A stretch of 64,000 nt of DNA. Source: Candidatus Woesearchaeota archaeon (GTDB taxonomy: Archaea; Nanobdellota; Nanobdellia; Woesearchaeales; DSVV01). The position numbers and the translations under genes were made by a program. The stretch spans positions 5,418-69,417 of the forward strand of contig JACRPI010000013.1 in NCBI GenBank assembly GCA_016214075.1, read 5' to 3'. Each line of letters starts with the position of its first letter. Within the stretch, counting starts at the first letter, position 1. The notes beneath the pieces were generated by a model. That model was not told the origin of the DNA. It made no database searches and worked only from the letters and a program-made list of their open reading frames with translations. Shown in pieces: positions 1 through 64,000 of this stretch.

Positions 1-330
1 AAGTATATGCGTCGATTTGCAGAAGAATATGCAAACAAGGAAATTGTGCAAGAGGTTCTTGCACAATTGACATGGTATCACAATATTACGCTCCTTGAGA
101 AGATAAATAATTCTGTGGAACGACAATGGTATGCTCAAGAAGCAATCAAGCAGGGTTGGTCCAGAAATGTTTTGGTACATCATATTGAATCAAATTTGTA
201 TCTCAGACAAGGGAAAGTTACGCATAATTTTAGTACCCCATTACCCGCGCCACAGTCCGATTTAGCGCGGCAAACACTTAAAGATCCGTACATTTTTGAT
301 TTTCTTTCTTTGGGAGAAGAGGCTATCTAA
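1..330 (+). pseudogene. DUF1016/YhcG-family protein, N-terminal portion only. It runs off the 5' window edge and stops before the PD-(D/E)XK nuclease domain.
   Basis: Motifs LTWYHNITLLEK, QWYAQEAIKQGWSRNVLVHHIESNLYLRQG and DPYIFDFLSL are typical of the DUF1016 (YhcG) N-terminal region. The stop at 330 falls where the nuclease domain normally begins. The reading frame is open to position 1. Confidence 0.45.
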
Positions 331-333
331 AAG

Positions 334-1350
334 ATGAACAAAATGACAACAAAGACAACAGGCATCCACGAAGATGAATTGAACGCAAAGCTTGAACCAT
401 TCCACAACAAAGACAAAGTGGAGTTCAAACCAAAGTTCATCGAACATTACAGTAAACTCACTGATTTCGAAGTATTCAAAAAATATTCTCTCGCATTTCT
501 CAGAAGATCCATACGAGTCAACACGTTAAAGACAACAGTTGAAGAAATGAAAGCTGCTCTAAACAAAGACTGGCATCTCACCCCAATTCCGTGGTGCAAA
601 GAAGGATTCTGGATAGAGCATAAAGGCATTGGTGAAGAAAAAAGAAGAGACGTGGGAAACCTCATCGAACACGCGTTGGGATATATCTATGTGCAGGAAG
701 CGGCGTCGATGATCCCGCCTGTTGTCCTTAATCCACAGCCAGGAGAAATAATTCTTGATATGTGCGCGGCGCCAGGAAGCAAAACAACACAAATCGCGCA
801 ATACATGCAAAACAAAGGTCTATTAATCGCGAATGATTTCACCTATCAACGCTTGCAAGCGTTAGGATTAAATGTCCAGCGTTGTGGAATCACAAATATT
901 GTGCTAACAGAAATGCGTGGTCATACATTCAAGGATTTTCAGTTTGACAGAATTTTAATTGACGCGCCGTGTTCAGGAACAGGAACAATTAGAAAATCAC
1001 TGAAAACATTGTTGATGTGGAACATGGCGGGAATAAGACAACTCGCAGGTCAGCAACGGCAATTAATAGAAGTCGCGTTCAACAATCTCAAGCCAGAGGG
1101 AACAATGGTATACTCAACCTGTTCTAATGAGCCAGATGAAGATGAAGCAGTGGTCAGCTTCTTGCTCGAAAAATATCCAAACGCAGTCTGCGAAGAAATC
1201 AAACTCAATATCAAGCATGGTCCACCAATCATGGAGTTTGAAGGAAGAAAATACCATGAAGGCGTTAAACATACGTTACGATTATGGCCGCAGGATAATG
1301 ATACTGAAGGCTTTTTTATTGCGAAGATTCGGAAGAAAGAGTTTAAATAA
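334..1350 (+). CDS. NOL1/NOP2/Sun-family RNA (cytosine-C5)-methyltransferase
   Basis: SAM motif DMCAAPGSKT and the catalytic motifs DAPCSGTG and TCS are all present. Confidence 0.85.
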   Translation: MNKMTTKTTGIHEDELNAKLEPFHNKDKVEFKPKFIEHYSKLTDFEVFKKYSLAFLRRSIRVNTLKTTVEEMKAALNKDWHLTPIPWCKEGFWIEHKGIGEEKRRDVGNLIEHALGYIYVQEAASMIPPVVLNPQPGEIILDMCAAPGSKTTQIAQYMQNKGLLIANDFTYQRLQALGLNVQRCGITNIVLTEMRGHTFKDFQFDRILIDAPCSGTGTIRKSLKTLLMWNMAGIRQLAGQQRQLIEVAFNNLKPEGTMVYSTCSNEPDEDEAVVSFLLEKYPNAVCEEIKLNIKHGPPIMEFEGRKYHEGVKHTLRLWPQDNDTEGFFIAKIRKKEFK

Positions 1351-1351
1351 G

Positions 1352-2032
1352 TTACGAAAATGCAACAAGTTTCTCCAAAGTACGTTTATCTTCTTCACAA
1401 AAATGGAATGATGCTTGAGAATAATTATCTGCGTTCATGATACACTCCCCTTCCTTTAAATGATCCTGTGCTGGAAGATGATGCCCATATCCAAATATTC
1501 CATGACCTATCTCATGCGCGAGAAGTGAAGGATATGTTCTTGGTAAAACAATAGTCTCAGCGTGCATATCGATAAGTCCGCGTGCATGGTAGCGACCACT
1601 TGGTCCAACAGTAACTGGACCAAAAAGAGTATTATCTTCTCCTCTATAAGGCTGATAAAAAGGAATAATCCGAACAGTAAACCCTACGGGAGAATGGTGT
1701 TCGTCAGTTGCAATGGAATCAAGAGGCATGTATTCTGGAAAATTTTCTTCATCGTAGTACGCAAGACCGCGGAGTTGAAATTGAAGTTTTCCATGCGTCG
1801 GTTCTCCATATTGTTTGTTCAAATTGTGAAGAAGCGTATCAATTCTTTGTACTGAAATCACTTCTTCGGGAGATCCTTCTAACGGAAGTGGATATTTTGG
1901 AGAACTAATGACTGCAATATCAACAGGAACAGGGAGTTTTCGATGAACAAGATCCATAACGACATGAAACATATCCCCACGAGTGTCGTGCCAATATTGC
2001 GCTTGGTATTTTGCTGTTATGAGTTGTCGCAT
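1352..2032 (-). CDS. Zinc metalloprotease, metzincin-like (HEXXHXXGXXH)
   Basis: LLAHEIGHGIFGYGHH carries the extended zinc-binding motif with a third His. Downstream Cys residues (ECIM...FHFCEED) are reminiscent of archaemetzincins. Confidence 0.5.
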   Translation of the reverse strand: MRQLITAKYQAQYWHDTRGDMFHVVMDLVHRKLPVPVDIAVISSPKYPLPLEGSPEEVISVQRIDTLLHNLNKQYGEPTHGKLQFQLRGLAYYDEENFPEYMPLDSIATDEHHSPVGFTVRIIPFYQPYRGEDNTLFGPVTVGPSGRYHARGLIDMHAETIVLPRTYPSLLAHEIGHGIFGYGHHLPAQDHLKEGECIMNADNYSQASFHFCEEDKRTLEKLVAFS

Positions 2033-2044
2033 GAAATCACTTCT

Positions 2045-2788
2045 TTACTGAATCACGTCATCATACGGTTTTGTCGCGGCGATTTTCTTTGAACTAAAAT
2101 GCCACCATTCTGCGGTATTTTCTCTTGATGAAGAGTATGGAGTAAAAGAGGTACTCATCACTGTTCGGAGAAGCTCTCGCAAATCCAATATACTCTTTGT
2201 TGGATGTACAAAGTATCCTCTTTGCGCGAAAGCCATTGTATCCTCTTCTGTTTTTTTGTCTCGCGCATTATAAAATTCAGAATAAAGCGAAAATTCATCA
2301 AATTGCGAACCCATCCAAACTTCTTGACCATTCAGTGTTGCAAGGGTCACATCAAGTGTTCTTCCATAATTGTGCCCTGAATATTTCCCTTCTGTTCTGT
2401 TAATATAAGCAACCCATTTACCTACATGTTTTCCTTTTCCTGCTTGTTCTTGTTCTCTGCCCCACTGCATCATTGCTTCTGATGCTTGTATAGGTCTGTA
2501 CGCGTCTTTGACAAGAAGTTGGAGCCCATATTGTTTGAGTGTAGCATTTGCTTGAATGAGATCCTCAACAATTTCTGGATATGTCCATGCTTTTGCTGCT
2601 TCGTAGCCAGGCAATACTTTTCCCATAAAATTTCTTGTTGTCGCGTAGACAGGATCAACGAGAACAGAGGCGTTTCTGTTTGCGGAATATCGTTCAATAC
2701 TTACAAATGGATTTGCTGCTGCGAAAGCAGTGTTCGGTACAAGAAGACGAGCAATAATCATTTCTAGAAAATTTCTTCTGGTTGTCAT
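2045..2788 (-). CDS. D-Ala-D-Ala dipeptidase (VanX/DdpX, peptidase M15D) with a twin-arginine (Tat) signal peptide
   Basis: N-terminal MTTRRNFLEMI matches a Tat motif (RRxFL). VanX signatures are present: YATTRNFMG, YSGHNYGRTLDVTL (SxHxxGxAxD) and EWWHF. Confidence 0.8.
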   Translation of the reverse strand: MTTRRNFLEMIIARLLVPNTAFAAANPFVSIERYSANRNASVLVDPVYATTRNFMGKVLPGYEAAKAWTYPEIVEDLIQANATLKQYGLQLLVKDAYRPIQASEAMMQWGREQEQAGKGKHVGKWVAYINRTEGKYSGHNYGRTLDVTLATLNGQEVWMGSQFDEFSLYSEFYNARDKKTEEDTMAFAQRGYFVHPTKSILDLRELLRTVMSTSFTPYSSSRENTAEWWHFSSKKIAATKPYDDVIQ

Positions 2789-2790
2789 CG

Positions 2791-3369
2791 TTATTTTCCC
2801 TCATGCAATTCTGGAAACAGAATTCTATCATCTAAAGGTGTTCGATAATCTTTGAAGCGAATAGGCACTGATTCTGCGGGGGTTCTTTTACAGACAACAA
2901 GATGAAGATGTGGACCTGTGGAAAGTCCAGTATTCCCGCTCCATCCAATCGGTTGTCCTTGTTCTACTCTTGTCATTTTTCCTGTCTTTTTCCAACGTTC
3001 TTTTAATTCATAATCAACGCCTTGGAAGTAAAGGTGCGCGTAAATAGCGAATGTCCCATCATTATGACGGATGGTCACATAATTTGTTTCTTTTGTTGCT
3101 TTTCTTCGTAACAGAGGGTCTGCGTCTTCATCCAGAAAATGTGTATAATTAAATCTTCCAGAGTCTCGCCAGTCCGCAAGAAAGCCTGCTCGTGCGGCGC
3201 GAAGTTGCGTTCCTTCTTCTAATCCAAAGTCTATTGCGTATGTGCTATCATGGAAAGCTCTTGATTTTTTATGTGTTCCAGGAGCTCGTTTTCTATACCC
3301 TCCAAAGAAACCTTGAGTGATTTCTGGAACTGTTGAAAAAGGAAGAATGTAGGTCATTAAACTTGCCAC
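2791..3369 (-). CDS. M23-family (LytM/lysostaphin-like) metallopeptidase
   Basis: FAIYAHL and GQPIGWSGNTGLSTGPHLHLVV match the M23 HxH/GxxG-TGPHLH region. An upstream FHDSTYAIDF is H...D-like. The ORF overlaps the next gene by 13 nt, which suggests an operon. Confidence 0.75.
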   Translation of the reverse strand: MASLMTYILPFSTVPEITQGFFGGYRKRAPGTHKKSRAFHDSTYAIDFGLEEGTQLRAARAGFLADWRDSGRFNYTHFLDEDADPLLRRKATKETNYVTIRHNDGTFAIYAHLYFQGVDYELKERWKKTGKMTRVEQGQPIGWSGNTGLSTGPHLHLVVCKRTPAESVPIRFKDYRTPLDDRILFPELHEGK

Positions 3370-4487
3370 CCATATCTCTGAGCAATTCTATTAAAGAAAG
3401 GGTGAACTAAAATGGGAATTCCTGTTTGCTGATATGCTTGTTCGTAGAATGCTCTTGGAACAACTTGTGTTTGAGGAACTTCCACACGTTCACAGCCCAC
3501 AATCTTTGACCATGCGTATGGCTGTTCTCGTTTTGCTTTATAGATTATTCGTAAGGGATGATTTTTATCTTGAGCAACGTCAACGAGCGTATCAAAAACA
3601 GGATGTGCTGCTCCATTGAGAAATGCAGTAATTCCAGAATCTTTTCCAGGAGGAGTGTTTACAAAAATATCCCAATACTCTAAGACCAGTTCTGCCACAA
3701 CCCCTCGTAGTCTGGAAATTTCAGAAGAACTGGTTAAGGATCTATCAACAGCATATCCTATTGCCTCTTCTCCTTTTCGTTGAAGCGCAACTCTATACAC
3801 TTTTTGGTGAAGTCGCTTTATTGTTTTTCCAATCTTAACAGGAGCGTATGCGTAATCATCTTCGTCATCAAGAGTTACTCCAATTTCTCTGCAGAATTGT
3901 CTTGTCCCTTTAACTCTTAATGCTCTGAAACTCAATCCAGAATATTTTGCAGCTTCTTTTGTATCTCCTGCGTCTGCTGCTTTCATTGCTTTTTCTATAA
4001 AATGAGCAGAAGGTGTTTTTTCCACTGCTTTGTTTACGATCTCCTCAAGCTTTCCGTTTTCAATAGCAGGTTCTAAAGTAACTTCAGAAAAATCAATTCG
4101 TACAGTATAACTACTACACGCATTTTTGATGTGCGTATCTGTTTCTTCAAAATCTCCTTGCCCTGCAAAAATATCCGCAACCTGTTGTTGTGTCGTTCCG
4201 TAAAGAGCAAATGCTTCTCGTAAAACTCGTGTCGCTTCTCCATGTACTGATGGACTTCTTTTGAGAATAGCGGAGTAGACATCAAGAACTCTTCTGAAAT
4301 CATCTTCTTCAACTGCTACTCTTTTCATTCGTTGATACTCTGCTTCTTCAGAACGAGGGAGAGGAGCATTGTAGCGAGGAGTAGGAAAATTACTCTCCTT
4401 TAAAGGAGAGTTCTCATTCAATAAAAATTTATCACTTAAATTACCCCATAACGGAGTAATTATTTTTTGGTCATCAAATTTAGCCAT
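3357..4487 (-). CDS. Hypothetical protein (376 aa), co-oriented with the peptidase genes
   Basis: Long ORF with no motif recognisable by eye. Overlaps the M23 gene. Confidence 0.5.
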   Translation of the reverse strand: MAKFDDQKIITPLWGNLSDKFLLNENSPLKESNFPTPRYNAPLPRSEEAEYQRMKRVAVEEDDFRRVLDVYSAILKRSPSVHGEATRVLREAFALYGTTQQQVADIFAGQGDFEETDTHIKNACSSYTVRIDFSEVTLEPAIENGKLEEIVNKAVEKTPSAHFIEKAMKAADAGDTKEAAKYSGLSFRALRVKGTRQFCREIGVTLDDEDDYAYAPVKIGKTIKRLHQKVYRVALQRKGEEAIGYAVDRSLTSSSEISRLRGVVAELVLEYWDIFVNTPPGKDSGITAFLNGAAHPVFDTLVDVAQDKNHPLRIIYKAKREQPYAWSKIVGCERVEVPQTQVVPRAFYEQAYQQTGIPILVHPFFNRIAQRYGWQV

Positions 4488-4535
4488 GTTATCATTACCT
4501 TGTTTTCATTATTCATTCATAAATATTTTTGTGCT

Positions 4536-5420
4536 TTATGGGCATGCAATAATCCTCACTTTTCGTTCTATTCCCTGCACAGTATCTATCATTTTATATG
4601 AAACTCCTTGAATTTGTATAGTTTTTTCATCTTTTTGTGGTTCTGCCTGACCGTACAACGCGTCAAAGACTTCCCAGGGAAAATGTGCTTTATCAGAAAA
4701 TAATGTGTCTGTCAATCGAGAAACCAAATCCCAATCACCTGCTCGAACAGAGCGTGAAACAACGATCAACGGAGTTTCAGGATCAGATGTTACCGTTGTT
4801 TCATCACCATAATCTCCAACCATAACAGTCCGCAGTGTTTCATATCCAACTGGCGCGATCAATCTTCGCGCGAGATAAAGGTCTTTTCCATGCGACACTG
4901 GTGTTTTTGTGTGTGGATTAACGTATCGTGTAGTTTCATCAAATGGTTCTCGCGTTTGTTTATGAACGACAGAAAATAAATGAATTGTTTCTTGACGTCT
5001 TTCTTGCTGAAGGCGCTGATATTCTTCACTTTGGTCTTGACCCGTTTCAAGAAGTTCTTCTATTCTTGCGCTTCTCTCTTGGGCTCGATGTCTTCCTGTA
5101 CTAGTTTCTTCATCACTAAGAAAAGCAATTCTTGCTTGATAATCGTCATCCACCTTTCTAAATGTTCCATCTGGCAGCACATACAGTTCTCCTCTTTTTT
5201 CTCCAATGCTTTCTCTTCCAAAATATCCATCAAGGAGGGTATTAACTGAAGCAAGGCATTCTTCTCTGTGATTCAGCGCGGTTGTTGCGATGTACAGTCT
5301 TCGTCCTTTCTCTTTCTGGTTCTTTAAAAAATCTGAAACACCAGGATAGAGCCCCAACCATTCTTCTCTCCAATTTCCAAGCGTCTCGTCTTTATCCAAA
5401 AAAAGAATGTCAAGCGTCAT
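4536..5420 (-). CDS. HAD-superfamily hydrolase-like protein
   Basis: N-terminal LFLDKDETLG resembles HAD motif I (DxDxT). MVGDYGDE resembles motif IV. A long insertion sits between them. Confidence 0.4.
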   Translation of the reverse strand: MTLDILFLDKDETLGNWREEWLGLYPGVSDFLKNQKEKGRRLYIATTALNHREECLASVNTLLDGYFGRESIGEKRGELYVLPDGTFRKVDDDYQARIAFLSDEETSTGRHRAQERSARIEELLETGQDQSEEYQRLQQERRQETIHLFSVVHKQTREPFDETTRYVNPHTKTPVSHGKDLYLARRLIAPVGYETLRTVMVGDYGDETTVTSDPETPLIVVSRSVRAGDWDLVSRLTDTLFSDKAHFPWEVFDALYGQAEPQKDEKTIQIQGVSYKMIDTVQGIERKVRIIACP

Positions 5421-5423
5421 TTC

Positions 5424-6203
5424 TTACACCCCAACATACGAAGGAATTGCAGTACCAACCTTTTGAAATCCCTTAACCTCAATTCCCGCTTTTTGTATTC
5501 TTCTTTCAGTCTCCACATCAAGAAGTACTACTCCTTCTGTGCTCAGAACTCCTCTCAAATTGTACATCACTTTCTCTATATTTTGATCAGGAAAGTATTT
5601 TAAGATGTTTCTACAGGTAATAACATCAAAAGGAAGATCTGCTATTGTAGTAAGAGCGTCAGTATCAAGAACACTGCATTCCTCAAATCGTACTGCGTCT
5701 CGTAGTTCTGGAGCGACAGTGTATATTTCTCCGCTTTGGGGAAGATATTTTTCTTGCATCGCTATTGGCAGTATCTCATCTGTAATATTCAGGCTGTAAT
5801 ATGCTCCTTTTCTTGCGATGCGAAGTGCTGCAGGATTGACGTCAATGCCAACGATTGTTGTTTCAGCGAGTCTTCCCCCTTCTGCAAAATACATTGCGAT
5901 AGAATATGCTTCAGCGCCTGTTGAACAACCTGCGGACAAAACTCGAGGTGCTCTATTTCTCTGGCATAATGCATACACAATTTCTCCTATCATATTTCTA
6001 TTAAAAAATGTTGTCGAAGGACAAATAGAGGCAAGATTTGTTTCTCGCGATTCAGGATTTTCTGCTATTTGTTCTAATGTTGTACAGATGCTTGTAACAC
6101 AAGCAGAATCAGAAAGATCAAAGAGAATTGCTGCATCCATGCCTGTAAATCTCGAGACGAGTTCAATGGTTCGAGAACGAGTGTCTTCGTGTTGTTTTGT
6201 CAT
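5424..6203 (-). CDS. CheR-type SAM-dependent methyltransferase domain protein
   Basis: RVLSAGCSTGAEAYSIAMYF and FDVITCRNILKYF match CheR signature regions. No other chemotaxis genes occur in the window. Confidence 0.65.
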   Translation of the reverse strand: MTKQHEDTRSRTIELVSRFTGMDAAILFDLSDSACVTSICTTLEQIAENPESRETNLASICPSTTFFNRNMIGEIVYALCQRNRAPRVLSAGCSTGAEAYSIAMYFAEGGRLAETTIVGIDVNPAALRIARKGAYYSLNITDEILPIAMQEKYLPQSGEIYTVAPELRDAVRFEECSVLDTDALTTIADLPFDVITCRNILKYFPDQNIEKVMYNLRGVLSTEGVVLLDVETERRIQKAGIEVKGFQKVGTAIPSYVGV

Positions 6204-6242
6204 CGCTGTTACCTTGTTCCTTTTATTTCTAAATAGTTTTAT

Positions 6243-6827
6243 TTATTCACTCACATACCCATACCCTTCATAATAACTTTCATCAACTAAACGAATGTCA
6301 AAATCTTTTTCTGCGACAACAACATTCCACGAATCACAGCCGTATTTCTTTCCCCAGGAAATTTCTTTAGCAGGATCATAGTCATAATCATCGCAGGTAA
6401 TAGTAACAAGGTGACATTCCCATTCTGTTTCGCAGGTATATTCAAAATCATAACATGCTTCAAAGCCATAGTCTGAACAATATTCCTCAATACGATCTTC
6501 TTCAGATTCCGCGAATGTCTGATCATCATCGCTAGATGCAATATCACGCGCTTCGTCATATTCCGCTTCAAAAGTCTTTAACTCATTATATTCCTCAAAG
6601 ATCGCCTGCTTTTCTTCGTCAGTTAAACCATAATCTGTGCTTTCGTATTGTGCGCCTTCATAGCCTTTCACCACATGCTCAATTTCATACGAAGTATAAG
6701 TTCCTTCAGAAGGATACGTATATGCAATTTCTTGAGAAGTCTCAGTACCATCCATAAACAAGAGTACAGTAAGTGCAAAGAATGCGAGTACTCCAATGCC
6801 GAAAATAAATTGTAGTGTTTTTTTCAT
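6243..6827 (-). CDS. Secreted/membrane-anchored acidic Cys-containing protein (hypothetical)
   Basis: Start moved to the internal MKKTLQFIFGIGVLAFFALTVLLF (signal peptide/TM). The mature part is highly acidic with several Cys. Confidence 0.45.
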   Translation of the reverse strand: MKKTLQFIFGIGVLAFFALTVLLFMDGTETSQEIAYTYPSEGTYTSYEIEHVVKGYEGAQYESTDYGLTDEEKQAIFEEYNELKTFEAEYDEARDIASSDDDQTFAESEEDRIEEYCSDYGFEACYDFEYTCETEWECHLVTITCDDYDYDPAKEISWGKKYGCDSWNVVVAEKDFDIRLVDESYYEGYGYVSE

Positions 6828-7098
6828 TTTTTCCTTCTTCTCTCTTTTTTTCAATAGACAAACACATTCCACAAATCGCCTTGCAAGTCCTTGAACACAA
6901 TTCATCCTTTTATTATTTTATTAAATAAAAATAATACTGAATATGATCAAGCGACTCTAGTACGCGGTAAATGGAACTATACGACAATAAAAAGAAAGGA
7001 GCCAGCATTCCAAAGGAATGCCCCCAACCTTTCCAAAACACCTAAGAAACCCGCTTATATTTAAAGGTTTCGCTATTTTATCACTATTGAGTGGTTAA

Positions 7099-7701
7099 TT
7101 AATGAAGAGAAAAGACTTTCCCCATCAATCTGCCTGTGCCATCTCTGTATGTCTCAACATGGAAGAGCTCGCTATGAGCTGCAACTCCATCACTTTGCAT
7201 AAGAAGCATATATGTTCCTTGCCTTGTGTGCTGTCTCATAAATCGCGCGACTGCAAGCTCATTATCTCCTCCATTAAAGACCGTGTCAATTATGGAAGGG
7301 CGTAATCGAAGTTGAACATACGTTCTCATGTCAAGGAAATCTCCATACGCAAGAATAGGATATGGTGATTCGTTCACAACAGGTAAAAGTCCTTCTTCTC
7401 GAAGTTTTCCAATTCGTTTTTCAGCAAGTGCATGAATGCGTCTGTCTCCTTCTACGGAGTACGTTCGCATATTATATGCTGCGCCGAGTGCTGCGACACG
7501 GCCATCGCCGCCTCCTGCGTCAAGAAACACATCCCCATACTGTAAAAATCCTTCTTCTGATAAGACATGGAAAAGATCCTTCAAATAATCAATTCTCGTT
7601 GGTCGATAGCAGCCAATCGAAGTTGCTCTGTGCCGTCTTTCTTCATCGGAAAATCTATTATAAAATCGAACAATGTCATCGATACGTCGTTGATCTATCA
7701 T
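7099..7701 (-). CDS. Hypothetical protein with a Rossmann/SAM-MTase-like glycine motif
   Basis: VFLDAGGGDGRVAALGA resembles SAM-binding motif I. Confidence 0.35.
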   Translation of the reverse strand: MIDQRRIDDIVRFYNRFSDEERRHRATSIGCYRPTRIDYLKDLFHVLSEEGFLQYGDVFLDAGGGDGRVAALGAAYNMRTYSVEGDRRIHALAEKRIGKLREEGLLPVVNESPYPILAYGDFLDMRTYVQLRLRPSIIDTVFNGGDNELAVARFMRQHTRQGTYMLLMQSDGVAAHSELFHVETYRDGTGRLMGKVFSLH

Positions 7702-7734
7702 AGAAGAAAGAATCGTATTTGAAAATATAAAGGT

Positions 7735-8385
7735 TTATAGCGATGCAAACGGGTTATACCGCGGATCGAGGAACTGCGGAAACGAACTCTTTCTCAATGC
7801 TTCTTCATGCATCTGTATAAGTGCGGGTAAAGGACATGCTTCTCTGAACGCGGTAAGATAGATTTCAGCTCGTCGAGCGCGCTCAGGATTCGTGTATGGT
7901 TCGCAGGGTGTTGGATCAATAATTCGTCCGATACATCCTCCTAAAGCAAAGAACAATTCATTGCAAATCCCTCTGTCTCTTTGTCGTTCATCCTCAATCT
8001 TTTGTCCAAAATATTTCTCCAAATATGCGTCATCCACGAGGATAAATTCATCAGGTACTGCAAGAACAGGTTCTTCTCCCTCAAAAGCAAAATAAGGTCC
8101 ATCCATTTTTCTTTTAATGGAATCATAAGGCCATTGTTCTTGTAATCTTCTGAGAACAACGCCGTGCGCGTGCGTCTTGCCAATCAATCGAATCACTGCG
8201 TCTCCTGCTGCTGTTGGTTCCGATGTAGGATAAAAAGAAGTTGCGGTCTCTCTTTGTTCAGTCGACAGATATGGAATTCCTGCAAGAGTAAGATATGCAA
8301 GAAATGGGTTTTCTTGTTTCAAAGTTTCTGTTCGAGAATAAGATCCCCCTGCAACACGTTCCAAAATATACGCATCAAGGGTCAT
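7735..8385 (-). CDS. Hypothetical protein
   Basis: 216-aa ORF with compact spacing and no recognisable motif. Confidence 0.4.
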   Translation of the reverse strand: MTLDAYILERVAGGSYSRTETLKQENPFLAYLTLAGIPYLSTEQRETATSFYPTSEPTAAGDAVIRLIGKTHAHGVVLRRLQEQWPYDSIKRKMDGPYFAFEGEEPVLAVPDEFILVDDAYLEKYFGQKIEDERQRDRGICNELFFALGGCIGRIIDPTPCEPYTNPERARRAEIYLTAFREACPLPALIQMHEEALRKSSFPQFLDPRYNPFASL

Positions 8386-8451
8386 TAAAAATGATTTTCT
8401 GTATCTCCTTCTTTTTATAGTTTTTTATTTTAATCTAAATCACTACTTTCA

Positions 8452-8655
8452 AGAGTTCCATAGGAAATGAAGGGGTTCCTACAGTAGTATACACATCAGT
8501 ATACTTAAACATTGTAATCACCACGACCAAAGAGTTCCATAGGAAATGAAGGGGTTGCCATAGCAGTATACAAAAGGCTATACTCAGCTTTACCGAGAAT
8601 AAGTGACAGTGATTGTGTGTTACTATAAAGGAGTTCCACAGGAAACAGGGGGGTT
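8452..8655. repeat. Three degenerate direct repeats: two identical 26-bp cores AGAGTTCCATAGGAAATGAAGGGGTT plus a diverged third, extending into a roughly 40-bp unit. They lie upstream of vapBC.
   Basis: Copies at 8452-8477 and 8531-8556 are identical. The diverged copy is at 8631-8655. Similarity continues 3' of each core (cctacagtagtataca vs gccatagcagtataca). Confidence 0.7.
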
Positions 8656-8714
8656 GTTACGGAGTTGGGGTAAAAGAGAAAGTATTAAATACATGTACAT
8701 ACATTTACTTTGCT

Positions 8715-8951
8715 ATGGCAACAAAATGTATTACTATAACTGTTGAAGCGTATGGGAGACTTGCATCACAGAAGCAGGAAAGAGAAAGTTTTAGTGATGT
8801 GATTAATAGGATAACTCCAAGAAAAAGTTCTTTATTGGATTTGGTAGGTTTACTTTCATCAAAAGAAGCTGAGGATATGAAGAAGCATATAGCTGAGGGA
8901 CGTAAAAGAACAGAAGAAAGAATGAATAAAATTGCGGAGTTGATGAGATGA
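8715..8951 (+). CDS. vapB: VapB-type antitoxin (archaeal MATKxITITxEAYxRL family)
   Basis: MATKCITITVEAYGRLASQKQERESFSDVI matches the common archaeal antitoxin N-terminus. It overlaps vapC by 4 nt. Confidence 0.7.
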   Translation: MATKCITITVEAYGRLASQKQERESFSDVINRITPRKSSLLDLVGLLSSKEAEDMKKHIAEGRKRTEERMNKIAELMR

Positions 8952-9340
8952 TATTCGATACAACATTCCTTATTGATGTTATGCAAAAAGATGAAAAAGC
9001 CTTATCTCTATTGCATCTATTTGGAGAGAAGAGCGAATATGGTCTTGTATCTGCGGTTTCTATTTTTGAATTACATAGTGGGCTTGCACATTCTGGAAAA
9101 TCTCTCTCCGAACAAAATAAAGTGAAAGAAGTTTTGGATAAACAGCGCATTATTCCAATAGATGCTCTTCTTGCAGAGAATGCAGGAGATATTCATGGAA
9201 CGCTTATAACGCGAGGTCAGATGATTGGTTCTATGGATTGTCTTATTGCGGCAACAGCACTTCGTTTTGGAGAAACTGTTTTGACAAGAAATGTGAAAGA
9301 TTTTCAAAGAATTTCTGGATTAAAAGTAGAGACGTACTAA
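8948..9340 (+). CDS. vapC: PIN-domain VapC toxin
   Basis: N-terminal MIFDTTFLID carries the PIN Asp. Conserved acidic residues follow. The 4-nt overlap with the upstream antitoxin is typical. Confidence 0.8.
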   Translation: MIFDTTFLIDVMQKDEKALSLLHLFGEKSEYGLVSAVSIFELHSGLAHSGKSLSEQNKVKEVLDKQRIIPIDALLAENAGDIHGTLITRGQMIGSMDCLIAATALRFGETVLTRNVKDFQRISGLKVETY

Positions 9341-9396
9341 GGCTTCGCTGCCTTCCACGCTTTCTCAAAATAATCTCTGTAATGTTGTCGCTTAAA

Positions 9397-10047
9397 TTAT
9401 AATTTAACCCCAATCGTGCTTGGTCCTCTTCTCCACAGTTGCGGACCATCAATCACAGTAAAACCTACTGCTTTCAAATTATCACGAACAACTCGCGCGC
9501 AGCTGTACGTTGCGAGTCTGCCATTCTGCACGAGTCGTTTGTAGATTTCTGCAAAAAATGGCGCTGTCCAGAGTTGCGGACATTTTTTCGGAGAAAAAGG
9601 ATCTAAAAAAACAACATCAAACTCTTGATGTATTGTCTTGATAGTCTCTGTTGCGTCGCCCAAAATAATTTTGATCTTCACATTTCCTTTCTCATAAGTG
9701 TAGTGATTCTTCACTGCTTCCTGCATCATAAAAAAGTTTGTAAACGGCGCTTCAATTTCAGTAATTGCCTGTAAAATGTCAGGATCTATTTCCAAACCAA
9801 CTGCCTCAATCGCGCAATCTGGATTTTCCTCGAGCGCGGCGTCAATTGCTGCGACAGTGTTGTAGCTTAATCCAAAACAGACATCGAGAATTCGTACTTT
9901 TCCTTTTTTCGCGAGTTCTTTGATTTTACATGGCTCGACGAATTTCTTCACTGCTTCTTCTTTTGCGCCAGATCGTGAGTGATAGGATTCATCAAACTGC
10001 TCGTTGTGAAAAGTAATTGAGCCGTCTGGGGTGATAATCTTCTTCAT
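9397..10047 (-). CDS. SAM-dependent methyltransferase, MnmC C-terminal-domain-like (DUF752)
   Basis: FDVVFLDPFSPKKCPQLWT matches the DUF752/MnmC methyltransferase motif (D.F.P..NP.LW). Start trimmed to MKKIIT. Confidence 0.55.
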   Translation of the reverse strand: MKKIITPDGSITFHNEQFDESYHSRSGAKEEAVKKFVEPCKIKELAKKGKVRILDVCFGLSYNTVAAIDAALEENPDCAIEAVGLEIDPDILQAITEIEAPFTNFFMMQEAVKNHYTYEKGNVKIKIILGDATETIKTIHQEFDVVFLDPFSPKKCPQLWTAPFFAEIYKRLVQNGRLATYSCARVVRDNLKAVGFTVIDGPQLWRRGPSTIGVKL

Positions 10048-10103
10048 AATAGAAAAAAACAAGAAGTACTTTATAAGAATTTAGTACAAAAAAGAGAGAG
10101 CGC

Positions 10104-10535
10104 CTAGTCATCATCAGCAACATCATCTTCAGCGCTGCCTTTTTTCTTTTTCTTCTCTTTCATTTTCTTAGTTACGTCAATGTTTGCTTTGCATTTGCTG
10201 CATGGAAATCTAAACGTCAGTGCGCCTTCAATATTTTTTCGCTTGAACAAACCAGTATATTCTCCTTTTGCAGAACAAGCAGGACAAGTATAAATTGCGC
10301 ATGCGGTTAATCCTTCCTCATACGCGGTCTTCTCAACGGTATATTTGCATGCTGGGCAGACGTATTCTTTTGCGCGGATTTTAACGTGACCATCTTCAGC
10401 GGGTTTTCCCATTAATGCTTTTTTGCATTTTGGGCACGGTTGTTTTGAAACCCAGACAATAGCTTTGCCGACGCCAATTGTTCTATTCGTAAAATAAAGA
10501 AGATTGTCCATTGATTCAGGAAGTTCTAATGCCAT
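10104..10535 (-). CDS. Zinc-ribbon protein with four CxxC pairs and a Lys/Asp-rich tail
   Basis: CPKC, CPAC, CPAC and CSKC pairs are present. Confidence 0.45.
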   Translation of the reverse strand: MALELPESMDNLLYFTNRTIGVGKAIVWVSKQPCPKCKKALMGKPAEDGHVKIRAKEYVCPACKYTVEKTAYEEGLTACAIYTCPACSAKGEYTGLFKRKNIEGALTFRFPCSKCKANIDVTKKMKEKKKKKGSAEDDVADDD

Positions 10536-10673
10536 AAAATATCACCAAGAATTTTGAGTTTGAGGAGATTTATAAAATTTTGGTTCAGCACCCTGTTTCC
10601 CTACTCCTACAGAAAATAGATGCATAAAATATATAAATTATATAAAATTAATAGTTCTGCTTGAATTAAAGGT

Positions 10674-11414
10674 TTGAAAATGGTAAAAAGTTGTATAGGG
10701 GTAAAGAAAGCGGAATACATTGGTAATGGTTTGCCAGAATCAGTAAATGATTTAGTTGGGGTAATTACTCAGTTGAATCATAATCAAGTGGCTGTTCGGC
10801 AGCGGATGGTAAGAGATGTAACCAAAATGGATTTTTATTTCTCTTTAAATCCTGTAACAGTTCCAGTTAATTGTGTAAAATTTGGAAAAGTACAGCTTGG
10901 TTCTCGCGGTTGCACTTATGAAGGCTTATTTCCAATTCCTGCAGTAGAAAATCATTTTTATCGCGTTAGAATCTATTTTGATAATCAAGGAAGAAGAGAG
11001 TCATCTGCAGTTTTCACAGATTTTGAAGAGGACTTAGATGCGCTCGTTAAATACGATACGCGAATTACTGACGATCTTAAAAAAAGCCTTAACGGAACCT
11101 TTCATGCTCTTTCTGTAAAATATCATGGACAGCAGACCAAATATATGGGGCCAGTAGATAAACTTGGTCTGTACGCAAGCGGAATTCAAATTGGTCATTT
11201 GTATGTTGGAGAACAGCGTTCTGTAGGAAGTTATGTGGGAATTACATGGCAACCACGATGCCTGATGACCGACGCAAGCAAGCCTGCAGATGTCCAGGGT
11301 AATGATCGTTTCAGAGTTACAGCGGAAGCAGAGAAATTTAGGTTGCATCAAGCGGGATTTGGAGAATATCTCGTTCCTGAGAGAAAAGGACTTGCATATA
11401 GGGGGTTGGTTTGA
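10674..11414 (+). CDS. Hypothetical protein
   Basis: 246-aa ORF with no recognisable motif. Confidence 0.4.
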   Translation: MKMVKSCIGVKKAEYIGNGLPESVNDLVGVITQLNHNQVAVRQRMVRDVTKMDFYFSLNPVTVPVNCVKFGKVQLGSRGCTYEGLFPIPAVENHFYRVRIYFDNQGRRESSAVFTDFEEDLDALVKYDTRITDDLKKSLNGTFHALSVKYHGQQTKYMGPVDKLGLYASGIQIGHLYVGEQRSVGSYVGITWQPRCLMTDASKPADVQGNDRFRVTAEAEKFRLHQAGFGEYLVPERKGLAYRGLV

Positions 11415-11441
11415 ATCCTATTCAATAATTCTTTCTTAGAA

Positions 11442-11699
11442 TTACATCATCTCAAGCGCGCTAACGACATTCCAGATTTGTGTTCGTGTGTACGCCTGTA
11501 AATTAGTATCTTCAACAACTTCATCAAGTTCGCTTAATGCTTTATCTTTTCGTAAGAGAAAATCTTCTTTTTCTTGTTTGAGCACTTCAACTATTTTTGT
11601 TAATTTTTCTTTGACATTTCGAGGAACAGTATTGTCTACTGCAATCTCCTCTAAAGCTTCTACAATGCTCACTATTCGTTGATCTTCCATGGTCGTCAC
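11442..11699 (-). CDS. UPF0147-family archaeal protein
   Basis: VPRNVKEKL...RTQIWNVVSALE matches the UPF0147 pattern. Adjacent to prefoldin beta as in many archaea. Confidence 0.6.
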   Translation of the reverse strand: MTTMEDQRIVSIVEALEEIAVDNTVPRNVKEKLTKIVEVLKQEKEDFLLRKDKALSELDEVVEDTNLQAYTRTQIWNVVSALEMM

Positions 11700-11705
11700 T
11701 TCTAT

Positions 11706-12038
11706 TTATTTTGCTGCCTGCATTGCTTTCATGATTTCTTCGCGCAGTGCTTTTGCCTGATCTTTCAATAAGGTTTCTTGTTTTTCAAAACTTTTTACTC
11801 TGATTCCAATACGATCTTTTTTTTCTGTCAATTCTTTTTCAAGATCTGATTTTTCAGAAGCAACCATGATGTTGCCAATAATTCTGTACGCTTTATCTGT
11901 TTTTTTTAATTCTTCAAGTGCGGATTCGACTTCAAGAAGTTGCATCTGAAATTGTTGTCGCTGTTTGAGAAGATGTTGCATATTTTGTTCAATTGCCTGA
12001 AGCTGCTGGATTTTTTCTTGTGTTTGTGTGTTTGTCAT
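11706..12038 (-). CDS. pfdB: Prefoldin beta subunit
   Basis: 110-aa coiled-coil protein with a central IGNIMV beta-hairpin region. Conserved position next to the RpoP/L37ae cluster. Confidence 0.7.
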   Translation of the reverse strand: MTNTQTQEKIQQLQAIEQNMQHLLKQRQQFQMQLLEVESALEELKKTDKAYRIIGNIMVASEKSDLEKELTEKKDRIGIRVKSFEKQETLLKDQAKALREEIMKAMQAAK

Positions 12039-12271
12039 GGTGTTTCCTCTGCGGCTTTTTCAAAAACGCTGAGCAATTTAGTGATCGTGTTTAATGTTGC
12101 GCGCAACGCGGTTGCGTCTGTCGCGGTGATCGCGAATTGCATGTTTTCTTTTGTCGTGTGAATAGCCACAGTGCTTCGTGGTGTTTGCATGCTTGCGAGT
12201 TCTGCGTCAAAGCAGTGCCGTAATGCAGAAACACGAGGAGATGTGACGATGATTTCAGCAGTGAGTTTCAT
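12035..12271 (-). CDS. Pcc1-like (KEOPS subunit) small protein
   Basis: 78 aa. The size and position between rpoP and pfdB match the conserved archaeal arrangement. Sequence similarity is judged by eye only. Confidence 0.4.
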   Translation of the reverse strand: MKLTAEIIVTSPRVSALRHCFDAELASMQTPRSTVAIHTTKENMQFAITATDATALRATLNTITKLLSVFEKAAEETP

Positions 12272-12405
12272 CGTGCTTTTACTTTTGTCACAGTAGCGCG
12301 TGCTTTATAGAGCATTTTAGAGCCACAGTATGGGCACCGCACTTTTTTTCGTAAAAATTCTACGCCAACAACTTTGTTGCAATCAAAACATTTGTATTCA
12401 ACCAT
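12268..12405 (-). CDS. rpoP: DNA-directed RNA polymerase subunit P (RpoP/Rpb12), a 45-aa zinc ribbon not present in the ORF track
   Basis: Translation MVEYKCFDCNKVVGVEFLRKKVRCPYCGSKMLYKARATVTKVKAR has the CxxC...CxxC ribbon. It lies immediately downstream of rpl37ae, the conserved archaeal order. Confidence 0.75.
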   Translation of the reverse strand: MVEYKCFDCNKVVGVEFLRKKVRCPYCGSKMLYKARATVTKVKAR

Positions 12406-12446
12406 TTTGAACCTCAGCTCTTAAAATATTTGTAAAAATAAAAAAA

Positions 12447-12788
12447 TTAAGCAGATTGTTGTTCATCTGCTTGGACTTCTTCTTGTTCTTCCTCGAGGAA
12501 TTCTTCTCCTTCTTCAGGAGTTTCAAGAGTAAGTTCTTGTTTTGTTTCCGCTTCAACACTCGCTTTCTTTGGAAGAGTGTATGCCTTTCCTGTGAAAACA
12601 GCGGCGCATTTTGGGCATTGCCAAATTCCGACTGCCATTCGCTTGACTGCGTTTTTGTGGCAGAATGGGCATTGATAGTTTGTTTTCTGCATTGCTTCAA
12701 CAGTTTCTACTTTCTGTCGAAGTCGTCGTCCGTATCGTGGACCATATCGTTTTGAAGCTCCTTGTCTTTTTGTTTTCATGTATAACAC
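12447..12788 (-). CDS. rpl37ae: Ribosomal protein L37ae (eL43) with an unusual acidic C-terminal extension
   Basis: KRYGPRYGRRLRQK...YQCPFCHKNAVKRMAVGIWQCPKCAAVFTGKAY matches the eL43 zinc-ribbon core. The last ~35 aa are Glu-rich. Confidence 0.85.
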   Translation of the reverse strand: MLYMKTKRQGASKRYGPRYGRRLRQKVETVEAMQKTNYQCPFCHKNAVKRMAVGIWQCPKCAAVFTGKAYTLPKKASVEAETKQELTLETPEEGEEFLEEEQEEVQADEQQSA

Positions 12789-12906
12789 CTTAATTTTGAT
12801 TTTTCTTTGAAAAATGGTGGGGCTACCCAGATTCGACCGAACGCAGTGAGCGTCGCACCAAAAATCCGCGAGGATTTTTGTGTGTGTTCAAATCTGGTTA
12901 ATAAAA

Positions 12907-12980
12907 TGGGGCTACCCAGATTTGAACTGGGGTCTTCCGGCCCCAAACCGGAAAGGATAGCCAAACTACCCCATAGCCCC
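12907..12980 (-). tRNA. tRNA-Pro (anticodon UGG), no encoded CCA
   Basis: Manually folded. 7-bp acceptor stem GGGGCUA/UAGCCCC, T-arm CCCAG-UUCAAAU-CUGGG, anticodon arm UCCGG-UUUGGGG-CCGGA, discriminator A. Confidence 0.7.
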
Positions 12981-13071
12981 GTCTGAGCGTGAGTCTATTT
13001 TGTTTGACAAGTGAAGTTATTTTTAAATGTTTGCAAAAAATATAAAAAAGAACCTTATTTATGGGATTTAA

Positions 13072-13314
13072 ATGAAGAAAGAACAAAAAATGGTTATTTC
13101 TGAAACCATCTTAACAATGCTTGCGTCAGAAGATGTTCTAAAAAAAGATTGGGATAAGAAAGCTGATGAAAAGTGGAATAACAAAGGTAAGAATGATAAA
13201 ATGAAGGAAGAAATACAAGAAAGATATGCGAAGAAAGTATGCATTCTTGAAAAACAAGAAGGAAAGCAATTCAAAAACATCATGGAGCTTAGAAAAATAA
13301 TTAAAAATCACTAA
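13072..13314 (+). CDS. Small Lys-rich hypothetical protein
   Basis: 80-aa ORF between divergent genes with no motif. Could be spurious. Confidence 0.25.
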   Translation: MKKEQKMVISETILTMLASEDVLKKDWDKKADEKWNNKGKNDKMKEEIQERYAKKVCILEKQEGKQFKNIMELRKIIKNH

Positions 13315-14117
13315 CCCCCAAGCAATCGTCTAATTTCCAGACTAAGATACTTTCCCCTTTGTTCGAGTATCGCTTGTTTCCAGTAGTCGGGGATGAGGCT
13401 TGGTTTATAGAGCAGCATGACTGTATAACCAGCGTCGCTCTGATATTCACTAACGACTGCTTTTCCAATGGTCGCGCTTATTGATCCCATGCCGCGATCA
13501 AGCGGTTGGTGTGAAGAATCGGACGTATACTTTCCCCTCTCTTGTGTAAAATCAATTAAAGAACCAGTAGGATGTCTTAATTTTCGTCCTGCTCGTTCTA
13601 AGCGACCAAGAATTTGCTCGTACGATAAAGGAGCGGTTATTCTTCCTCTTCCAGGATCTGTTATTTCCATGAGCGCGCCCTCTGTTCCTCCGCGAAATCG
13701 CGCGATGACTGGACCACGCGCTCCATATTTCGCGCCATGTTCAAGCGCGTTGTATACCATTTCATGATGCGTGTGATCTTCTGAAAATCCAAGAAGTACC
13801 AAATTTTGTTCCTGTTCCCATGTAAAAAATTCCTGAAGAATTCCAATCCCTCCTAAGCAGGAAACTGCTCTCCCTGCTTTTGTTGTTTCCTCAGCGGCAA
13901 AACCGTATGTCAGTTGCGCAAGACGCCATTCTCTTAGTTTTTGCGTTATCGTACACTCTTCAGAAATAGTCCATGAAGCGTCCATGACTCCCTCAACAAC
14001 TCGTTTTTCAAGACCAGGACGAGGTTTAAATTTACCCCATTCAGGAACTTCATACGGCAATAAATCTCCAATCTCAGCCAACGCTTGTTCTCTGGTTAGT
14101 GTTAAATCAATGCTCAT
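13311..14117 (-). CDS. Hypothetical protein with a GHKL/HATPase_c-like ATP-binding motif
   Basis: HEMVYNALEHGAKYG...ALMEITDPGRG resembles the N-box and G1-box of histidine-kinase-like ATPases and anti-sigma-factor kinases. Confidence 0.35.
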   Translation of the reverse strand: MSIDLTLTREQALAEIGDLLPYEVPEWGKFKPRPGLEKRVVEGVMDASWTISEECTITQKLREWRLAQLTYGFAAEETTKAGRAVSCLGGIGILQEFFTWEQEQNLVLLGFSEDHTHHEMVYNALEHGAKYGARGPVIARFRGGTEGALMEITDPGRGRITAPLSYEQILGRLERAGRKLRHPTGSLIDFTQERGKYTSDSSHQPLDRGMGSISATIGKAVVSEYQSDAGYTVMLLYKPSLIPDYWKQAILEQRGKYLSLEIRRLLGG

Positions 14118-14461
14118 AACGAAGGGAAATCAGACAAAATTTATAAAGTTATCTCTTGTTAGTGGTTAATTAGGGTAAATCTTCCGCATTTTCTTTTTCC
14201 ATCCCCAAGCAGTAACAAAAACCTTCTAAAGTAGTATACAAATCTCTACACTAATCGCTAAAAGAGTAATATTTAAATAGAAGTATTCCTAGAAAACAGA
14301 GCAGTTATGATTATTATAGTGAATTGCTTTAATAATTGGATGTTATCCAATTGAAAAGCAATTCACTTATTATGGGAAAACTGATGGAAATTAAGTTTGG
14401 AAGTTCCGAAAATTAATGTTTTCCCATATAAGAGCATCATAATCAAAAAAAGAGGTGAACA

Positions 14462-15541
14462 GTGATGGAATTTCTTGTAAAAGACGCGTTAGGACAGCAG
14501 TCCGACATGACGAAAGGTTTTGCTGGAGCGGCAGTTGGTCATGCGATGATTAAAGTCATTGGTTGTGGAGGAGCAGGCAACAATATGGTAAGCTGGCTCT
14601 ACAAAAAAGGAATCAAAGGAGCAGAAATTTTTGCGTGCAACACAGACACGCAGCATTTGGAAATTACTCATGCTGATAAAAAATTCTTGATGGGAAAAGA
14701 AGTAACGCGCGGTCTTGGCTGCGGTGGCTTTCCGCAGAAAGGAGCGGAATCTGCGCAGGAATCTATTCAGGAAATTAAAGACGCGGTCAAAGGAGCGGAC
14801 ATGGTGTTTGTGTGCGCGGGAATGGGCGGAGGAACAGGAACAGGTTCAGCGCCAGTCATTGCGCGGGCGGCAAAAGATGTTGGCTCCATCGTCATCGGCA
14901 CAGTAACAATGCCATTCAAAATCGAGCGAGCGCGAGTGGATAAAGCGGAATTCGGATTGCAGCAGCTTCGCGAAGTTTCTGACACAGTTATTGTGATTGA
15001 CAACAATCGACTTGTTCAGATTGCGGGAAACTTGCCAGTACAACAAGCGTTTGCGGTCGCGAACGAATTAATCGCGACAATGATTAAAGGAATTGTTGAA
15101 ACAATTTCAGTTCCATCATTAGTCAATCTTGACTTTGCGGACGTCAAAGCAATTATGACCAATGGCGGCGTCGCGGCGATTGGCGTTGGTTCTTCTGATA
15201 CAAACAGTAGAGTGGAAGAAGCGGTCAAAGGCGCATTAAGCAATCCATTGCTTGAAATCAGCTACGAAGGAGCGACAGGCGCGTTAATTCACGTGCATGG
15301 TGGTCCAGACATGACGCTTGAAGAAGTCGAGCGCATTGGTGAGCTCGTCACAGAAAGCATGGATGAAGACGCGAACTGTATCTGGGGAGCACGAGTCACA
15401 GAAGAAATGAAAGGCAAGATTACAGTCATGACTATTATGACTGGCGTCAAGTCTCCATGGATTCTTGGAAAACAAGATGCGAGATCAAAAGTCAAAGAAC
15501 AGAAATTAAAAAGCGATGAACTCGGCATCCGATTCATTTAG
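14462..15541 (+). CDS. ftsZ: Cell division GTPase FtsZ
   Basis: GCGGAGNNMV and the tubulin signature GGGTGTGSAPVIA are present. Confidence 0.9.
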   Translation: MMEFLVKDALGQQSDMTKGFAGAAVGHAMIKVIGCGGAGNNMVSWLYKKGIKGAEIFACNTDTQHLEITHADKKFLMGKEVTRGLGCGGFPQKGAESAQESIQEIKDAVKGADMVFVCAGMGGGTGTGSAPVIARAAKDVGSIVIGTVTMPFKIERARVDKAEFGLQQLREVSDTVIVIDNNRLVQIAGNLPVQQAFAVANELIATMIKGIVETISVPSLVNLDFADVKAIMTNGGVAAIGVGSSDTNSRVEEAVKGALSNPLLEISYEGATGALIHVHGGPDMTLEEVERIGELVTESMDEDANCIWGARVTEEMKGKITVMTIMTGVKSPWILGKQDARSKVKEQKLKSDELGIRFI

Positions 15542-15643
15542 TTTTTTTAATTTTTTATTTTTTCATATTCACAAAGTTCACAAGTATCATTCATTTCATA
15601 TTTGAAAAATATAAATAATTTAAACTAAAATTTAAATAAAATA

Positions 15644-15695
15644 AAACACGCACCAAGAAAAGACCTATTACACAATTTAACCTTTTATTGAAAAG
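15644..15695 (+). promoter_or_regulatory. Conserved promoter-like element (copy A): AAACACGCACCAAGAAAAGACCTATTACACAATTTAACCTTTTATTGAAAAG
   Basis: Near-identical ~50-bp elements at 25774-25826 and 56153-56203. All are in + orientation, 60-95 bp upstream of + strand start codons, and end in a TATA-like TTTATT. Confidence 0.55.
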
Positions 15696-15762
15696 TAAAT
15701 TATTTAACAAATAAAAATCAGCGATGAAGCCAATAAAGTGATAAAATCAAAACGGTGATCTC

Positions 15763-16092
15763 ATGGCAGTAACCTATCCGTGCAAACGATGTAAGGCGCA
15801 AGTTGCGTTCAAGGATGTCCATTATTCGAATAATGGAAAAGACATGTTGTGTACGATGTGTTATGAAGTGACTATCAAAAAGCAGACAGTCAAAGAAAGG
15901 CCAGTCGAAGTGCAGAAAACTATTTCTGGGAAGAATATGAAAGAAAAATATCTCTGTGTCAAGTGCAGATATAATTTCACCTATCAACCATCAGAAGCAG
16001 CGCTGCGCTGTCCACTTTGCGGAAACGCAGAAGTGCTCAAGGATGATTATAACGCGGATAAACTGTTGAAAGAAGCGGTTGATGTACGGTAG
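15763..16092 (+). CDS. Zinc-ribbon protein (four CxxC pairs), hypothetical
   Basis: CKRCK, CTMCY, CVKCR and CPLCG pairs are present. Preceded by a conserved promoter-like element. Confidence 0.45.
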   Translation: MAVTYPCKRCKAQVAFKDVHYSNNGKDMLCTMCYEVTIKKQTVKERPVEVQKTISGKNMKEKYLCVKCRYNFTYQPSEAALRCPLCGNAEVLKDDYNADKLLKEAVDVR

Positions 16093-16096
16093 TTGA

Positions 16097-17152
16097 TTAT
16101 CCATATCTATCCGCAAACTGTTCGTTATTTACTTTCTTCCAGTGTTTATGAAATAATGGGTTGTGTTGTTTTTTTTGTTCTTCAACTAATCCTTGAAGAC
16201 GCTTCATTTCTTCTGTATCTTTTATTTCTACATGGTCCGGTTTCTTCACATGCTTCTGCAAGGCGTACAACCAACTTACTGCGTCATCATACCTCTTCAT
16301 TGATTCTAAATATGCTGCAAGTTCTTCTACCCTTGCCTTGAATTCTTCATAAAATGGATCAGGAGAAACATCAGAAAATCCATACTTCGCTCGCGTTTCT
16401 TTAATAAGCTCATCTAACACAGCAATAACTCTTTCTTCCATAAACCTGTGTTTATCGCCTTTATCTTTTGCTTCTAGTGCTTTTAACTCAGTATAAGAGG
16501 AACTAGGTAAACCAGTAAGCCTTTTCATCCTTGAAGCATAAGAAAGCAAAGTATCAAATGAAACAGTCTCAACAGATATTTGTTTTATTTCCAATAACTC
16601 TTCTTCTCTTTCAAGAATATACTCCATTATGTGCGCTCTTCCTCCTAACTCTCCTGCTCTTCTTTCTGTTGCTCTGATTTGATCCAAAAAAGAAAAATAT
16701 GCATCAAGGTTAAAAAAACTGTCTGGAAGAACTGCAACCTGAGTAATAAGTGCATCCTCAAGAGTATGAAGCGCTTCATTATTTGAGTCTATCTTAATAA
16801 TTGTTTTTTCGGTAATAAGTAAAGTATCCTGAACCTGTTCCATGGCTTCTCCAAAGGCAATCTCGCTTTGATAGAGCATTCGTTTATACGCTTCTAATGC
16901 AGCGGTCGTATTTCCTCTTTGGTACTCTTCCTGCGCAACTCGGCGATGTATTTCAGAAAGCGCAAGGAATGACCCTCCTTTTGGATCATCATAGACGTGA
17001 ACTGCTTCTCGAAGTTCATCAACAATAAGAAATCGATATCCAAGAATGCGAGGCATAAGGTCATACACCAAAGCGTCAGCACGCGCAATCGGTTGTCCCG
17101 TTCCTCTTGAGATAACTTCAGTTGGAAGCTTCACTGTATAAAGCGGTCCCAT
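16097..17152 (-). CDS. Hypothetical protein
   Basis: 351-aa ORF, no motif recognised. Confidence 0.4.
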   Translation of the reverse strand: MGPLYTVKLPTEVISRGTGQPIARADALVYDLMPRILGYRFLIVDELREAVHVYDDPKGGSFLALSEIHRRVAQEEYQRGNTTAALEAYKRMLYQSEIAFGEAMEQVQDTLLITEKTIIKIDSNNEALHTLEDALITQVAVLPDSFFNLDAYFSFLDQIRATERRAGELGGRAHIMEYILEREEELLEIKQISVETVSFDTLLSYASRMKRLTGLPSSSYTELKALEAKDKGDKHRFMEERVIAVLDELIKETRAKYGFSDVSPDPFYEEFKARVEELAAYLESMKRYDDAVSWLYALQKHVKKPDHVEIKDTEEMKRLQGLVEEQKKQHNPLFHKHWKKVNNEQFADRYG

Positions 17153-17232
17153 AACAGAGGAATAGCAAATATATTTAAAAAATGATCGTTCTGTTTGCTT
17201 AGTATTTTATACCTCTTCTGTTTTCCATCAAT

Positions 17233-18271
17233 AATGCGCCTCAAAACCACTCCTCAAGACTTCATTGTTGAAGAAATAAACACGTTAAACTTCGACAAAG
17301 AAGGAAAATACAGTTATTACAAACTAAAGAAAACCAATCTTGAAACACAATCAGCGATCCAGAAAATCAGTGATATCTGGAAGCTCAACGAAAAGTACAT
17401 TAACACAGCAGGCACAAAAGACAAAATCGGGATCACAACGCAGTTCATCTCAATTTCTCAAGGTCCTGAAAAAGATATCGAAACAGAAAATCTTGAACTC
17501 ACCTATCTCGGCAAAGGAAGAGAGCGACTGAATCTTGGTTCTTTGGAAGGAAATAAATTCATTATTACTGTTAGAGAAATAACAGAAGAAGAAAAAAAGA
17601 AGTTTGAAGAAAATACTGAAGGAGATAAATCAAAATTGCAATTCATGAACTATTACGACGACCAGCGTTTTGGAATAAAGAAAGACAATCATGTCATCGG
17701 AAAACTCTTCATAAAAAAGCAATTTAAGGAAGCAGCAAGACTATTTATTACGCGAGAGCATTATCCTTACACAAAAGCAAAAAAGTATCTGGAAACACAT
17801 CTAAATGATTATATCGGCACATTACGCATCCTCCCAAGGAAACTCTTGTTGATGTTCGTCCATGCCTATCAAAGTTGGTTGTGGAATGAAACAGCAAAGA
17901 TATTCCTAGAAAAGAAACTCAAGAACGTCAAAACAATCGAATACAGTGCAGGAACATTGTATTTTCCAACGCAAAAAGAAAATTCCTCCTTGAAAAACAT
18001 TGAGATCCCCATCATCGGATTCGACATAGAAGAAAACAATGAAGAAGTCGAAGAGATTCTCAGAGATTTGATGAAGAAAGAAAATATCACAGAAAGAGAT
18101 TTCCTCATCAAACAAATGCCTGAAATAACTGCAGCAGGTGGAAGAAGAAATCTTCTCACGGATTGCAAAGAGTTAATTATAACGGAAGTAGACAAAGAAA
18201 CAGTTGAACTTTCTTTTACATTAGGAAAAGGAAGTTACGCGACGATGATTGTGAAGCAATTATTCTCGTAA
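17233..18271 (+). CDS. truD: tRNA pseudouridine synthase TruD (Pus7 family)
   Basis: TPQDFIVEEI and AGTKDKIGITTQ are TruD family signatures. Start trimmed to MRLK. Confidence 0.7.
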
Positions 18272-18273
18272 AG

Positions 18274-19518
18274 TTAACGTCCTCTGCCCCTAAATCCACC
18301 AGAACTTCCTCTGTTTCCAAAGCCGCCGCGTGAACCGCCTCCACGTCCTCCTCCACCGCCGCGAAATCCGCCACGATGTTGTGGTCTGCCGCTGCTCATT
18401 TCAAAAGGAATCCGTTCGAATGCAGGAATTTCCATTCGTTGCATGAGAAGTGATCTGTCTTGAAGAACATTTCTGAAATTATCATGGTCTTGCGCTGCAA
18501 GAAGGGAAATAACTTTTCCTTCGCATCCCGCACGTGCGGTTCGCCCAATTCTGTGAACGTAATCTTCAGATGTTTTTGGAATGTCATAATTAATGACATT
18601 GGAAACATTTTTGATGTCAAGCCCACGCGCGGCAACATCTGTTGCGATTAATGCGTCGAGTTTGTGTGCGTGAAATGCGTCCATAACATGTTTTCTCATG
18701 TTTTGCGATAAACCACCATGAAGGGCTTCAGCTTTAACGCCATGCTTTGACAAGTTAGAATTCAAAACATCAACCATTCGTCGTGTTGCGCAAAAAATAA
18801 TTGCGAGTCCCTCTTTATTCTCTTTCAGGACATGAACAAGAAGAGAAAATTTATCGCGCGCGTTAATATCGTAATAGTGTTGGGTTAATTTGCTTTTATC
18901 AACGTAGGACTGCAACTTGATTTTCACGGGGTTGCGCATGTATTGATGAACAATCTCACTCACGCCATGCCCCATTGTCGCGGAAAAGAGCAAATTCTGT
19001 CGATCTTTTGGTGTCTGAGAGATAATTCTTTTGACATCGTCAATAAACCCCATCTCAAACATCTTGTCTGCTTCGTCGAGAACAAGCACTTTGACTTTAG
19101 ATAAATTAATCGTTCTCCGTTCCATGTGATCCAGCATTCGTCCAGGAGTGCTGACAACAACATCTGCGTGTTGAAGCATCTGAATTTGCGGACTGATAGA
19201 AACGCCACCATAGGTTTCCACAATGCGAAGCGGTTTGTATTTCGCGAATTTGAAGATTTCTTTTGCGACTTGGTTGCAAAGTTCGCGTGTTGGAACAAGA
19301 ACGAGGAGTTGAATTCCTTGTCCTTTAGTGACTTTCTCAAGAGAGGGAAAGCCAAATGCTGCTGTCTTTCCCGACCCGGTGTGGGAAAGTCCGATGACAT
19401 CATGTCCTTGTTGGATTAAGGGAATAACTTTTTCCTGAATTTCAGTGAATTCTGAGAACCCGAGATCCATAACCGCTTTTTCAAGCTCTGGTTGTAATTT
19501 AATTTGTTTTATATCCAT
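18274..19518 (-). CDS. DEAD-box ATP-dependent RNA helicase with a Gly/Arg-rich (RGG) C-terminal tail
   Basis: Motif I SHTGSGKT, VLDEAD, SAT and HRIGRTAR are present. The C-terminus is GGFRGGGGGRGGGSRGGFGNRGSSGGFRGRGR. Confidence 0.9.
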   Translation of the reverse strand: MDIKQIKLQPELEKAVMDLGFSEFTEIQEKVIPLIQQGHDVIGLSHTGSGKTAAFGFPSLEKVTKGQGIQLLVLVPTRELCNQVAKEIFKFAKYKPLRIVETYGGVSISPQIQMLQHADVVVSTPGRMLDHMERRTINLSKVKVLVLDEADKMFEMGFIDDVKRIISQTPKDRQNLLFSATMGHGVSEIVHQYMRNPVKIKLQSYVDKSKLTQHYYDINARDKFSLLVHVLKENKEGLAIIFCATRRMVDVLNSNLSKHGVKAEALHGGLSQNMRKHVMDAFHAHKLDALIATDVAARGLDIKNVSNVINYDIPKTSEDYVHRIGRTARAGCEGKVISLLAAQDHDNFRNVLQDRSLLMQRMEIPAFERIPFEMSSGRPQHRGGFRGGGGGRGGGSRGGFGNRGSSGGFRGRGR

Positions 19519-19636
19519 GACAGTAACTTTCGAGAGGATGCTTTTAAATGTTCGCTTTTTTCGTCACTGCGGACTGTCGAGCAAATGGGCGCCTAATTCA
19601 AAAAACATAAAAAGCAGCGCTTTTCTTGCATTAGTT

Positions 19637-20107
19637 ATGGGCAAACCTGGAACAAGCTGTGAGATGTGTGGAAAGCAAGATTTTCTTATGAAAGCGCTTG
19701 TTGAAGGAGTAGAGATGAGCGTTTGCAAAGGATGCGCGTCATTTGGAAGAATCCTTCAAGCGCCAAGAATGCCAAGCAAAACACAAGGTCATTCATTTTC
19801 AAGACCAAAAGAGCCACAAATTGTTGAGTCTATTGTAGAAGAGTATGCGCAAAAAATCAAGCAGGCGCGAGAGAAACGAAATCTCAATCAGGAAGAGTTC
19901 GCGAAGATGGTCAATGAGCATGCGTCATTGTTGAAACATATTGAAGCGGGAAAGCAGCGACCGACGTTTGATCTCGCGAAAAAGTTAGAAAAAATGCTGA
20001 ACATCGTTCTCATAGAAAAATCAACAACAGAAGACGAGCCAAAAGAAGAAAAGCGAAGTCCAAAAGGGCCATTAACAATTGGCGATATATTGAGTATGAA
20101 AAAATAA
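19637..20107 (+). CDS. Archaeal multiprotein-bridging-factor-1-like protein (aMBF1): zinc ribbon plus XRE-type HTH
   Basis: CEMCGK...CKGCASFG zinc ribbon is followed by the HTH QEEFAKMVNEHASLLKHIEAGKQRPTFDLAKKLEKML. Start trimmed from 19445 to MGKPG at 19637. Confidence 0.65.
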   Translation: MGKPGTSCEMCGKQDFLMKALVEGVEMSVCKGCASFGRILQAPRMPSKTQGHSFSRPKEPQIVESIVEEYAQKIKQAREKRNLNQEEFAKMVNEHASLLKHIEAGKQRPTFDLAKKLEKMLNIVLIEKSTTEDEPKEEKRSPKGPLTIGDILSMKK

Positions 20108-20467
20108 TCAGTATTTCTTTTCTTTGAATTCATACCAAACAGCAGAACCAACAAGGACTGTTAATATCCAGAGGGTATAAAAAAATAATTTGTATTGGAC
20201 AAGATTTGGGCTTTGGCGGATCGCGGTGACGAACCCAACAATGTCTGATCCTTCTGTATTTATTTCATGGACAGCTTCAGCATCGCTCAGATACAGTGCG
20301 AAACCAGTAATTTGGTTCAAATTCATTGCGGTTCCTTGATATGTGACAATAGTTCCAAAGAAAATTAAACATACTAACGCAAGAGAATAGGTCAGTTGTC
20401 TCGAGTACTGTTTTGCTTTTTCTCGTTTGCTGGTATGAACATGCACCAGATGATCCAATGACATCAA
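20108..20467 (-). CDS. Small membrane protein (two predicted TM helices), hypothetical
   Basis: Hydrophobic segments LALVCLIFFGTIVTY and LWILTVLVGSAVWY. Confidence 0.4.
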   Translation of the reverse strand: MMSLDHLVHVHTSKREKAKQYSRQLTYSLALVCLIFFGTIVTYQGTAMNLNQITGFALYLSDAEAVHEINTEGSDIVGFVTAIRQSPNLVQYKLFFYTLWILTVLVGSAVWYEFKEKKY

Positions 20468-20499
20468 TCCACCTCTTAAGGAAGTTTAGAAGAAAACTT

Positions 20500-20904
20500 C
20501 TATTTAAGTGTTTGGGATTTGCGTCGCTGTGCTTCTTCTTTCTCAATTTTTTTCGCTTCTTTCCAGAGTCGGACTGCTTCTTCTTTTGTAAGCGGTTTGT
20601 GTTCTTCATCTAAGACATAAGGACATCGTCGCTTCATTTTTTCGTTTGCTGTTTGGAAAACATCTCGTAATGTAAAGAGTCCTTGTTCTTCAGCAAGTTT
20701 GCAGGCATGTGCACAGTTCATGATGATGTCGCCAAGTTCTTCTTTTATGTGTTCCGTGTCATTTGCTTTTGTAGCATCGAGGAGTTCTTTCGCTTCAAGA
20801 GCGATGTGCTCAGAAAATCCAGAAATATTTGCGTCACGAACCCAAGGATCTCGTGCAAGGCGTTTTTCTACGATGGCGATAAATTCTTCAAAGGTTTGTT
20901 TCAT
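20500..20904 (-). CDS. MazG-like nucleoside triphosphate pyrophosphohydrolase
   Basis: EELGDIIMNCAHACKLAE matches the MazG EExGDxL helix. Confidence 0.55.
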   Translation of the reverse strand: MKQTFEEFIAIVEKRLARDPWVRDANISGFSEHIALEAKELLDATKANDTEHIKEELGDIIMNCAHACKLAEEQGLFTLRDVFQTANEKMKRRCPYVLDEEHKPLTKEEAVRLWKEAKKIEKEEAQRRKSQTLK

Positions 20905-21045
20905 AAGAAGCTGAGTGAAGTTGCAGTATTAATAGTTATGGAAAAATGGGTTAAATCCTTAATTTTTCCGATTCAATCAATAAAAAAGTATGGGGATTCT
21001 CAAGGACAGTAAGGCGATTCTTTTTTGTTGTAAGGCAACTAACAC

Positions 21046-21130
21046 GCACTTTACTTATATTACTATTTGCCCAGCAAAACTCAAAATGTCAGGGGGACCC
21101 ATTGCCGCGGCAATGGGGTTTTATTGAAGT
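21046..21130 (+). repeat. About 85-bp repeated element (copy 1) with the AACACGCAC box and a 20-bp perfect palindrome CCCATTGCCGCGGCAATGGG
   Basis: It shares CAAAATGTCAGGGGGACCCATTGCCGCRGCAATGGGGTT plus flanks with the copy at 35653-35736. Confidence 0.6.
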
Positions 21131-21464
21131 ATAAAATAAATTAAAATGTAGGAACAAACAATGCATGAAGAAATAATTTGACTAAATCTTTATATGCCAT
21201 CAATGAATTCCTGTATAAATGACCCAAACTATTGACGACAAATTAAAAGAACAGGGATACAGAATCATCGCAACGCTTCATAGAACAGAACTGATTGATC
21301 GTGCAAAATATGAAATATTTGGTCTTTCTGAAATGGAGTATTACATTGTTCCTGTAGATATCGCGCTTAACGAAGTTTCCGCAGATAACATAAGTAAAGG
21401 ATTACATTATATTTATGTTAAAGAAGGATAAGAATAAAACATAACAAAAAATAAAAAACAACAA

Positions 21465-21983
21465 CTAAACAGTTGCTTTCAATCCTTTAATCTGTTCTCT
21501 CAAAAATTCAATAGTTCGTGTGTTGTCCTGTTGGGTCAATAGAGATCCACATTCGGGGCATTTGAATTCATGCATAGTTCCTTGTTCAAAGTCAAGGCGT
21601 ACGCACGTGTTAGAACACAAAAAGAAGCATCCTGCGTTCTTTTCTTCTCGTTCAAGGCGATCCTGCAGTTTGTGTAATTTTCCAACTTGCAATCTTCGAG
21701 AACAATCTTTCAATGATTTTTGATTATATGTCCAATAACTGATGTAATATCCTTTTTTAGAATCCTTTTTACGTTTATATTCCACCAGATTTGCGTTGTG
21801 AAGGCGGTATAATATGTTTCGCACAATATGAATTTCAGTCTTTGTTTTTTCAGAGATAATAAACTCTGAAATGTTTTTCTTTCCTTTAAGGAAGTCTACA
21901 ATTGGGAGTGCGTCTGCGCCTACTCCTTCTTCGATAATCTCATTTGCTTTTTTTGCTGTAACTCTCATTGTATTGACCCCCAA
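21465..21983 (-). CDS. tfe: Transcription factor E (TFE/TFIIE-alpha homolog)
   Basis: Winged-helix region IVRNILYRLHNANLVEYKRKKDSKKGYYISYW plus C-terminal zinc ribbon CSNTC...CPECG. Confidence 0.65.
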   Translation of the reverse strand: MGVNTMRVTAKKANEIIEEGVGADALPIVDFLKGKKNISEFIISEKTKTEIHIVRNILYRLHNANLVEYKRKKDSKKGYYISYWTYNQKSLKDCSRRLQVGKLHKLQDRLEREEKNAGCFFLCSNTCVRLDFEQGTMHEFKCPECGSLLTQQDNTRTIEFLREQIKGLKATV

Positions 21984-22692
21984 TATAACGAATGTGAATG
22001 AAATATCTATCCTGTTCCCCCGAACAAAAATAAGACAACTATCTTTTTTCGGGTAGGTTATATATAAACTTTGTGGTTTTATTATAGTGAACGCGCCAAA
22101 TTATCGTAATAAAAATAGTGCGTTCACTATTCCACAGACGCAAATAAGTTACGATAATTTATTGCGTCTGCTATATCTCTATTGTTTCTTTGCTCGTAGG
22201 CCGTGGCTAAACGCAGTTCGCTTGCGCAGCCGCGTTACAGTCAATTTTGCGATATCGAATAGGTGGAGCTTCAGCAAGAGGTATAAATGCAGCGGAGATA
22301 TAAACAGTCATGTCCTGTTGAAGATAATGCATTCCCTTAACTTGCAGAGGATAAAAAGCGCTTGGAAACGCGCGAGTGAGTGTCTTATCAATAAAACTTC
22401 TCCATGATGCGTTATCCGCGTCATCCGATGCTTCAATTTCGTTTTGGAAAAAGGATAAAACAGAAAACTTTACCTCTTCTGTACCTATCTCACACAGCAA
22501 TTTGTCAAGACTTCTTTGCGCTAAACTTTTGGAGAAGGAGCTGGTTCTTGGAACACATGTCGGATCATACAAGAAAATGCCATCTACAGCAGAAGACATT
22601 CCTCCTTCCCTATCATATTTTCCAGGCATTTCACTACTAAATAGTAGCTTATTTATATATTTTCCCCTCCATTTCACCCGGATTGTGTCATA

Positions 22693-23601
22693 ATGGTTAT
22701 AAAGAAAATTATCCACGCAAAGAGGATGCTTTTTTCCCCTCCTCTTGAAGATATTCTTGAAGAAATAGCGTTGCAAAAGCAGCAGTTTAGTGGCGCAATT
22801 GTTGCTCCGATACATCCGCAGTACAGAACAATGGTGGGAATTGGCGTGGGTTTTCGGACATTGAATGTTGATGAAGACGTCCGCAAATACCTTGCGACGG
22901 AGATGGGAGACGACGTCAACGCGGATGTGCCTTTAGCAGGAGATGTAACTTTTCCATATCTTACTCTTGTGGTTCAGGTTCCTATCGGTGAAAAATCACC
23001 TTTTCTGAGGCATCACGCATTTGTGGAGTTGGAAGGACAGTGGATGTCTTCTGCTCTCATTGAAGATCAAACAGGGAGTGAAAAAGTTCCAGTCAGTTAT
23101 AAAGATGCGGAAATTGGCGACGCGACAACAGGATGGAAGTTTTATTTTGGGGAGTATTATTCGTTTGGAACGCGGCTGGTTTATATTCCGACAGAACTAA
23201 GAACAGGTTCATTTGTCATAAAACCGCGGGTAACAGGCGCTGTTGGCTTTTCTTATCTTCATAATAACGTGGATTTATCAATGGATATCAGTGAAGCGAA
23301 GCTTATAGAATTTGTGGGTGAAGAGACGCTTGAAGATGAATACGGTGTTTATGCGACAAGTCAAACATTTTTGGAACTTCAGGGGATTGGAACGTGCGTT
23401 GCGCCTGCGGTAGGAGTAATGATAAGTCGTGGTAGGTTTACTGCGTCAATGAATTTTGGATATCGCGCGGAAACAATTCCTATCGCTATAACAGAAAGAA
23501 CAATCTATGGCGATGGAGAAGAAGTGACAAAAGAGAAACATAAAGTAGAGATGAATACAAGTGGCATGGAAGGGAATGCAACCCTCTCCTATTCATTTTA
23601 G
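22693..23601 (+). CDS. Hypothetical beta-rich protein
   Basis: 302-aa ORF with no motif. Ends with an aromatic SYSF. Confidence 0.4.
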   Translation: MVIKKIIHAKRMLFSPPLEDILEEIALQKQQFSGAIVAPIHPQYRTMVGIGVGFRTLNVDEDVRKYLATEMGDDVNADVPLAGDVTFPYLTLVVQVPIGEKSPFLRHHAFVELEGQWMSSALIEDQTGSEKVPVSYKDAEIGDATTGWKFYFGEYYSFGTRLVYIPTELRTGSFVIKPRVTGAVGFSYLHNNVDLSMDISEAKLIEFVGEETLEDEYGVYATSQTFLELQGIGTCVAPAVGVMISRGRFTASMNFGYRAETIPIAITERTIYGDGEEVTKEKHKVEMNTSGMEGNATLSYSF

Positions 23602-23640
23602 AAAATACTTCTTAAACTAGAGAATCAAGAAAATCAGTAA

Positions 23641-24087
23641 TTAACATTCTGGAACGTTTTCAATTTCGAGAGATTTATCAGCTGGGCAAATAGTTTCTTC
23701 GTTATCTTCAAGGGTGACAGGAACTATTTTCAGTTTCTGGAGTTGCCCGAGATAAATATATTTGTAATCAATACTGACTTTCTTCGCTTCTGATTGAGGA
23801 AATGACTGATCAACGTCAATGTTGTCCACGTTCAATGCGCCAGTGAGGGTGAGTTTCAAGTATTCAATATCTTCATGCCCACTGTTTTCAAGCGTAAAAT
23901 CAAGTTTGTTGGTGTTGGTGTTGTAGCAGATTTGCGGATTTTCGTTGAGTTCAGCGATTTTTATGGAAACACCGCCGCATTCTCCAAGAGACGACATGTA
24001 CGTCAGTAAAACAGCGCCAAGAGAAACAGCGAACGCGATAAGAAGAACAGTTGCGATGAGTGGAGAAACTGCTTTTTTATTGAACAT
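23641..24087 (-). CDS. Archaeal type-IV-pilin-like protein with a class III signal peptide (DUF361-like)
   Basis: MFNKKAVSPLIATVLLIAFAVSLGAVLL matches the K-K-A-V-S-P-L-I-A-T-V-L-L prepilin-peptidase substrate consensus. Start trimmed from 24369 to 24087. Confidence 0.7.
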   Translation of the reverse strand: MFNKKAVSPLIATVLLIAFAVSLGAVLLTYMSSLGECGGVSIKIAELNENPQICYNTNTNKLDFTLENSGHEDIEYLKLTLTGALNVDNIDVDQSFPQSEAKKVSIDYKYIYLGQLQKLKIVPVTLEDNEETICPADKSLEIENVPEC

Positions 24088-24171
24088 ATGGTGTTTTTGG
24101 TTTTGGTTGTATTTATACTTAACGATTGACATACACAAAACTTTATATAACCGCAAACAACTGTTTCTGCA

Positions 24172-25080
24172 ATGAGCGAACAATCTCTTGCAATCGGCGG
24201 TCAGGCAGTGATCGAAGGCGTTCTCATGCGCAATAAAGAGCAGATTGCGATCGCGGTGCGAAATGAAAAAGGAAAAATAATTCTCAAAACAGAAACAATT
24301 GAATCCGTGACAAAAAAATATCCCTTTCTCGGCTGGCCGTTCCTGCGAGGAATCATCGCGTTTTTTCAAATGCTTATTATTGGTATAAAAGCGTTAACCT
24401 ATTCCACAAACATTGCGATGGGAGAAAAAGAAGAACAGCTCAACGCGTGGGAAATCGCGGGGCTCATTGGAACATCGCTCATCTTCAGCATTGCGATCTT
24501 TGTTCTTGCGCCATACATCATGACGCATTTTGCCGGGTTTGACGAACGAACCTCACCTGTTTTTTTCAATCTCATTGATGGCGCGATTAAAATGCTCCTT
24601 TTCGTGATCTATGTCGCGGTTATTGGATACATGGAAGATATAAGACGAGTTTTTCAATATCATGGAGCGGAGCATAAAGCAGTCAACTGTTATGAAGCAG
24701 GAAAAGAATTAACAATCAGGAATGTGAAAAAGTTTTCTACTATTCATCCACGCTGTGGAACAAGCTTCATTATGTTTGTGATGATTGTGGGAATTTTTAT
24801 TTTATCGCTTATTGCGCCGCTGACCACTGCGGTGATTCCCGCGTTTAGTGGCTTTCCATTTTTTGCGCAGAAAACAATCCTCTTTTTGTTGCGAATAGTC
24901 TTTTTGCTTCCAATCGCTTCAGTGAGTTATGAAGTGCTGAAGTTGGCAGGAAAATATAGAACAAATAAACTCTTGCAGCTCGTCAATAGCCCGGGAATGT
25001 TGATCCAGAAATTGACTACAAAAGAACCAGACGAAAAAATGATAGAAGTCGCGATCAAAAGTTTGAAGGCGGTTGTTTAA
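24172..25080 (+). CDS. DUF1385-family membrane protein
   Basis: N-terminal IGGQAVIEGVLMR is the DUF1385 hallmark. Multiple TM segments. Confidence 0.65.
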   Translation: MSEQSLAIGGQAVIEGVLMRNKEQIAIAVRNEKGKIILKTETIESVTKKYPFLGWPFLRGIIAFFQMLIIGIKALTYSTNIAMGEKEEQLNAWEIAGLIGTSLIFSIAIFVLAPYIMTHFAGFDERTSPVFFNLIDGAIKMLLFVIYVAVIGYMEDIRRVFQYHGAEHKAVNCYEAGKELTIRNVKKFSTIHPRCGTSFIMFVMIVGIFILSLIAPLTTAVIPAFSGFPFFAQKTILFLLRIVFLLPIASVSYEVLKLAGKYRTNKLLQLVNSPGMLIQKLTTKEPDEKMIEVAIKSLKAVV

Positions 25081-25739
25081 TTCTCCACAAACACAAACTT
25101 CTTCTGCTCAAAATCAGCGACTAATTTCTTTGGCGCTTTTCCTAAATAATTCACGCGAGCGACAATTTCTTGTCCGAGATAACAGCCTTTGGTAAATGAA
25201 ACAAAAGAAGGGGAAACATTCAAAATCATGTCGTTGGTGTAATCAACTCCGTGCAAAGGAATGTTATTTTCCAGTCGAAAGAGAAGAGAATCCTCATCAG
25301 AAATAGTGCTCTCGATTTTCTTTTCTGTCAAAACAAGTTGTCCTTTTGTTTGAGAAATACAATATTCATTATTCCTTATGTCATTTTTCGCTGTTTGATA
25401 TGCGGTATCCAAATCAAAGTACACAGAATATTTTGTCGCGTGTATTTTTGTGCCAGAGAGTTGAAGATATGGTTTAAGATGCGTGTAGAGCTGTTGCAAA
25501 CAAGACGATGAAACAACAAGAAGTAAGGAATCTTCACTAATCCTCGCTTGGTCAACAGTCGCGATAATCTTACCAAACTTGTCAAGAAACGCATTCTTTG
25601 AAGCGTCAAGGGTGTTTGACGTAATGCCGTTGAGCAGTTTGTCTGGATTATTTGTCACAAGCAAAACACTTTTGTCCATGAATTTGTAGATCCGCATAAG
25701 GGAAGAAAGAGTAAATCCGTTTATATATTTCACTAACAA
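25077..25739 (-). CDS. YgfZ/GcvT-like folate-binding protein
   Basis: C-terminal KGCYLGQEIVARV matches the YgfZ KGCYxGQE signature. Confidence 0.65.
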   Translation of the reverse strand: MLVKYINGFTLSSLMRIYKFMDKSVLLVTNNPDKLLNGITSNTLDASKNAFLDKFGKIIATVDQARISEDSLLLVVSSSCLQQLYTHLKPYLQLSGTKIHATKYSVYFDLDTAYQTAKNDIRNNEYCISQTKGQLVLTEKKIESTISDEDSLLFRLENNIPLHGVDYTNDMILNVSPSFVSFTKGCYLGQEIVARVNYLGKAPKKLVADFEQKKFVFVEN

Positions 25740-25773
25740 AATACCCCTCGGGAAAAATATACACTTACAAAAA

Positions 25774-25826
25774 AAACACGTACCAAGAAAAGACCTAAAT
25801 CACAATTCATCCCTTTATTAAAAAAT
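25774..25826 (+). promoter_or_regulatory. Conserved promoter-like element (copy B)
   Basis: AAACACGTACCAAGAAAAGACCTAAATCACAATTCATCCCTTTATTAAAAAAT, upstream of the ORF at 25912. Confidence 0.55.
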
Positions 25827-25911
25827 AAATAACACAGAGATAAATTGTGATTAAGCAGCGAAGCGATTAGAATAAACCTTTATAAGACGAGAAGCATTAG
25901 TTTCAGGTAGA

Positions 25912-26922
25912 ATGACGCAAATAGAGCAGATATATGTCGAACAAAAACCAGAAGACATTCTTTTTCAGCTTGAAACAAATCTGCGTGATGCGAGAGAAAT
26001 AAGACCCGCGCAAGAAGCAGCGAAACAATGGAAAGAGCGAGTAACAAATAGAGGTTTCTCCTCACTTATAGCAATAATAAACAGAGAAATGAGTCATCTC
26101 CTCTCAGAAGAATTGACAAGTGATGATTTCAGAGATGCAGAAGTATATCCTGGCGAAGAAAAAATGATGGAGCATGAGCTCAAGCATGGGCTTCCTGCGC
26201 TTTCCTTTGGAGTAGCCATTCCTTCTAATGCATGGCCATCAATCCAGCGAAAGTTTAGAATGCGAGAGACAAGTGAAGGGATTAGTTTAAGCGACTATGG
26301 CTTCTCTGCGCAATCATTAGGATTAGATGTAACTGGACTTACGATGCATAGAGCAAGTGAAGAAAAAGAGTACGAAGAATTTCAGCAATTATATGAAGAT
26401 CACGCAGCGTATTCAAAATCATTTGGAGACCTTGCGCTTCTAGCACTTGAAAAAATACGCTCTCCTTGGGAGTTAAGTATGGCGCTTCTTTGTCGAACAA
26501 AGAGGGATCTTTGTGCAGGAAGATATGAAGAAGGAAGAGAAAAGAAAGCAGAGGCATTGATAAGAAGCCTCGATGCGTATGGGAAAGCATACGAGGATGA
26601 AGTGAGACGCCACGTTGATGATGTTCGAAGGGTAATGGCATACCAAGCGATTTATGCAGAAGTAGTTTCTGAAATAGTTCCAGACATATATCTTGCAATT
26701 GAAGCAACCTATACGCTTGAAGAACAAATAGGCGCGGGGATTGTAACGCCGCTGTTATTTGCACTTGGAACAACAGAAGTAAGTAGCAAGAGAACACATT
26801 TTCGTTCTCCATTAAAAGGCATTATCAAAGCGAGAGAATATATTGATTCAGGGGAAATAAGAGTAGAAGATATTACACAAGTTCTCGGAAGAAAAGGATA
26901 CAAACAGATAGCAGTTGCCTGA
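25912..26922 (+). CDS. Hypothetical protein
   Basis: 336-aa ORF preceded by a conserved promoter-like element. Confidence 0.45.
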   Translation: MTQIEQIYVEQKPEDILFQLETNLRDAREIRPAQEAAKQWKERVTNRGFSSLIAIINREMSHLLSEELTSDDFRDAEVYPGEEKMMEHELKHGLPALSFGVAIPSNAWPSIQRKFRMRETSEGISLSDYGFSAQSLGLDVTGLTMHRASEEKEYEEFQQLYEDHAAYSKSFGDLALLALEKIRSPWELSMALLCRTKRDLCAGRYEEGREKKAEALIRSLDAYGKAYEDEVRRHVDDVRRVMAYQAIYAEVVSEIVPDIYLAIEATYTLEEQIGAGIVTPLLFALGTTEVSSKRTHFRSPLKGIIKAREYIDSGEIRVEDITQVLGRKGYKQIAVA

Positions 26923-28308
26923 TTATAATCCCAACTCTTTTCTCCAAAGCGCGCAAACTTCTTCAGTCTTCTCAACAGATTTTCCAATATATTGGGAAGG
27001 ATTTTCTAAAATATTCTTCTGTTCAGCAGTAAATTTCTCTAAATACGGAAACAATTCAACATCAGCATACACTAACTCCAACACCGACTTGTTCTCAGCA
27101 AGCGCTTGCTTAGAAATCTGTCGTAATTTTTCATGCGCGTTATCATAACCATAAAGCGCAAGCAAAACATACAATGGTTCAGCGATGACCGCGTCTTTGC
27201 TCATCGCGAAATTTTTCTGCATTGCCTCAGTATCAACGACAAGCCGTTGCATTGTTTTCGCGAGTCTGTATGTCGCGAGATAAAATCCTGCGATAATTTC
27301 AACAGTAAATCTACTGCTCGCGGAATTCGTTAAATCCCGTTGATGTTCGCTGATTTGATTTAAATACAGCGTAATCATGCGAGGCATCATAGTTTTATAC
27401 AAACTCTTCACATGCTCAAAATGCATGGGATTTTTTTTGTGCGGCATTGTGGAGCTTCCTACTTGTTCACTGCTAAAATGTTCACCTACTTCCCCGATTT
27501 CTGTGCGCTGAAGTTGTCGCATGTCATCCGCAAGATTTGCGAGCACACCAAAACACGAAATAAGACTGTGAATATAATCCGCCATAAATTCTGGAATCAC
27601 TATCTGCGTGCTGTGAGTCGCGGGTCGCAACCCTAATTTTTCCAGCACTTTTTTCTCAAAAGCGATAGGATCTTTGACGACAAGCGATTGCGCGTTATAG
27701 GCGCCGACCGCGCCGCTGAGCTGTCCGCGCAAGTGAACTGCTTTTTCCGTAATCTCATGAATGCGTTCACCAACACGTGCGACATATTCAGACATCGCGA
27801 AACCAAATGTAATTGGAACAGCGTGTTGTCCGTGCGTTCTGCCTATCTGCAGTGTTGTTTTTTCTCGTTCAGCGATGTGAAGCAGCGTCTTCTCCAATTC
27901 GAGAAGTTGCGGAAGTAAAACCTTTTGCGTAAATTCTTGATAGCGTAATGCTTCTGCGGTGCAGATAATATCGTGGCTTGTTGCGGTGAGATGGATGAAT
28001 CGTTTTGCTTCAGGAGAAATGTGCTTGCCGAAGCAATTCACGAGCGCGCGAACAAGATGTTTGATGCGTTTTTCTTCAGCGTAGACATCTTCTGCGGTAA
28101 TGAGTGGCGCGGCGTATTTTATTTCCTGAAAAATTTCCTGAGAGCAGAGTCCTTCTTCCGCGAAGCCAGCGACAAGCGCGACTTCAACCATGAGCATATA
28201 TTCGATGAGCGCGTTTTCAGAAAGATACGGCTGCAGTTTTTGAAAATGCGCGGGAGTAGTTCCGTAATAACGATAATCTATTGGGGAGATGGAATCAAAC
28301 TCTTGCAT
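26923..28308 (-). CDS. purB: Adenylosuccinate lyase
   Basis: Fumarate-lyase signature GSSTMPHKKNP. N-terminal SPIDYRYYG. Confidence 0.85.
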   Translation of the reverse strand: MQEFDSISPIDYRYYGTTPAHFQKLQPYLSENALIEYMLMVEVALVAGFAEEGLCSQEIFQEIKYAAPLITAEDVYAEEKRIKHLVRALVNCFGKHISPEAKRFIHLTATSHDIICTAEALRYQEFTQKVLLPQLLELEKTLLHIAEREKTTLQIGRTHGQHAVPITFGFAMSEYVARVGERIHEITEKAVHLRGQLSGAVGAYNAQSLVVKDPIAFEKKVLEKLGLRPATHSTQIVIPEFMADYIHSLISCFGVLANLADDMRQLQRTEIGEVGEHFSSEQVGSSTMPHKKNPMHFEHVKSLYKTMMPRMITLYLNQISEHQRDLTNSASSRFTVEIIAGFYLATYRLAKTMQRLVVDTEAMQKNFAMSKDAVIAEPLYVLLALYGYDNAHEKLRQISKQALAENKSVLELVYADVELFPYLEKFTAEQKNILENPSQYIGKSVEKTEEVCALWRKELGL

Positions 28309-28418
28309 ACTAAAGTGAGAATTCTGGGAATTAAAAAGGTATTGGTTTGGAATGGCTTTGGTTGGAAAAACAATCAGGGTTTAATCTCACAAAACAGGTT
28401 GTAAGCAATTTAACTAAA

Positions 28419-29351
28419 TCATAATATTATCTTCTCCATCTCCTTCAAGACATCCCCTTTTTCCAGAGCAATCTTTCTTCCAATTAATTTTTCCCCTAAC
28501 GCAACATATTCCTTCGCAGCAGCAAAACGAATCTCGTCTGGCATTGGCGGCGCAGGACCGTTTCCTTCAAAACCAACAGCGTGCATCCAGTCATTAATGA
28601 CTGTTTGCGTAAATTCTTTTTGTGGAGCATTTTCTGCAAATAAACGATCATAGGTGTCAGCGTACCAATACGTTGTTGTTTCTGGAATGTGAAATCCTGT
28701 CAAAAGAACAAGCTGATTCTCCACAATCCCAAATTGATATTTCGCAGACGCAAGAATCAATCCTGATTTCGCGGCATGCGCAGTTCCCTGTGCAAAGAGT
28801 TTCATGCAGATTTCCTCTGCTTCTTCAAAAAGCGCTTCATCAACAAGTCCTTCTGCGAAAATAGTTTCTCTTGTCGTCGCGTTTTTATTGACAATCGGAA
28901 TAATAATTGGCTGTTCCAGTTTCTGGTTTTCTTTCAGTCCCGCGGGAAGAATATTTCCAAAATAATTTTTCACGCCATTTTTGTACTGCTCCCACATGTT
29001 TGGCTTCCTTCTGTTTTCATTGTTTATGTAGCCATGCACGCGAAAGGAAACAGGAAATGCTGCGCTATTTTTTATGTGAAGAACACGGGGATGCGGGTGC
29101 GTGATGAAATCAGTCTGGCAAATGTCCGCAGCACGTTCTGCGAAAAACGCGGTTGCTTCAGCAATAACATATCCTTTGAGAGGAACAGTGCCAATCAAAC
29201 GCGAAAATGCGCTCACGCGATCTGTCGCGATGCAAACAGAAGTACCATTTTTCTTGTAAATATCCCATTGTTCTGTCTGTTCGCGTTGTCCAACAGAGAA
29301 TGCGGTCTTTTCAATAATCTGGCAAGTTTTCAATGTTTTTTCGTCTATCAT
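28419..29351 (-). CDS. purC: SAICAR synthetase (long form)
   Basis: ATDRVSAFSRLIG matches the PurC TDRxSAFD motif. Adjacent to purB. Confidence 0.75.
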   Translation of the reverse strand: MIDEKTLKTCQIIEKTAFSVGQREQTEQWDIYKKNGTSVCIATDRVSAFSRLIGTVPLKGYVIAEATAFFAERAADICQTDFITHPHPRVLHIKNSAAFPVSFRVHGYINNENRRKPNMWEQYKNGVKNYFGNILPAGLKENQKLEQPIIIPIVNKNATTRETIFAEGLVDEALFEEAEEICMKLFAQGTAHAAKSGLILASAKYQFGIVENQLVLLTGFHIPETTTYWYADTYDRLFAENAPQKEFTQTVINDWMHAVGFEGNGPAPPMPDEIRFAAAKEYVALGEKLIGRKIALEKGDVLKEMEKIIL

Positions 29352-29527
29352 TATCTTTTTCCTATGATCTTGTTTGTTATATTTTAAAATCTAGAATCAA
29401 AATCAAGAGTTTTGCGCAAAGAATGGTTTTTGCCTGTTGATTTTCTTTTCAAGAACAACTCTTTAGTATTTGATTGCTAAGAATAAAGAGGATAATGGGC
29501 AGGTTGTTTATATAGTTTGCGAATGAA

Positions 29528-30592
29528 ATGAACGAACTATGTCCTCACCCCTATTTCTGCGAAATATTTAAAAGAATTCGTCGCTTTCTTCCTAAAATGA
29601 CGACACTGGATATGGAAGCGTTGACCGCGTATGTGCAGAACCCAACGCCTTTTGTGGGGCTTCGATTGCTGAAAGTTATTGGTATACACGCGCATTGCGA
29701 GACGCCATCTCCAAACCTTCAGATCACGGCGAATGATAGGAATGTGATTATTCGAACAGGCAAGTATAAGGTGTCTCTTTTTGATAATTTAGGGAATTAT
29801 CAGACATCTGTCAGGCTTCGATCAGATACAGATTTGGAAGGTCTTGCCGCTGACGATTATAGTGTTTTTCTTTATACAGGCAATGAGCTCCACAAATATA
29901 GCATTTTTGATGGCCACAGAACAGACATGATGCGGGTGTATAGCAATCCTATTCGTTTTATAACGCGAACAAAGGATATTGTTCATTGTGTTGTGGAGGA
30001 TTCACAAACTGATATTCTTTGTTCGTATCGCACTAACGACATCTATTTGCATGACTTTCGCACGGTTCGCATTGGAACAACTCCTGATCAAACAGCAATT
30101 TCCATTGGAAGAAACGCGGTATGGTCAGTAAGCGCCGATCAAAAAATGCTTCGAAAACATGCGCACACGAACACAGGCAGCGCGCCTGACGAGACCCTTC
30201 GTGTAAACAATCCAGTAAGTTCGCTGTACGCGTCTGACGATAAACTCTTCTTTCAGTTTGTGGGAGTGAAAAGATCAGGAGAATATCGATTTGTTGACCT
30301 TGCCGCTCCAAATAAAAGATATGCTGTCTCTCTTCCTGAAGCGCCGCTGGCGTGTCTTGATATTGAAGGTTTTATGTATTTTGTTGGCAGCGCGCGGCAT
30401 ATGGCGTTCGCGTATGTTCCTGAAACAGTAAATCCAATGGAGGTCACGCCTGTTGTCACGCAGCGCTTTGGTACAAACACCTATGGAAGAGTTGTCTCTG
30501 CGTTTGACACAGTGTATCGTCTTATTCCGGAAAACCAAACACTTGAGCTGTATGAAATTGTGCGGCATCCACAGCCAAGATTCAAAGAATGA
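29528..30592 (+). CDS. Hypothetical protein
   Basis: 354-aa ORF, no motif. Confidence 0.4.
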   Translation: MNELCPHPYFCEIFKRIRRFLPKMTTLDMEALTAYVQNPTPFVGLRLLKVIGIHAHCETPSPNLQITANDRNVIIRTGKYKVSLFDNLGNYQTSVRLRSDTDLEGLAADDYSVFLYTGNELHKYSIFDGHRTDMMRVYSNPIRFITRTKDIVHCVVEDSQTDILCSYRTNDIYLHDFRTVRIGTTPDQTAISIGRNAVWSVSADQKMLRKHAHTNTGSAPDETLRVNNPVSSLYASDDKLFFQFVGVKRSGEYRFVDLAAPNKRYAVSLPEAPLACLDIEGFMYFVGSARHMAFAYVPETVNPMEVTPVVTQRFGTNTYGRVVSAFDTVYRLIPENQTLELYEIVRHPQPRFKE

Positions 30593-30699
30593 AATGTTTT
30601 CTACAGTTATTAGAACAGAATGTGTTCAGAACAATATCGGATAGCTTAAAATCCAACCTATCCGATACTATTAAATAACACCTCATTCTTATCCAAAGC

Positions 30700-31626
30700 A
30701 TGCTCATCAATGAAGAACTTTACAGGAGAATAAAGCAAAAGAAAAAACAGCTGGACAATCTCCGTCCATTTCCAAAAACAGCGTTAGAACGACTCAAAGA
30801 CCGTTTGCGATTGCTGTTTACGTACAATTCTAATGCAATAGAAGGAAATACACTGACATTAAGCGAAACAAAGCTTGTTGTGCAGGAAGGAATAACTATT
30901 GGTGGAAAATCATTGCGGGAACATAATGAAGCGATCAATCATCAAAAAGCAATTGAGTTTATAGAACAAGCAGTCACTGAAAAAAAACAGATTACAGAAG
31001 AACTTCTTTGTGAACTTCATGGAATCATCCTTGGTAATATCGAGGAAGAAGAAAAAGGAATGTACAGAAAAAGAAAAGTATGGATTGAAGGAGCGTCGTT
31101 TGTTCCCGCAAAGCCAGATCTAGTTCCAAAGCTGATGAAAGACTTTTTTGTCTGGCTCAACACAAATCCTGAAAAGTTAAATGAGATAGAACTGGCAGCT
31201 ATTGCGCATGAAAAGTTTGTATTTATTCATCCTTTTATTGATGGGAATGGAAGGGTTGGACGCTTGCTGACCTCGCTTATGCTTATGCAGAAAGGATTTC
31301 CTCCTTTGATTGTCCTCAAAACAGAACGACAGAAATATATTCGTGTGTTAGAGGCAGCGCACAATGAAAAATACGAATCTCTCGTCAACTTTATGGGAAG
31401 ATGTTTAGAACGGTCTTTGGTTATGTATCTTGAAGCATTAGAAACAAAAATAAAAGAGAATAAGGAGTATATTTCATTGCAAGAAGCGACAAAATATTGC
31501 GATTATAGTCAAGAATATTTGAGTTTATTAGCGAGAAGAGGACTTCTTGAAGCAGTAAAATTTCAACGAGATTGGATGACAACCAGAGAAGCGATTAAAG
31601 AATATAATTCGCGAAACAAGAAATAA
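30700..31626 (+). CDS. Fic/DOC-family protein (AMPylation-type)
   Basis: Canonical Fic motif IHPFIDGNGRVGRLL. Confidence 0.85.
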   Translation: MLINEELYRRIKQKKKQLDNLRPFPKTALERLKDRLRLLFTYNSNAIEGNTLTLSETKLVVQEGITIGGKSLREHNEAINHQKAIEFIEQAVTEKKQITEELLCELHGIILGNIEEEEKGMYRKRKVWIEGASFVPAKPDLVPKLMKDFFVWLNTNPEKLNEIELAAIAHEKFVFIHPFIDGNGRVGRLLTSLMLMQKGFPPLIVLKTERQKYIRVLEAAHNEKYESLVNFMGRCLERSLVMYLEALETKIKENKEYISLQEATKYCDYSQEYLSLLARRGLLEAVKFQRDWMTTREAIKEYNSRNKK

Positions 31627-31650
31627 TAATAATTTCATAAAATCATTAGT

Positions 31651-32898
31651 TCAAAACAATTGATACATTGTCATTCCCACCATTACCATAGTCACAAAAA
31701 TCAACAAGAAAGCGGCGATCCAGCAGATCACGTTATATGCCGGTTTATTGACGTATTCTCCCATGACTCTCTCATTATTAACAAGATGTAAAATAACAAG
31801 GAGTAAGACAGGAAGCAGCACTCCATTAATGACTTGTGACAGCAACATTAATGGAACAAGCGGAATGCTTGGAATAAGAACAACAAGCGCGGAAGGCAAC
31901 ACAAGCAATCCAATGACGGTGTAAAATTCTCGCGCTTCATGAAATTTTTTGTTCACGCCAGATTCCCAGCCAAACGCTTCGCAGACATAATACGCAGTAG
32001 ACAGCGGCAAAATAAACGCGCCAAAAAACGCGGCGGCAAACAAGCCAAGACCGAAAAGAACTTCTGCGAAATGTCCTGCAATAGGTTCAAGCGCGGCAGC
32101 GGCTTCCGCGGCGTTTTCAATCGTGATTCCTTGTGGATATAAAATTGCGGCAGCGGCGAGAAGAATGAAAAACGAAATAGTCGTCGCGAGAATCGCTGCA
32201 ATAATCAATTCCCAACGAGCATACCTGTATTCAGAAAGTTTTAACCCTTTCTCAACAATCGAAGACTGCAGATAAAACTGCATCCATGGTGTAATGGAAG
32301 TACCAAGGAGTCCAACAAGAATCACGAGATATTGGGTGTCGAGAGAAAAGGTAGGAGTGACAAGCGCGTGACCAACCGCGTTCCAGTCAGGATGCGCGAG
32401 AATTCCAGAAATAATGTAGGTCACATAAAACAAACACATAAACAAAAAAACTTTCTCCAGCAGTTTGTAATTCACTCGAATAGTCAAAATCAAAATCAAA
32501 AACCCCGCGAAAATAACAGTGAGATATCTGTTTAGTCCAAATAATTCTGATGCTGCGGCTATTCCCGCGAATTCTGAAATAGTAGTCGCGAAGTTCGCGA
32601 AAAAAAGGCCAACCATAAACACGACAGTCATCTTAAGTCCAAAATTTTCGCGGATCAGATCAGCAAGTCCTTTGCCTGTCACAACACCCATGCGTGCGCA
32701 CATTTCCTGAACAATAATAAGGAGTAAAATAAGTGGAATCATAGTCCAAAAAAGCGTGTAGCCAAACCGTGCGCCAGCGACAGAGAACGTCGTAATTCCT
32801 CCTGCGTCATTGCCCGCGATTGCGCTGATAAGACCAGGACCAATAATAGAAAAAAAGAAGAGCAGATGATGAAACGGAAGATTGAAGAATTTTCGCAT
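31651..32898 (-). CDS. mntH: NRAMP-family divalent metal (Mn2+/Fe2+) transporter
   Basis: GPGLISAIAGNDAGGI matches the Nramp consensus region. About 11 TM helices. Confidence 0.8.
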   Translation of the reverse strand: MRKFFNLPFHHLLFFFSIIGPGLISAIAGNDAGGITTFSVAGARFGYTLFWTMIPLILLLIIVQEMCARMGVVTGKGLADLIRENFGLKMTVVFMVGLFFANFATTISEFAGIAAASELFGLNRYLTVIFAGFLILILTIRVNYKLLEKVFLFMCLFYVTYIISGILAHPDWNAVGHALVTPTFSLDTQYLVILVGLLGTSITPWMQFYLQSSIVEKGLKLSEYRYARWELIIAAILATTISFFILLAAAAILYPQGITIENAAEAAAALEPIAGHFAEVLFGLGLFAAAFFGAFILPLSTAYYVCEAFGWESGVNKKFHEAREFYTVIGLLVLPSALVVLIPSIPLVPLMLLSQVINGVLLPVLLLVILHLVNNERVMGEYVNKPAYNVICWIAAFLLIFVTMVMVGMTMYQLF

Positions 32899-34250
32899 TA
32901 GGATCCCCGAGATTTCTCAGAAGTTGCGTTCCCATTCACAGAATCATTATTATTAGTTGGTTTATGCTTTTTCTTCGCGCGTTTTGCGACGAATTTTCTT
33001 CTGATCCAGGATTGTGGAATAATTTCAGACAGCACTTCGTCCGCGGTGATCATTCCTTTGAGTTTTCCATGTTCATCAACAACAGGAACAACGAAGAAGT
33101 TATATTTCTCAAGAACAGTCGCGATATCTTCTTTGGACGTTTGCAAGTGAACAACAAACGGGCGCTTCTTCATGAAATCTTTAATCTTTTGACGAGCGGA
33201 AGCGTTAAGCAAAGAACGCAGAGAAAGCGTTCCCACAAGCTGGTGTTCTTTGTCAGTCACAAAAAGAATGTGCGTTTTGTCTGCGGATGGCTGTAATTTT
33301 CGAATGGTCGAGAGCGCGGAAGTAGCGGTTTGGTCATCTTGTAAAGTAAAAACGTCCGTGCGCATCAGCGCGCCTGCGGTATTTTCCTGATATTGAAGAA
33401 GCTCGCTGATTTCTTTTGCTTTTTCTGGTTTCATATGCTGTAAAATAAGTTTCACTTTTTCGTCAGACGCAAGAGCAAGTAAATCAGCGGCGCGATACGG
33501 CGCGATGCTTTCAAGGAGTTCCACAATTTTCGGAAGTTTAAGTCCGCGAAAAAAAGATTCCTGCACTTCTGGCTGCGCTTCAACAAGTGTTTTTGCGGCA
33601 GTTTGTCTGTCCAGTTTATTGAAGACCAGCATTTGTTCTTTGGGAGAAAGTTCTTCCATGAGATCCGCGATGTCTCCAGGATGTAGTTCCGCGATTTTAT
33701 TCTTTGATTCCTTCAAAAGAAGATGTTTGCTGGTTTCCAAAGGTTCAACAGATTTCCATGGAATAATTTTTTCCGCGGTAAAGCGATAAACAAGTTTTCC
33801 AATCCCTTGTTGCGTAATGCCAAGACGCCTGAAGAAACTCGTTGTGCCGACGCAAACGCCAGTAATGCAGAGGGTCTCTCCAACTTTATTGAGCAGAATA
33901 TCATTGACGCGAACAACTTTTACACCGCCCACATCAATAATTTGTTTATCGAGAAGCTCACTAGTCAGCAAATCATTTTCGTGAATAAAAGAAGGTTCAA
34001 GCTCTTTGAGAGAAACATTGAGGAGAAGAGAAACTGAAACAGCGTTGCTTTTTTCAGAAGCGCTTTGTTTAATTCCTTCAACATAGGTCCAGGAAAGTCT
34101 GCGTTTGTATTTGTCTTTGCCCAAATAAACAATATGAATAATGGGAGCGGATTCAGCGCCATCTTTGAAAACAAAATCAGTGAGATGGCCTGCGATCTTG
34201 CCTTCTATATCAATAACAGGTTTGCCTAAAAGCTCTGTGTAAAAGACCAT
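32898..34250 (-). CDS. Soluble MgtE-N-domain/CBS-pair protein with an N-terminal PRC-barrel-like region and no transmembrane domain
   Basis: Domain order resembles the MgtE cytosolic part (MgtE_N-like helices plus two CBS-like segments). The C-terminus is a basic tail rather than TM helices. The stop overlaps the Nramp start. Confidence 0.5.
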   Translation of the reverse strand: MVFYTELLGKPVIDIEGKIAGHLTDFVFKDGAESAPIIHIVYLGKDKYKRRLSWTYVEGIKQSASEKSNAVSVSLLLNVSLKELEPSFIHENDLLTSELLDKQIIDVGGVKVVRVNDILLNKVGETLCITGVCVGTTSFFRRLGITQQGIGKLVYRFTAEKIIPWKSVEPLETSKHLLLKESKNKIAELHPGDIADLMEELSPKEQMLVFNKLDRQTAAKTLVEAQPEVQESFFRGLKLPKIVELLESIAPYRAADLLALASDEKVKLILQHMKPEKAKEISELLQYQENTAGALMRTDVFTLQDDQTATSALSTIRKLQPSADKTHILFVTDKEHQLVGTLSLRSLLNASARQKIKDFMKKRPFVVHLQTSKEDIATVLEKYNFFVVPVVDEHGKLKGMITADEVLSEIIPQSWIRRKFVAKRAKKKHKPTNNNDSVNGNATSEKSRGS

Positions 34251-34441
34251 GGAACACCCCTATACCAAAAAAAATGCTCTCATTCATGATGAGAAGCATA
34301 TAAAAAGCTTGTCAAACGTAATCCTTTAAGAATTTTGCTACTGACAAAGTATAACTCTGTAAACGTACTCCCCTCGGATTTTCAATAGATTTATATATCT
34401 CTTTTTGATAAAAGAGGAGTAACGAAAGAACTCCGTGTTCT

Positions 34442-35125
34442 TTGAGGTGGATCCTAATGGCAAAAAAAGCACAGGCAAAAGCAGTGAAAAAGCCAGTCAA
34501 GAAAGCAGCTGTAAAAGTTGCGAAGACAAAACCTGCTGTTGAAGAAATGAATAGTGCGTCTAATGTCCCTGTACAAAATGTGCAGGCGGAATCAGTTGCT
34601 GTAACTGCTCCAAGCAGTGCAGAAGTTCAGGCAGAGCCTGTACAGGAAGTCAGCGTCAAAGCTGAGGAAAAGAAGGAGGAGAGTAAAATGGCAGATAGTG
34701 ATAAGGGAATAGGTAAAGCCTATAATCCAGCGGAATTTTCACAACCAGCAGCAGAATCAGCGAGCGGAGGAAGTTCAAAAATATTCCTTTACGCGGGCAT
34801 TGGTGTTGGAGTATTGGCAGTTATTGTCGTAGGATTATTTTTCCTTGGCGGCTTTGGAAGCACAGGAGAAAACAACGCGACAGGAGCGACAGTGATTACA
34901 GCGCGTTGCAGTGATACAGATGGTGGCTATAATCGCTTTACAAAAGGAGTTGCGGAAGGAACGTATTATCTTGACTACAGCGAAGGCACCTATATGGATG
35001 AATGTTCATCTAGTGAAGAGAATAAGTTAACAGAATACTATTGTAAAGGAGATCTTGTGGTGTATGCGACAGAACCATGCGCAGAAGGAATGGCCTGTCA
35101 GGATGGCGTGTGTGTGACGCAATAA
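34442..35125 (+). CDS. Membrane-anchored protein with a Lys-rich N-terminus and a C-terminal Cys-rich extracellular domain
   Basis: TM segment IFLYAGIGVGVLAVIVVGLFFLGG. The C-terminal 90 aa contain 8 Cys. Confidence 0.45.
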   Translation: MRWILMAKKAQAKAVKKPVKKAAVKVAKTKPAVEEMNSASNVPVQNVQAESVAVTAPSSAEVQAEPVQEVSVKAEEKKEESKMADSDKGIGKAYNPAEFSQPAAESASGGSSKIFLYAGIGVGVLAVIVVGLFFLGGFGSTGENNATGATVITARCSDTDGGYNRFTKGVAEGTYYLDYSEGTYMDECSSSEENKLTEYYCKGDLVVYATEPCAEGMACQDGVCVTQ

Positions 35126-35195
35126 GGTAATTTTCTTTATTTTTTTTCTTTTTCTCGTGACGTTCTATATAATCTCTATAAACAGGATTATATAA

Positions 35196-35615
35196 ATGTG
35201 CTATATTTCTCTTTCAATGAATGAACTCAGCGAAAAGAAGAGAGTATTGATCGTTGATGATGATGTGGCGATTGTTTCTTTGATAAAAGACACGCTGGCG
35301 AATAGTTTGTATGAGCTTGTGGGCGCGCATTCAGGATTTGAAGCGTTGCAAACATTACATACGCAGCGAGTGGATATGGTTATCGCGGACATTATGTTGA
35401 CAGAGCACATGAATGGCTATGAATTGTGCAAACAGATTAAGGGGAAGAAAGAAACAGCGCATATCCCTGTGTTGATGCTTTCTGCGAAGAAAGAGATGGA
35501 TGATAAATTGCATGCGGTTTATGCAGGCGCGGATGATTACATGAGCAAGCCATTTTCTACAGAAGAACTCGCGAAAAGAGTGCGGTTGAATTTACATTTA
35601 GTGAAGACAGAGTAA
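35196..35615 (+). CDS. Stand-alone response regulator receiver (CheY-like) domain protein
   Basis: VLIVDDDVAIV carries the phosphoacceptor Asp. ...MVIADIMLT and PVLMLSAK follow. No cognate histidine kinase gene is adjacent. Confidence 0.75.
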   Translation: MCYISLSMNELSEKKRVLIVDDDVAIVSLIKDTLANSLYELVGAHSGFEALQTLHTQRVDMVIADIMLTEHMNGYELCKQIKGKKETAHIPVLMLSAKKEMDDKLHAVYAGADDYMSKPFSTEELAKRVRLNLHLVKTE

Positions 35616-35652
35616 GGGTTCTTTCTTAATCACAGTAAATACTTTATAAGAA

Positions 35653-35736
35653 ACACGCACCAATTTCTCGTCTATTCGCTCAGCACCCCAAAATGTCAGG
35701 GGGACCCATTGCCGCAGCAATGGGGTTATTGTGAGT
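35653..35736 (+). repeat. About 85-bp repeated element (copy 2) with the AACACGCACC box and palindrome CCCATTGCCGCAGCAATGGG
   Basis: See copy 1. Located between the response-regulator gene and the 3' end of parA. Confidence 0.6.
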
Positions 35737-35786
35737 TAATTAAAAAAAATAGAACTAAACTAAAGACAAGAAAATAAAAAAGTAAC

Positions 35787-36539
35787 TCAAGCGTATTCTT
35801 CCGCTTCCATGACCAATTGCGCGAGTTTCTTGTAATCCATTGCGCCAGGAGATCGTTTTGCGTATTCGAAGATATCCTTCCCCTGACTTGGCGCTTCGCG
35901 AAGTTTGGAGTTCATTCTGATTGGATTTGCGACAAGTTCTTCATATCCGCGTTTAATCTCTTTGAGCGTTGAAACGCATGCTTTGCTTCGTCGGTCATAT
36001 AACGTTGGAATAACGAGCGTAATTTTGATGTCGTGATCAAAAAGTTCATTGATCTCAGAGACCGTTTGTGACATCTTTTTGAGCGCGTCAAGCGCAAGGA
36101 AGTCTGTGGAAACAGGAACAAACGCTTCGTTTGCGTACAGAAGCGCGTTGACGTTCAATAAACTTAACGATGGCGGACAATCAATAAGAATGTAATCATA
36201 ATTAAAAATTGGTTCCAACTTTCGCGCGAGAATTGTTTCTCTGCTTGTCTGACCACTCATAATAAGTTCCGCTTTCGCGAGCGAACTATCGCTGGTGATA
36301 ATGTCAAGACCAGGAGCAACGTTGACGATGCAATCATAAGGATCTGCGTCATTAATCATAAGATCGTAGGTTGTTTTTTCGTTTTGCACGCAAAGACTTG
36401 TTCCTACATTTCCCTGCGGATCAAGATCAATGACAAGAACTCGTTTTTCGTTTGCCGCGAGCGCGGTCGCGAGATTGATGGTTGTTGTTGTTTTCGCAAC
36501 ACCGCCTTTTTGATTAATAATACAAATTTTCCTCATCAA
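35787..36539 (-). CDS. ParA/MinD-family ATPase
   Basis: Deviant Walker A ICIINQKGGVAKTTTTINLA. Confidence 0.85.
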   Translation of the reverse strand: MMRKICIINQKGGVAKTTTTINLATALAANEKRVLVIDLDPQGNVGTSLCVQNEKTTYDLMINDADPYDCIVNVAPGLDIITSDSSLAKAELIMSGQTSRETILARKLEPIFNYDYILIDCPPSLSLLNVNALLYANEAFVPVSTDFLALDALKKMSQTVSEINELFDHDIKITLVIPTLYDRRSKACVSTLKEIKRGYEELVANPIRMNSKLREAPSQGKDIFEYAKRSPGAMDYKKLAQLVMEAEEYA

Positions 36540-36700
36540 ACATCACCCTCTTTTTGAAATGTTCTATATCCTGTATCACTGTCATCCGTATGGATGTGAG
36601 ATGTATGGAATTTGCAACACGGGCAAAGTATATAAAGTTTTTTGTTTGACGACGGGGAATTTTCTCCAAAAAATTTATATTGTTCAAGAGAATAATAAAC

Positions 36701-36813
36701 GGTGAGGCGGGGACTTGAACCCCGATACGCCCGCTAAGACGAAATGGCTCTCTGAAGCCCATCTTATCGATGGGTTTCATCAGGCCATCGCAATACCTTT
36801 ATGCGACCTCACC
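36701..36813 (-). tRNA. Intron-containing tRNA (about 113 nt), identity uncertain. A canonical bulge-helix-bulge model gives a 28-nt intron (36750-36777) at 37/38 and anticodon GAU (Ile). A long variable region, G73 and G30:C40 would instead fit a class-II (Ser-like) tRNA.
   Basis: Manually folded. Acceptor stem GGUGAGG/CCUCACC, perfect T-arm CGGGG-UUCAAGU-CCCCG, D-arm with GG. The putative BHB has central helix CUGA/UCAG flanked by 3-nt bulges UGA and AGA. 19 nt lie between the anticodon stem and T-stem. Confidence 0.6.
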
Positions 36814-36859
36814 AATATTCTTGACAATTTTTAAGACTGGACTAGTTAAATAATTCTTC

Positions 36860-36966
36860 GTCGAGTTTTCCGAAAATCTTACGGATATTCCGGAGAATTT
36901 TCGGATAAAGCGAATATGTTTCGGCATTTTATTTTTTTCTGCTATTTTTTTCGGATAATCCGAAAG
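36860..36966. promoter_or_regulatory. Cluster of TTTCGGATA / TCCGAAA motifs, including the inverted repeat TTCGGATAATCCGAA, upstream of gltX
   Basis: Motif occurrences at 36865-36876, 36881-36896, 36897-36909 and 36947-36966. Related inverted repeats ATCGGATAG...CTATCCGAT at 30641-30676 and TTTTCGGATAT at 45584-45594. Confidence 0.45.
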
Positions 36967-37037
36967 GATAATATATGATGAAATACTTTTTAAACAACCT
37001 CAATTAACAAAAATAGAGTAAACTAGGTGTAGTATCC

Positions 37038-38741
37038 ATGGAAAAAGAAGTAAAACAAATCGCGAAAAAGTACGCGTTGCAAAACGCGGTGAAATTCAAC
37101 GGCACAGCGACAATGGGCAATGTCATTGGCAAAGTGCTCGCTGAAAAGCCAGAATACAAAAAAGAAATTCAGCTCGTCCAAACGATTATCGCGGCAGTGA
37201 TCAAAGAAGTAAACGCGCTCACGCAAGATGAACAAAAAATACAATTCGCGCTCTTTGCGGAAGAACTGGAAAAACCAAAAGAAGAAAAGCACGGATTGAA
37301 AGAACTTCCAACGCATCCTTCTGGAGAAAAAGTAACATTCCGTTTTGCTCCATCCCCGTCAGGCCCACTCCATATCGGTCACGCGTATATTATCTCCTTA
37401 AATTCTCTGTACGCGAAAAAATACAAGGGAAAAATGATTCTGCGAATTGAAGACACCAATCCAGACAATATTTATCCTGACGCGTACAATCTCATTCCAG
37501 AAGACGCGAATTGGCTCACCAAAAATAATGTCGCGGAAGTGCTTGTCCAATCAGATCGAATGGAATTATATTATTCCTACGCTGTACGTTTACTAGAAGA
37601 AAACTTTGCGTATGTTTGTCTTTGTGACGCGGAAGAATTTAGAAAAATGAACCAGCAAATGCAGGCGTGCCCGTGCAGAGATAATACTGCTGAAGAAAAT
37701 CTCAAGCGCTGGAATTCTATGATCACCACATACAAGCAAGGAGAAGCGGTTGTGAGATTCAAAACAGACATCCAACATAAAAATCCAGCGATGCGCGATT
37801 TCCCTATTCTCAGAATAAATGAATCGCCGCATCCAAGACAAGGAGAAAAATACAAAATCTGGCCATTAATGAATTTCGCGGTGGCGATTGATGATATGGA
37901 CACAGGAGTCACGCACACCTTGCGAGGAAAAGATCACGCGGATAACGCGAAGCGGCAGGAATTTATTCATGCGGCGTTGAAAGTAGACACGCCTGTTTCT
38001 ATTTCTGTAGGAAGAATTAATTTTACAGGAACAGAAGTGGAAGTGTCCTGCTCTAAAACAAGAGCGATGATTGAGGGTGGTCAGTTTGAAGGATGGCAGG
38101 ATATTAGAATTCCATTTATTGGCGCGTTAAAGCGCAGAGGATATCAGCCAGAAGCGTTCCAGAAATTCGCGACAGAAATAGGGATTTCCCTCGCAGATAA
38201 AACAGTGGACATGGCAGAATTTTTCAAATCTTTGAACGCGTTCAACAAAGAAGTGATTGACGCCGCGGCAAACAGATATTTCTTTATCAAAGATCCAGTT
38301 GAAGTACAAATAAAAAATAGTCCAAAAAAACATATTGCGTTGGATTTGCATCCTGAAACAAGAAAAGGAGGCAGAACATTCGAAGCAAACGAAACCTTTT
38401 ATCTCGCGAAAGAAGACGTCGAGCAAATAGGAGAAAATGAGCTCACTCGATTAATGGATTGCGTGAATTTCACGAAAAAAGAAAAGGACTACATTTTTGT
38501 GAGTGAAGATTATGAATCCTACAAAGCGCATGGCAAGCGCATCATTCATTGGCTACCAAAGCAAGATGAGCACGTGGTGGTCGAAGTCCGCATGCCAGAC
38601 AATACGCTTGTCAAAGGTCTTGGAGAAAAAGCGATTGCGGAGTTAGAAGTTGGCGCGATTGTGCAATTTGAGCGATTTGGCTTTTGCAGAGTAGATGAAG
38701 TAGAAGGAAATACCTACAAGTTCTGGTATGGGCATAGGTAA
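37038..38741 (+). CDS. gltX: Glutamyl-tRNA synthetase, archaeal/eukaryotic type
   Basis: RFAPSPSGPLHIGHA (class I HIGH) plus an archaeal-type catalytic-core arrangement. Confidence 0.85.
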   Translation: MEKEVKQIAKKYALQNAVKFNGTATMGNVIGKVLAEKPEYKKEIQLVQTIIAAVIKEVNALTQDEQKIQFALFAEELEKPKEEKHGLKELPTHPSGEKVTFRFAPSPSGPLHIGHAYIISLNSLYAKKYKGKMILRIEDTNPDNIYPDAYNLIPEDANWLTKNNVAEVLVQSDRMELYYSYAVRLLEENFAYVCLCDAEEFRKMNQQMQACPCRDNTAEENLKRWNSMITTYKQGEAVVRFKTDIQHKNPAMRDFPILRINESPHPRQGEKYKIWPLMNFAVAIDDMDTGVTHTLRGKDHADNAKRQEFIHAALKVDTPVSISVGRINFTGTEVEVSCSKTRAMIEGGQFEGWQDIRIPFIGALKRRGYQPEAFQKFATEIGISLADKTVDMAEFFKSLNAFNKEVIDAAANRYFFIKDPVEVQIKNSPKKHIALDLHPETRKGGRTFEANETFYLAKEDVEQIGENELTRLMDCVNFTKKEKDYIFVSEDYESYKAHGKRIIHWLPKQDEHVVVEVRMPDNTLVKGLGEKAIAELEVGAIVQFERFGFCRVDEVEGNTYKFWYGHR

Positions 38742-38745
38742 GTTT

Positions 38746-39528
38746 TTACAAACATCCCCTATATTTTGCGACAGTGCGACGCGCAACAGATAGCTGGTAG
38801 AGTTCGTGAAGCGTTTCTGCGAGTTCTCTATCAGAAACAAGCCATTTTTTCCCATCAAATAAAGTGGGATCTCTTTGCAATTGTTGCAAAGCATACGTCC
38901 CTTGAAGAGCGAGAAGTTTTGCTCCAGGAATAAGCTCAGTAACAAAGCGATTTTTTTCGTATATATGGACAGTAAGAGTTCTGGTAAGACGGGATATGGC
39001 TGACTCGTCGCATCCAATGGAGTTTGCGACATCTTGCTGCGTGCGATGCTGCATGTTAAGAGGATTTTCTGTTTGAAGATATCTGTATTGAATCGGGCAG
39101 AGATATGCAATAATTTCTTTTTGTTTTTCCACAACCCAAGCTCTGTTTTTTTGAAGCGTAGTGTAAAACTCTCCATTTGCCCGCAGCGCTGCAAATCGCT
39201 CACTAAGACGTTGTTCCCAAAAGGGATTATACTCTACTTCCCATGTATATCGGCCATTCCAAGTATCAGTAAGGTGAATAGAAGCATAAAACTGCGGTAT
39301 TTCAAGAAGGTCTTGTCGTGAAATGCTCCTTGTTACTTTGTCCAGAGCTCTATTTACTGCGTAAAAAAACGTCGTCTTTGTCTCTTTTTCAGGAAGATTT
39401 TCTCTAAGAAACAGTTCTAATTCTAACGGAGAGAGTTCCATCATTACAGCTGCCAGAGGGTCGACACCAGAACGCACTTTGAATTCAAGTCTTAGATGTA
39501 AATCATCACTCATAATCATGCACTTCAT
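38746..39528 (-). CDS. Protein with a C-terminal sigma-54 (RpoN) DNA-binding-domain-like region; the N-terminal ~130 aa are unknown
   Basis: C-terminus LSVARRTVAKYRG matches the RpoN box ARRTVAKYRE. Upstream KKWLVSDRELAETLHEL resembles sigma-54 kPLSDqeIaelL. The HTH TQQDVANSIGCDESAISRLTRTL resembles the sigma-54 HTH (dvAeelg.heSTvSRa). It overlaps the upstream gene by 4 nt. Confidence 0.6.
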   Translation of the reverse strand: MKCMIMSDDLHLRLEFKVRSGVDPLAAVMMELSPLELELFLRENLPEKETKTTFFYAVNRALDKVTRSISRQDLLEIPQFYASIHLTDTWNGRYTWEVEYNPFWEQRLSERFAALRANGEFYTTLQKNRAWVVEKQKEIIAYLCPIQYRYLQTENPLNMQHRTQQDVANSIGCDESAISRLTRTLTVHIYEKNRFVTELIPGAKLLALQGTYALQQLQRDPTLFDGKKWLVSDRELAETLHELYQLSVARRTVAKYRGCL

Positions 39529-40916
39529 TCATTTCTAAATATTGATGTTTCTGGCAGACAAACATTGCCCGTCATCTCATCATATTCTCGTTGGGATTCC
39601 AAGGTGAGCCATTCTAGCAGGGAGAATATTTCTTCGTCGCCATGCAAAAAAGTCGAACCTTTTTTGCAGGCTGTGGGGATTGTGTCTTGTTCATGTGTAT
39701 CGTGTTCATTAATGTCGTCTTCATCAACGCAAATTTGCAATGCGTTATACTGCCAATAGACCTCGCTTTTTTTTGCTCTGCATGCTCTGTCCATTTTTGG
39801 CAGAAACTCTCCAGAAGGATAATTATGCAATATATCTATGCACTGTTCTAACGCGTCTTCCATCTCTCTATGCCCTGCGATGTATCCTTGGTTTTCCCAA
39901 AACGCTCTTTGAATTCTTGCAATTTTTGTTGGAGATGCCTTCTGTTGCGCGCCATACATCTCTTCCCATCCAAGTTGATATTCTAATTCAGAAACAACCT
40001 TGTATGGTTTTGACGCAATAATCTGCGGAAGAATCTCTTCTGTGTATCCTGCTATGATCTCTTCATCGCTCATGTGTCTTGGAATAGGATCCCACAAAAA
40101 AAGCAGAGGTGTGGTAACATAATCCCAGCCGCGGACATTTTCTTTTTTTGTCATGACTTCTGTTCCAAGCTGTTTATTTCCCTCCACTGTTATTGCTGCG
40201 TTGGCAATAACGTCACGATAATATTTTTCCATGATCGCGTCGATTTTTACGGAGTCCGCGTCTTCTACTATTGTTCCTTCACGAATAATAATGAATACCT
40301 TTCCTTTAGATCTATGCTCTGGCGTTCCAATAATCATTCTCACTACTTCTGGAACAGCGGTTTGCATCTCCCATTGATAAGGCCAAATAGTACCTAATGA
40401 AATCTCAGGATACGTAAGGGTTTGCCTTCCTATTCCGCAGGTGTGCCTGACAAATAACCCTTCTTTAGGAGGGTAGTCAATTTTTTTTGGAATACCATCT
40501 TTATCATGTCCAAACAATAAGTTATGCGGATGCGCGATGATGCGGGCTCCTGGCGCGCTCCATTGATCCCATGATCCATGTCCCGCGATGACAACATCGC
40601 TTATAGATGTATCTTCCAATACTTCTACGACATCGCCATTTTTAACAGGATCATAAACAATTGCGTGTTTTCCAAACGCGGTTTCGACGCGATGAACGTA
40701 CAAATCAGTTGCGCCAGGGAAATAGCGCAAATAATCAAACCAGTGTACTGGTTTTGTGATCATAATCGCAAGTTTGTCTGTATTGGGATTAGGAAGTTTA
40801 GATGCTTCATGGGAGAAATAACCACATAAACTTGCGTATGTTGCAAGCCCTGCTGTTGCCAGAGCCGCGGTTACTTTGTTTATTGCTTTGAAATATTTTG
40901 GTGAACGCATAGTCAC
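39525..40916 (-). CDS. Secreted hypothetical protein (signal peptide), in an operon with the sigma-54-DBD-like gene
   Basis: N-terminal MTMRSPKYFKAINKVTAALATAGLATYASLCGYF is signal-peptide-like. 463 aa, no motif. Confidence 0.45.
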   Translation of the reverse strand: MTMRSPKYFKAINKVTAALATAGLATYASLCGYFSHEASKLPNPNTDKLAIMITKPVHWFDYLRYFPGATDLYVHRVETAFGKHAIVYDPVKNGDVVEVLEDTSISDVVIAGHGSWDQWSAPGARIIAHPHNLLFGHDKDGIPKKIDYPPKEGLFVRHTCGIGRQTLTYPEISLGTIWPYQWEMQTAVPEVVRMIIGTPEHRSKGKVFIIIREGTIVEDADSVKIDAIMEKYYRDVIANAAITVEGNKQLGTEVMTKKENVRGWDYVTTPLLFLWDPIPRHMSDEEIIAGYTEEILPQIIASKPYKVVSELEYQLGWEEMYGAQQKASPTKIARIQRAFWENQGYIAGHREMEDALEQCIDILHNYPSGEFLPKMDRACRAKKSEVYWQYNALQICVDEDDINEHDTHEQDTIPTACKKGSTFLHGDEEIFSLLEWLTLESQREYDEMTGNVCLPETSIFRNE

Positions 40917-41169
40917 TACCCCCTACGTTTCCGTAGATGGTAGTTTTTAGAACTCAAATCTGTTCATGGTTGTTATCTCCAACCCAAGTCTCTTCACGGT
41001 TGTTAACATTGAGCTCGAAGAGATCAATGTTGCCACAAAGCTTTGCTTTGTAAGCATCTCCAACCCACGTTCCCATGAAGAAGGAATTAATGGAAAGTAA
41101 TGCTCCATAATTTATAAATATTATCACTATTTAGAAGTTAAAATATTGAAGTTTTTTCACATTGATAAC

Positions 41170-42927
41170 CTATTCAACCTTCGTAATCAGAAGCTGCTGC
41201 GCAACGCGCTCATAGGTTGCATCTTTATTCACGACAGTATTAGTCATAGGATCTTTGTTATAAGGATAATTATCTTCAACAGTTATCGTGACGGAAAAAG
41301 GAGACATGGTATCAATGGTAAAATCCGTAGAGGCGAACGATTCCGTACTTGCGATGAGTTTTCTTCCTGGAGCGCATGTCGAGACGTAGTTTGCGAAGTT
41401 ATCAGCTCCCGCTCCTCCTGACGCGGTAGAACAGCTGAAAAGAAAGATAACAGCGTCAGAGGGAAGATACGTTAATGCTTGACAAAAGGAAGCGTCAGAC
41501 TTATCAAGGTAATATGATTCATCTGTTCCATAACCTAATTGAGAGCCATCAGGATTTCCATGCGCGGCAAGAGTGAAAAGATGCGTATCTTTAAATGCGT
41601 CAGGAACTCTATCAAAAAGGGTATCATCTTCAAGAAAGCCGACAGTGACATCATAGGTATTTCTCGCTTCTGCGAGCTTCTTTTTAATGTCAGTATTTTG
41701 AAATGCTCCATTCCAGTCATTTTGAGAGAAAAGAAGAAGCATATTTGGTTTTGATGACCTTGGTTCGTTAAAGAGAGTATCTGCGTTATACCCTAATGCC
41801 GCATAGCGAACAACTTGATAGGGTTTTAACAATGGTTTATTATCCGCGTCAATAAGATCCGCGAGACTTTTTACGTCAGCGGGATTTCCTTGCATTTGAG
41901 CAAACGGAGCAACATAACTTCCATTTGAAAATATTTGCTCTCCTGCGGAATTTCTAATTCCAAGAAGCTCTCGCAAATAGGCATCATCTTGTCCAGCGCG
42001 TGCATATAAGACTGCGTCAGATCCTCTTGTAAAAAGAGGATCTCCTTTTCTGTTCTTGAGTTTTGCAAGAGCAATGAGTTGATCTTTTGTGACCACATTA
42101 TACGCGGCGCGAGAATAATCTTCGTCAGTTTTGAACAAAGGTCTGCCATCTGGTGTTTTTATTTCACTGAACGAAATAAATGTGTCAAGTGTTGTTGATT
42201 GTTGGAGAACTCCTCCAAGAACAGGAAGAAGGTCTCGCGCGGTGGTAAAGACCTCTTTTCCTGATTCATTTTTGATTGCGTGTAATTTTCTTATTGCGTC
42301 TGTTGAGATATTTTTATCTTTTCGCATGAGTGCAGCAGATGCGTAATCCTGTGGTGTAGTAAAGAGAGGAATTCCATCTTCATTAACTATTGTAGCCAAT
42401 TCCTGAGCAAAAGGGATGTCTCCACCTGACGCTTTGTAAAGGACAACATCTTCCCATGTTTTAAAGATAGAATCCGTTTGGCTTGTATTATCTTCAGTGA
42501 TCTTCAAGAGGGCAATAACATCCTCTATTCTGCCATCATTTACTCTGTATAATGCGAAGCCAGGCTTGTCACAAACACGATGAAGTGAATTGCTGAGAGA
42601 AGTAAGAACAAGCGCGGCGGCTTGCGCTTCTTCAAGAGTCCCTCCTTTTTCTTGAAATTGCGCAACTTCCTGCGCAGTGCAAAAAAGCTGCGCTCCATCA
42701 ACAGACTGTAAAGCCATAAAATCCTGCGTTGGCAGTGTGTACCATATGGAAACAGCGTCAGGGTCTTCTGGAAGCTCAACAAGAGAAGGAGGAGTATTGT
42801 GGTGAGGAGGAGTTTCAATGCTCTGCGCATGGGGTGTGTAAATAGATACTGCATTCGTTTCTTCAGGAGTAGGACTAGAAGAAAGGAGAGTCATCAGTGC
42901 GTAGAGGGGCAGTTTTGTTCCTTTCAT
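41170..42927 (-). CDS. Secreted repeat-containing protein with a C-terminal caspase/CHAT-like (clan CD) peptidase-like domain
   Basis: N-terminal signal MKGTKLPLYALMTLLSSS. Internal repeats (DGIPLFTT / DGRPLFKT / GDPLFTR / GEQIFSN). C-terminal LAAHGNPDGS...VIFLFSCSTASGG resembles the His-Gly...Cys catalytic dyad arrangement of caspase-fold proteases. Confidence 0.4.
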   Translation of the reverse strand: MKGTKLPLYALMTLLSSSPTPEETNAVSIYTPHAQSIETPPHHNTPPSLVELPEDPDAVSIWYTLPTQDFMALQSVDGAQLFCTAQEVAQFQEKGGTLEEAQAAALVLTSLSNSLHRVCDKPGFALYRVNDGRIEDVIALLKITEDNTSQTDSIFKTWEDVVLYKASGGDIPFAQELATIVNEDGIPLFTTPQDYASAALMRKDKNISTDAIRKLHAIKNESGKEVFTTARDLLPVLGGVLQQSTTLDTFISFSEIKTPDGRPLFKTDEDYSRAAYNVVTKDQLIALAKLKNRKGDPLFTRGSDAVLYARAGQDDAYLRELLGIRNSAGEQIFSNGSYVAPFAQMQGNPADVKSLADLIDADNKPLLKPYQVVRYAALGYNADTLFNEPRSSKPNMLLLFSQNDWNGAFQNTDIKKKLAEARNTYDVTVGFLEDDTLFDRVPDAFKDTHLFTLAAHGNPDGSQLGYGTDESYYLDKSDASFCQALTYLPSDAVIFLFSCSTASGGAGADNFANYVSTCAPGRKLIASTESFASTDFTIDTMSPFSVTITVEDNYPYNKDPMTNTVVNKDATYERVAQQLLITKVE

Positions 42928-43775
42928 GGAGTAGAGAGATGCTTTTTGATGGATAATAGTAGGTATTTTTTCTTTTTAAACGTTGTGACATAAAGATTAG
43001 ATATATTGGTAGAGAAGTAGAAAAACTATAAAAAAGAGTATCATCTGTAAGCCAATGATTCCATAGAATTCAACGGGATCTTTTTTCCGTTCGGCATAGA
43101 GTCCAAGTCTGAAAAATGAAGCCTTACCCGTATACAAGTCTAAAAATAATACGAGAAGCCATAAAAAAGTAAAAAAGTAGATTATGTTAACCATCTGTTA
43201 GAAGTAAATACCATAATTTATATAATTATTGCAAAGTTTTTTATTGAAGTAAAACTTAAAATGAGTATGATTAAAAAATATTTGTTAATGTTTCATAAAA
43301 AAGTGTTATCTTACTTAGTAGTTTCTCAATCATCTTCTTTGGCAAAAGATCTTAAGAAAAGAAAAAATTTCACTATCACTAAAGAATATTTGAATAATTT
43401 TTCTCAGTATTATATTGCTTTAGTTATATTTTTTTTTTATAGGGTTTATTTTCCTACTCAGTTTTTCTTTTTCAACGTTTGATAATCCTATATATGGTTA
43501 TTCCGCATCCTCAGCTCCGTGGGGTGCTAAAATAGCTAAGTTGCTTCCAGCATTGATACTGTGGTCTCTAGCTTATCTTATAAAAAAGTATGAAAATATT
43601 TTGCTTTTAATTTTCTCATCGATTGTTACTATCTCTTTGATTATTAGTTTTTTTGTAGAAATGGTTCTAAAATCATTTCATGTTTATCCAGATGTCATTT
43701 TTGGTTTGATATTTTATGGTTTTCTCGTATATCTCATTATAAACGGATGTTTTGCACTAAAAAGAGTCAAAGAGT

Positions 43776-44420
43776 ATGAGAAGAAGAGTCGATATATTTT
43801 CAGACGAGTTTGGAAACCTATTTAAATCAGAAAAAAAGAGAAATTTTATGAGCCTCACGTTTCTCAAACAATCGTTGACAGAACCAAAAAAGATTGGCGC
43901 GATTACAGAATCTTCTGAAGAGCTTGCAGAAAAGATAATCTCCATTGCAGAATTAGAAAACGTAGATACGATTGTCGAATTAGGGCCAGGAACAGGTATT
44001 TTTACAGAGAAAATAGCGGAAAGCATAAGCCCAAGCACGTTATTCTTCGCGCTCGAAGTAAATGAAGCCTTTGTTGAAAAAACAAAAGAGCGATGCCCAA
44101 ATACAATCATTTACAACGCAGGAGCAGAAGAGATTTGTACGTACCTTTCATTGCATAACAAAAACAGCTGTGATTGCATCATCTCAAGCCTTCCATTTGC
44201 GAGCTTTGACGAAGAAACACAAGATGCCATATTCAAAGCCATAGACAATGCGCTTGCGCCAAACGGACAATTCATTACCTTTTCGTATTTCTACACTGCG
44301 TTGCTTGAAGAAGGAAAGCATTTCAGAAAACTCCTGCGCAGAAACTTCTCAACTGTCGAAAAATCAGACATAGTCTGGCTGAATGTTCCTCCCGCGTTTG
44401 TGTATTCGTGCAGGAAGTAA
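43776..44420 (+). CDS. Class I SAM-dependent methyltransferase (RrnaAD/PmtA-like). The start may be the internal Met at 43848.
   Basis: VELGPGTGIFTEKI is SAM motif I. Confidence 0.55.
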   Translation: MRRRVDIFSDEFGNLFKSEKKRNFMSLTFLKQSLTEPKKIGAITESSEELAEKIISIAELENVDTIVELGPGTGIFTEKIAESISPSTLFFALEVNEAFVEKTKERCPNTIIYNAGAEEICTYLSLHNKNSCDCIISSLPFASFDEETQDAIFKAIDNALAPNGQFITFSYFYTALLEEGKHFRKLLRRNFSTVEKSDIVWLNVPPAFVYSCRK

Positions 44421-44457
44421 GGAAGAATAGAAAACAGGCAAAAAAAGAGAAGCAAAC

Positions 44458-45453
44458 TCAAAACAACATTCTTTTTCTCGACGGCAATTGTTCTTGCGGC
44501 TGCGCTCCGCTAAATGGAGGCAATGGCGCGCCAAACTGAGGAATAGGTTGCATTTGTTCTGAAGCGCCCTGTTCGCCAGGTTGTTGTTCAGGTCCTGGAT
44601 ATTGGAATCGTCCTAAATCAGCAGGAAGTTGCGGAGCCTGTTGTATATCAGACATTTGTGGTCGAACTTGCATCGGTTGTGGTCCTTGTCGTTGCATGTA
44701 TGGATTAAAATCTTTAATCTGCGCTTTTGGGGTTTGCTGTTCTTTGACAAGATCCGCGATCGCGAGCATTCCTTCTGCGATCTTTTCGTTTTGTTCCATA
44801 ATGGAATCAAGTTTTGCGAACAATGGACCTTCTTCTTTGCTCATTTTATCGTTAAAGAGCACAAGAAGCTGTTTGACCACTGCGCTCAACTTGTTCATGG
44901 ATTCGATCATCAACTGTGTCTCTAAAGTTAACTTAGGAATGTGCGCGTAATGTGCTTTTGTTTCCAGAACCTCGTGTTTTGTCTGGCTAAGTTGTTGTTC
45001 AACATCCTGAACAGCTTGCGTATGGACACCAAGTTGTTTTTGCATTGCAGTGTGCCGCTTCATAAGCGCTTTTTCGCGTTTTCTGACATCAGAAGCAAGC
45101 GATTTGACGTGTTTCTTTAAATCCTTGACATGTTTCAGAGAACCATCTTTTAGAGCAGATTTTGCTGGTTTGACTTTCATATGTTTAATGACAGTGGTTT
45201 TTTTAACAACTGTTTTAGTTTTTCCAGTTTTTTTCTTTTTCGCAGATTTTTTCCCAGAACTTTTTTCTACAGTAATAGTTTTAACAGTAACAGAACCCTT
45301 ATTCCTGGATTTTGGTGGTTGAGCGGCCTTTTTTTTCTTTTGTTGTTTTGGCTGTATTTTTACCTGGGTAATCTCAACGTTCTGATGAGGCTGATTTTTA
45401 TTGATGATATCAAGAATATTTTTGTCTACAACAGGATTGCCCATATCTACCAT
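44458..45453 (-). CDS. Lys-rich, low-complexity coiled-coil hypothetical protein
   Basis: N-terminal KKKK-rich region, central coiled-coil, C-terminal Gln/Pro-rich region. Confidence 0.4.
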   Translation of the reverse strand: MVDMGNPVVDKNILDIINKNQPHQNVEITQVKIQPKQQKKKKAAQPPKSRNKGSVTVKTITVEKSSGKKSAKKKKTGKTKTVVKKTTVIKHMKVKPAKSALKDGSLKHVKDLKKHVKSLASDVRKREKALMKRHTAMQKQLGVHTQAVQDVEQQLSQTKHEVLETKAHYAHIPKLTLETQLMIESMNKLSAVVKQLLVLFNDKMSKEEGPLFAKLDSIMEQNEKIAEGMLAIADLVKEQQTPKAQIKDFNPYMQRQGPQPMQVRPQMSDIQQAPQLPADLGRFQYPGPEQQPGEQGASEQMQPIPQFGAPLPPFSGAQPQEQLPSRKRMLF

Positions 45454-46002
45454 ATAACACCCCTAGGCATTTTTTTAGTGACGAGGGTATAAATACTTTT
45501 CGGAAAATAGTGCATGAACAAAGTATGAATGCCATTTAGGGAAGCGTTTAATAGAAAAATGAACTATAGTAAATAACATTAATTTTCGGATATATAACTA
45601 GAGAGTGTAATGTTATTTCCTAATAAGTGAATCACTTTTTGCTAGGAACTAAGTTCCGATTATTAAAGTGATTCACTATAAAAGAGACGCTCGACAAATG
45701 CTCGCGTCTTAACGCACAAGGTCTCACAGCAACGTTCGACCTTGTGCGTTTTGTTCAGTAAGCAAAAACAACACGGCCAGACGGAGCAAAATTTGCAAGA
45801 ACCAAACCGTTTGTCAAATAGGTTTGAAGCAAATTTTGTGGAGTAGGACAAGCTTTTTGGCTTTTCTCTCTTCAAGAAGCCAAAAAGTTGACCGTCTGTG
45901 CCTGTGTTGTTGTTTTTGCCTTGGTAAGATAAAAACAGACAGAATTTAGATCATTCCCTTAAGCGTTATGTTTATATATTCCTAAAGAGAGAAAACAAGA
46001 CA

Positions 46003-47274
46003 ATGGTAGATGCACGACTATTTTCGTATGTCCAAGAGCAACTCAGAGCAGGATATGACGCGAATACAATCAGAAATTATCTCCTGCAAAATCGCTATCC
46101 GCAGAATGAAGTAGACGCGGTTTTTCAGGCAATACAGCAAGGACAAAGGCCAACGTCTCCTCAACCAATACGAGCACAGCAACAACCGCAGCAAGAAGGA
46201 CAAATAGCAACGCTCACCAATTATTTCAAGCAATATACGCGGCAAGGCTATTCCGCAGAACAGGTGCAAACATTTCTCCTTCAAAATGGCTATCCGCAAA
46301 ATGTTGTCGCGGCTGCAAAAGAAAAGGCAACAAAAAAACCATTCCAACTGCCACAAATTGCGCTTCCTTCAAAGAAAACATTCCTCATCCTTCTTCTCCT
46401 CCTCCTCATCGCAGGAGCACTCGCTGCAACAGCGTGGTTTTTTATGAACTTAGAAACAGAAGAAGAGCAAGAAATTGATTTTGACGTGAGTATCGCAGTA
46501 GACGTCGTGGCGCCAGGAGAAACATTATACATCAATAATGATTTCATCAATTTCCCTGAAAAGCGGCCATATAGCATCACCATTTATTACACAATCAATG
46601 ATAAACAAACATTAACAAGGGTTGATAGTTGGCAAATTTCAATAGACAGTACAGATTCCATTCTTGAGGCAAAAAGTGTCAAGCGCACAATTCCTCGAAC
46701 AACAGAGCCAGGAGAGTATGAGCTAAACGTCAAACTCAGTTATGGCACGACAACAAAGCAGTTGTATGAGTATTTCACCGTGAGCACAAGCGAAGAAGAG
46801 ATTGCGCAAGCAGAAGAAGTCGCTGCAGAGGAAGAAGTAAAACAAGAAGAAACAGTGATTGAAGAGAGTGAAGTTGATACAGAAGAAACAACAGGAGAAG
46901 CAATAACTGAAGAAGAACCAGAAGAAGTTGTTGAAACAGTTTCAGAAACAGGAATTCCAAGTAGTAATGATTATGTCAATCTCGCGACCGCGAAAGAAGT
47001 TGCGAAAACAGACGCGGCGGCAGCGGCTGAATATTGTGCGGCAATTAGCACATTAAGTCAGCAGGATGATTGTTATTGGAATGTCGCGAAAAATAGTGGA
47101 GATAAATCCTACTGCGAAGACGTTGTCGCGGATCACACGAGAGATGCGTGTTGGGTAGGATTTGCCTTCGACAAAGCGGATTATACTGTGTGCGATAATA
47201 TTTCTAATCCGTTCATTAAGCAAAGTTGTGAGCAGTTGGAAAAGGTAGCGGAGTTGCAGGCGATGCAGGGATAA
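46003..47274 (+). CDS. Membrane protein with two N-terminal tandem repeats of about 45 aa (...IRNYLLQNRYPQNEV / ...VQTFLLQNGYPQNVV), one TM helix, an acidic linker and a Cys-rich C-terminal domain
   Basis: Repeat pair visible in the first 100 aa. TM segment LILLLLLLIAGALAATAWFF. Confidence 0.5.
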   Translation: MVDARLFSYVQEQLRAGYDANTIRNYLLQNRYPQNEVDAVFQAIQQGQRPTSPQPIRAQQQPQQEGQIATLTNYFKQYTRQGYSAEQVQTFLLQNGYPQNVVAAAKEKATKKPFQLPQIALPSKKTFLILLLLLLIAGALAATAWFFMNLETEEEQEIDFDVSIAVDVVAPGETLYINNDFINFPEKRPYSITIYYTINDKQTLTRVDSWQISIDSTDSILEAKSVKRTIPRTTEPGEYELNVKLSYGTTTKQLYEYFTVSTSEEEIAQAEEVAAEEEVKQEETVIEESEVDTEETTGEAITEEEPEEVVETVSETGIPSSNDYVNLATAKEVAKTDAAAAAEYCAAISTLSQQDDCYWNVAKNSGDKSYCEDVVADHTRDACWVGFAFDKADYTVCDNISNPFIKQSCEQLEKVAELQAMQG

Positions 47275-47311
47275 GCAGAACAAGAGCATAACATGAGATT
47301 GACAAAATTGC

Positions 47312-47623
47312 TCAAAAAAACACTTGCTTCATTTGTAATCGTCCTGGAACTTCTTTCGGATTCTTTAAAAAACTAATAACTGCGTGAACATCATCTTCAG
47401 TATTCACTTGTCTGAACCAATACGTTTTTCCAAGGACAATTGCTTTCACGACATTTGCCATACGACAAGGGCCAAGGCAGTATGGAACTTCAAACTGGAC
47501 ACTCTCATCAAGTCCTTCTTGAGCGAGCAGAGAACGAAACAACTCATGCTTTACAACAGGATTTCTTTTTTCTGGATGACCACAACAGCAGCCATTACAG
47601 ACATACAATTTTTTACTTTCCAT
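47312..47623 (-). CDS. Putative thioredoxin-like [2Fe-2S] ferredoxin-family protein
   Basis: Cys pattern CNGCCCG...CLGPC in a ~100-aa protein. Weak. Confidence 0.3.
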   Translation of the reverse strand: MESKKLYVCNGCCCGHPEKRNPVVKHELFRSLLAQEGLDESVQFEVPYCLGPCRMANVVKAIVLGKTYWFRQVNTEDDVHAVISFLKNPKEVPGRLQMKQVFF

Positions 47624-47672
47624 ACTCTCCTAGAGAAAGAAACAGTTAATAAATCTTCTTGTGTCGCTTATT

Positions 47673-47939
47673 TTATCCTTGGTACTTGTGGTCGAGTACT
47701 ATCTTCTCCAGGTATAACTCTTGTTTTTGAATATCGTACGAATATATGATGCGGAGTTTACCAACCCATAAACGACAGCTTCCTTTAAGGTCATAATGGA
47801 GATGCTTGTATCGAAAAGGATTCTCTGCTACTTCTTCAATTTTGTCTTTAATTCTTTTTTGAAGTTGATTATCTACTTTCTTAAAATCTTTAGAAAATTC
47901 TTTTGTTGGAAGTATCTTATAGAGCATTCCAATCATCAA
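47673..47939 (-). CDS. relE: RelE/ParE-family type II toxin
   Basis: 88 aa. ...CRLWVGKLRIIYSYDIQKQELYLEKIVLDHKYQ matches the RelE/ParE C-terminal pattern (RvGdYRiiY...hRk.Y). Confidence 0.6.
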   Translation of the reverse strand: MMIGMLYKILPTKEFSKDFKKVDNQLQKRIKDKIEEVAENPFRYKHLHYDLKGSCRLWVGKLRIIYSYDIQKQELYLEKIVLDHKYQG

Positions 47940-48099
47940 AGTCTCTTTTCTCTATTTGTTGTTTTGCTTTTTTATATGAATCCATAAAACTCTTGTCCAT
48001 CATTAACTCAAGAGATTCTACAATAGTATCAAACTCATCTTTTACTTTTACAAGATCCATAATGGCTTCTTTGTTTATTGTCACTGTTGAACTTACCAT
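47917..48099 (-). CDS. Putative antitoxin partner of the RelE-like toxin
   Basis: 60-aa ORF immediately upstream of the toxin and overlapping it by 23 nt. Confidence 0.4.
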   Translation of the reverse strand: MVSSTVTINKEAIMDLVKVKDEFDTIVESLELMMDKSFMDSYKKAKQQIEKRDFDDWNAL

Positions 48100-48196
48100 A
48101 AAGAAGAAAATGGAAGAGGTTCTTAATAAATATTGTGCCCCTAATGAAGTATTAAAAACACATTAGAAAAAAGAGATAAATTTTAGGAATGGATGC

Positions 48197-48502
48197 TCAC
48201 TTTCCATCTAATTCCCTCAGAATGATTTCTTTAATCTCTTGAGGAGATTGTATCTTAATAAATCTTCCTGAAGGATAAACGCAAACAACGCCAGCTTCAG
48301 GATTACAAAATCCAAGACAAGTACAAGACGTGCAAAGCACTTTTCCAGTCCAGCCTTGTTGCCTGATCCAAAGTTTTATTTCTTTGACATCTTCTTTTCG
48401 AATGCGAGGTCCACAACTTGGCATTGGATTCTCCTGAGAAGAGCGATCATTGACGCAGACAAAAACATGAACAAGGGGTTTTGGAAAAGAGATAATTTCC
48501 AT
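48197..48502 (-). CDS. Thioredoxin-like [2Fe-2S] ferredoxin (NuoE/HoxF-N-like)
   Basis: VHVFVCVNDRS...PSCGPR...VLCTSCTCLGFCNPEAGVVCVYPSG matches the C...C...CxGxC Trx-like ferredoxin pattern. Start trimmed to MEIIS. Confidence 0.55.
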   Translation of the reverse strand: MEIISFPKPLVHVFVCVNDRSSQENPMPSCGPRIRKEDVKEIKLWIRQQGWTGKVLCTSCTCLGFCNPEAGVVCVYPSGRFIKIQSPQEIKEIILRELDGK

Positions 48503-48506
48503 AGTC

Positions 48507-50339
48507 TCACTTCCTGCAGAAAGCAAGTAGTGCTTTCTCATCTTTAAATCGTTGACACATTCCTTTATAACAATCTTCAAACGCGTTACCTTTGAGCACG
48601 AATGCGTTGACTGGAAGTAATCTCAGATCAAGAGAAGAAGGAACATGAAGTATATGGAAATATCCCTCGCTATAGAATGCAAACAAGTTATGAAAATCAC
48701 GACTAAACGCGGATCCATACCCTACAGAAGAATGTTCCATCCCTAAAATAATTCGCGAACGAAATAGAGTAAATTCCGCGACAGCAACACTAGAGGGAGT
48801 AGGATGATCATAAGTTTGCGCAGGAATCGTAATAAAATCAGCGTTCCTACTTTCAATCCATTGTTTTTTGTCAGAATCATAAAAAGACTCCAACCTCAGA
48901 AAAAGTTCATGGATTATTTTCTTAACCTCTTCATCATGTTTTATCTCATAAAAATAGGTTGCGAATAAAAGAAGTGCTGCGTAATCTTCAAGAAACTCTT
49001 GGCTTTGAACGCTGTTTCCTAAAGAACTATGCGCAAGTTTTTTAGAAGAATCTTTATGTTCGTAATGTTTTTTCAAAAGGGTATCAAAGAGCATCTCCGC
49101 TTTTTTGTATCCTTCAGAAGAACAACCGCAGCGTTCTGCCATGACAAACGCAATGCCAAGAAGCGAATTCCAACTTGTTATAATCTTTTTATCAACAAAC
49201 GGTTGTTTACGTTTTTTTCGACGCAGTAAAAGTTTTTTTTCAAGAGTAGGGACTGTCTCTAGTTTTTTCTTTAATAAATGAATGTTTCCTTCAAAATTTT
49301 CATCCAAGATATACAAAGAAGCAAAAGCAGTATACTCTGCTGGCGACAAAAACTTTTCCAACTCCTCTTTTGTCCAAAGATAAGTAGTTCCTTCTTCATG
49401 ATCTGTGTCTGCGTCATGACCAGAATAATACAATCCATCTTCTTCAAATGTCTCTTCAAGACAAGAAATAATTTTTTCTGCGACTTCTTTGTACGCGTCC
49501 TTCTTCAAGATTTTGTAAGCAACGCTAAAAACCCAAAGAAGCAGTGCTTGGTCATACAGCATTTTTTCAAAATGCGGAATTGTCCATTGTTGATCAACAC
49601 AATATCGATAAAATCCTCCCTGGAGGTGATCGTGAAGACCGCGCGTCGCAAGAGTATCAAGAATTTTCTCAATAACATTTTTCACTGCGTCCTCTTTTGT
49701 CTCTTCATAATACGCAAGCAGAAAAAGCAGGGTGTTGTGTGGCGGAAATTGTGGACCGTGGTGAAAGCTTGCAGTGTGGCTATCAAAAGAACGAAGCATG
49801 GTTTCAATAACCTCCACTTGAGCAACAGAAGTGATCGTGCTCTCAGAAAAATATTCAGGAACAAATTGTTCAAGAGAAGTAGGGTTTTTTTCGTACAAGG
49901 AAACTGCGTGTTCTAGAATTTGAAAGAAACCAGGCATCCCATATTTTGGGGTGACAGGAACATACGTCATTGCGAGCATAGGTATTTGGTCTGGAGTGAG
50001 AATCACATTGAGTGGCCAGCCACCATGTCCTTGCTGCTCAATCAAAAACGCCATCATGTATTGGTCAATATCTAGGCGTTGTTCTCGGTCAACTTTGATC
50101 GCGACAAAATGTTCGTTAAGAAATTGCGCGATCTCAGGATTCGAAAACGCTTCAGAAGCCATGACGTGGCACCAATGACAGGTCGCGTAACCCACAGAAA
50201 CAAAAAGAAGTTTATTTTGTTTTTGTGCGTGCTCGAGAACCTCAAGAGACCATTCTTGCCAATAGATGGGATTATCTTTGTGTTGCTGGAGATATGGAGA
50301 TGATGATGTTGCTAAAGTATTCTTTGTAAAATCCATCAT
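48507..50339 (-). CDS. YyaL/DUF255 thioredoxin-domain protein (thioredoxin fold fused to a six-hairpin glycosidase-like domain)
   Basis: GYATCHWCHVM thioredoxin-like CxxC in the DUF255 context. 610 aa. Confidence 0.7.
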   Translation of the reverse strand: MMDFTKNTLATSSSPYLQQHKDNPIYWQEWSLEVLEHAQKQNKLLFVSVGYATCHWCHVMASEAFSNPEIAQFLNEHFVAIKVDREQRLDIDQYMMAFLIEQQGHGGWPLNVILTPDQIPMLAMTYVPVTPKYGMPGFFQILEHAVSLYEKNPTSLEQFVPEYFSESTITSVAQVEVIETMLRSFDSHTASFHHGPQFPPHNTLLFLLAYYEETKEDAVKNVIEKILDTLATRGLHDHLQGGFYRYCVDQQWTIPHFEKMLYDQALLLWVFSVAYKILKKDAYKEVAEKIISCLEETFEEDGLYYSGHDADTDHEEGTTYLWTKEELEKFLSPAEYTAFASLYILDENFEGNIHLLKKKLETVPTLEKKLLLRRKKRKQPFVDKKIITSWNSLLGIAFVMAERCGCSSEGYKKAEMLFDTLLKKHYEHKDSSKKLAHSSLGNSVQSQEFLEDYAALLLFATYFYEIKHDEEVKKIIHELFLRLESFYDSDKKQWIESRNADFITIPAQTYDHPTPSSVAVAEFTLFRSRIILGMEHSSVGYGSAFSRDFHNLFAFYSEGYFHILHVPSSLDLRLLPVNAFVLKGNAFEDCYKGMCQRFKDEKALLAFCRK

Positions 50340-50383
50340 AAACAGATGAATGAAAGCGCGTTTATAAAATTTTAGAGGTCAAA

Positions 50384-51295
50384 CTACTTCTTCATCTCTT
50401 TCTTCGACTTCCAGAAAAAGAATCCTACTGCCGCGAAGGTAATTGTTGGACTAGCCCACTGTGGAATGTGAAATCCAAAACTATCCAACAACATGAATGA
50501 ACCTAAAAACAAAATAGAGTACATCGCGCCATTTTTCAAGTATTTATATTTCTTGATGCGTTCAACATTGCTCACGGTGACTTGTCGTAAAACAATCGCG
50601 CCAAGACCATTCCCCAATAAAATCAGCGGAACAGAAAGCGTGAACGCGAACGCGCCTAAAACACCATCAATCGAGAATGTCGCGTCAATAACTTCAAGAT
50701 AGAATATCTTGCTGAGATCTGTTTTTTTCTTGTCCAAAAGATGTTTTTCCTGCTCAGCCGCGTTTTCCTTAAATCCATGCGTAATGAAAAAGGCGGTAGA
50801 ACCAACAACTGCGCTGAACGCCATGAATGGATTTTCCTTGAGCGCGAACCAGACAATGAGGGAAAGTAAAACAGAAACAACTGCGAAAAACCAGACTCCT
50901 TTGGATTGAATATATTCTTCACCATATAATCCATAGTGTTTTGGCTCTAAAAATATCCAGTGGAAAAAGAGGAAGATGAGGAATACGCCGCCACCAACTA
51001 ACAGAAGAGGAGCGGATGTTTCTACAGCTTCAATAACAGAAGGATCATTGCTGAATGTCGCGAACAATGCTTCAATCGGACCAAGTGTTGGGTTCACTGC
51101 CCAGACAATGCCCCAAGGCAATAATCCACGGACAACAAAGACTGCGAAAAGAATCCCCCAGAGCAAGAACCATCGCCGAGCTTTTTCTCCCATGGTGGAG
51201 AGAACTTCCGCGTTGATGATCGCGTTATCGATGCTGCTGATAGCTTCAAATAAACAAAGACCCGCAACGATGAGAATGATGCTAAATATCTCCAT
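50384..51295 (-). CDS. DUF475/TerC-like integral membrane protein
   Basis: SSIDNAIINA (the SIDNA motif) and multiple TM helices. Confidence 0.6.
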   Translation of the reverse strand: MEIFSIILIVAGLCLFEAISSIDNAIINAEVLSTMGEKARRWFLLWGILFAVFVVRGLLPWGIVWAVNPTLGPIEALFATFSNDPSVIEAVETSAPLLLVGGGVFLIFLFFHWIFLEPKHYGLYGEEYIQSKGVWFFAVVSVLLSLIVWFALKENPFMAFSAVVGSTAFFITHGFKENAAEQEKHLLDKKKTDLSKIFYLEVIDATFSIDGVLGAFAFTLSVPLILLGNGLGAIVLRQVTVSNVERIKKYKYLKNGAMYSILFLGSFMLLDSFGFHIPQWASPTITFAAVGFFFWKSKKEMKK

Positions 51296-51410
51296 ACAAA
51301 TCTCAATGTGATGATAAGTTAATAAAGATTTCTTTTCAAAAGGAGAAGGAATACTTTTTTAAAGTTGAGCTCTTTGTCCTTTTTTAAAAAGGCGGAGAAG
51401 GTGATTTCAT

Positions 51411-52646
51411 ATGAAAGAAAAAGTAGTGCTTGCGTATTCTGGTGGTTTAGACACCTCTGTTATTCTTAAATGGCTCGTCAATAAAGGGTATGATGTGGTC
51501 GCTTTTCTCGCGGATATTGGACAGGATGAAGATTTTGAGGCGGCGAAGAAAAAAGCAACCTTGCTTGGCGCTTCTGCAGTCTACATAGAAGATCTCAAAC
51601 ACGAATTTGTCGAAGAATATATTTTCGCGGCGTTAAAAGGAAACGCGGTCTATGAAGGAAGATATCTTTTAGGCACATCGATCGCGCGCCCATTAATCGC
51701 GAGAACGCAGATAGAGATTGCGCAGAGAGAACATGCGCAGTACGTTTCTCATGGCGCGACAGGAAAAGGAAACGATCAGGTGCGCTTTGAATTAACGTAT
51801 TACGCGTTAAACCCAAAAATTAAAATAATCGCGCCGTGGAAAGAAAAAGAGTTTCTCGGCCAGTTTAAAGGAAGATCAGACATGATTCAGTACGCGAGGG
51901 AAAATAATATTCCCATCACCGCGACAATAGAAAAACCGTATAGCACAGACGAGAATCTGATGCATATCAGTTATGAATCAGGAATTCTGGAAGATCCAAA
52001 GCACGCTCCTGATAAAGAAATGTTTAAAAAAACAACTTCTCCGCAGGATGCGCCAGATAAAGAAACACATCTTATGGTGGAATTTAAAGATGGCACACCG
52101 GTAAAAGTGACAAATCTTGATGATAACACCACAAAAACAGACGCGTTAGAGCTCTTCCTGTATCTGAACAAAATTGGCTCGCAAAATGGCATTGGAAGAA
52201 TAGATATTGTTGAAAACAGGTATGTAGGGATCAAAAGCAGAGGAGTGTATGAATCTCCTGCGGCGACAATTCTTTGGAAAGCGCATCAGGACATTGAAGG
52301 AATCGCGATGGACAGAGAGGTGTATCGCTTAAAAGAAATTCTTTCTCCAAGATTTGCGGAACTCATTTACAATGGGTATTGGTTTTCACCTGAAATGGAT
52401 TTTTTGATGGCGGCGTTCAACAAAAGCCAGGAACTTATTGATGGAAAAGTGTATCTCACGTTGTATAAAGGAAACGTCATGATTACAGGAAGAGAATCAC
52501 CAAGCTCTTTGTATAATAAAGATCTTTCAAGCATGGATGTCGAAGGTGGCTTTAATCAGCAAGATTCCCGTGGTTTTATCAACATCAACGCGATCCGCTT
52601 GAAGGCGCACAGCGTTATCTTAAAGAATAGGATGAAAAAAACATGA
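51411..52646 (+). CDS. argG: Argininosuccinate synthase
   Basis: N-terminal [13 protein letters not shown]-loop and the conserved ArgG core. Confidence 0.9.
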
Positions 52647-53824
52647 AGCTTTGGCAGAAAGGGCACGATCTTGACAAGGAAATTGAGCGGTTTACTGTCG
52701 GCAACGATTATCTGTTAGACAAAAAACTACTCAAGTATGACGCGCGAGCAAGTAGCGCGCATGCCGCGATGCTTCATAAGATTGGAATTCTAACAAAAGA
52801 AGAATTTGAAAAAATAAAAAAATGCTTGGAAGAGATTGAAGCCCTCGCTGCAACGGGCGCGTTTGAGATAAAACAGCAAGATGAAGATTGCCATACCGCC
52901 ATTGAGAATTATCTTGTAGAAAAACTAGGAGAAGCAGGAAAAAAAGTGCATACTGCTCGCTCTAGAAATGACCAGGTTCTTGCAGCGCTGCGCCTCTACG
53001 CACGAGAAGAAGCAGCAAAAATAAAGGAAAAAGGAAACGCAGTTATTGCAGCACTTTGTCTGTGCAAAGCAAAATACGGCGCAGTAAAAATCCCAGGCTA
53101 TACGCACATGCAGCGCGCGATGCCTGCAACATGTGGATTATGGATTGGCGCGTTTGAAGAAGCGCTTCAGGATGATCTGCTTGTGCTTGAGCATGCAGTA
53201 AAGATCATGAATCAATCTCCTTTGGGCGCGGCTGCTGGCTATGGCGTTCCTGGATTAGCGATTGATAGGGTCTTTGTCGCGGAAACACTTGGATTTGAAA
53301 AAGTGCAGAATAATACACTTTATGTGCAGAATAGTAGGGGGAAGTTTGACCTGCTTCTATTGCAGGCGTTGCAGCAAGTCATGCTCACATTAAACAAGCT
53401 CGCTACAGACGTTATGCTTTTCACAACAGCAGAGTACAATTTTCTCAAGTTGCCTGTAGAATTTTGCACAGGAAGCAGTATTATGCCTCAGAAAAAAAAT
53501 CCGGATGTCATAGAATTACTTCGCGCGAAAACAGCGATGTTTTGTAGTTATCCGCAACAAATAACCGCAATCATAACAAATCTTCCTTCAGGATATAACA
53601 GAGATTTTCAATTAACCAAACAACCCTTTATGGAAGCGATTGAGTTGACAAAAAATTGTTTGCAAATAAGTGCGCATGTTCTTAGTATGTTGGAAGTAAA
53701 TAAAGAGAGCTGCGAAGCTGCTGCAAGCAGTAAAGAATTGTATGCGACAGAAGAAGCGTATAAGCTCGTCAAAAAAGGAATGTCATTTAGGGAAGCGTAT
53801 AAAGAAGTAGGAAAGAAATTCTAA
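52643..53824 (+). CDS. argH: Argininosuccinate lyase (short form, 393 aa)
   Basis: [12 protein letters not shown] lyase signature. Overlaps argG by 4 nt. About 60 aa shorter at the C-terminus than typical ArgH. Confidence 0.8.
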
Positions 53825-53849
53825 TCAAAATTGCCCTATTTTAAAAAAT

Positions 53850-55190
53850 TTAATACAAATATCCCCACGTATGCAATCTATCTGAATCATTGACCCATTT
53901 CGCGCCAATATCCACGCGATAAAACATGTTCTGCAGCATAATATTTTTCACGCGGTTATACGCCTGTTTTCTCGCGTCGTCAACAGTAGTTCCTGAGCCA
54001 GTAATGACAAGCGCGTAGCCCGATTCTCCCGCAAGTCGAAGATCGTCTTCCACCATCTTAACATCGCCAAGGTGAACTCCTTCCCAACTCGGTTTCCTAA
54101 AGAGAACTGAAGAATCTTTGTAGACAGCGAATGTTTTCGCGTCATCAAACGGAAACGGAGGAACAGCGACAACAACGCCTACTTGGAATCCTTTTTTTGT
54201 CTTAAGATCAAATTGCTCTCCTTTCGCGAGCTGATACATCAAATCTCCCCACGGATTCAAAATTCCTTCCATTTGAATGCTGATAGTAGGATACCCAAAG
54301 CGACAAGTAAATTCAAGAGGATGAATGCCATACCGATCTGCGATGCAATTAATATCAACGTAACCAACATAATTGGATTCCTCAAGAAGGGGCTGCATTT
54401 TCTCCAATGTTTGTTTGTAAATCTCACAACTTGGCGCGAAAAACATAAGCGTCCCCATTTCACCAGTAAACGGCCCAATATCCCCCGGAAACATTCTTTT
54501 GTGTTCAAAATTCACACAAACAGGAGTGATGAAATCCTTGCCATTGAAAAAAGCGCCAATAGCGACTTCAACGCCCGTAACATATTTTTGGAGCTGAAAG
54601 TGTTTTGCTTTTTTGCTCCACGCTTTTCTGTTGTGCATCATGACTTCAAGAAGATCTTTACCATCTTCTTCTTCTGCGATAAACAAAAGTGCTTTTTGAT
54701 CAGATCCAATAAATCCGCTCGGTTTAAGCACATATCGTCCAGGATTTTTCTGTAAAAAGTCAATTGCCTCATCCATATTTGTAAAATTCCAGCGAGGAAG
54801 AACGTTGACGCCGACGCGTTTGAGTTCTGACTGGCCAAATTCTCTGTCTTCTTCAAGGCGGTCACTGTATGCTGTTCCACCGACAACTAATTTCCCTTCT
54901 TTGCGAAGTTTGTCTGCGATTTCTCCGAACCCTGTATCGTCGAAAACAATAACATCTGCCCATTCGACTTCTTCACGCCAGTTGGAAACTTTTTCAAGAA
55001 TACCGTCGTAAACATCTTGATCAGTGCCGCTTTTGATATAACAACGAACTTTGTGTCCTTCTTTCTGAATTTGCCAAGCAAGATCGCCGCTGAGGCTTTC
55101 GTTGGAAACAAAGAGAAATTTTTTATGCCCGTTTTTGTGTTCTGGCTTTACTTCAGTTTTCGTCTCAGATTTTATTTCTTTTCCATCCAT
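53850..55190 (-). CDS. purD: ATP-grasp enzyme, PurD-like (phosphoribosylamine-glycine ligase). Assignment within the ATP-grasp superfamily is uncertain.
   Basis: KFLFVSNESLSGDLAWQI N-terminal, FPGDIGPFTGEMG (cf. PurD DhGPNTGGMG), FGYPTISIQ (cf. FGDPETQ). Confidence 0.5.
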   Translation of the reverse strand: MDGKEIKSETKTEVKPEHKNGHKKFLFVSNESLSGDLAWQIQKEGHKVRCYIKSGTDQDVYDGILEKVSNWREEVEWADVIVFDDTGFGEIADKLRKEGKLVVGGTAYSDRLEEDREFGQSELKRVGVNVLPRWNFTNMDEAIDFLQKNPGRYVLKPSGFIGSDQKALLFIAEEEDGKDLLEVMMHNRKAWSKKAKHFQLQKYVTGVEVAIGAFFNGKDFITPVCVNFEHKRMFPGDIGPFTGEMGTLMFFAPSCEIYKQTLEKMQPLLEESNYVGYVDINCIADRYGIHPLEFTCRFGYPTISIQMEGILNPWGDLMYQLAKGEQFDLKTKKGFQVGVVVAVPPFPFDDAKTFAVYKDSSVLFRKPSWEGVHLGDVKMVEDDLRLAGESGYALVITGSGTTVDDARKQAYNRVKNIMLQNMFYRVDIGAKWVNDSDRLHTWGYLY

Positions 55191-55238
55191 ACCTTTTTTC
55201 TGATAAAAGTGGTATTTATAATTTTGTATTTTGAAAAA

Positions 55239-56042
55239 TCACAACAACAAAATAAAAACAACAATCGCAAGAATAATTCTATAATATCCAAACAATTTGA
55301 AATCATGGTTGGAAATATATCTCATGAGCCACGCAATCGCGAGCCAGGCAGTGATAAAAGAAACAACAAATCCAAGTGCAAGAGTAGAAAGCTGAAGAGA
55401 AGTAATATTATTCCCCTCTGTAAAATACACAAAAAGCGAATATCCTGACGCAGCAAGCAGCGTAGGAATTGCAAGAAAAAAAGAATATTCTGTGGCGGTT
55501 TTTCTGTTCAAGCCAAGGAGCATTGCGCCAATAATAGTTGCGGCTGCTCGAGAAATACCAGGAATCAACGCAAAACATTGAATCAAGCCAATAAAGAAAG
55601 CAGTCGCGTATCCAACTTGCACAATATCTGCCATCTTCTGTTTTTTTTCTGTAAACTGCTCTATGAAGAGAAGAAATAGCCCGCCAACAAGCAATGCAAT
55701 CGCAACAACCAACGGAGTAAAGAGTGTTTTCTGGATCCATGTACCAAATAAACCTCCGAGAAGGAGTGCAGGAAGAACACTAAGCAGTATTCTCTTCCAA
55801 ATTTCAAGAGTGTTTTGTCGTTCTTGAGTATTTTTTTGCACAGGAATAATTTTCTTTCGAAAATAAAGAAGCACAGCAAGAATTGCGCCAGATTGGATCA
55901 CGATATCAAAGAGTGTTGGAAACGCACCTGTAAATGAAATAATGTTGTTCACAAGAATCAAGTGTCCTGTGGAGGAGATGGGCAAAAATTCAGTAATGCC
56001 TTCAACAATACCAAGGAGCAGTGCGATAATGAGGTCGTTCAT
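55239..56042 (-). CDS. uppP: Undecaprenyl/dolichyl-diphosphatase UppP (BacA)
   Basis: GIVEGITEFLPISSTGHLIL signature. Start trimmed to MNDLII. Confidence 0.8.
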   Translation of the reverse strand: MNDLIIALLLGIVEGITEFLPISSTGHLILVNNIISFTGAFPTLFDIVIQSGAILAVLLYFRKKIIPVQKNTQERQNTLEIWKRILLSVLPALLLGGLFGTWIQKTLFTPLVVAIALLVGGLFLLFIEQFTEKKQKMADIVQVGYATAFFIGLIQCFALIPGISRAAATIIGAMLLGLNRKTATEYSFFLAIPTLLAASGYSLFVYFTEGNNITSLQLSTLALGFVVSFITAWLAIAWLMRYISNHDFKLFGYYRIILAIVVFILLL

Positions 56043-56152
56043 TCTCTGGAATAATGCGTTTTGGTATAAATTGCTTGTTGTTTTTTTTGACATACATAAG
56101 ATTTCAGCGTATAAAACGCATGCTAACAAAATTATAAACGCATAGCAACCTA

Positions 56153-56203
56153 AAACACGCACCAGCAAAACCAAATACACAATTCATCCTTTTATTATTC
56201 ATT
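56153..56203 (+). promoter_or_regulatory. Conserved promoter-like element (copy C)
   Basis: AAACACGCACCAGCAAAACCAAATACACAATTCATCCTTTTATTATTCATT, upstream of the YbjQ-family gene at 56257. Confidence 0.55.
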
Positions 56204-56256
56204 TAGACTAATAATCCTAAACAAAATATATAAACAAACAGAAGATATCTTTTCGT

Positions 56257-56571
56257 ATGGAATACACTACAACAGAACAAATAGCAGGAAAGAAGATTAC
56301 AAAAACACTCGGTTTAGTCGCGGGAAACACTGTCCGAGCGCGCTGGGTTGGCGCAGACTTCATTGCAGGTCTTCGCAATCTCATTGGCGGAGAAGTCGTG
56401 GAGTATACACGTTTAATGGCAGATACAAGAGAACAATCTGTTCAGCGTATGCTTGAAGAAGCAAAGAAGCGTGGCGCGAACGCGGTTGTTTCTGTTCGCT
56501 TTCAAACATCAACAATCGCGCAAGCAGGAGAAGAGATTCTCGTGTATGGGACTGCTGTTGTGGTGAAGTGA
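56257..56571 (+). CDS. YbjQ/UPF0145 (DUF74) family protein
   Basis: 104-aa protein with the UPF0145 pattern GADFIAGLRNLIGGEV...ANAVV. Confidence 0.6.
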   Translation: MEYTTTEQIAGKKITKTLGLVAGNTVRARWVGADFIAGLRNLIGGEVVEYTRLMADTREQSVQRMLEEAKKRGANAVVSVRFQTSTIAQAGEEILVYGTAVVVK

Positions 56572-57453
56572 TTACCAATTTTTTGCTTGTTCTTGCAGCT
56601 CAAACAGGAGATATTTGAGCATGGGAAGAATATTTCCATCATCTGCTTTTTTTAACGCTGTATAATATCTTCTTTTGTTTTTGTTTTGAACAATAAGAAG
56701 AGGATATTTGTTTTTAAGAAGAATGTAATTAAGCAGCAACCTTCCTACCCTTCCGTTTCCATCAAAGAAAGGGTGTAATCGCTCAAAAACGCTATGAAAC
56801 TCGCTTGCTGTTTCCAGAGGGTGGAGATTATTTTTGTTATTATGATACCAGTCTAAAAGGTTATCAAGTTCAGTCTCAAGCAATTTGGCAGAGATAGGAA
56901 TAAGCGTGCCAACACGAACTTGTCCTGTTCTAAATTTTCCAGCATCTTCTGTAACTGTGTTTTTAAGTAATCGATGAAGTTCAAGAATGAACTCTTTTGA
57001 AATGTCTCCTTTAAGCTGTTGTTTCATGTAGAGAAACGCTTGCTTGTGATTCTCAGCTTCTTTAATGTCCCTAATTGGTTTTTCTTTAGGACTAATCCCT
57101 TCTTCAAGAAGCATCTTTGTGTCTTTATAGCTCAGTGTAGAGCCTTCTATTCGGTTCGTGTCATAAGTAAATTGAGTAATAATCTCATTTTCTAATTGAT
57201 ACAGTTCATCTGTTGCTGCCTGTTTAATCTTGTTTTGGTATTTTGTTTGTATCTCATCCAGTGTTTTGTTGTTCTGGGCAAAAAAAAGCGCGACTTTGTT
57301 AAATTCTTTTCCAAAAGCAGTTACATCTTTCGCAGAAGGAGGGTTGAGACCAATGTATCTTTCTATTTTTTTCCATTTATTGTCTGCGATTCGTGTTGAT
57401 TCTACAAGATAATAGTATTCTCTTCCGTTGACGTTCTTTTTTCTGACAAACAT
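56572..57453 (-). CDS. Fic/DOC-family protein (second paralog)
   Basis: Fic motif HPFFDGNGRVGRLL. Overall similarity to the Fic gene at 30700-31626. Confidence 0.85.
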   Translation of the reverse strand: MFVRKKNVNGREYYYLVESTRIADNKWKKIERYIGLNPPSAKDVTAFGKEFNKVALFFAQNNKTLDEIQTKYQNKIKQAATDELYQLENEIITQFTYDTNRIEGSTLSYKDTKMLLEEGISPKEKPIRDIKEAENHKQAFLYMKQQLKGDISKEFILELHRLLKNTVTEDAGKFRTGQVRVGTLIPISAKLLETELDNLLDWYHNNKNNLHPLETASEFHSVFERLHPFFDGNGRVGRLLLNYILLKNKYPLLIVQNKNKRRYYTALKKADDGNILPMLKYLLFELQEQAKNW

Positions 57454-57544
57454 ATAGGCACCACAAATGACAGAAATTCGCTTATTTTTAAATTTTTAGT
57501 CACCACGGGGGTTTTGGGCAGGATTGTGGTGATTCTGAAATAGT

Positions 57545-58072
57545 TTAATCTTTTGAGGTTTGATTAAAAAGATCATAGCGCATACTCACGTGGTGATCTT
57601 TTTTGATGTATCTATTATCTAAATTAGAAACAAAACCAAACTGTTCATACCATTTTACTTTATTTGGATACGCGTCCACAGTTACAAACCTGACTGCTGT
57701 CATTTCAGAACACTTTAAGATATACCCCACTGCCCATTTCAAAATATCTTCTCCAACTTTTTGACCTTTATATTTTGTATCCCTTCCTATTCGAGATATT
57801 TTTATAGCTGGAAACTCTGCAATAGGTTTTTTCTCAATATCATGACTTTCTTTTTCAGTTAGCTTCAATTTAAGTGAATCTGCCGCGGTTGAGAAAAAAC
57901 CAATAACTTCATCATTACAAGTAAAAATAGTTGTCGTCGCAAGTTTTTTATCCTGATAAATCAAAGCATCTTCTTTCAGAAATTCATTAATGTCCTTATC
58001 TCCACAGTCAAATGCTGTTAAATCATATATTTTAGAGAGGCGTAATGCTTTAACATGAGAAAAATCTATCAC
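57545..58072 (-). CDS. GNAT-family acetyltransferase, candidate toxin of a GNAT/antitoxin pair
   Basis: Acetyl-CoA-binding-like region YKGQKVGEDILKWAVGY. A small ORF lies 5 nt upstream. Confidence 0.5.
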   Translation of the reverse strand: MIDFSHVKALRLSKIYDLTAFDCGDKDINEFLKEDALIYQDKKLATTTIFTCNDEVIGFFSTAADSLKLKLTEKESHDIEKKPIAEFPAIKISRIGRDTKYKGQKVGEDILKWAVGYILKCSEMTAVRFVTVDAYPNKVKWYEQFGFVSNLDNRYIKKDHHVSMRYDLFNQTSKD

Positions 58073-58077
58073 TCACA

Positions 58078-58224
58078 TCACTTCTTGGTTTGAGCATATA
58101 TCGCCATACACTCATCCAAAAATGTTTTCTTTTTCTGACTAAATGTAGCATTCGCTACTTCTTCAAGAAGTCTTTCTGCGTCTTTCCCTTCTAACACAGG
58201 GGTTGGTTCAATTGGTCTTGCCAT
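58078..58224 (-). CDS. Small (48-aa) protein upstream of the GNAT gene, candidate antitoxin, not in the ORF track
   Basis: Translation MARPIEPTPVLEGKDAERLLEEVANATFSQKKKTFLDECMAIYAQTKK. Position and size fit DUF1778/TacA-like partners of GNAT toxins. Confidence 0.35.
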   Translation of the reverse strand: MARPIEPTPVLEGKDAERLLEEVANATFSQKKKTFLDECMAIYAQTKK

Positions 58225-58247
58225 TTTGGATATTAGGAAATCATTAT

Positions 58248-58499
58248 TTATATGTTTTTTGTGGAAATCTGAGGTTTATATTCCATAAATCTCTTTGCAA
58301 CACCCTTATTTATGTTTGCCGCTAATTCGATAGCATCTTTCTCAGTAATCTTGCTTTTTGCAGCAAGTTTTTTCAAGAATTCTATTTGCGAAACTTTTTC
58401 TTCAAACGCTTTTCTTGCGATAGCTGACCAATTAATTTCTTCATGCGCAAGCATTTTGGTTCTTAACTCATCTGGAACTGATACTGATACTGTTGCCAT
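58248..58499 (-). CDS. Ribbon-helix-helix (CopG-like) domain protein
   Basis: N-terminal VSVSVPDELRTKM beta-strand followed by helices, typical of RHH proteins. Confidence 0.4.
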   Translation of the reverse strand: MATVSVSVPDELRTKMLAHEEINWSAIARKAFEEKVSQIEFLKKLAAKSKITEKDAIELAANINKGVAKRFMEYKPQISTKNI

Positions 58500-58691
58500 A
58501 GTCTCACCTTTGTTATTATTGTTATTTTTATTATTAATAACATAGGTAATATTTAAATATTTTGGTGTATGGGACTGCGGTAGTGGTGAAAGAGCAATAA
58601 CCTTTTTTTCTTGGTCAATTTTATAAATTAAGCCTCATTCTACTCGTTTTTATTATATAATCCTTATAATTAATATAAACTGTGAAAAAAA

Positions 58692-59708
58692 ATGAGAATA
58701 GGCGTACCTAAAGAAGTATATCCTCTCGAAAGGAGAGTTATGATGCTTCCTGAAGCGGTAAGATGTTTGACAGAAGCAGGGCATCAGGTTTTTGTTCAGT
58801 CAGAAGCAGGAGTAGGGGTAGGTGTCTTCGATATTGACTATACTCGTGCGGGAGCAGAAGTTATTGCTGATGTAGAAGCGCTGTATGAGATCGCAGATTT
58901 GGTCGTCAAATTAAAAGCGCCTTCAGAGGCAGAATTTTCTTTGATGCACAGAGATCGTATTTTGTTTAGCATGTTTCATAGCGCACAGAATCCAGCCCAT
59001 GTTTATCATGCAGGAAAACAAGGGTTAACAGTAGTAGAGATGGAATCAATTAGGGACACAAAGAAAAGGAGAATGGTCGATCAAACAGATATCACTGGAA
59101 AAGCTGGTGTGTATTATGCACTGCGTCACAGCCTAAAAATACCTGATGAAATGCAAGCAATAGTATTAGGATATGGGAGTGTATCGAGTGGTGCAATAGA
59201 TGCGTGCGCAAAGCTAGGGATGAAAGTAACGATTATCAGGAGAAAAGATTTTCCGTATATTTCTGAGCATCTAAAAGATGCAGATCTGTTGATTAATGGA
59301 ATTAGTTGGCCTCAAGAGTGCAGAGATGAAAAAAGGTATTTAGTAACACGGGAAGACGTCAGAAATGCAGCGCATGGAATGGTCGTTTTAGATCTTTCTG
59401 TAGATTTTCCTAATCCTATTGAAACAGTTCGTCCCACAACATATGCGCAGCCATACTATCTCGATGAAGGTCATGTGCATGTGAGTATTTATGGATATCC
59501 AGGATTAGTGCCAATAACATCAAGTCGTATCTATAGTCAGCAGGTAACACCATTAACATTGTTGATTGCAAATAATGGCGGGCTTGAAGGGATCGAAGAG
59601 CGCGGAGATATAGGAAAAGCTATTCAAAGAGCAATTATTGATCCAACCAAGTTAAGATGGGAAAGATATCGCCAAGAAAGTGTAAGTCCTGGAAGCAGAA
59701 TTGAATAA
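58692..59708 (+). CDS. Alanine dehydrogenase/PNT-family NAD(P)-dependent dehydrogenase
   Basis: N-terminal MRIGVPKEVYPLERRVMMLPEAV...GHQVFVQSEAGVGVGVFDIDY matches the AlaDH/PNT N-domain. GYGSVSSGA Rossmann motif. Confidence 0.6.
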   Translation: MRIGVPKEVYPLERRVMMLPEAVRCLTEAGHQVFVQSEAGVGVGVFDIDYTRAGAEVIADVEALYEIADLVVKLKAPSEAEFSLMHRDRILFSMFHSAQNPAHVYHAGKQGLTVVEMESIRDTKKRRMVDQTDITGKAGVYYALRHSLKIPDEMQAIVLGYGSVSSGAIDACAKLGMKVTIIRRKDFPYISEHLKDADLLINGISWPQECRDEKRYLVTREDVRNAAHGMVVLDLSVDFPNPIETVRPTTYAQPYYLDEGHVHVSIYGYPGLVPITSSRIYSQQVTPLTLLIANNGGLEGIEERGDIGKAIQRAIIDPTKLRWERYRQESVSPGSRIE

Positions 59709-60768
59709 TGCGTTGGTATTTATGGTTCAAAATGTATTGATTCTTGGAAAAGGAGACACAGAATATAGCGATCGTAACATCAAAAGAGTTTATGGTGCAG
59801 CACAACATGCAGGATTCCATGTACAGCGAATGGATTATGAAGAGTTAGAAACAGCAACTCCATTCCAAGGCGAAGCGCTTCATGTTATGTTCTTTTTTCC
59901 TTTTACCTTTTGGAATGCAAACTGTGAAGTACCACAGGATACAAAATTATATGGGACATCCAGAAGATCATATGATCTTTTTCAAAAGTTCTTTCTAGAA
60001 AGAGAGGAAGCATTACTCCAAAAATTTGGACATACGCAGAGAATCAATTATGTGATTGAACCCGCATTTGCAGCGCTGGATAGAGATAAAGTTGCGACAG
60101 TCAACCAACTGCGTTCATTCAATGTTCCAACAAGTGAGGTCATTGCGTCTCGAGATATTTCTGAAATTCTAGAATACATCACTCCTGAGCGCGGAGTTTT
60201 TATCAAGTGCGGATATGGTGCAGAAGGAAAAGGAATCAGTATTCTACAGCACGGAAGATGGAGAACAAATTACAAAGTAGAAGAGGGAAGATTAGATAAC
60301 TATGAAACATATGGAACATGGCAGTTTACAGACATCACAGGAAGAAGAGATTTGCTAGAGCAATTACTTGAGCATGAAGTTATAGTTGAACGTGAGGTTA
60401 TTGTGCCGAAAATATTTCCAAAAGAAAAGTTTGATGTTCGCGCGTATGTAGTCAATGGTCACGTCCCACATTTATTTGCGCGGGTAAATGGAATAGATCG
60501 TGTCGTGACAAATTACTCTCAAGGAGCGCGCGTGTTGCATCATCCTAATACAGGTCTAGATAAAGCATATTTAGAGGGAATTGAAACAGAAGCGAAAAAA
60601 GCAGCAACATCGTTCGCATCGAAATTTCTTGGTGTTGATATTATGTTTGATGGAAATTCAGAAAGGCCGCGAGTTATAGAAGTCCAGACATTTACAGACT
60701 TTCCTGACCCAACAAAATTTAATATGGCAGAGTATTTGGTAAGTAGAGATTGTGGGTTGTTTTGGTAA
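59701..60768 (+). CDS. ATP-grasp-fold protein (RimK/glutathione-synthetase-like), overlapping the upstream AlaDH-family gene
   Basis: Central ATP-grasp-like region GVFIKCGYGAEGKGISIL and C-terminal RVIEVQTF. Confidence 0.45.
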   Translation: MNNALVFMVQNVLILGKGDTEYSDRNIKRVYGAAQHAGFHVQRMDYEELETATPFQGEALHVMFFFPFTFWNANCEVPQDTKLYGTSRRSYDLFQKFFLEREEALLQKFGHTQRINYVIEPAFAALDRDKVATVNQLRSFNVPTSEVIASRDISEILEYITPERGVFIKCGYGAEGKGISILQHGRWRTNYKVEEGRLDNYETYGTWQFTDITGRRDLLEQLLEHEVIVEREVIVPKIFPKEKFDVRAYVVNGHVPHLFARVNGIDRVVTNYSQGARVLHHPNTGLDKAYLEGIETEAKKAATSFASKFLGVDIMFDGNSERPRVIEVQTFTDFPDPTKFNMAEYLVSRDCGLFW

Positions 60769-60781
60769 AATAAGGCAAAAC

Positions 60782-63070
60782 CTACTCCTCATTCCCACTT
60801 CCCGCGCTAACCTCAACCTTCACATCTTCCTCTTTCTTCTTCAGTTTCGGTCTCTCCCCTAATCGTTCAATATATCGACATTTTGGAAACGTCGAACAAC
60901 CCAAAAATGTCCCATACACAGATTTGCGTAAAATAAGTGGTGCTTTACACGTCGGACAATTCTTTGTTGTCTTTCCGCTTTCAATATCATGAATCTCTTT
61001 AGCAGACACTCCTTCATGTTTTGTAGGACAATTCGTGTTCAAACAAAACTGGACAGGTCGTCGCGCTTTCTTAATCACTTGAATAATCGGATGCTTGCAG
61101 ACATCACAGATTTTATCTGTTGGTTTAATCAATGAAGCAGCAGGAATCTTAAATGTTTTTTCACAGTCAGGATATTTGGAGCACGCGATAAATAAGCCAA
61201 ACTTCCCGCGCTTCAGCATAAGTGTCCCTTCATATTTACAATGCGGACATGGACCAATAGTTGAAGCAATTTGCTGCGCTTCACGATTCGCACCAATCAA
61301 CTCTGCGCCAATATGTTTCTCATGTTTCTTAAAGATACCAAGTATTTTCGTCAACACTTCTTTTGCTTCTTCCAACACTTGCGCGGGTTTTTTCTTATGC
61401 TGCTCAATCTCTTCCATTTCTTCTTCAAAATGTCGTGTTAATTGTTGATCAAGAATAGAAGGACAATATTTCTCGAGTGTTTCAACTGTTTGAATTCCTA
61501 ATTTCGTTGCGCCAAGCGTGGTCGGATCAGCGTATCCTCTGTTAAATAACGTTTCAATAATAGACGCGCGCGTTGCTTTTGTTCCAAGATTTTGTTTCTC
61601 AAGCTCTTTAATGATAGACGAGACAGTATATCGTTTTGGAGGCTGCGTCATCATATCATGTTTCACAATCTCCTTGACCTTCACGCTATCGCCTTTAGAG
61701 ACAAGAGGCATTTCTAATTCTTCAAGCTTCACATACGGCACATAAAATTCATGCCAGCCTAATTTAATAGTTCGAGTTCCTTTTGCGACAAAAATTTCTT
61801 TATTGACATCAATGTCCATGGAGTTTGTTTCACGTGTCGCGGGATCTGAAAATGTCGCGAGGAATCGTTTGACAATAAGATCATATAATCGCGCTTTTTG
61901 TCCATCAAGATGCGCTCGTTGGCCAGTCGGATAAATAGCAGGATGCGCGGGATCAGTTTTCTTTCCATTGTTTGGTTTCAAAACCCCTCGTCCAAGTAAT
62001 CGCCCAGCAAGTTCTTTGTATTCTGGATTTTTCTCAAGCGCTTGCAATAATTTCTTATACCCCAGTTGTTCAGGTAATTGTTGAGAGGAAGTACGAGGAT
62101 AAGAAATAAGCCCGCCTAAATACAACTCTTGTGCAATCTCAAGTGTTCTTTTTGGTTGATATTTCAGACATCTATACGATTCTGTTTGCAAAGTAGTCAA
62201 ATCAAACGGAGTAGGAGGAGCTTGTTCAAACTGCCTTTTAGAAATCTCTACAATCACTGCAGGTTTTCCTTTGGTGTGATGCATAATTTGCTCTGCTTTT
62301 TTCTTATCAAAGATACGATCTTCTTTGTGCCATGCGGAAAGCGCGACATCTTTTTTGTGTTCATTTTTGACAGAACCGATGAGTTCAATTTGCCAGAATG
62401 GTTCAGGTTTGAAAGCCATGATTTCCTTTTCTCTATCAACGACAATCTTGAGTGACGGACCTTGAACTCTTCCTGAACTGAGAATCTTAAAACTTCCTGC
62501 GGCTTTCACAGCCAAACTTAACGCTCGACTTAAATTAATCCCATAATACCAATCAAGTTCGTGTCGTGTCAGCCCTGCGTTAGTCTGCCCCCAGTTAATG
62601 GTTTTTTCAGGATGCGTGTACGATTCACGAAGTTCATCAGTCGTCAACGTCGAATATTTCATTCGTTTTGCGTCATGTTCTTTTTTGTTGCAGCAAAATT
62701 TAAGAATGTTAAACCCAATAACGTCTCCTTCAATATCGTAATCTGTCGCGAGAATAAAAGAAGTTGCTTTCTTTGATAATTTTTTTAATGTTTTGACAAA
62801 CGCGGCAGTGTGTTCCGCGCCTTTGTCCACTTCAGATGTTTCTACCCATTTGACATCAAAGACAGGATACGTCCATCCTTTTTTTTCAGATTCAGTAATG
62901 GTATACAAGTGACCTGCCGCTGGCGCGATAACAATATCTTGTTTGCCGTGGGTGAGTTCCCAATACGTGACTTTCCCATCTGTTTTTTTGATGGGCTTGC
63001 CATCTGCTAATGCTTCTGCGATCTTTTTCGCGGCGCTTGGCTTCTCGGTAATGATTAATTGATACGACAT
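60782..63070 (-). CDS. topA: Type IA DNA topoisomerase (TopA-like) with C-terminal zinc ribbons
   Basis: N-terminal TOPRIM LIITEKPSAAKKIA. The catalytic Tyr region is GYADPTTLGATKLGIQ-like. Several C-terminal CxxC...CxxC ribbons are present. Confidence 0.85.
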   Translation of the reverse strand: MSYQLIITEKPSAAKKIAEALADGKPIKKTDGKVTYWELTHGKQDIVIAPAAGHLYTITESEKKGWTYPVFDVKWVETSEVDKGAEHTAAFVKTLKKLSKKATSFILATDYDIEGDVIGFNILKFCCNKKEHDAKRMKYSTLTTDELRESYTHPEKTINWGQTNAGLTRHELDWYYGINLSRALSLAVKAAGSFKILSSGRVQGPSLKIVVDREKEIMAFKPEPFWQIELIGSVKNEHKKDVALSAWHKEDRIFDKKKAEQIMHHTKGKPAVIVEISKRQFEQAPPTPFDLTTLQTESYRCLKYQPKRTLEIAQELYLGGLISYPRTSSQQLPEQLGYKKLLQALEKNPEYKELAGRLLGRGVLKPNNGKKTDPAHPAIYPTGQRAHLDGQKARLYDLIVKRFLATFSDPATRETNSMDIDVNKEIFVAKGTRTIKLGWHEFYVPYVKLEELEMPLVSKGDSVKVKEIVKHDMMTQPPKRYTVSSIIKELEKQNLGTKATRASIIETLFNRGYADPTTLGATKLGIQTVETLEKYCPSILDQQLTRHFEEEMEEIEQHKKKPAQVLEEAKEVLTKILGIFKKHEKHIGAELIGANREAQQIASTIGPCPHCKYEGTLMLKRGKFGLFIACSKYPDCEKTFKIPAASLIKPTDKICDVCKHPIIQVIKKARRPVQFCLNTNCPTKHEGVSAKEIHDIESGKTTKNCPTCKAPLILRKSVYGTFLGCSTFPKCRYIERLGERPKLKKKEEDVKVEVSAGSGNEE

Positions 63071-63172
63071 TGTATTTTGTAGGAAAGTGGGTACTGATAT
63101 AAAAATGTAGGGGTCGAGTGTTTTTTCTTTTTAAAGAAAATATTGAAATGCTGGACGAGAAAAAGCAAGATC

Positions 63173-64000
63173 CTACCACAACAAAACTTGTTCTTTGAAA
63201 TAATTCAGAATTCGAGGTAATTTGTCAATGTTCTTAATGGTCTTCATGTATTTTCTGCGCATCGTTCGCGCGTCTTCCCGCTGCATGCCTGTTGTCGTGA
63301 TATAGGTAATACTTTTGTCAAGAACAGTCCTCTCTTTCTCCACAACTTCGGAAATGCCATACGCGTCAGGGTTCGCGTATACTTTCCCACCTTTCTGTAA
63401 TCCAAAAATACTCGTCGTGACAAGATCAATAACGTTTTGATTCTGTTTAAGGAAAGTGATCGTGTCAAGAAATTCTTCTTTTGTTTCTGTTGGAAATCCA
63501 AACATAATATAGGTCGCGTTTCGAATCCCCGCGTCGTGGCTTTTTTGAAGAACGTTTGCCGCAATCTCCACATGTGTTCCTTTTTTCATAAGATCGAGAA
63601 TACGTTGATTGCCGGATTCAACCCCCCAGGAGACAGTATGCAAACCAGACGCGTATAACTCAGGAAATACTTCGAGAAGATCTTTTGTCGGACGAAGTTG
63701 ACACCACCATTTTACCCCAAGCGGCTTGAGCATTGCCGCAAGTTCGAGCAATCTATTTTTCGCGATCATGTCATCGACGAAAAAAATATACTTCGCGCCG
63801 CTCTGAACAATAGTTTTGCGAATGTTATCCACATTATACTCTAAGTAAGGAACATCAGCGAAATGCGTGCAGAACGTGCATTGTTTGTAAAAACAAGTAC
63901 TGCAGGTTTTGATGGGAACCATTTTTTCCAGCAAGAAATATTCTTCAAGAAGATAATCAGAAAAATCAGGAATAGTGTCGCAATGATACGGATGTTCATT
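63173..64000 (-). CDS. Radical SAM-like protein, partial (N-terminus beyond the window end)
   Basis: Cys cluster CSTCFYKQCTFC followed by a core resembling radical-SAM/B12-binding-type enzymes (GVESGNQRILDLMKKGT). The frame is open to position 64000. Confidence 0.5.
   Translation of the reverse strand, partial: NEHPYHCDTIPDFSDYLLEEYFLLEKMVPIKTCSTCFYKQCTFCTHFADVPYLEYNVDNIRKTIVQSGAKYIFFVDDMIAKNRLLELAAMLKPLGVKWWCQLRPTKDLLEVFPELYASGLHTVSWGVESGNQRILDLMKKGTHVEIAANVLQKSHDAGIRNATYIMFGFPTETKEEFLDTITFLKQNQNVIDLVTTSIFGLQKGGKVYANPDAYGISEVVEKERTVLDKSITYITTTGMQREDARTMRRKYMKTIKNIDKLPRILNYFKEQVLLW

What the first reader, a model, noticed from the sequence alone, without database searches (positions are those of the whole stretch)
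1352..4487. Exported murein-hydrolase-like module in an archaeal genome
Three consecutive minus-strand genes encode a metzincin-like protease, a VanX-type D-Ala-D-Ala dipeptidase with a twin-arginine signal (MTTRRNFLE), and an M23 (LytM/lysostaphin-type) peptidase. The next gene overlaps the M23 gene by 13 nt. Archaea lack D-Ala-D-Ala-containing peptidoglycan, so the natural substrates would be bacterial cell walls. This hints at interaction with, or predation on, bacteria, or at acquisition from bacteria.
Basis: partly seen in the sequence, partly recalled or inferred. Interest (0 to 1): 0.6.

Follow-up and report, generated by a model that had tools for sequence, protein, structure and literature searches.

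The report
Murein-peptidase gene pair in Woesearchaeota
A tiny groundwater archaeon carries two bacterial-type cell-wall peptidase genes side by side, only one with an export signal; this fits published evidence that such archaea handle bacterial wall material, but it is not the fully secreted three-enzyme lytic module first proposed.

Summary
The genes are real, and the contig is archaeal: a Candidatus Woesearchaeota MAG with TFIIE, TruD and an archaeal tRNA m5C methyltransferase nearby.

- **M15D, 2045-2788(-).** This is a VanX-type peptidase with every VanX catalytic residue. Its MTTRR(N/S)FLE...AxA signal peptide is conserved across homologues.
- **M23, 2791-3357(-).** The fold and the HxH, His and Asp residues are intact. 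The canonical HxxxD histidine is Thr, and a conserved His lies 14 residues upstream of the Asp. It has no signal peptide in any of about 12 archaeal homologues. It most likely starts at ATG 3357, which gives a 1-nt TAATG overlap rather than 13 nt.
- **226-aa protein, 1352-2032(-).** The modelled fold is metzincin. It has no signal peptide and belongs to a very small family. A distant Woesearchaeal homologue sits in an unrelated neighbourhood, so it is not a stable member of the module.

Only the M23-M15D pair recurs, in four independent related assemblies. It lies inside a variable accessory island at a fixed chromosomal site. The nearest relatives outside this clade are bacterial (at most 36-41% identity), and GC content is native, so the acquisition looks old.

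Best reading: the pair processes bacterial murein peptides, more likely for salvage or remodelling than as a secreted lytic weapon. Murein hydrolases in Woesearchaeota are already published, so this is a new member of a known kind. Interest is modest.

The parts
2045..2788 (-). VanX-type (M15D) zinc peptidase precursor, 247 aa
   Evidence: PF01427 scores E=4e-23. The best PDB match is VanX 1r44, E=4e-12, with H139 and D146 aligned to VanX H116 and D123. R98, H139, D146 and E227 are invariant and H230 nearly invariant in 14 homologues. The protein is below the NCBIfam VanX and DdpX equivalog cut-offs.
2720..2788 (-). Signal peptide of the M15D protein (residues 1-23, MTTRRNFLEMIIARLLVPNTAFA|A) with a twin-arginine motif
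   Evidence: The sequence was read directly. The motif M[TVI][TS]RR(S/N/L)(F/V/L)L followed by an AxA-type site is conserved in P0025, P0028, P0029, P0030, P0032 and P0033; P0034 has a related RR N-terminus. It also lies upstream of the called start in L001. The N-terminal hydrophobic maximum is 2.03. The translocase used (Tat or Sec) was not determined.
2791..3357 (-). M23 metallopeptidase, 188 aa, catalytic domain only, no signal peptide
   Evidence: PF01551 scores E=1e-12. The AlphaFold model has pLDDT 77, and Foldseek top hits are ShyA, Csd1/2, EnpA, lysostaphin and LytM. D43, H108, H150 and H152 are invariant and H29 is nearly invariant. The canonical HxxxD histidine is T39. The start at ATG 3357 matches all homologues and NCBI protein P0038.
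1352..2032 (-). Small metzincin-like zinc protease (226 aa), no signal peptide; an inconsistent neighbour of the pair
   Evidence: HEIGHGIFGY.HH, C197.M199 and F211-C212..D215 are invariant. The model has pLDDT 70 and pTM 0.75. All significant Foldseek hits are metzincins: fragilysin, adamalysins/ADAM, MMP and viral matrixins. Only 27 representatives were found among 1.84 billion. It is present next to M15D in the window and L004 only. The distant homologue P0077 lies next to a TP_methylase gene.
3357..4487 (-). 376-aa protein of unknown function, immediately upstream of M23; specific to this genome among the loci compared
   Evidence: No hit in Pfam, NCBIfam, PHROGs, PADLOC or PDB. It has no counterpart in L001, L004, L005 or L144. 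An AT-rich TATA-like AAATATTTAT lies about 31-40 nt upstream of its ATG; calling this a promoter is inference.
6243..6824 (-). 193-aa N-terminally membrane-anchored, acidic protein with 6 cysteines; conserved member of the island
   Evidence: The 19-residue hydrophobicity maximum is 2.66, and 24% of residues are acidic in the 220-aa ORF as listed. It is 57-91% identical in L001, L004 and L005, and lies directly upstream of M15D in L005. No Pfam hit.
4536..6203 (-). Variable or partly conserved island genes: a CheR-like SAM methyltransferase (5424-6203) and a weakly HAD-like 294-aa protein (4536-5420)
   Evidence: CheR PF01739 scores E=9e-30. The HAD-IIIA match is weak (E=0.007, below cut-off). 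The CheR-like gene is shared with L004 at 90% identity. The 294-aa gene is unique to the window.
7099..8385 (-). Two further island genes of unknown function (200 aa with a DAGGGDGR SAM-binding-like motif; 216 aa)
   Evidence: No significant family hit. The 200-aa protein is conserved in L004 (85%) and L001 (41%). The 216-aa protein is conserved in L004 only (86%).
8613..9340 (+). VapB-VapC (PIN) toxin-antitoxin pair bounding the island
   Evidence: VAPB_antitox scores E=4e-15 and PIN E=5e-13. L001 carries an unrelated pair of 97-aa proteins at the same position.

Best explanation
A small clade of groundwater Woesearchaeota (DPANN archaea) carries a linked pair of zinc peptidase genes of bacterial ancestry. 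The genes sit in a variable accessory island at a fixed chromosomal site, between the Methyltransf_30/VapBC side and the RsmF-like tRNA methyltransferase.

The VanX-type M15D enzyme is made with a cleavable twin-arginine-type signal peptide and works outside the cytoplasmic membrane. There it hydrolyses D-Ala-D-Ala: the free dipeptide and possibly the D-Ala-D-Ala ends of murein stem peptides.

The M23 enzyme is a bare catalytic domain with a complete HxH/His/Asp site and a LasA-like distant first histidine. It cleaves murein peptide bridges or peptide fragments. How it reaches its substrate is unknown, because it has no signal peptide.

Since the archaeon is not known to make D-Ala-D-Ala murein, the substrate is bacterial wall material. 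The pair most likely serves salvage or local remodelling of murein peptides by an auxotrophic, bacterium-associated archaeon. It is less likely to be a secreted bacteriolytic weapon. The metzincin-like gene is a cytoplasmic neighbour, not part of the unit.

- Shown: domain identity, catalytic residues, signal peptide conservation, synteny, bacterial relatives.
- Inferred: substrate, localisation of M23, physiological role.
For: - Domain identity is secure.
- The VanX catalytic set is conserved: R98, H139, D146, E227 and H230.
- The M23 residues D43, H108, H150 and H152 are invariant and H29 is nearly invariant.
- The RR signal peptide is conserved in the archaeal clade.
- The M23-M15D pair recurs in four independent loci. 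It is adjacent in the window (2-nt gap) and in L144 (4-nt overlap). One secreted 289/309-aa gene lies between them in L001 and L004.
- The flanking genes are archaeal and syntenic: L37ae, Pcc1, prefoldin, ELP3 and RsmF at 78-95% identity.
- The 80 best M15D relatives among GTDB species genomes are all bacterial, at 21-36% identity. By a crude hydrophobicity test, about 70 of the 80 have a hydrophobic N-terminus, so exported VanX-like enzymes are the norm in this subfamily.
- The nearest non-archaeal M23 relatives are secreted DUF4124-M23 proteins, one of them from Steroidobacterales. They share the same non-canonical first-histidine arrangement.
- Neither protein has a wall-binding domain.
- The island GC (0.40) equals the rest of the window.
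- Published context: murein-active enzymes in Woesearchaeota/Nanoarchaeota (PMC8204110, PMC9723730, PMC12352652).
Against: - No activity data exist.
- M23 has no recognisable export signal in any homologue. If it stays in the cytoplasm it cannot touch a bacterial wall.
- The canonical HxxxD histidine of M23 is missing. The model is poorly confident in that stretch.
- No Tat translocase gene was seen in the 64-kb window. The rest of the genome was not available.
- No peptide transporter, alanine racemase or other salvage gene is linked to the pair.
- Genes in compact DPANN genomes are tightly packed anyway, so adjacency is weaker evidence than in larger genomes.
Confidence: 0.5

Rival explanations
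1. Bacteriolytic or host-wall-breaching weapon. The archaeon uses M23 (a cross-bridge endopeptidase) and M15D together, perhaps with the large lytic transglycosylases known from Woesearchaeota, to open the wall of a bacterial host or prey at the contact site. M23 would leave the cell without its own signal, for example as a folded passenger of the Tat-targeted M15D (a hitchhiker mechanism known for some Tat substrates; own knowledge) or by a contact-dependent route.
For: - M23 enzymes include classic lysins: lysostaphin, zoocin A, and phage tail or ejection proteins.
- A twin-arginine signal implies export of a folded protein. M23 and M15D are translationally close, with a 2-nt gap or a 4-nt overlap.
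- The island also holds toxin-like variable genes, such as a weak DUF3990/ART-PolyVal protein directly upstream of M23 in L004 and L144.
- The literature proposes predatory or episymbiotic Woesearchaeota with murein transglycosylases (PMC9723730, PMC8204110). Archaeal M23 proteins that kill bacteria have been shown in haloarchaea (PMC12352652).
Against: - There is no wall-binding or targeting domain, which the published archaeal hydrolases have (PMC12352652).
- VanX-type enzymes are dipeptidases and do not lyse cells (own knowledge of VanX, DdpX and PcgL).
- In L001 and L004 a separate secreted gene sits between M23 and M15D, which weakens the idea of an obligate M23-M15D complex.
- No lytic transglycosylase or secretion apparatus lies in the window.
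- Hitchhiking is pure speculation here.
Confidence: 0.22
2. The genes are merely neighbours that act on non-murein substrates. M23 and the metzincin-like protein would be cytoplasmic proteases of the archaeon. The M15D enzyme would trim some other D-amino-acid-containing or ordinary peptide at the cell surface. The cluster would be an accessory-gene dump with no common function.
For: - Two of the three proteins lack export signals.
- The island is mosaic, with different genes inserted between the same conserved ones in each genome.
- The metzincin-like family occurs elsewhere next to a housekeeping-type TP_methylase gene.
- M15D carries insertions relative to VanX, around residues 170-200 and 219-226, that could change specificity.
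- It is below the VanX and DdpX equivalog cut-offs.
Against: - The M23-M15D linkage survives in four loci while everything around it changes.
- Both families are, as far as is known, dedicated to murein or D-Ala-D-Ala peptides.
- The full VanX catalytic set, including substrate-carboxylate-binding residues such as R98, is conserved.
Confidence: 0.2
3. Remnant of a virus or other mobile element. M23 and M15 would be an endolysin or virion-associated lysin cassette of an integrated element.
For: - M23 matches PHROGs endolysin, tape-measure and minor-head families, and M15D weakly matches an endolysin PHROG.
- Signal-less M23 domains are typical of virion proteins.
- A toxin-antitoxin pair flanks the island.
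- A weak ART-PolyVal-like gene is present in relatives.
Against: - There is no close viral relative. The best IMG/VR matches are at or below about 31% identity for near-full-length M23 alignments, and M15D has a single 27% hit.
- There are no integrase, capsid, terminase or tRNA-adjacent attachment features in the island.
- The chromosomal site is the same in all the genomes compared, and GC is native.
- A virus of an archaeon would have no use for murein hydrolases.
Confidence: 0.05
4. Assembly or binning artefact: a bacterial fragment joined to, or binned with, an archaeal genome.
For: The source is a MAG, and both peptidase families are overwhelmingly bacterial.
Against: - The genes lie within a few kb of archaeal genes on one contig.
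- The same arrangement is seen in independent assemblies from NCBI, ENA, JGI and Logan, on contigs of 68-117 kb.
- There is no GC break.
Confidence: 0.01

Closest known systems
VanX / DdpX / PcgL D-Ala-D-Ala dipeptidases (MEROPS M15D, Pfam PF01427)
   Same: It shares the fold family and the full catalytic set: zinc ligands His, Asp and His, the catalytic Glu, and the Arg. Like Salmonella PcgL (periplasmic; own knowledge) and about 70 of the 80 bacterial relatives, it has an export signal.
   Different: Identity to bacterial relatives is only 21-36%. It is below the VanX and DdpX equivalog cut-offs. It has insertions of about 25 residues, plus about 8 residues just before the catalytic Glu. It carries a twin-arginine signal rather than a Sec-type one. 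It is encoded by an archaeon, and there is no van, ddp or dipeptide-permease context.
M23 peptidases: ShyA/MepM, lysostaphin and LytM (M23B), and LasA/beta-lytic protease (M23A)
   Same: It has the M23 fold and the conserved Asp, middle His and HxH. The distant first histidine (H29, 14 residues before D43) resembles the LasA arrangement His23...Asp36 (own knowledge, plus a weak alignment).
   Different: The canonical HxxxD histidine is Thr. There is no signal peptide, no LysM, SH3b, PG_binding or coiled-coil domain, and the protein is only 188 aa. It has two lineage-specific inserts (about residues 66-90 and 113-127). Its nearest relatives are secreted bacterial DUF4124-M23 proteins at 36-41% identity.
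Archaeal peptidoglycan hydrolases of Strock et al. 2025 (PMC12352652)
   Same: These are archaeal genes of bacterial type that act on murein. That paper reports them as prominent in Nanoarchaeota, including M23 homologues in four Nanoarchaeia genomes.
   Different: Those are defined as modular, with a catalytic domain plus a wall-binding domain. The two proteins here have catalytic domains only and would not be counted. No M15D/VanX-type enzyme is mentioned in that paper ('M15' and 'VanX' have 0 occurrences).
Large extracellular lytic-transglycosylase proteins of Woesearchaeota and Pacearchaeota (PMC8204110, PMC9723730)
   Same: They occur in the same archaeal group and carry the same implication: contact with, or degradation of, bacterial cell walls.
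   Different: Those are glycosidases of up to 3,000 aa that cut the glycan strand. Here there are two small peptidases that cut the peptide part. No transglycosylase lies in this window.
Metzincins (fragilysin, adamalysin/ADAM, matrixins)
   Same: The 226-aa protein has HExxH, a conserved Met after a Cys (a candidate Met-turn) and a model whose significant structural matches are all metzincins.
   Different: The third histidine lies one or two residues later than in HExxHxxGxxH. There is no Pfam or NCBIfam match and no signal peptide or pro-domain. The family is tiny, with 27 representatives. TM-scores are only 0.45-0.5 on a model of pLDDT 70.

Membership tests
Peptidase M15D (VanX-type D-Ala-D-Ala dipeptidase) | Match to the family profile PF01427 above the curated cut-off | tested here: met
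   82.6 bits against a cut-off of 27, covering residues 44-245.
Peptidase M15D (VanX-type D-Ala-D-Ala dipeptidase) | Zinc ligands His116, Asp123 and His184, catalytic Glu181 and Arg71 (VanX numbering; own knowledge of VanX) | tested here: met
   H139 and D146 align to H116 and D123 of 1r44. R98, H139, D146 and E227 are invariant and H230 is nearly invariant (EWWH) in 14 homologues.
Peptidase M15D (VanX-type D-Ala-D-Ala dipeptidase) | Orthology to VanX or DdpX proper (NCBIfam equivalog cut-offs) | tested here: not met
   NF033115 VanX scores 66.9 bits against 320. PRK10178 DdpX scores 67.5 against 176. It is a member of the family but not an orthologue of either named enzyme.
Peptidase M15D (VanX-type D-Ala-D-Ala dipeptidase) | Hydrolysis of D-Ala-D-Ala | not testable with these tools
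   Needs an enzyme assay.
Peptidase M23 | Match to PF01551 above the cut-off, and the M23 fold | tested here: met
   48.4 bits against 28.7. A profile of the family matches ShyA at E=4e-31. Foldseek top hits are ShyA, Csd1/2, lysostaphin and LytM.
Peptidase M23 | HxxxD motif (first zinc-ligand His four residues before the Asp) | tested here: not met
   D43 is present but the canonical His position is T39. The whole subfamily, bacterial relatives included, lacks it. Instead it has a nearly invariant His (H29) 14 residues upstream. This is comparable to the M23A/LasA spacing (own knowledge; weak alignment).
Peptidase M23 | HxH motif and the middle catalytic His | tested here: met
   H150-L-H152 and H108 are invariant in 33 sequences.
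Twin-arginine (Tat) signal peptide | (S/T)-R-R-x-F-L-K motif, a moderately hydrophobic h-region and an AxA cleavage site | tested here: met
   The sequence is T-T-R-R-N-F-L-E, then MIIARLLVPNTAFA|A. The motif is conserved in most homologues. Deviations: Glu in place of Lys, and one Arg inside the h-region of this copy (Gly in the relatives that retain this position).
Twin-arginine (Tat) signal peptide | TatA/TatC translocase encoded by the same genome | tested here: inconclusive
   None was found in the 64-kb window, either by a TatA-like pattern or by Pfam on most ORFs of 150 aa or more. The rest of the genome was not available.
Metzincin clan | Extended zinc motif HExxHxxGxxH | tested here: inconclusive
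   The sequence is HEIGHGIFGYGHH. HExxH is invariant, but the Gly and the third His are displaced by one or two residues.
Metzincin clan | Metzincin fold with a Met-turn below the zinc site | tested here: inconclusive
   All Foldseek matches with E<=1e-3 are metzincins, at TM 0.40-0.50, with viral matrixins in BFVD. C197-x-M199 is invariant. The model is only pLDDT 70, and the geometry of the turn could not be inspected.
Modular archaeal peptidoglycan hydrolases (Strock et al. 2025) | A catalytic domain plus at least one cell-wall-binding Pfam domain in the same protein | tested here: not met
   Only the catalytic domains were detected in either protein. The definition was read.

The most novel reading that the evidence does not exclude
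The whole variable island (about 1352-8385) is a host-interaction cassette of a bacterium-associated Woesearchaeon. In this reading the signal-less M23, the metzincin-like protease and the swappable genes would be effectors delivered to a bacterial partner. The swappable genes include an ART-PolyVal-like protein, kinase-like proteins, methyltransferases and the 376-aa unknown. Delivery would be either as folded passengers of the Tat-targeted M15D or through a contact-dependent route. The repertoire would parallel that of 'polyvalent' effector proteins of phages and conjugative elements, split here into separate genes.
Probability: 0.08. Interest if true: 0.7.

Novelty: new member of a known kind. 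Interest (0 to 1): 0.35.

Why it matters
If the pair acts on bacterial murein peptides, the peptide-cleaving half would join the glycan-cleaving enzymes already reported in Woesearchaeota. That would strengthen the case that some DPANN archaea live on or off bacteria rather than other archaea.

It also shows that surveys which require a wall-binding domain undercount archaeal murein-active enzymes.

The signal-less M23 next to a Tat-targeted partner is a concrete, testable case of how a minimal archaeon might export or use a bacterial-type hydrolase.

The gain is incremental, because the concept is published and no new mechanism is demonstrated.

Tried and rejected
- PADLOC gave only weak methyltransferase matches, so this is not a known defence system.
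- PHROGs and two IMG/VR scans found no close viral relative.
- Rfam found nothing in the window or in the conserved intergenic stretch.
It returned only bacterial loci and did not recover the source genome or its relatives, so it cannot show absence from other archaea.
- The metagenome scan added one new locus, L144.
- A TatA-like pattern search and Pfam annotation of most ORFs of 150 aa or more found no Tat component. This is inconclusive for the genome as a whole.
- PDB sequence searches for the 376-aa, 294-aa and 200-aa proteins gave nothing usable.
It is a lead, not a test.
- Cluster look-ups did not reveal the taxonomy of the 41-48% identical M15D relatives P0031-P0034.
- The ATP-grasp gene at 59701-60768 was checked as a possible D-Ala-D-Ala ligase. 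It is RimK/MptN-like instead.

Full report
**What is there.** The window carries a run of nine tightly packed minus-strand ORFs from 8385 down to 1352. The finding covers the last four.
- Pfam places 2045-2788 in Peptidase_M15 (PF01427, the D-Ala-D-Ala dipeptidase family) at E=4e-23. It places 2791-3369 in Peptidase_M23 at E=1e-12. Both scores are well above the curated cut-offs.
- NCBIfam agrees on the families, but both proteins are far below every equivalog cut-off.
- The 226-aa ORF at 1352-2032 and the 376-aa ORF at 3357-4487 have no family hit.
- Exact look-up shows that eight of the ten ORFs checked, including the M15D, metzincin-like and 376-aa proteins, are in the public protein collection. 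Seven of those are deposited under locus tags HZC31_024xx from an 84-kb contig of a Candidatus Woesearchaeota archaeon MAG. The 188-aa M23 protein from that contig was recovered.
- The neighbourhood is archaeal: an archaeal-type tRNA m5C methyltransferase, TFIIE-alpha, TruD and FtsZ.
- GC content is flat at about 0.40 across the island and the rest of the window.

**The VanX-like enzyme.**
- The best solved relative is VanX (1r44, E=4e-12). H139 and D146 align to the VanX zinc ligands H116 and D123.
- In an alignment of 14 homologues, R98, H139, D146 and E227 are invariant and H230 (EWWH) is nearly invariant. This is the full VanX catalytic set (residue roles from my own knowledge of VanX).
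- The N-terminus MTTRRNFLEMIIARLLVPNTAFA|A has a twin-arginine motif, a short hydrophobic core and an AxA site. The same M(T/V/I)(T/S)RR(S/N/L)(F/V/L)L...AxA pattern occurs in the homologues whose called start includes it. In locus L001 it lies in frame just upstream of the called start. Export is therefore well supported.
- Whether the Tat or the Sec route is used is open, because no Tat gene lies in the window.

**The M23 enzyme.**
- All of about 12 archaeal homologues, and the NCBI protein of 188 aa, begin MTY(I/L)LPFS. The start is therefore ATG 3357. It overlaps the upstream TAA by one base (TAATG) and follows a GGTGG. The GTG at 3369 that gives the 13-nt overlap is unlikely to be the start.
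- None of these proteins has an N-terminal hydrophobic segment.
- D43, H108, H150 and H152 are invariant.
- The histidine of the canonical HxxxD motif is replaced by Thr39. The whole subfamily shares this, including its nearest bacterial relatives. Those are secreted DUF4124-M23 proteins, one from Steroidobacterales, at 36-41% identity. The subfamily instead has a nearly invariant His (H29) 14 residues before the Asp.
- That spacing resembles LasA (His23...Asp36; own knowledge).
- The AlphaFold model (pLDDT 77) matches ShyA, Csd1/2, EnpA, lysostaphin and LytM. It is poorly confident around residues 14-30.
- I judge the enzyme probably active, but this is not shown.

**The 226-aa protein.**
- HEIGHGIFGY.HH, C197-x-M199 and F211-C212..D215 are invariant in six sequences.
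- The model (pLDDT 70, pTM 0.75) has significant Foldseek matches only to metzincins: fragilysin, adamalysins/ADAMs and MMP-10 in the PDB, and matrixin-like proteins in the viral library. TM-scores are 0.40-0.50. 'Metzincin-like' is therefore fair.
- An exhaustive profile search of 1.84 billion representatives finds only 27 relatives. Most of the 13 retrieved are about 200-255 aa with no evident signal peptide; the 1,018-aa outlier P0090 matched only over short repeated stretches.
- A 30%-identical Woesearchaeal homologue sits next to a TP_methylase gene with no peptidase nearby.

**Synteny.** Five related loci from independent assemblies place M15D at the same chromosomal site. On one side lies the L37ae-Pcc1-prefoldin...Methyltransf_30 block (L001 and L004). 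On the other lie the RsmF-like methyltransferase (L001, L005, L144) and ELP3 (L001, L005). Each flank is seen only where the contig reaches it.

| Locus | Order around the pair |
|---|---|
| Window | 376-aa / M23 / M15D / metzincin-like |
| L004 | ART-PolyVal-like 224-aa / M23 / secreted 309-aa / M15D / metzincin-like / CARDB protein |
| L001 | 247-aa / M23 / secreted 289-aa / M15D / NUDIX |
| L144 | ART-like ... M23 / M15D (4-nt overlap) / RsmF |
| L005 | membrane-anchored acidic protein / M15D / RsmF |

- The stable elements are M15D (70-92% identity), M23 (74-85%) and a 193-aa membrane-anchored, acidic, cysteine-bearing protein (57-91%).
- The metzincin-like gene, the CheR-like methyltransferase, the HAD-like gene and the 376-aa gene come and go.
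- A VapBC pair bounds the island in the window.
- The unit that deserves the name 'module' is therefore the M23-M15D pair, inside a mosaic accessory island.

**Origin.**
- A scan of one genome per GTDB species returned 533 relatives. The best 80 are all bacterial, at 21-36% identity.
- In a neighbour-joining tree the Woesearchaeal sequences form one tight clade. Four unassigned sequences (41-48% identity, three with an RR motif in the N-terminus) are its sister. The group is separated from all the sampled bacteria by a long branch.
- By a crude hydrophobicity test, about 70 of the 80 bacterial relatives have a hydrophobic N-terminus. Few have RR. Exported VanX-like enzymes are thus normal in this subfamily, as for Salmonella PcgL (own knowledge).
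- Five bacterial loci (three Smithella, one Syntrophaceae, one unclassified deltaproteobacterium) have an M23 gene about 1.5 kb from the M15D gene.
- No close viral relative exists in IMG/VR.
- Together with the native GC content, this points to an old acquisition from bacteria, with no identifiable donor.

**Function.**
- Shown: two murein-type peptidases with conserved catalytic residues are linked in several genomes. One of them carries a conserved export signal.
- Inferred: since D-Ala-D-Ala murein is not known in archaea, the substrate is bacterial.

Several points argue against a simple secreted lytic weapon:
- VanX-type enzymes are dipeptidases.
- Neither protein has a wall-binding domain.
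- M23 and the metzincin-like protein have no export signal.

I therefore favour processing of murein-derived peptides for salvage or local remodelling by an auxotrophic, bacterium-associated archaeon (0.5). A wall-breaching role is the main rival (0.22). It would need M23 to leave the cell, for example as a passenger of the Tat-targeted M15D, and nothing here tests that. A non-murein, merely-neighbours reading keeps 0.2.

**Comparison with the literature.**
- Large extracellular lytic-transglycosylase proteins have been reported in Woesearchaeota and Pacearchaeota and read as signs of episymbiosis with, or predation on, bacteria (PMC8204110; PMC9723730).
- Strock et al. 2025 found modular peptidoglycan hydrolases in about 5% of archaeal genomes. 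They were prominent in Nanoarchaeota and included M23 homologues in four Nanoarchaeia genomes. Two haloarchaeal enzymes were shown to kill a bacterium (PMC12352652).
- Their definition requires a wall-binding domain, so the proteins here would not be counted. M15 and VanX are not mentioned in that paper.
- The finding is thus a new member of a known kind. What it adds is a peptide-cleaving, non-modular pair with an unusual split in predicted localisation.

**Verdict.**
The corrections are the M23 start codon and the point that only one of the three proteins is exported.
- Interest is 0.35.

Noticed in passing
window 6825-7098 (minus strand), with L004:5520-5800 and L001:6270-6560: A non-coding stretch of about 270 nt lies between the 200-aa gene and the membrane-anchored acidic protein gene. 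By eye it is roughly 85-90% identical in DNA across three genomes. The adjacent 200-aa protein is only 41% identical between the window and L001. It contains a TTTAAATATAA box, a CATTCC/GGAATG hairpin and a T-run. It has no Rfam match, and its folding energy is unremarkable (z=-1.3). It may be a small RNA or a leader.
   Followed up: partly
window 8613-9340 (+): A VapB antitoxin and VapC (PIN) toxin pair sits at the edge of the variable island. L001 has a different pair of 97-aa proteins at the same place.
   Followed up: partly
L004:7793-8467 and L144:47-745: A 224-232-aa protein with weak similarity to DUF3990 and ART-PolyVal (an ADP-ribosyltransferase of polyvalent phage or conjugative-element proteins; both below cut-off) lies directly upstream of M23 in two relatives. 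In the window, the 376-aa unknown holds that position.
   Followed up: partly
L001:9102-9971 and L004:9042-9971: A 289/309-aa protein with a Sec-type signal peptide and no family match is inserted between M23 and M15D in two relatives. The two copies are 37% identical to each other, and the gene is absent from the window.
   Followed up: no
window 55239-56180 (-): An undecaprenyl-diphosphate phosphatase (UppP/BacA) scores above the NCBIfam equivalog cut-off (299 bits against 262). In bacteria this lipid-carrier recycling enzyme is tied to cell-wall synthesis.
   Followed up: no
window 58692-60768 (+): An alanine-dehydrogenase-like gene (AlaDh_PNT, below the equivalog cut-off) overlaps the start of a RimK/MptN-like ATP-grasp ligase gene. 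The ligase is not a D-Ala-D-Ala ligase.
   Followed up: partly
window 38746-39528 (-): A 260-aa ORF has a weak match to the sigma-54 DNA-binding domain (E=5e-9 in Pfam, far below the NCBIfam cut-offs). This is unexpected in an archaeon.
   Followed up: no
window 30700-31626 (+) and 56572-57453 (-): Two Fic/DOC-domain proteins are encoded in one 64-kb window.
   Followed up: no
L034, L039, L049, L061, L064 (three Smithella, one Syntrophaceae, one unclassified deltaproteobacterium): In 5 of the 80 bacterial loci that carry the related exported M15D gene, an M23 gene lies about 1.5 kb away on the other strand. The two families are therefore occasionally neighbours in bacteria as well.
   Followed up: no
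window 12907-12980 (-): ARAGORN finds a tRNA-Pro(TGG), but the Rfam gathering-threshold scan of the whole window reported no match at all.
   Followed up: no

What the first reader, a model, noticed from the sequence alone, without database searches (positions are those of the whole stretch)
15644..15695. Three-copy conserved ~50-bp upstream element defining a putative small regulon
Near-identical elements occur in the same orientation 60-95 bp upstream of three unrelated + strand genes: a zinc-ribbon protein at 15763, a hypothetical protein at 25912 and a YbjQ-family gene at 56257. The consensus is AAACACGCACCAAGAAAAGACCTAnnTCACAATTCATCCTTTTATT and the other copies are at 25774-25826 and 56153-56203. 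The 3' end looks like an archaeal TATA box. The conserved 5' AACACGCACC box and the ACAATTCATCC segment are longer than a BRE/TATA needs. This suggests a shared regulator binding site or a transcribed leader.
Basis: seen in the sequence. Interest (0 to 1): 0.6.

Follow-up and report, generated by a model that had tools for sequence, protein, structure and literature searches.

The report
Conserved portable upstream element, Woesearchaeota
A ~50-base non-coding sequence really is repeated (four times, not three) in front of unrelated genes of this uncultivated Woesearchaeota archaeon and is kept by selection in related genomes; it behaves like a portable promoter or leader module rather than a proven regulon, and what reads it is still unknown.

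Summary
The window, from a Candidatus Woesearchaeota MAG, holds four + strand copies, not three: 6860-6914, 15643-15689, 25773-25819 and 56152-56196 (nhmmer E 1e-10 to 1e-15). The unit is larger than reported. It has a G-poor three-block box 1 ending in an invariant TTTATT, then an AT-rich spacer that is often palindromic, then usually a short box 2 (AAGCGA).

At the 25.8-kb locus the element sits at the orthologous site in two related genomes. It is 83-87% identical there, against 56-65% at third codon positions, so it is under selection. It is not tied to fixed genes. The ftsZ/zinc-ribbon copy is missing in three relatives. In one relative a copy lies inside the thermosome 5' UTR, downstream of that gene's conserved promoter, while at least eight other relatives have an empty site.

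TTTATT scores as a plausible but below-median TATA box. Two of the three reported genes also have their own canonical proximal promoters. The 5' box AAACACGCACC is shared with a second, hairpin-terminated non-coding family (20992-21125, 35651-35730).

Best reading (about 0.4): a portable, regulator-bound promoter module. A transcribed RNA leader is nearly as likely. There is no Rfam match, no viral match and no nearby transposase.

The parts
15643..15689 (+). F1 copy c1, box 1: AAAACACGCACCAAGAAAAGACCTATTACACAATTTAACCTTTTATT. It lies in a 221-nt spacer between ftsZ (stop at 15541) and the Zn-ribbon gene (ATG at 15763).
   Evidence: This is the 'TTTAACC' sub-variant, shared with L001. Relatives L009 and L012 have only 8-37 nt between the two genes and no element.
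15720..15724 (+). Box 2 (AGCGA) of c1, 30 nt after TTTATT. An SD-like GGTGATC follows at 15753-15759.
25773..25819 (+). F1 copy c2, box 1. It lies between divergent genes (- strand ATG at 25697, + strand ATG at 25912).
   Evidence: The orthologous copies in L003 and L004/L002/L005 are 83-87% identical.
25795..25855 (+). Inverted repeat / hairpin of c2. Arms are 25795-25820 and 25830-25855, 26 nt each and 81% complementary. TTTATT lies in the left arm.
   Evidence: The fold of 25773-25911 has z = -4.0.
25853..25861 (+). Box 2 of c2 (AAGCAGCGA).
   Evidence: It is conserved in L003 and decayed in L004.
25874..25886 (+). Canonical proximal promoter of the 336-aa gene (AAACCTTTATAAG), 33 nt before the ATG. 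It is not part of the element but is relevant to the interpretation.
   Evidence: It is identical in all three genomes.
56152..56196 (+). F1 copy c3, box 1, 2 nt shorter in the linker between blocks I and II. It lies between uppP/bacA (- strand, ATG at 56093) and ybjQ (+ strand, ATG at 56257).
   Evidence: There is no clear box 2. ybjQ has its own ATATATAAAC box about 30 nt before the ATG.
6860..6914 (+). The 3' half CACAATTCATCCTTTTATT is exact. The 5' half has diverged and is about 10 nt longer.
   Evidence: No + strand gene follows it; the neighbours are - strand genes at 6243-6827 and 7099-7701.
6867..6976 (+). Long imperfect hairpin of copy A. It pairs most of box 1 with the sequence downstream of the AT-rich centre. 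Box 2 (AAGCGA) is at 6949-6954.
   Evidence: MFE -25.9 kcal/mol, z = -4.0, 0 of 200 shuffles as stable.
20992..21125 (+). F2 element, the second family. It carries the same 5' box (AACACGCAC at 21041-21049), here flanked by GTAAGG/CTTTAC. It ends in the GACCCATTGC-CGCG-GCAATGGGG hairpin followed by TTTTATTG.
   Evidence: It is conserved in L003 2918-3048 and L004 4700-4805.
35651..35730 (+). F2 element, second copy. It starts with AAACACGCACC and ends in the same hairpin. It lies 35 nt after the response-regulator gene.
   Evidence: It is conserved in L004 at about 19830-19910.

Best explanation
The element (called F1 here) is a lineage-specific, selectively maintained non-coding module of about 90-110 bp found in a small clade of Woesearchaeota. 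It consists of three parts:
- Box 1, about 46 nt, G-poor, made of three conserved blocks: AAACACGCACCA, AAAGACCTA and CACAATTYAWCC. The third block abuts an invariant TTTATT.
- An AT-rich, often palindromic spacer of 29-37 nt.
- Usually a short box 2 (AAGCGA).

The most likely function is a portable promoter module. In this reading TTTATT, preceded by ..ACC or ..TCC, is a BRE/TATA-like core firing towards the downstream gene. Blocks I-III, at fixed spacing upstream, are the recognition surface for a dedicated DNA-binding regulator or TFB variant. Box 2 falls in the first 5-15 transcribed nucleotides.

Copies have been gained at new loci within the clade, namely the thermosome 5' UTR in one genome and the ftsZ/Zn-ribbon spacer in this one. 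There they would add or replace a promoter, giving a leadered, SD-dependent mRNA. At other loci (c2, c3) the module would act as a distal second promoter or regulatory site upstream of a canonical leaderless promoter.

Shown: the repeat itself, its architecture, its orientation, purifying selection, gain or loss between genomes, its TATA-likeness, and the absence of any known RNA family or transposase. Inferred: that it initiates transcription, that a regulator binds it, and that its genes are co-regulated.
For: 1. The family is real. There are four window copies at E 1e-10 to 1e-15. Further copies occur in L001, L003 and L004/L002/L005.

2. It is under selection. At the c2 locus the 46-nt core is 83-87% identical among three genomes, while the adjacent gene is 56-65% identical at third codon positions and 74-84% at first and second positions. 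All copies are 83-89% alike whether they are paralogous, orthologous or in different genomes. That pattern indicates constraint towards a consensus, not a recent burst of copying.

3. The 3' end is promoter-like. TTTATT is invariant in all copies and keeps a fixed distance to block III. It scores 6.1-8.2 bits on a matrix built from 28 TATA boxes of this window (training median 9.5), in the top 0.07-0.22% of window positions. One training promoter, for the gene starting at 51295, also uses TTTATTAA. The c1/L001 variant TAACC-TTTTATT resembles the canonical AAACC-TTTATAA.

4. Orientation and distance are consistent. In all four independent loci with a downstream gene (c1, c2, c3, L001 thermosome) the element is co-oriented with that gene and ends 61-93 nt before the ATG. 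No T-run of 5 or more lies between TTTATT and the ATG, so a transcript would read into the gene.

5. Some genes appear to need it. In L009 and L012 the Zn-ribbon gene follows ftsZ by 8-37 nt, which looks like an operon. In the window a 221-nt spacer starts with T7/T6/T6 runs, then carries the element and a GGTGATC Shine-Dalgarno, with no good proximal TATA.

6. It is portable. In L001 the module is an insertion of about 115 nt between the thermosome TSS region and the GAGG Shine-Dalgarno. L013 and L016-L022 have the empty site.

7. It meets the operational definition of putative mobile promoters: at least 80% identity over about 50 nt upstream of unrelated genes (PMC3575422).
Against: - No transcription start data exist. 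TATA-likeness in AT-rich DNA is weak evidence, and the scores are below the median of real promoters.
- The c2 and c3 genes have their own canonical proximal TATA, and in c2 that TATA is conserved. The element is therefore not needed as their promoter. The L004 orthologue has no Shine-Dalgarno to serve a leadered mRNA.
- In L001 the element lies downstream of an intact, conserved thermosome promoter, so there it is certainly transcribed as part of the 5' UTR.
- In c1, L003 and L004 a TATA-like box lies 34-36 nt upstream of box 1, which would start a transcript about 5 nt before it.
- The core is strongly G-poor, with 2-4 G in about 40 nt against 20% genome-wide. Several copies also carry hairpins. 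Both features fit RNA better than a DNA operator.
- The 5' box also occurs in the F2 elements, where at least one copy (20992-21125) looks like an RNA with the box in a hairpin loop.
- Copy A has no gene to drive.
- No dyad symmetry typical of archaeal transcription-factor sites is present in box 1.
Confidence: 0.4

Rival explanations
1. The element is a transcribed RNA element, either a cis-acting 5' leader or a small RNA. In this reading box 1 is an unstructured, CA-rich, G-poor single-stranded segment followed by a hairpin. It would be recognised at the RNA level by a protein, an RNase or a complementary RNA, and would control stability or translation of the downstream mRNA. Box a (AAACACGCACC) would be a recognition or 'seed' module shared with the F2 RNAs.
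For: - In L001 the element sits inside the thermosome 5' UTR, about 28 nt downstream of the expected start from the conserved promoter.
- TATA-like boxes lie 34-36 nt upstream of box 1 in c1, L003 and L004.
- The core is G-poor.
- Box 1 is unpaired in all seven minimum-free-energy folds, and the hairpins of c2 and copy A have z = -4.0.
- The arm sequences differ between copies yet remain complementary: TCACAATT/AATTGTGA in c2, TACACAATT/AATTAGTGTA in L001, and 27-nt arms in L014.
- The same 11-mer heads the F2 elements, which end in a covarying hairpin plus a U-run and lie in 3' UTR-like or stand-alone positions.
Against: - No promoter sits at a conserved distance upstream. The window's c2 copy has about 20 extra nt relative to L003 and L004, and A and L001 have no such box.
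- The hairpin is not significant in c1, c3, L001 or L004 (z -1.2 to +0.5), and its register varies.
- The left arm is conserved in sequence far beyond what pairing needs, while the right arm decays in L004.
- In c2 and c3 the element lies upstream of the gene's canonical leaderless promoter, so it would not be part of the main mRNA.
- There is no Rfam family match, even at lenient thresholds.
- No complementary target was found in about 316 kb of sampled sequence.
Confidence: 0.33
2. The element is a relic of a small non-autonomous mobile element, MITE-like or a palindromic repeat. In this reading it spread by transposition or recombination and is tolerated in 5' intergenic DNA only in the orientation that lacks oligo-T terminators. 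It would have little or no function of its own.
For: - Presence/absence polymorphism occurs at the thermosome 5' UTR and at the ftsZ/Zn-ribbon spacer.
- The L001 insertion is bounded by TCGCT...AGCGA and flanked by imperfect A/C-rich direct repeats of about 9 bp that resemble the empty site.
- Copy A folds as a palindrome of about 110 nt, and c2 and L014 have 26-27-nt inverted arms.
- The minus strand carries T4-T8 runs, which would explain the orientation bias without invoking a function.
Against: - The core is 83-87% conserved at an orthologous site where synonymous positions are saturated.
- Identity is star-like rather than higher within a genome.
- Copy number is low. A strict pattern found one match in each of the genome and metagenome collections.
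- No terminal inverted repeat or target-site duplication is consistent across copies.
- No transposase or integrase domain is present in the window ORFs or in the gene tables of L003-L022.
- There are no viral matches.
Confidence: 0.15
3. The element is a DNA site for a chromosome-level protein, such as an origin-recognition, segregation or recombination factor, and has nothing to do with the neighbouring genes.
For: All six box-a-bearing elements in the window (four F1 and two F2) are on the + strand, and cumulative GC skew rises across most of the window.
Against: - Copies are 9-30 kb apart and are not clustered around an AT-rich unwinding region or an orc1/cdc6 gene.
- There is no resemblance to ORB dyads (comparison from the author's own knowledge).
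- Six of six on one strand gives only p of about 0.03.
- The copies are always close to and co-oriented with gene starts.
Confidence: 0.05

Closest known systems
Putative mobile promoters (PMPs; Matus-Garcia, Nijveen & van Passel 2012; commentary PMC3575422)
   Same: Both are highly similar stretches of about 50 nt (at least 80% identity) located upstream of unrelated genes within one genome. They also recur upstream of different genes in related genomes, have no associated transposase and match no Rfam family.
   Different: According to the commentary read here, PMPs were catalogued by similarity only, and mostly as pairs. That commentary discusses bacterial examples; it reports no Archaea-Bacteria sharing and describes no archaeal family. 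This element has an archaeal TATA-like end, a defined three-block architecture, and evidence of purifying selection at an orthologous site.
Archaeal activator-dependent promoters with upstream sites (for example EarA sites upstream of the BRE in the Methanococcus maripaludis fla promoter, PMC5512572, seen only as title and abstract; Ptr2 and ARA-box promoters from the author's own knowledge)
   Same: In both, conserved sequence blocks lie at a fixed distance upstream of a BRE/TATA, are longer than the core promoter, and are shared by several promoters.
   Different: No dyad or short repeated half-site is evident here. The conserved stretch is about 40 nt and continuous. No regulator is known. 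One copy lies downstream of another promoter, and two lie upstream of canonical promoters.
MITEs or repeat elements with outward-firing promoters (Correia, ERIC and REPIN elements, as cited in PMC3575422)
   Same: These are also small non-coding modules with inverted-repeat or hairpin potential. They show insertion polymorphism next to genes and may donate a promoter.
   Different: This family has a low copy number and no consistent terminal inverted repeats or target-site duplications. No cognate transposase was seen. Its sequence is conserved across species at a syntenic site.
Cis-regulatory leader RNAs and sibling small RNAs that share a seed
   Same: These also occur as several copies per genome in sense orientation upstream of unrelated genes. 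They have a single-stranded conserved segment followed by a hairpin. Here the 11-nt box is shared with a second structured family (F2).
   Different: There is no Rfam match and no robust covariation-supported structure common to all copies. No conserved upstream promoter was found, and no target has been identified.

Membership tests
Archaeal BRE/TATA core promoter | An A/T-rich TATA box matching the genome's own promoter consensus, with a BRE-like sequence directly upstream | tested here: met
   On a matrix built from 28 window promoters, the F1 TTTATT sites score 6.1-8.2 bits (training range -0.7 to 15.8, median 9.5), in the top 0.07-0.22% of window positions. The ..ACC/..TCC before the T-run resembles the canonical AAACC.
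Archaeal BRE/TATA core promoter | A transcription start about 25-30 nt downstream of the TATA box | not testable with these tools
   No RNA 5'-end data are available for this uncultivated organism.
Putative mobile promoters (PMP) | At least 80% identity over at least 50 nt within about -150 to -50 of the start codons of non-homologous genes in one genome | tested here: met
   Identity is 44/53 for c1-c2, 41/47 for c1-c3 and 43/50 for c2-c3. The elements span -119 to -61 relative to the ATGs. The downstream proteins are unrelated. The length requirement is only just met.
Transcription-factor regulon (shared operator) | The motif is retained upstream of orthologous genes in related genomes | tested here: inconclusive
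   It is retained at the c2 orthologue in two genomes. It is absent from the third orthologous set of contigs (L006-L008), which has no intergenic spacer at that site. It is also absent at the c1 orthologue in L009, L012 and L010. It is present at the thermosome only in L001. Orthologues of c3 and A could not be fetched.
Transcription-factor regulon (shared operator) | Dyad or direct-repeat half-sites at fixed spacing, as is typical of archaeal regulators | tested here: not met
   Box 1 has no internal dyad. The inverted repeats involve downstream sequence at variable spacing of 12-35 nt.
MITE / non-autonomous transposon | Terminal inverted repeats and target-site duplications shared by all copies | tested here: inconclusive
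   L001 has TCGCT...AGCGA ends and imperfect flanking repeats of about 9 bp. Copy A is a long palindrome. c1, c2 and c3 show no common termini.
MITE / non-autonomous transposon | Many copies per genome and a cognate transposase somewhere in the genome | tested here: not met
   One strict-pattern match was found in the GTDB representative genomes and one in the JGI metagenomes. Density is about 1 copy per 15-40 kb in sampled DNA. No transposase domains occur in the window or the loci. Whole genomes were not available.
Known RNA families (Rfam 15), including riboswitches and small RNAs | A covariance-model match at or near the gathering score | tested here: not met
   No hit was found at the gathering threshold. 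At E of 5-10 or less, only sub-threshold miRNA-like hairpin noise appears.
IS200/IS605-derived PATE or REP/RAYT elements | A conserved subterminal hairpin with a short 5' guide or tetranucleotide, plus a Y1 transposase (TnpA/RAYT) in the genome | tested here: inconclusive
   The layout of a single-stranded box followed by a hairpin is loosely similar. However, the hairpin sequence is not conserved between copies, and no Y1_Tnp domain was seen in about 300 kb of sampled DNA.
Integron attC sites | An imperfect palindrome with R''/R' (..AAC/GTT..) cores, arranged in arrays after promoterless cassettes | tested here: not met
   Copies are 9-30 kb apart among housekeeping genes (ftsZ, truD, purine and arginine biosynthesis genes). 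No AAC/GTT cores are present.

The most novel reading that the evidence does not exclude
Box a (AAACACGCACC, sometimes extended to GCAACYTAAAACACGCACC) may be a shared single-stranded recognition module of two families of non-coding RNAs or leaders in this Woesearchaeota clade. F1 lies in front of genes, including the thermosome gene. F2 is a hairpin-terminated element of about 60-135 nt found after genes or standing alone. Together they would form a lineage-specific post-transcriptional network, built on an RNA-binding protein, an RNase or a sibling small RNA, in DPANN archaea. No regulatory RNA system has been characterised in that group, to the author's knowledge.
Probability: 0.25. Interest if true: 0.6.

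Novelty: new member of a known kind. Interest (0 to 1): 0.4.

Why it matters
DPANN and Woesearchaeota genomes are known almost only from metagenomes, and their gene regulation is essentially uncharted. This element is a concrete, testable handle on it. It is a conserved, selected cis-element of about 50 nt that has been gained at new genes within a clade, including the thermosome gene, and it shares an 11-nt box with a second non-coding family.

If it is a promoter module, it would be a clear archaeal case of promoter propagation and regulon rewiring. If it acts at the RNA level, it would point to an unknown post-transcriptional system in reduced archaeal genomes.

The practical impact is modest until transcript data exist. 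The family is confined to a few closely related uncultivated genomes.

Tried and rejected
- Coding potential. A frame through c1 and c2 looks conserved, but it has a stop two codons upstream, no start codon, and a frameshift in c3. Rejected (reasoned from the sequences).
- tRNA, tmRNA or a known RNA family. ARAGORN and Rfam at the gathering threshold found nothing at the copies, and lenient Rfam scans covering them (whole window; copy c2 region) gave only noise.
- Viral or plasmid origin. Two viral-contig scans for F1 gave only chance hits lacking box a, and one scan for F2 gave nothing.
- Heat-shock or proteostasis regulon. The aim was to see whether the downstream proteins share a theme. The 336-aa protein has no Pfam or NCBIfam match. 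Its AlphaFold model is weak (pLDDT 67) and has no PDB fold match. The idea remains unsupported.
- Trans target. Searches for the complement of box a found only the elements themselves.
- Homology of the L014 thermosome-UTR insertion to F1. The result is marginal (local score 44 against 32 +/- 5 for shuffles; 8 of 300 shuffles reach it).
- Extending the window contig. Exact look-up of two edge proteins failed, probably because the called starts differ.
- Origin-recognition boxes, dif sites and attC sites were considered and rejected on copy spacing and sequence.

Full report
**Observation**

- c1 at 15643-15689
- c2 at 25773-25819
- c3 at 56152-56196

Each ends in TTTATT, which lies 74, 93 and 61 nt before the ATG of the downstream gene. 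Those genes encode a 109-aa zinc-ribbon protein, a 336-aa protein with no family match, and a YbjQ_1 protein.

The repeat is not a chance event. The 19-nt 3' half occurs four times with up to 3 mismatches, against 0.05 expected. An HMM built from the copies recovers them at E 1e-10 to 1e-15, and the next best hit is at E 0.3.

Its 3' half is exact. Its 5' half has diverged and is about 10 nt longer. It lies between two minus-strand genes, so no + strand gene follows it.

**Organism and gene context**

The 336-aa protein is identical to hypothetical protein HZC31_02640 of a Candidatus Woesearchaeota MAG, on a contig of 84,260 bp. The window encodes ordinary housekeeping functions: FtsZ, TruD, GlnRS/GluRS-type synthetase, purine and arginine biosynthesis enzymes, topoisomerase and UppP. 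No transposase or integrase domain was found.

Upstream regions of the window's genes were inspected. Most genes have a (A)AAC(C)TTTATA(A/T)A box starting about 27-33 nt before the ATG, so they are mostly leaderless. A minority have GGTGAT/GAGGT Shine-Dalgarno sequences instead.

**Anatomy of the element**

Seven distinct copies were aligned: four from the window plus L001, L003 and L004. The alignment shows the following:
- Box 1 has three conserved blocks: AAACACGCACCA, AAA(A)GACCTA and CACAATT(C/T)A(T/A)CC. Short variable linkers of almost fixed length separate them.
- An invariant TTTATT directly follows box 1.
- An AT-rich spacer of 29-37 nt comes next and often reads TTTATT..AATAAA.
- In A, c1, c2, L001 and L003 a short box 2, A(T/A)(C/T)AAGC(AGC)GA, follows the spacer. 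It also appears in a degenerate relative in L014.

A rough estimate from base frequencies puts the chance of AGCGA recurring in that position in four of five independent loci at about 1e-5, even after allowing for choosing the 5-mer post hoc.

The core is G-poor, with 2-4 G in about 40 nt against 20% genome-wide.

The 3' part of box 1 is complementary to the sequence just before box 2 in several copies:
- c2: 26-nt arms, 81% complementary
- L003: 21-nt arms
- L014: 27-nt arms
- Copy A folds into an imperfect hairpin of about 110 nt.

The folds of c2 and A have z = -4.0. Those of c1, c3, L001 and L004 are not significant, and the pairing register differs between copies.

**Comparative evidence**

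A strict two-part pattern found one match in the GTDB representative genomes and one in the JGI metagenomes.

The metagenome hit (L002, the same population as L004 and L005) is the orthologue of the c2 locus, and L003 is a second orthologue. L003 comes from MAG GCA_964385055.1, which is labelled Methanosarcinales but is syntenic with the window.

In the three-way alignment, the element and the proximal promoter AAACCTTTATAAG stand out from diverged flanks. The 46-nt core is 83-87% identical between genomes. The adjacent gene is 56-65% identical at third codon positions and 74-84% at first and second positions. The element is therefore under purifying selection.

All copies are 83-89% alike, whether they are paralogues, orthologues or non-orthologous copies in different genomes. 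This fits constraint towards a consensus better than recent copying.

A third set of orthologous contigs (L006-L008) lacks the intergenic spacer altogether.

**The element is not tied to particular genes**

In FtsZ-anchored loci of relatives with 80-88% FtsZ identity, the zinc-ribbon gene follows ftsZ by 8 nt (L009) or 37 nt (L012). In L010 it follows after an unrelated 200-nt spacer. None of these has the element. In the window, the 221-nt spacer opens with T7/T6/T6 runs, then carries the element, and ends in a GGTGATC Shine-Dalgarno.

The genome-collection hit (L001, the same MAG as L003) places a copy 63 nt before the thermosome ATG.

Thermosome upstream regions from ten loci were compared. 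They share a conserved promoter, ..AGTAGTAACAAAATTCTTGCACAACCTTTAAAAAAG, about 50 nt before the ATG, followed by a short leader with GAGG.
- L001 carries the element plus its AT-rich tail and AAGCGA as an insertion of about 115 nt. It sits between the expected transcription start and the GAGG.
- L013 has an empty site. It comes from the same metagenome assembly as L004, and so probably from a genome that has the c2 copy.
- L016-L022 also have the empty site.
- L014 carries a different insertion of about 150 nt at the same place, only marginally similar to F1. It has a CAATTCAT-containing hairpin and AAGCGA.

Copies have therefore been gained or lost at new loci within the clade. At least one copy is transcribed as part of a 5' UTR.

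**A second family shares the 5' box**

Searching for box a alone revealed that AAACACGCACC also heads another conserved non-coding element, called F2 here. Its layout is box a, about 13 nt, TATTCGCTCAGC, 10-35 nt, then ATGTCAGGGGGACCCATTGC-loop-GCAATGGGGTTTTATTG.

F2 copies occur at window 20992-21125 and 35651-35730, and in L003, L004 (two copies) and L001. RNAalifold supports a short helix plus a terminal hairpin. In L001 the hairpin stem differs in sequence (AATTTAC/GTAAATT) but still pairs, and a U-run follows.

In the 21-kb copy, box a sits between GTAAGG and CCTTAC. F2 has no Rfam match. All six box-a elements in the window are on the + strand.

**Interpretation**

The element is functional and modular. 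Two mechanisms remain close.

*Promoter module (preferred, about 0.4).*
- TTTATT is invariant and rigidly juxtaposed to block III.
- It scores within the range of real promoters of this genome.
- Every copy with a downstream gene is co-oriented with that gene at 61-93 nt, and no strong terminator lies in between.
- The two 'TTTAACC' copies (c1 and L001) precede genes that have Shine-Dalgarno sequences and lack a good proximal TATA.
- The c1 spacer separates the zinc-ribbon gene from ftsZ by terminator-like T-runs, so that gene needs a new promoter.
- Three sequence-conserved blocks with variable linkers look like a protein-recognition surface.
- The family fits the published operational definition of putative mobile promoters.

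*Transcribed leader or small RNA (about 0.33).*
- The L001 copy lies in the thermosome 5' UTR.
- c1, L003 and L004 have a TATA-like box 34-36 nt upstream of box 1.
- The core is G-poor and predicted to be unpaired, and a hairpin follows it.
- Box a recurs in F2, which looks like RNA.

Against the RNA reading, the upstream TATA spacing is not conserved even at the c2 locus. The hairpin is inconsistent between copies. In c2 and c3 the element lies upstream of the gene's canonical leaderless promoter.

*Other readings.* A purely selfish MITE-like repeat (about 0.15) explains the insertion polymorphism and the palindromes, and the minus-strand T-runs would account for the orientation bias. It does not explain the cross-species conservation, the low copy number or the missing transposase. 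A chromosome-level DNA site is unlikely (about 0.05).

**Verdict**

The 'small regulon' interpretation is only partly supported.

The element is a new member of a known kind: a conserved, duplicated upstream module of the putative-mobile-promoter type. It is unmatched in Rfam and in the viral collection, two targeted literature searches turned up nothing on it, and it is confined to a few related uncultivated Woesearchaeota.

Its mechanism needs 5'-end transcript data. The positions at which primary 5' ends would decide between the two leading models are given in the next-steps section.

Noticed in passing
window 20992-21125 and 35651-35730 (+); L003 2918-3048; L004 4700-4805 and about 19830-19910; L001 about 7640-7705: A second conserved non-coding family (F2) starts with the same AAACACGCACC box. 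It ends in a GGGGGACCC-hairpin-GGGGTTTT structure, and the stem in L001 covaries. It looks like a small RNA or a 3' UTR/terminator module and has no Rfam match.
   Followed up: partly
window 36700-36813 (-): An intron-containing tRNA scores 44.7 bits (gathering score 29). Only the lenient cmscan run reported it; the gathering-threshold run and ARAGORN both missed it. Conversely, the tRNA-Pro at 12907-12980 (-) was found by ARAGORN but not listed by cmscan.
   Followed up: no
window about 7056-7072 (- strand), with 6913-7041: A canonical-looking minus-strand promoter (AACCTTTAAATATAAG) has no annotated gene behind it. It could drive a 42-aa ORF (GTG at 7041, ending at 6913) or a small RNA containing a GCATTCC/GGAATGC hairpin. 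Either would end in the AT-rich tail of element copy A.
   Followed up: no
L001 5740-5800; L013, L014, L017 and L018 upstream of the thermosome ATG: Thermosome genes of related Woesearchaeota share a conserved block of about 40 nt upstream of their TATA (CCTCAAGTAGTAACAAAATTCTTGCACAACCTTTAAAAAAG). It is a candidate operator for a chaperone or heat-shock regulator.
   Followed up: partly
L001 and L003 (GCA_964385055.1, contigs CAYLMH010000005.1 and CAYLMH010000004.1): This MAG is titled 'uncultured Methanosarcinales archaeon'. Its loci are syntenic with the Woesearchaeota window (TruD, DEAD helicase, HTH_3, TFIIE-alpha, DUF1385 and so on) and it carries the same elements. The taxonomic label is probably wrong, or the bin is mixed.
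   Followed up: no
window 38746-39528 (-): A 260-aa archaeal protein matches the Sigma-54 DNA-binding domain (PF04552, E 5e-9, above the gathering score). It is a candidate DNA-binding regulator.
   Followed up: no
window 15541-15580: Three consecutive T-runs (T7, T6, T6) follow the ftsZ stop codon directly. They probably form a strong archaeal terminator that uncouples ftsZ from the zinc-ribbon gene. In relatives that gene follows ftsZ within 8-37 nt.
   Followed up: partly

What the first reader, a model, noticed from the sequence alone, without database searches (positions are those of the whole stretch)
21046..21130. Two copies of an ~85-bp element with a perfect 20-bp palindrome, related to the promoter-like family
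Both 21046-21130 and 35653-35736 have the following layout. An AACACGCAC box comes first, then ~25 variable bp, then GCyCAGCA...CAAAATGTCAGGGGGACCCATTGCCGC(G/A)GCAATGGGGTT, then a TTATTG TATA-like tail. The core CCCATTGCCGCGGCAATGGG is a perfect palindrome (9-bp arms). The elements share both ends with the three-copy promoter-like element, but a GC-rich hairpin replaces the middle. Copy 1 precedes a small 70-aa ORF. Copy 2 has no downstream + strand ORF. Candidate functions are a small structured ncRNA, a dimeric-regulator operator, or a miniature mobile repeat.
Basis: seen in the sequence. Interest (0 to 1): 0.55.

Follow-up and report, generated by a model that had tools for sequence, protein, structure and literature searches.

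The report
Archaeal mosaic intergenic repeat family
The two hairpin elements are real members of a large family of modular, non-coding repeats that sit between genes in a group of uncultured archaea, resembling bacterial REP/BIME or MITE repeats, and they mostly point the same way along the chromosome.

Summary
Both copies share an identical 39-nt core (0 expected by chance) and an AACACGCAC box. Copy 1 is longer than reported (about 20975-21127).

They are not an isolated duplication. Pattern scans found at least 77 hairpin-type copies in the window, one related MAG and one metagenome. The window also holds four, not three, copies of a hairpin-less sister type.

The family is a mosaic of modules:
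- an A/T box with GGGGATTC/GGCGATTC units,
- the ACACGCACC box,
- a 3' module, either TGTCAGGGGGACCC-hairpin-GGGG or ACACAATTCATCC,
- a TTTTATT tail.

The hairpin foot is fixed and its top varies freely: 37 distinct stems, 351 Watson-Crick pairs and 2 G-T.

Copies are always intergenic and not coding, with no significant Rfam match. They lie mostly beside gene 3' ends. They are co-oriented along contigs (48 of 60 neighbouring pairs) and with a strand-composition asymmetry that does not depend on gene direction.

Many copies sit at orthologous sites and are conserved about as well as coding DNA, yet whole elements and single modules are gained or lost.

Best reading: a REP/BIME- or MITE-like dispersed repeat whose 3' end resembles a terminator. 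The mobilising enzyme and any expression are untested. A small-RNA gene family remains a live rival.

The parts
20975..21127 (+). Copy 1, full composite element (5' 'P' module plus core plus hairpin plus tail)
   Evidence: nhmmer with the family profile, E 8e-28. 90.9% identical over 153 nt to the syntenic copy in the related MAG (L014), while the DNA on both sides is unalignable.
20975..21022 (+). P module of copy 1: A/T box (CAATCAATAAAAAAGTAT), GGGGATTCTCAAGGAC and GTAAGGCGATTC
   Evidence: Conserved in 24 'type A' copies. The module is present or absent independently of the core at orthologous sites. It also occurs alone upstream of genes.
21041..21049 (+). AACACGCAC box of copy 1
   Evidence: Hallmark of both the hairpin and the short family.
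21050..21086 (+). Spacer of copy 1, holding an ATTTGCCCAGCAA unit. This is a repeated family unit whose consensus (AATCGCC...) is the reverse complement of GGCGATT; here ATTTGCC matches it only in part.
   Evidence: The same arrangement is kept in the orthologues L014 and L042.
21087..21100 (+). TGTCAGGGGGACCC, the fixed 5' flank and foot of the hairpin (copy 1)
   Evidence: Present in the 77 copies collected at up to 1 mismatch. This invariance is partly by construction of the search.
21098..21117 (+). Hairpin of copy 1 (CCCATTGC-CGCG-GCAATGGG)
   Evidence: Fold. Compensatory changes across copies: 96.3% of cells paired, 12 cells changed on both sides, 0 of 500 shuffles as high. 37 distinct stems.
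21119..21126 (+). T-rich tail TTTTATTG of copy 1
   Evidence: The same kind of T-run directly follows five of the six tRNA genes examined in this window and the related loci.
35634..35733 (+). Copy 2, core-only element with no P module. Box at 35652-35660, TGTCAGGGGGACCC at 35694-35707, hairpin at 35705-35724, tail TTATTGTG at 35726-35733.
   Evidence: nhmmer E 2e-14 for 35634-35730; sequence. It starts about 20 nt after the stop codon of the response-regulator gene, between convergent genes.
6856..6917 (+). Short-type sister element (degenerate box, AATCGCC unit, ACACAATTCATCC, TTTTATT)
15640..15691 (+). Short-type sister element
25759..25821 (+). Short-type sister element
56134..56199 (+). 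Short-type sister element

Best explanation
The two elements are copies of a lineage-specific, non-coding, mosaic interspersed repeat of an uncultured archaeal clade. It is an archaeal counterpart of bacterial REP/BIME or MITE-type repeats.

Shown:
- The family is built from interchangeable modules.
- Its 3' module is a hairpin with a fixed C-G foot, a fixed 5' flank and a freely varying top, followed by a T-run.
- Copies are intergenic and polar along the chromosome.
- Many copies are kept at orthologous sites, while elements and modules are also gained and lost.

Inferred:
- The family spreads and is homogenised at the DNA level. A single-stranded DNA hairpin intermediate tied to replication is the likely route, as in IS200/IS605 and REP systems.
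- When transcribed from an upstream gene or from its own P module, the hairpin plus T-run ends and protects the transcript.
For: Copy number:
- 13 exact pattern matches in one MAG and 51 in 46 metagenome loci, all but one locus from a single metagenome.
- 77 hairpin modules in the DNA held, plus short-type copies.

Mosaic build and separate gain or loss of modules.

Hairpin:
- 37 distinct stems with 351 Watson-Crick, 2 G-T, 4 C-A and 1 other pair.
- Covariation beats all 500 shuffles and all slid controls.
- The near absence of wobble pairs, symmetric between the strands, fits a DNA-level hairpin better than an RNA-only one.

No other conserved helix. No conserved ORF: the 47-codon frame through copy 1 loses both its start and its stop in L014.

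Polarity:
- 48 of 60 neighbouring copies on a contig point the same way, p = 3e-6.
- The element strand is A>T at third codon positions in genes of both orientations, +0.069 and +0.104.

Mobility or turnover:
- The element is present in L012 and L039 but absent at the orthologous site in L060.
- Synteny breakpoints fall at elements.
- Nested-insert copies are 98-100% identical at different loci.

Context: 92 flanking gene ends are 3' ends against 51 that are 5' ends. All double-hairpin copies lie between convergent genes.

Tail: the T-run equals the run after tRNA genes.
Against: - No transposase was found. The 540 kb held contains no protein with three or more same-genome copies and no HUH-Y1 motif by a crude regular expression. 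The genomes are only partly held.
- No target-site duplication or conserved target was seen. The one clean presence/absence case includes 60 nt of non-family sequence, so it could be a deletion.
- Orthologous copies are conserved about as well as coding DNA (85-95%). That argues for function or gene conversion rather than plain selfish spread.
- 42% of core-only copies are not downstream of a same-strand gene, so a simple terminator role does not cover them.
- The GC-skew part of the strand asymmetry is weak.
- No expression data exist.
Confidence: 0.5

Rival explanations
1. A family of paralogous small non-coding RNA genes. The P module supplies a promoter (an A/T box followed by GGGGATTC), transcription starts near GTAAGGCGATTC, and the hairpin plus T-run is the terminator. 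The product would be an A/C-rich RNA of about 110 nt carrying the invariant ACACGCACC.
For: - The P module resembles two of the six tRNA promoters examined, where a TATA box is followed directly by GGATTC or GGCGATTC about 21-26 nt before the mature 5' end.
- P modules also precede protein genes at 40-60 nt.
- The tail equals the tRNA-gene terminator.
- Sequence is conserved at orthologous sites.
- Short variable segments lie between fixed boxes.
Against: - More than half of the hairpin copies lack P, and these show no TATA at a fixed distance from the box.
- Only one conserved helix exists, and it has almost no G-U pairs.
- No significant Rfam match.
- The window's two tRNA genes lie on the opposite strand to the elements, so the polarity is not a general property of RNA genes here.
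- No exact complement of ACACGCACC exists in the window.
Confidence: 0.22
2. Purely cis-acting punctuation. The elements are standardised terminators and 3'-end protective structures (core) and promoters (P). They would be kept by selection and copied by recombination, with no dedicated mobility mechanism.
For: - They prefer gene 3' ends.
- Double-hairpin copies lie only between convergent genes and fold into a four-way junction with z = -6.
- The order terminator-like module, then P, then gene occurs.
- The tail is as after tRNAs.
- Orthologous copies are conserved.
Against: - Termination needs no 100-nt conserved unstructured region and no ACACGCACC box.
- This does not explain chromosome-wide polarity that is independent of gene direction.
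- 16 of 38 core-only copies face a divergent upstream gene.
Confidence: 0.18
3. Recombination sites of an integron-like or other site-specific system. The hairpin would play the role of an attC-like folded site with a variable top, next to which small genes are inserted.
For: - The hairpin has a fixed base and a top that ranges from 3 nt to a branched 170-nt insert.
- All copies share one orientation.
- At copy 1, three genomes carry three different gene contents beside the element.
Against: - Spacing is 5-30 kb, between housekeeping genes of both orientations, not in cassette arrays.
- The tail does not fit GTTRRRY.
- Most orthologous comparisons show no gene turnover next to the element.
- No integrase was seen.
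Confidence: 0.05
4. Operator for a dimeric DNA-binding regulator, or a chance duplication.
For: Copy 1 contains a perfect 20-bp palindrome.
Against: The stem sequence differs among copies while pairing is kept. Chance is excluded by 0 matches in 100 shuffles and by dozens of further copies.
Confidence: 0.02

Closest known systems
Bacterial REP sequences, BIMEs and REPINs (mobilised by RAYT / TnpA-REP)
   Same: - High-copy extragenic hairpins with a fully paired stem, a base of three G-C pairs and a conserved short sequence at the 5' foot.
- Combined with other conserved motifs into mosaic elements.
- Found mainly between convergent or co-directional genes, downstream of coding regions.
- Inverted doublets occur.
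- Vertically persistent.
(Features as described in PMC3733652 and PMC6006769; here.)
   Different: - No GT[AG]G or CGTC tag.
- Elements are longer (50-190 nt) with a large unstructured conserved part.
- Strong same-strand polarity along contigs.
- The host is an archaeon, where PMC6006769 found only the IS200 subclass of Y1 transposases.
- No RAYT-like gene was found in the DNA held.
IS200/IS605 ends and their miniature derivatives (PATE-type MITEs)
   Same: - A subterminal hairpin recognised by structure.
- No terminal inverted repeats or target duplication in most copies.
- Orientation tied to replication direction, as expected for insertion into the lagging-strand template (mechanism as reviewed in PMC6006769; here).
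   Different: - Only one hairpin in most copies.
- No conserved target tetranucleotide was identified.
- No tnpA or tnpB nearby.
- Copies are old and positionally conserved.
Classical MITEs with terminal inverted repeats (for example Correia/NEMIS, ERIC)
   Same: - Small non-coding dispersed repeats that can carry terminator-like or promoter-like ends.
- The double-hairpin 'type B' copies have inverted ends of about 45 nt.
   Different: - Most copies are one-ended.
- No target-site duplication was seen.
- The build is modular rather than fixed-length.
Integron attC sites
   Same: Structure is conserved rather than sequence. The terminal structure is variable and the orientation is uniform.
   Different: No arrays, no GTTRRRY core, no integrase, and the neighbours are housekeeping genes.
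Terminators of archaeal stable-RNA genes (helix end followed by an oligo-T run)
   Same: A G+C-rich helix end is followed directly by TTTTATT, as after the tRNA genes of these genomes.
   Different: An ordinary terminator has no conserved 50-150 nt upstream part and is not a repeat family.

Membership tests
REP / BIME / REPIN | Short, fully paired hairpin (7-20 bp, loop 2-5 nt) present in many extragenic copies | tested here: met
   70 hairpins of 7-16 bp with loops of 3-6 nt, all intergenic.
REP / BIME / REPIN | GT[AG]G (or CGTC) tetranucleotide at the foot of the hairpin | tested here: not met
   The foot is ...TGTCAGGGGGA|CCC; there is no GTAG, GTGG or CGTC tag.
REP / BIME / REPIN | A cognate single-copy RAYT (Y1 HUH) gene flanked by the repeats | tested here: inconclusive
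   No HUH...Y motif was found by regular expression in the six-frame ORFs of 540 kb. The genomes are only partly held and the test is crude.
REP / BIME / REPIN | Mosaic combination with other conserved motifs; inverted doublets | tested here: met
   P module, GGCGATTC/AATCGCC units, box, two alternative 3' modules and nested inserts. Inverted pairs about 97 bp apart occur in L009, L017, L019 and L028.
IS200/IS605-derived miniature elements | Strand bias linked to replication direction | tested here: inconclusive
   Co-orientation in 48 of 60 neighbouring pairs, and a gene-independent A>T asymmetry on the element strand. No origin or terminus is mapped, and GC skew is weak.
IS200/IS605-derived miniature elements | Hairpins at both ends in the same orientation, a fixed target and cleavage tetranucleotides, and tnpA/tnpB partners | tested here: not met
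   Most copies have one hairpin, and where there are two they are inverted. No conserved target was seen at the L012/L060 boundary. No protein with three or more same-genome copies.
TIR-type MITE | Terminal inverted repeats plus target-site duplication | tested here: not met
   Inverted ends occur only in the four type B copies. No duplication was recognisable.
Integron attC | R'' / R' core sites (RYYYAAC ... GTTRRRY) and arrays of cassettes next to intI | tested here: not met
   The tail is GTT(T/A)TTAT or GTATTAT. Copies are 5-30 kb apart among housekeeping genes.
Any curated RNA family (Rfam 15) | Covariance-model match | tested here: not met
   No hit below E about 0.03, and every hit is far under its gathering score. 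The whole-window gathering scan carries little weight because it also missed two real tRNAs.
Archaeal promoter (TATA box) for the downstream gene | TATA about 25-30 nt upstream of the transcription start or leaderless ATG | tested here: not met
   The tails lie 61-138 nt from same-strand ATGs, apart from one uncertain 23-nt ORF call. Where checked in the window, those genes have their own TATA at about -30. About half of the downstream genes are on the other strand.

The most novel reading that the evidence does not exclude
These elements could be the first described archaeal equivalent of a REP/REPIN-type system. They would be hairpin-bearing mosaic repeats copied through single-stranded DNA at the replication fork by an enzyme not yet identified (not a recognisable RAYT), hence polar along each replichore. 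The host would have co-opted them as standard promoter (P) and terminator (hairpin plus T-run) punctuation, or as about 100 paralogous small-RNA genes.
Probability: 0.25. Interest if true: 0.7.

Novelty: new variant of a known kind. Interest (0 to 1): 0.5.

Why it matters
Dispersed structured repeats are well studied in bacteria (REP/BIME, REPIN-RAYT, MITEs). They are much less studied in archaea, and the one survey I read (PMC6006769) found no REP-associated transposase classes there.

This family combines four features that together give a tractable case for asking how such repeats arise, spread and are domesticated in archaea:
- structure-only conservation of a hairpin,
- modular promoter-like and terminator-like parts,
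- positional conservation across species,
- chromosome-wide polarity.

The family also marks synteny breakpoints and gene-content differences between related genomes. It would confound annotation by producing spurious small ORFs and false 'promoters'.

Tried and rejected
- Protein-coding reading. A 47-codon ORF runs through copy 1 (ATG at 20992 to TGA). In the syntenic L014 copy the start is ATA and the stop is lost, and hairpin variants differ by 4 nt. Rejected.
- Known RNA families. Nothing significant.
- Further conserved helices in the 5' 100 nt. RNAalifold finds none. A GGCGATTC/GAATCGCC pairing idea is not consistently supported.
- Promoter for downstream genes. Rejected on distance and orientation.
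- A TATA at a fixed distance upstream of the ACACGCACC box in copies without P. No signal.
- Prediction that core-only copies always follow a same-strand gene, if they were pure terminators. Not borne out: 22 against 16.
- Viral origin. Only 3 chance hits in high-GC viral contigs.
- Associated transposase. No protein with three or more same-genome copies and no HUH-Y1 motif. The genes lying between inverted copies, read by eye, look like toxin-antitoxin pairs and ordinary genes rather than transposases.
- Replication-origin (ORB) and C/D or H/ACA box readings. Considered by eye and dropped: no matching boxes, and there are far too many dispersed copies.
- Exact-protein look-up of neighbouring genes. 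This gave only one 5-kb contig and no new context.

Full report
**1. The observation**

The sequence is as described. The 39-nt core CAAAATGTCAGGGGGACCCATTGCCGC(G/A)GCAATGGGGTT occurs at 21082-21120 and 35689-35727 on the + strand. It occurs nowhere else in the window at up to three mismatches, and none of 100 shuffles gave a match. AACACGCAC lies at 21041 and 35652, and also at 15645 and 56154 (4 found, 0.29 expected).

In copy 1 the palindrome has 10-nt arms. As a hairpin it is an 8-bp stem with a 4-nt loop, and the single difference in copy 2 falls in the loop.

The related hairpin-less repeat has four copies in the window, not three. All six elements are on the + strand.

**2. Host**

The window encodes:
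- a TFIIE-alpha/TFE homologue, an HTH_3-domain protein that by eye looks like archaeal MBF1 (zinc ribbon plus HTH), a DEAD-box helicase and a response-regulator receiver protein;
- FtsZ;
- a class I Glu/Gln-tRNA synthetase;
- purine-synthesis enzymes and a type IA topoisomerase.

Genes carry cTTTATAwa boxes about 30 nt upstream of the ATG. This is an archaeon with TATA-type promoters and short or absent leaders. The related genome found below is labelled by its depositors "uncultured Methanosarcinales archaeon". I could not verify that placement.

**3. A large family, not a duplication**

One scan of species-representative genomes with ATGTCAGGGGGACCC-N10-20-GGGGTT gave 13 matches in a single MAG (CAYLMH01) and one chance hit elsewhere. 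One metagenome scan with ACACGCAC-N10-40-TGTCAGGGGGACCC gave 51 matches in 46 loci. All but one locus come from one metagenome, Ga0247727, on contigs of up to 257 kb.

Counting TGTCAGGGGGACCC at up to one mismatch, the DNA held contains 77 hairpin modules and more than a dozen short-type copies. A viral-contig scan gave only chance hits.

A profile search of the window finds exactly the two hairpin copies (20975-21127 and 35634-35730) and the four short copies.

**4. Anatomy**

The family is a mosaic. The commonest full form ('type A', 24 aligned copies) reads, joined without gaps:
- AAATAAATAATAAAGACAT
- GGGGATTCTCAAGGACT
- GTAAGGCGATTCAAGCAGCAGCAA
- GGCGAATATTTGCTCAGCAGCAAAG
- AAAAT, then ACACGCACC
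- AGCAAAAGCCAAAA
- TGTCAGGGGGACCC, the hairpin, GGGG
- T(T/A)TTAT

Window copy 1 is of this type, with the box placed before an ATTTGCCCAGCAA unit. Copy 2 is a core-only form.

Other observations on the build:
- The first roughly 110 nt (the 'P' module) are an independent unit. They are present in L010 and precisely absent from the orthologous L055 copy. They also occur alone, sometimes just upstream of protein genes.
- The 3' module is either the hairpin type or ACACAATTCATCC (the short family). Both follow the same box and linker and end in TTTTATT.
- Four 'type B' elements carry a second terminal module, inverted, at the left end. They fold into a four-way junction (z about -6 for L009).
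- In six copies a further structured insert of about 100-190 nt (GAGCGTACGACC...GGCGAAAGAATTG, with optional nested small hairpins) sits inside the hairpin or after the box.

**5. The hairpin**

Across 70 hairpins there are 37 distinct sequences. The foot (CCC / GGG) and the next three pairs are nearly constant. The inner stem and loop vary freely, and stems range from 7 to 16 bp.

Of 358 stem positions, 351 are Watson-Crick, 2 are G-T, 4 are C-A and 1 is another mismatch.

On a 24-sequence alignment, 96.3% of cells pair, 12 cells have changes on both sides, and no shuffle or slid control comes close.

Pairing is therefore selected. The near absence of wobble pairs, and their symmetry between the strands, is what a hairpin read at the DNA level would show (either strand, or single-stranded DNA). 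It is less typical of an RNA-only helix.

RNAalifold finds no other conserved helix in the 5' 100 nt. Rfam gives nothing significant. The whole-window gathering scan is uninformative because it also missed two genuine tRNAs.

The 47-codon frame through copy 1 is not kept in the orthologue.

**6. Context**

Every copy is intergenic. The gene on the 5' side is on the same strand in 51 cases and on the other strand in 22. The gene on the 3' side is on the other strand in 41 cases and on the same strand in 29. Overall, gene 3' ends flank the elements 92 times and gene 5' ends 51 times. All type B copies lie between convergent genes.

There is no consistent relation to a downstream gene. Where a downstream gene is on the same strand, the window cases checked have their own TATA box.

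The T-run that ends the elements is the same kind of run that follows the acceptor stem of five of the six tRNA genes examined. Examples are ttttattaacc, tttatttcag and GTTTATTATTC. The 'TATA-like tail' is therefore better read as a terminator signal.

The P module's A/T box followed by GGGGATTC resembles two of the six tRNA promoters examined: TTTATAAAATA-GGATTC... and TATTTAAATAATT-GGCGATTC..., each 21-26 nt before the mature 5' end. This makes a promoter role for P plausible but unproven.

Core-only copies show no TATA at a fixed distance from the box.

**7. Polarity**

On contigs with several copies, 48 of 60 neighbouring pairs point the same way (p = 3e-6). This includes all six in the window, even though four of those six face a divergent upstream gene.

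The element strand is A-rich over T at third codon positions both in genes on that strand (+0.069) and in genes on the other strand (+0.104). This asymmetry therefore cannot come from transcription direction. The GC component is small. That is the signature expected if orientation follows replication direction. Without a closed genome, the origin and terminus are not mapped.

**8. Evolution**

Many copies are at orthologous sites in the MAG, the metagenome genome and the window. The pairs are L003/L021, L009/L028, L010/L055, L011/L059 (two copies), L012/L060, and window copy 1 with L014 and L042.

In most of these pairs the cores are 84-95% identical, and lower where a unit is inserted. That is comparable to the coding flanks, whereas the next 80 nt of spacer are 38-81% identical.

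There is also turnover:
- The L012/L039 copy has no counterpart at the orthologous L060 site.
- P and 17-nt units come and go.
- Orthologous hairpins often carry different tops.
- Synteny breaks fall at elements (L008 against L017/L041).
- The nested inserts are 98-100% identical at different loci.

Around copy 1 three genomes differ in gene content. The MazG-like gene is missing in the MAG. The 70-aa ORF is found only in the window. A 161-aa ORF on the other strand is found only in the MAG. The metagenome genome has nothing between the element and the TFE gene.

**9. Interpretation**

The data establish a lineage-specific, mosaic, polar, non-coding repeat family. The closest known kinds are bacterial REP/BIME/REPIN elements and IS200/IS605-type miniature elements. 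The shared features are:
- a fully paired hairpin with a G-C foot and a fixed 5' flank,
- mosaic association with other motifs,
- a preference for the 3' side of genes,
- inverted doublets,
- long vertical persistence,
- a link to the replication strand (for the IS200/IS605 kind).

Feature descriptions are taken from PMC3733652 and PMC6006769.

Membership fails on the defining tag (GT[AG]G or CGTC). It is open on the enzyme: no HUH-Y1 motif and no multi-copy protein were found in the 540 kb held, and PMC6006769 saw only the IS200 subclass in archaea.

I therefore file it as a new variant of a known kind. It works like a REP/BIME- or MITE-type repeat with a terminator-like end, and the propagation mechanism is inferred, not shown.

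The main rival is a family of small RNA genes, with a P promoter, an RNA of about 110 nt and a hairpin terminator. The P/tRNA-promoter resemblance keeps it alive. The many P-less copies and the lack of RNA-type covariation weaken it.

An operator is contradicted by the data and an attC-like site is poorly supported.

**10. Verdict**

It is not an artefact, and it is not categorically new. Interest is moderate. The polarity, the structure-only hairpin and the archaeal host make it worth a follow-up with transcript data and closed genomes.

Noticed in passing
window 36700-36813 (-): An intron-containing tRNA gene (Rfam tRNA, 44.7 bits) that ARAGORN did not call. The whole-window Rfam gathering scan also missed it. 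The 88-aa ORF at 36514-36780 that overlaps it is therefore probably spurious.
   Followed up: yes
window 36849-36969; L012 6954-7075; L038 about 4080-4110: A 120-nt block of TTCCGAAAA / TTTTCGGATAATCCGAAAGG-type palindromes. It is 84% identical between the window (beside the tRNA and the GluRS gene) and the MAG (beside a 159-aa gene that I read by eye as a possible Lrp/AsnC-type regulator; Pfam gave no match). It looks like a shared regulator-binding region and lies next to family elements in two genomes.
   Followed up: partly
window 20500-21465, compared with L014 5100-6270 and L042 2900-3320: Gene content beside copy 1 differs in three related genomes. The MazG-like gene is absent from the MAG. 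The 70-aa ORF (21219-21431) is found only in the window. A 161-aa ORF on the other strand is found only in the MAG.
   Followed up: partly
L016 about 1-190, L019 about 5540-5740, L021 about 7660-7870, L032 about 4080-4260, L034 about 3626-3800, L038 about 3830-4020: A structured insert of about 100-190 nt (GAGCGTACGACCGAACG...GGCGAAAGAATTG) sits inside the element hairpin or after the box. It has further small perfect hairpins nested in its own loops. Copies at different loci are 98-100% identical. No Rfam match in the one copy tested (L032).
   Followed up: partly
L008 compared with L017/L041 (contig Ga0247727_10000752): The two flanks of one MAG element map 13 kb apart, one of them inverted, in the metagenome genome. 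Each maps next to an element copy, so a rearrangement breakpoint lies at the repeats.
   Followed up: partly
window 8451-8505 and 8530-8584: Two copies, 84% identical, of a 55-nt direct repeat (AAGAGTTCCATAGGAAATGAAGGGGTT...) with starts 79 nt apart, in an intergenic stretch. Unrelated to the family studied here.
   Followed up: no
L034 2761-3281 (-); L020 3020-3687 (-): By eye, a RelE-like toxin with an antitoxin, and a PIN (VapC)-like protein with an AbrB-type antitoxin. Both pairs lie between oppositely oriented family elements. Not checked with Pfam.
   Followed up: no
window, whole: The whole-window Rfam gathering scan returned no match at all, although the window holds two tRNA genes. 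Its negative result should not be relied on.
   Followed up: yes
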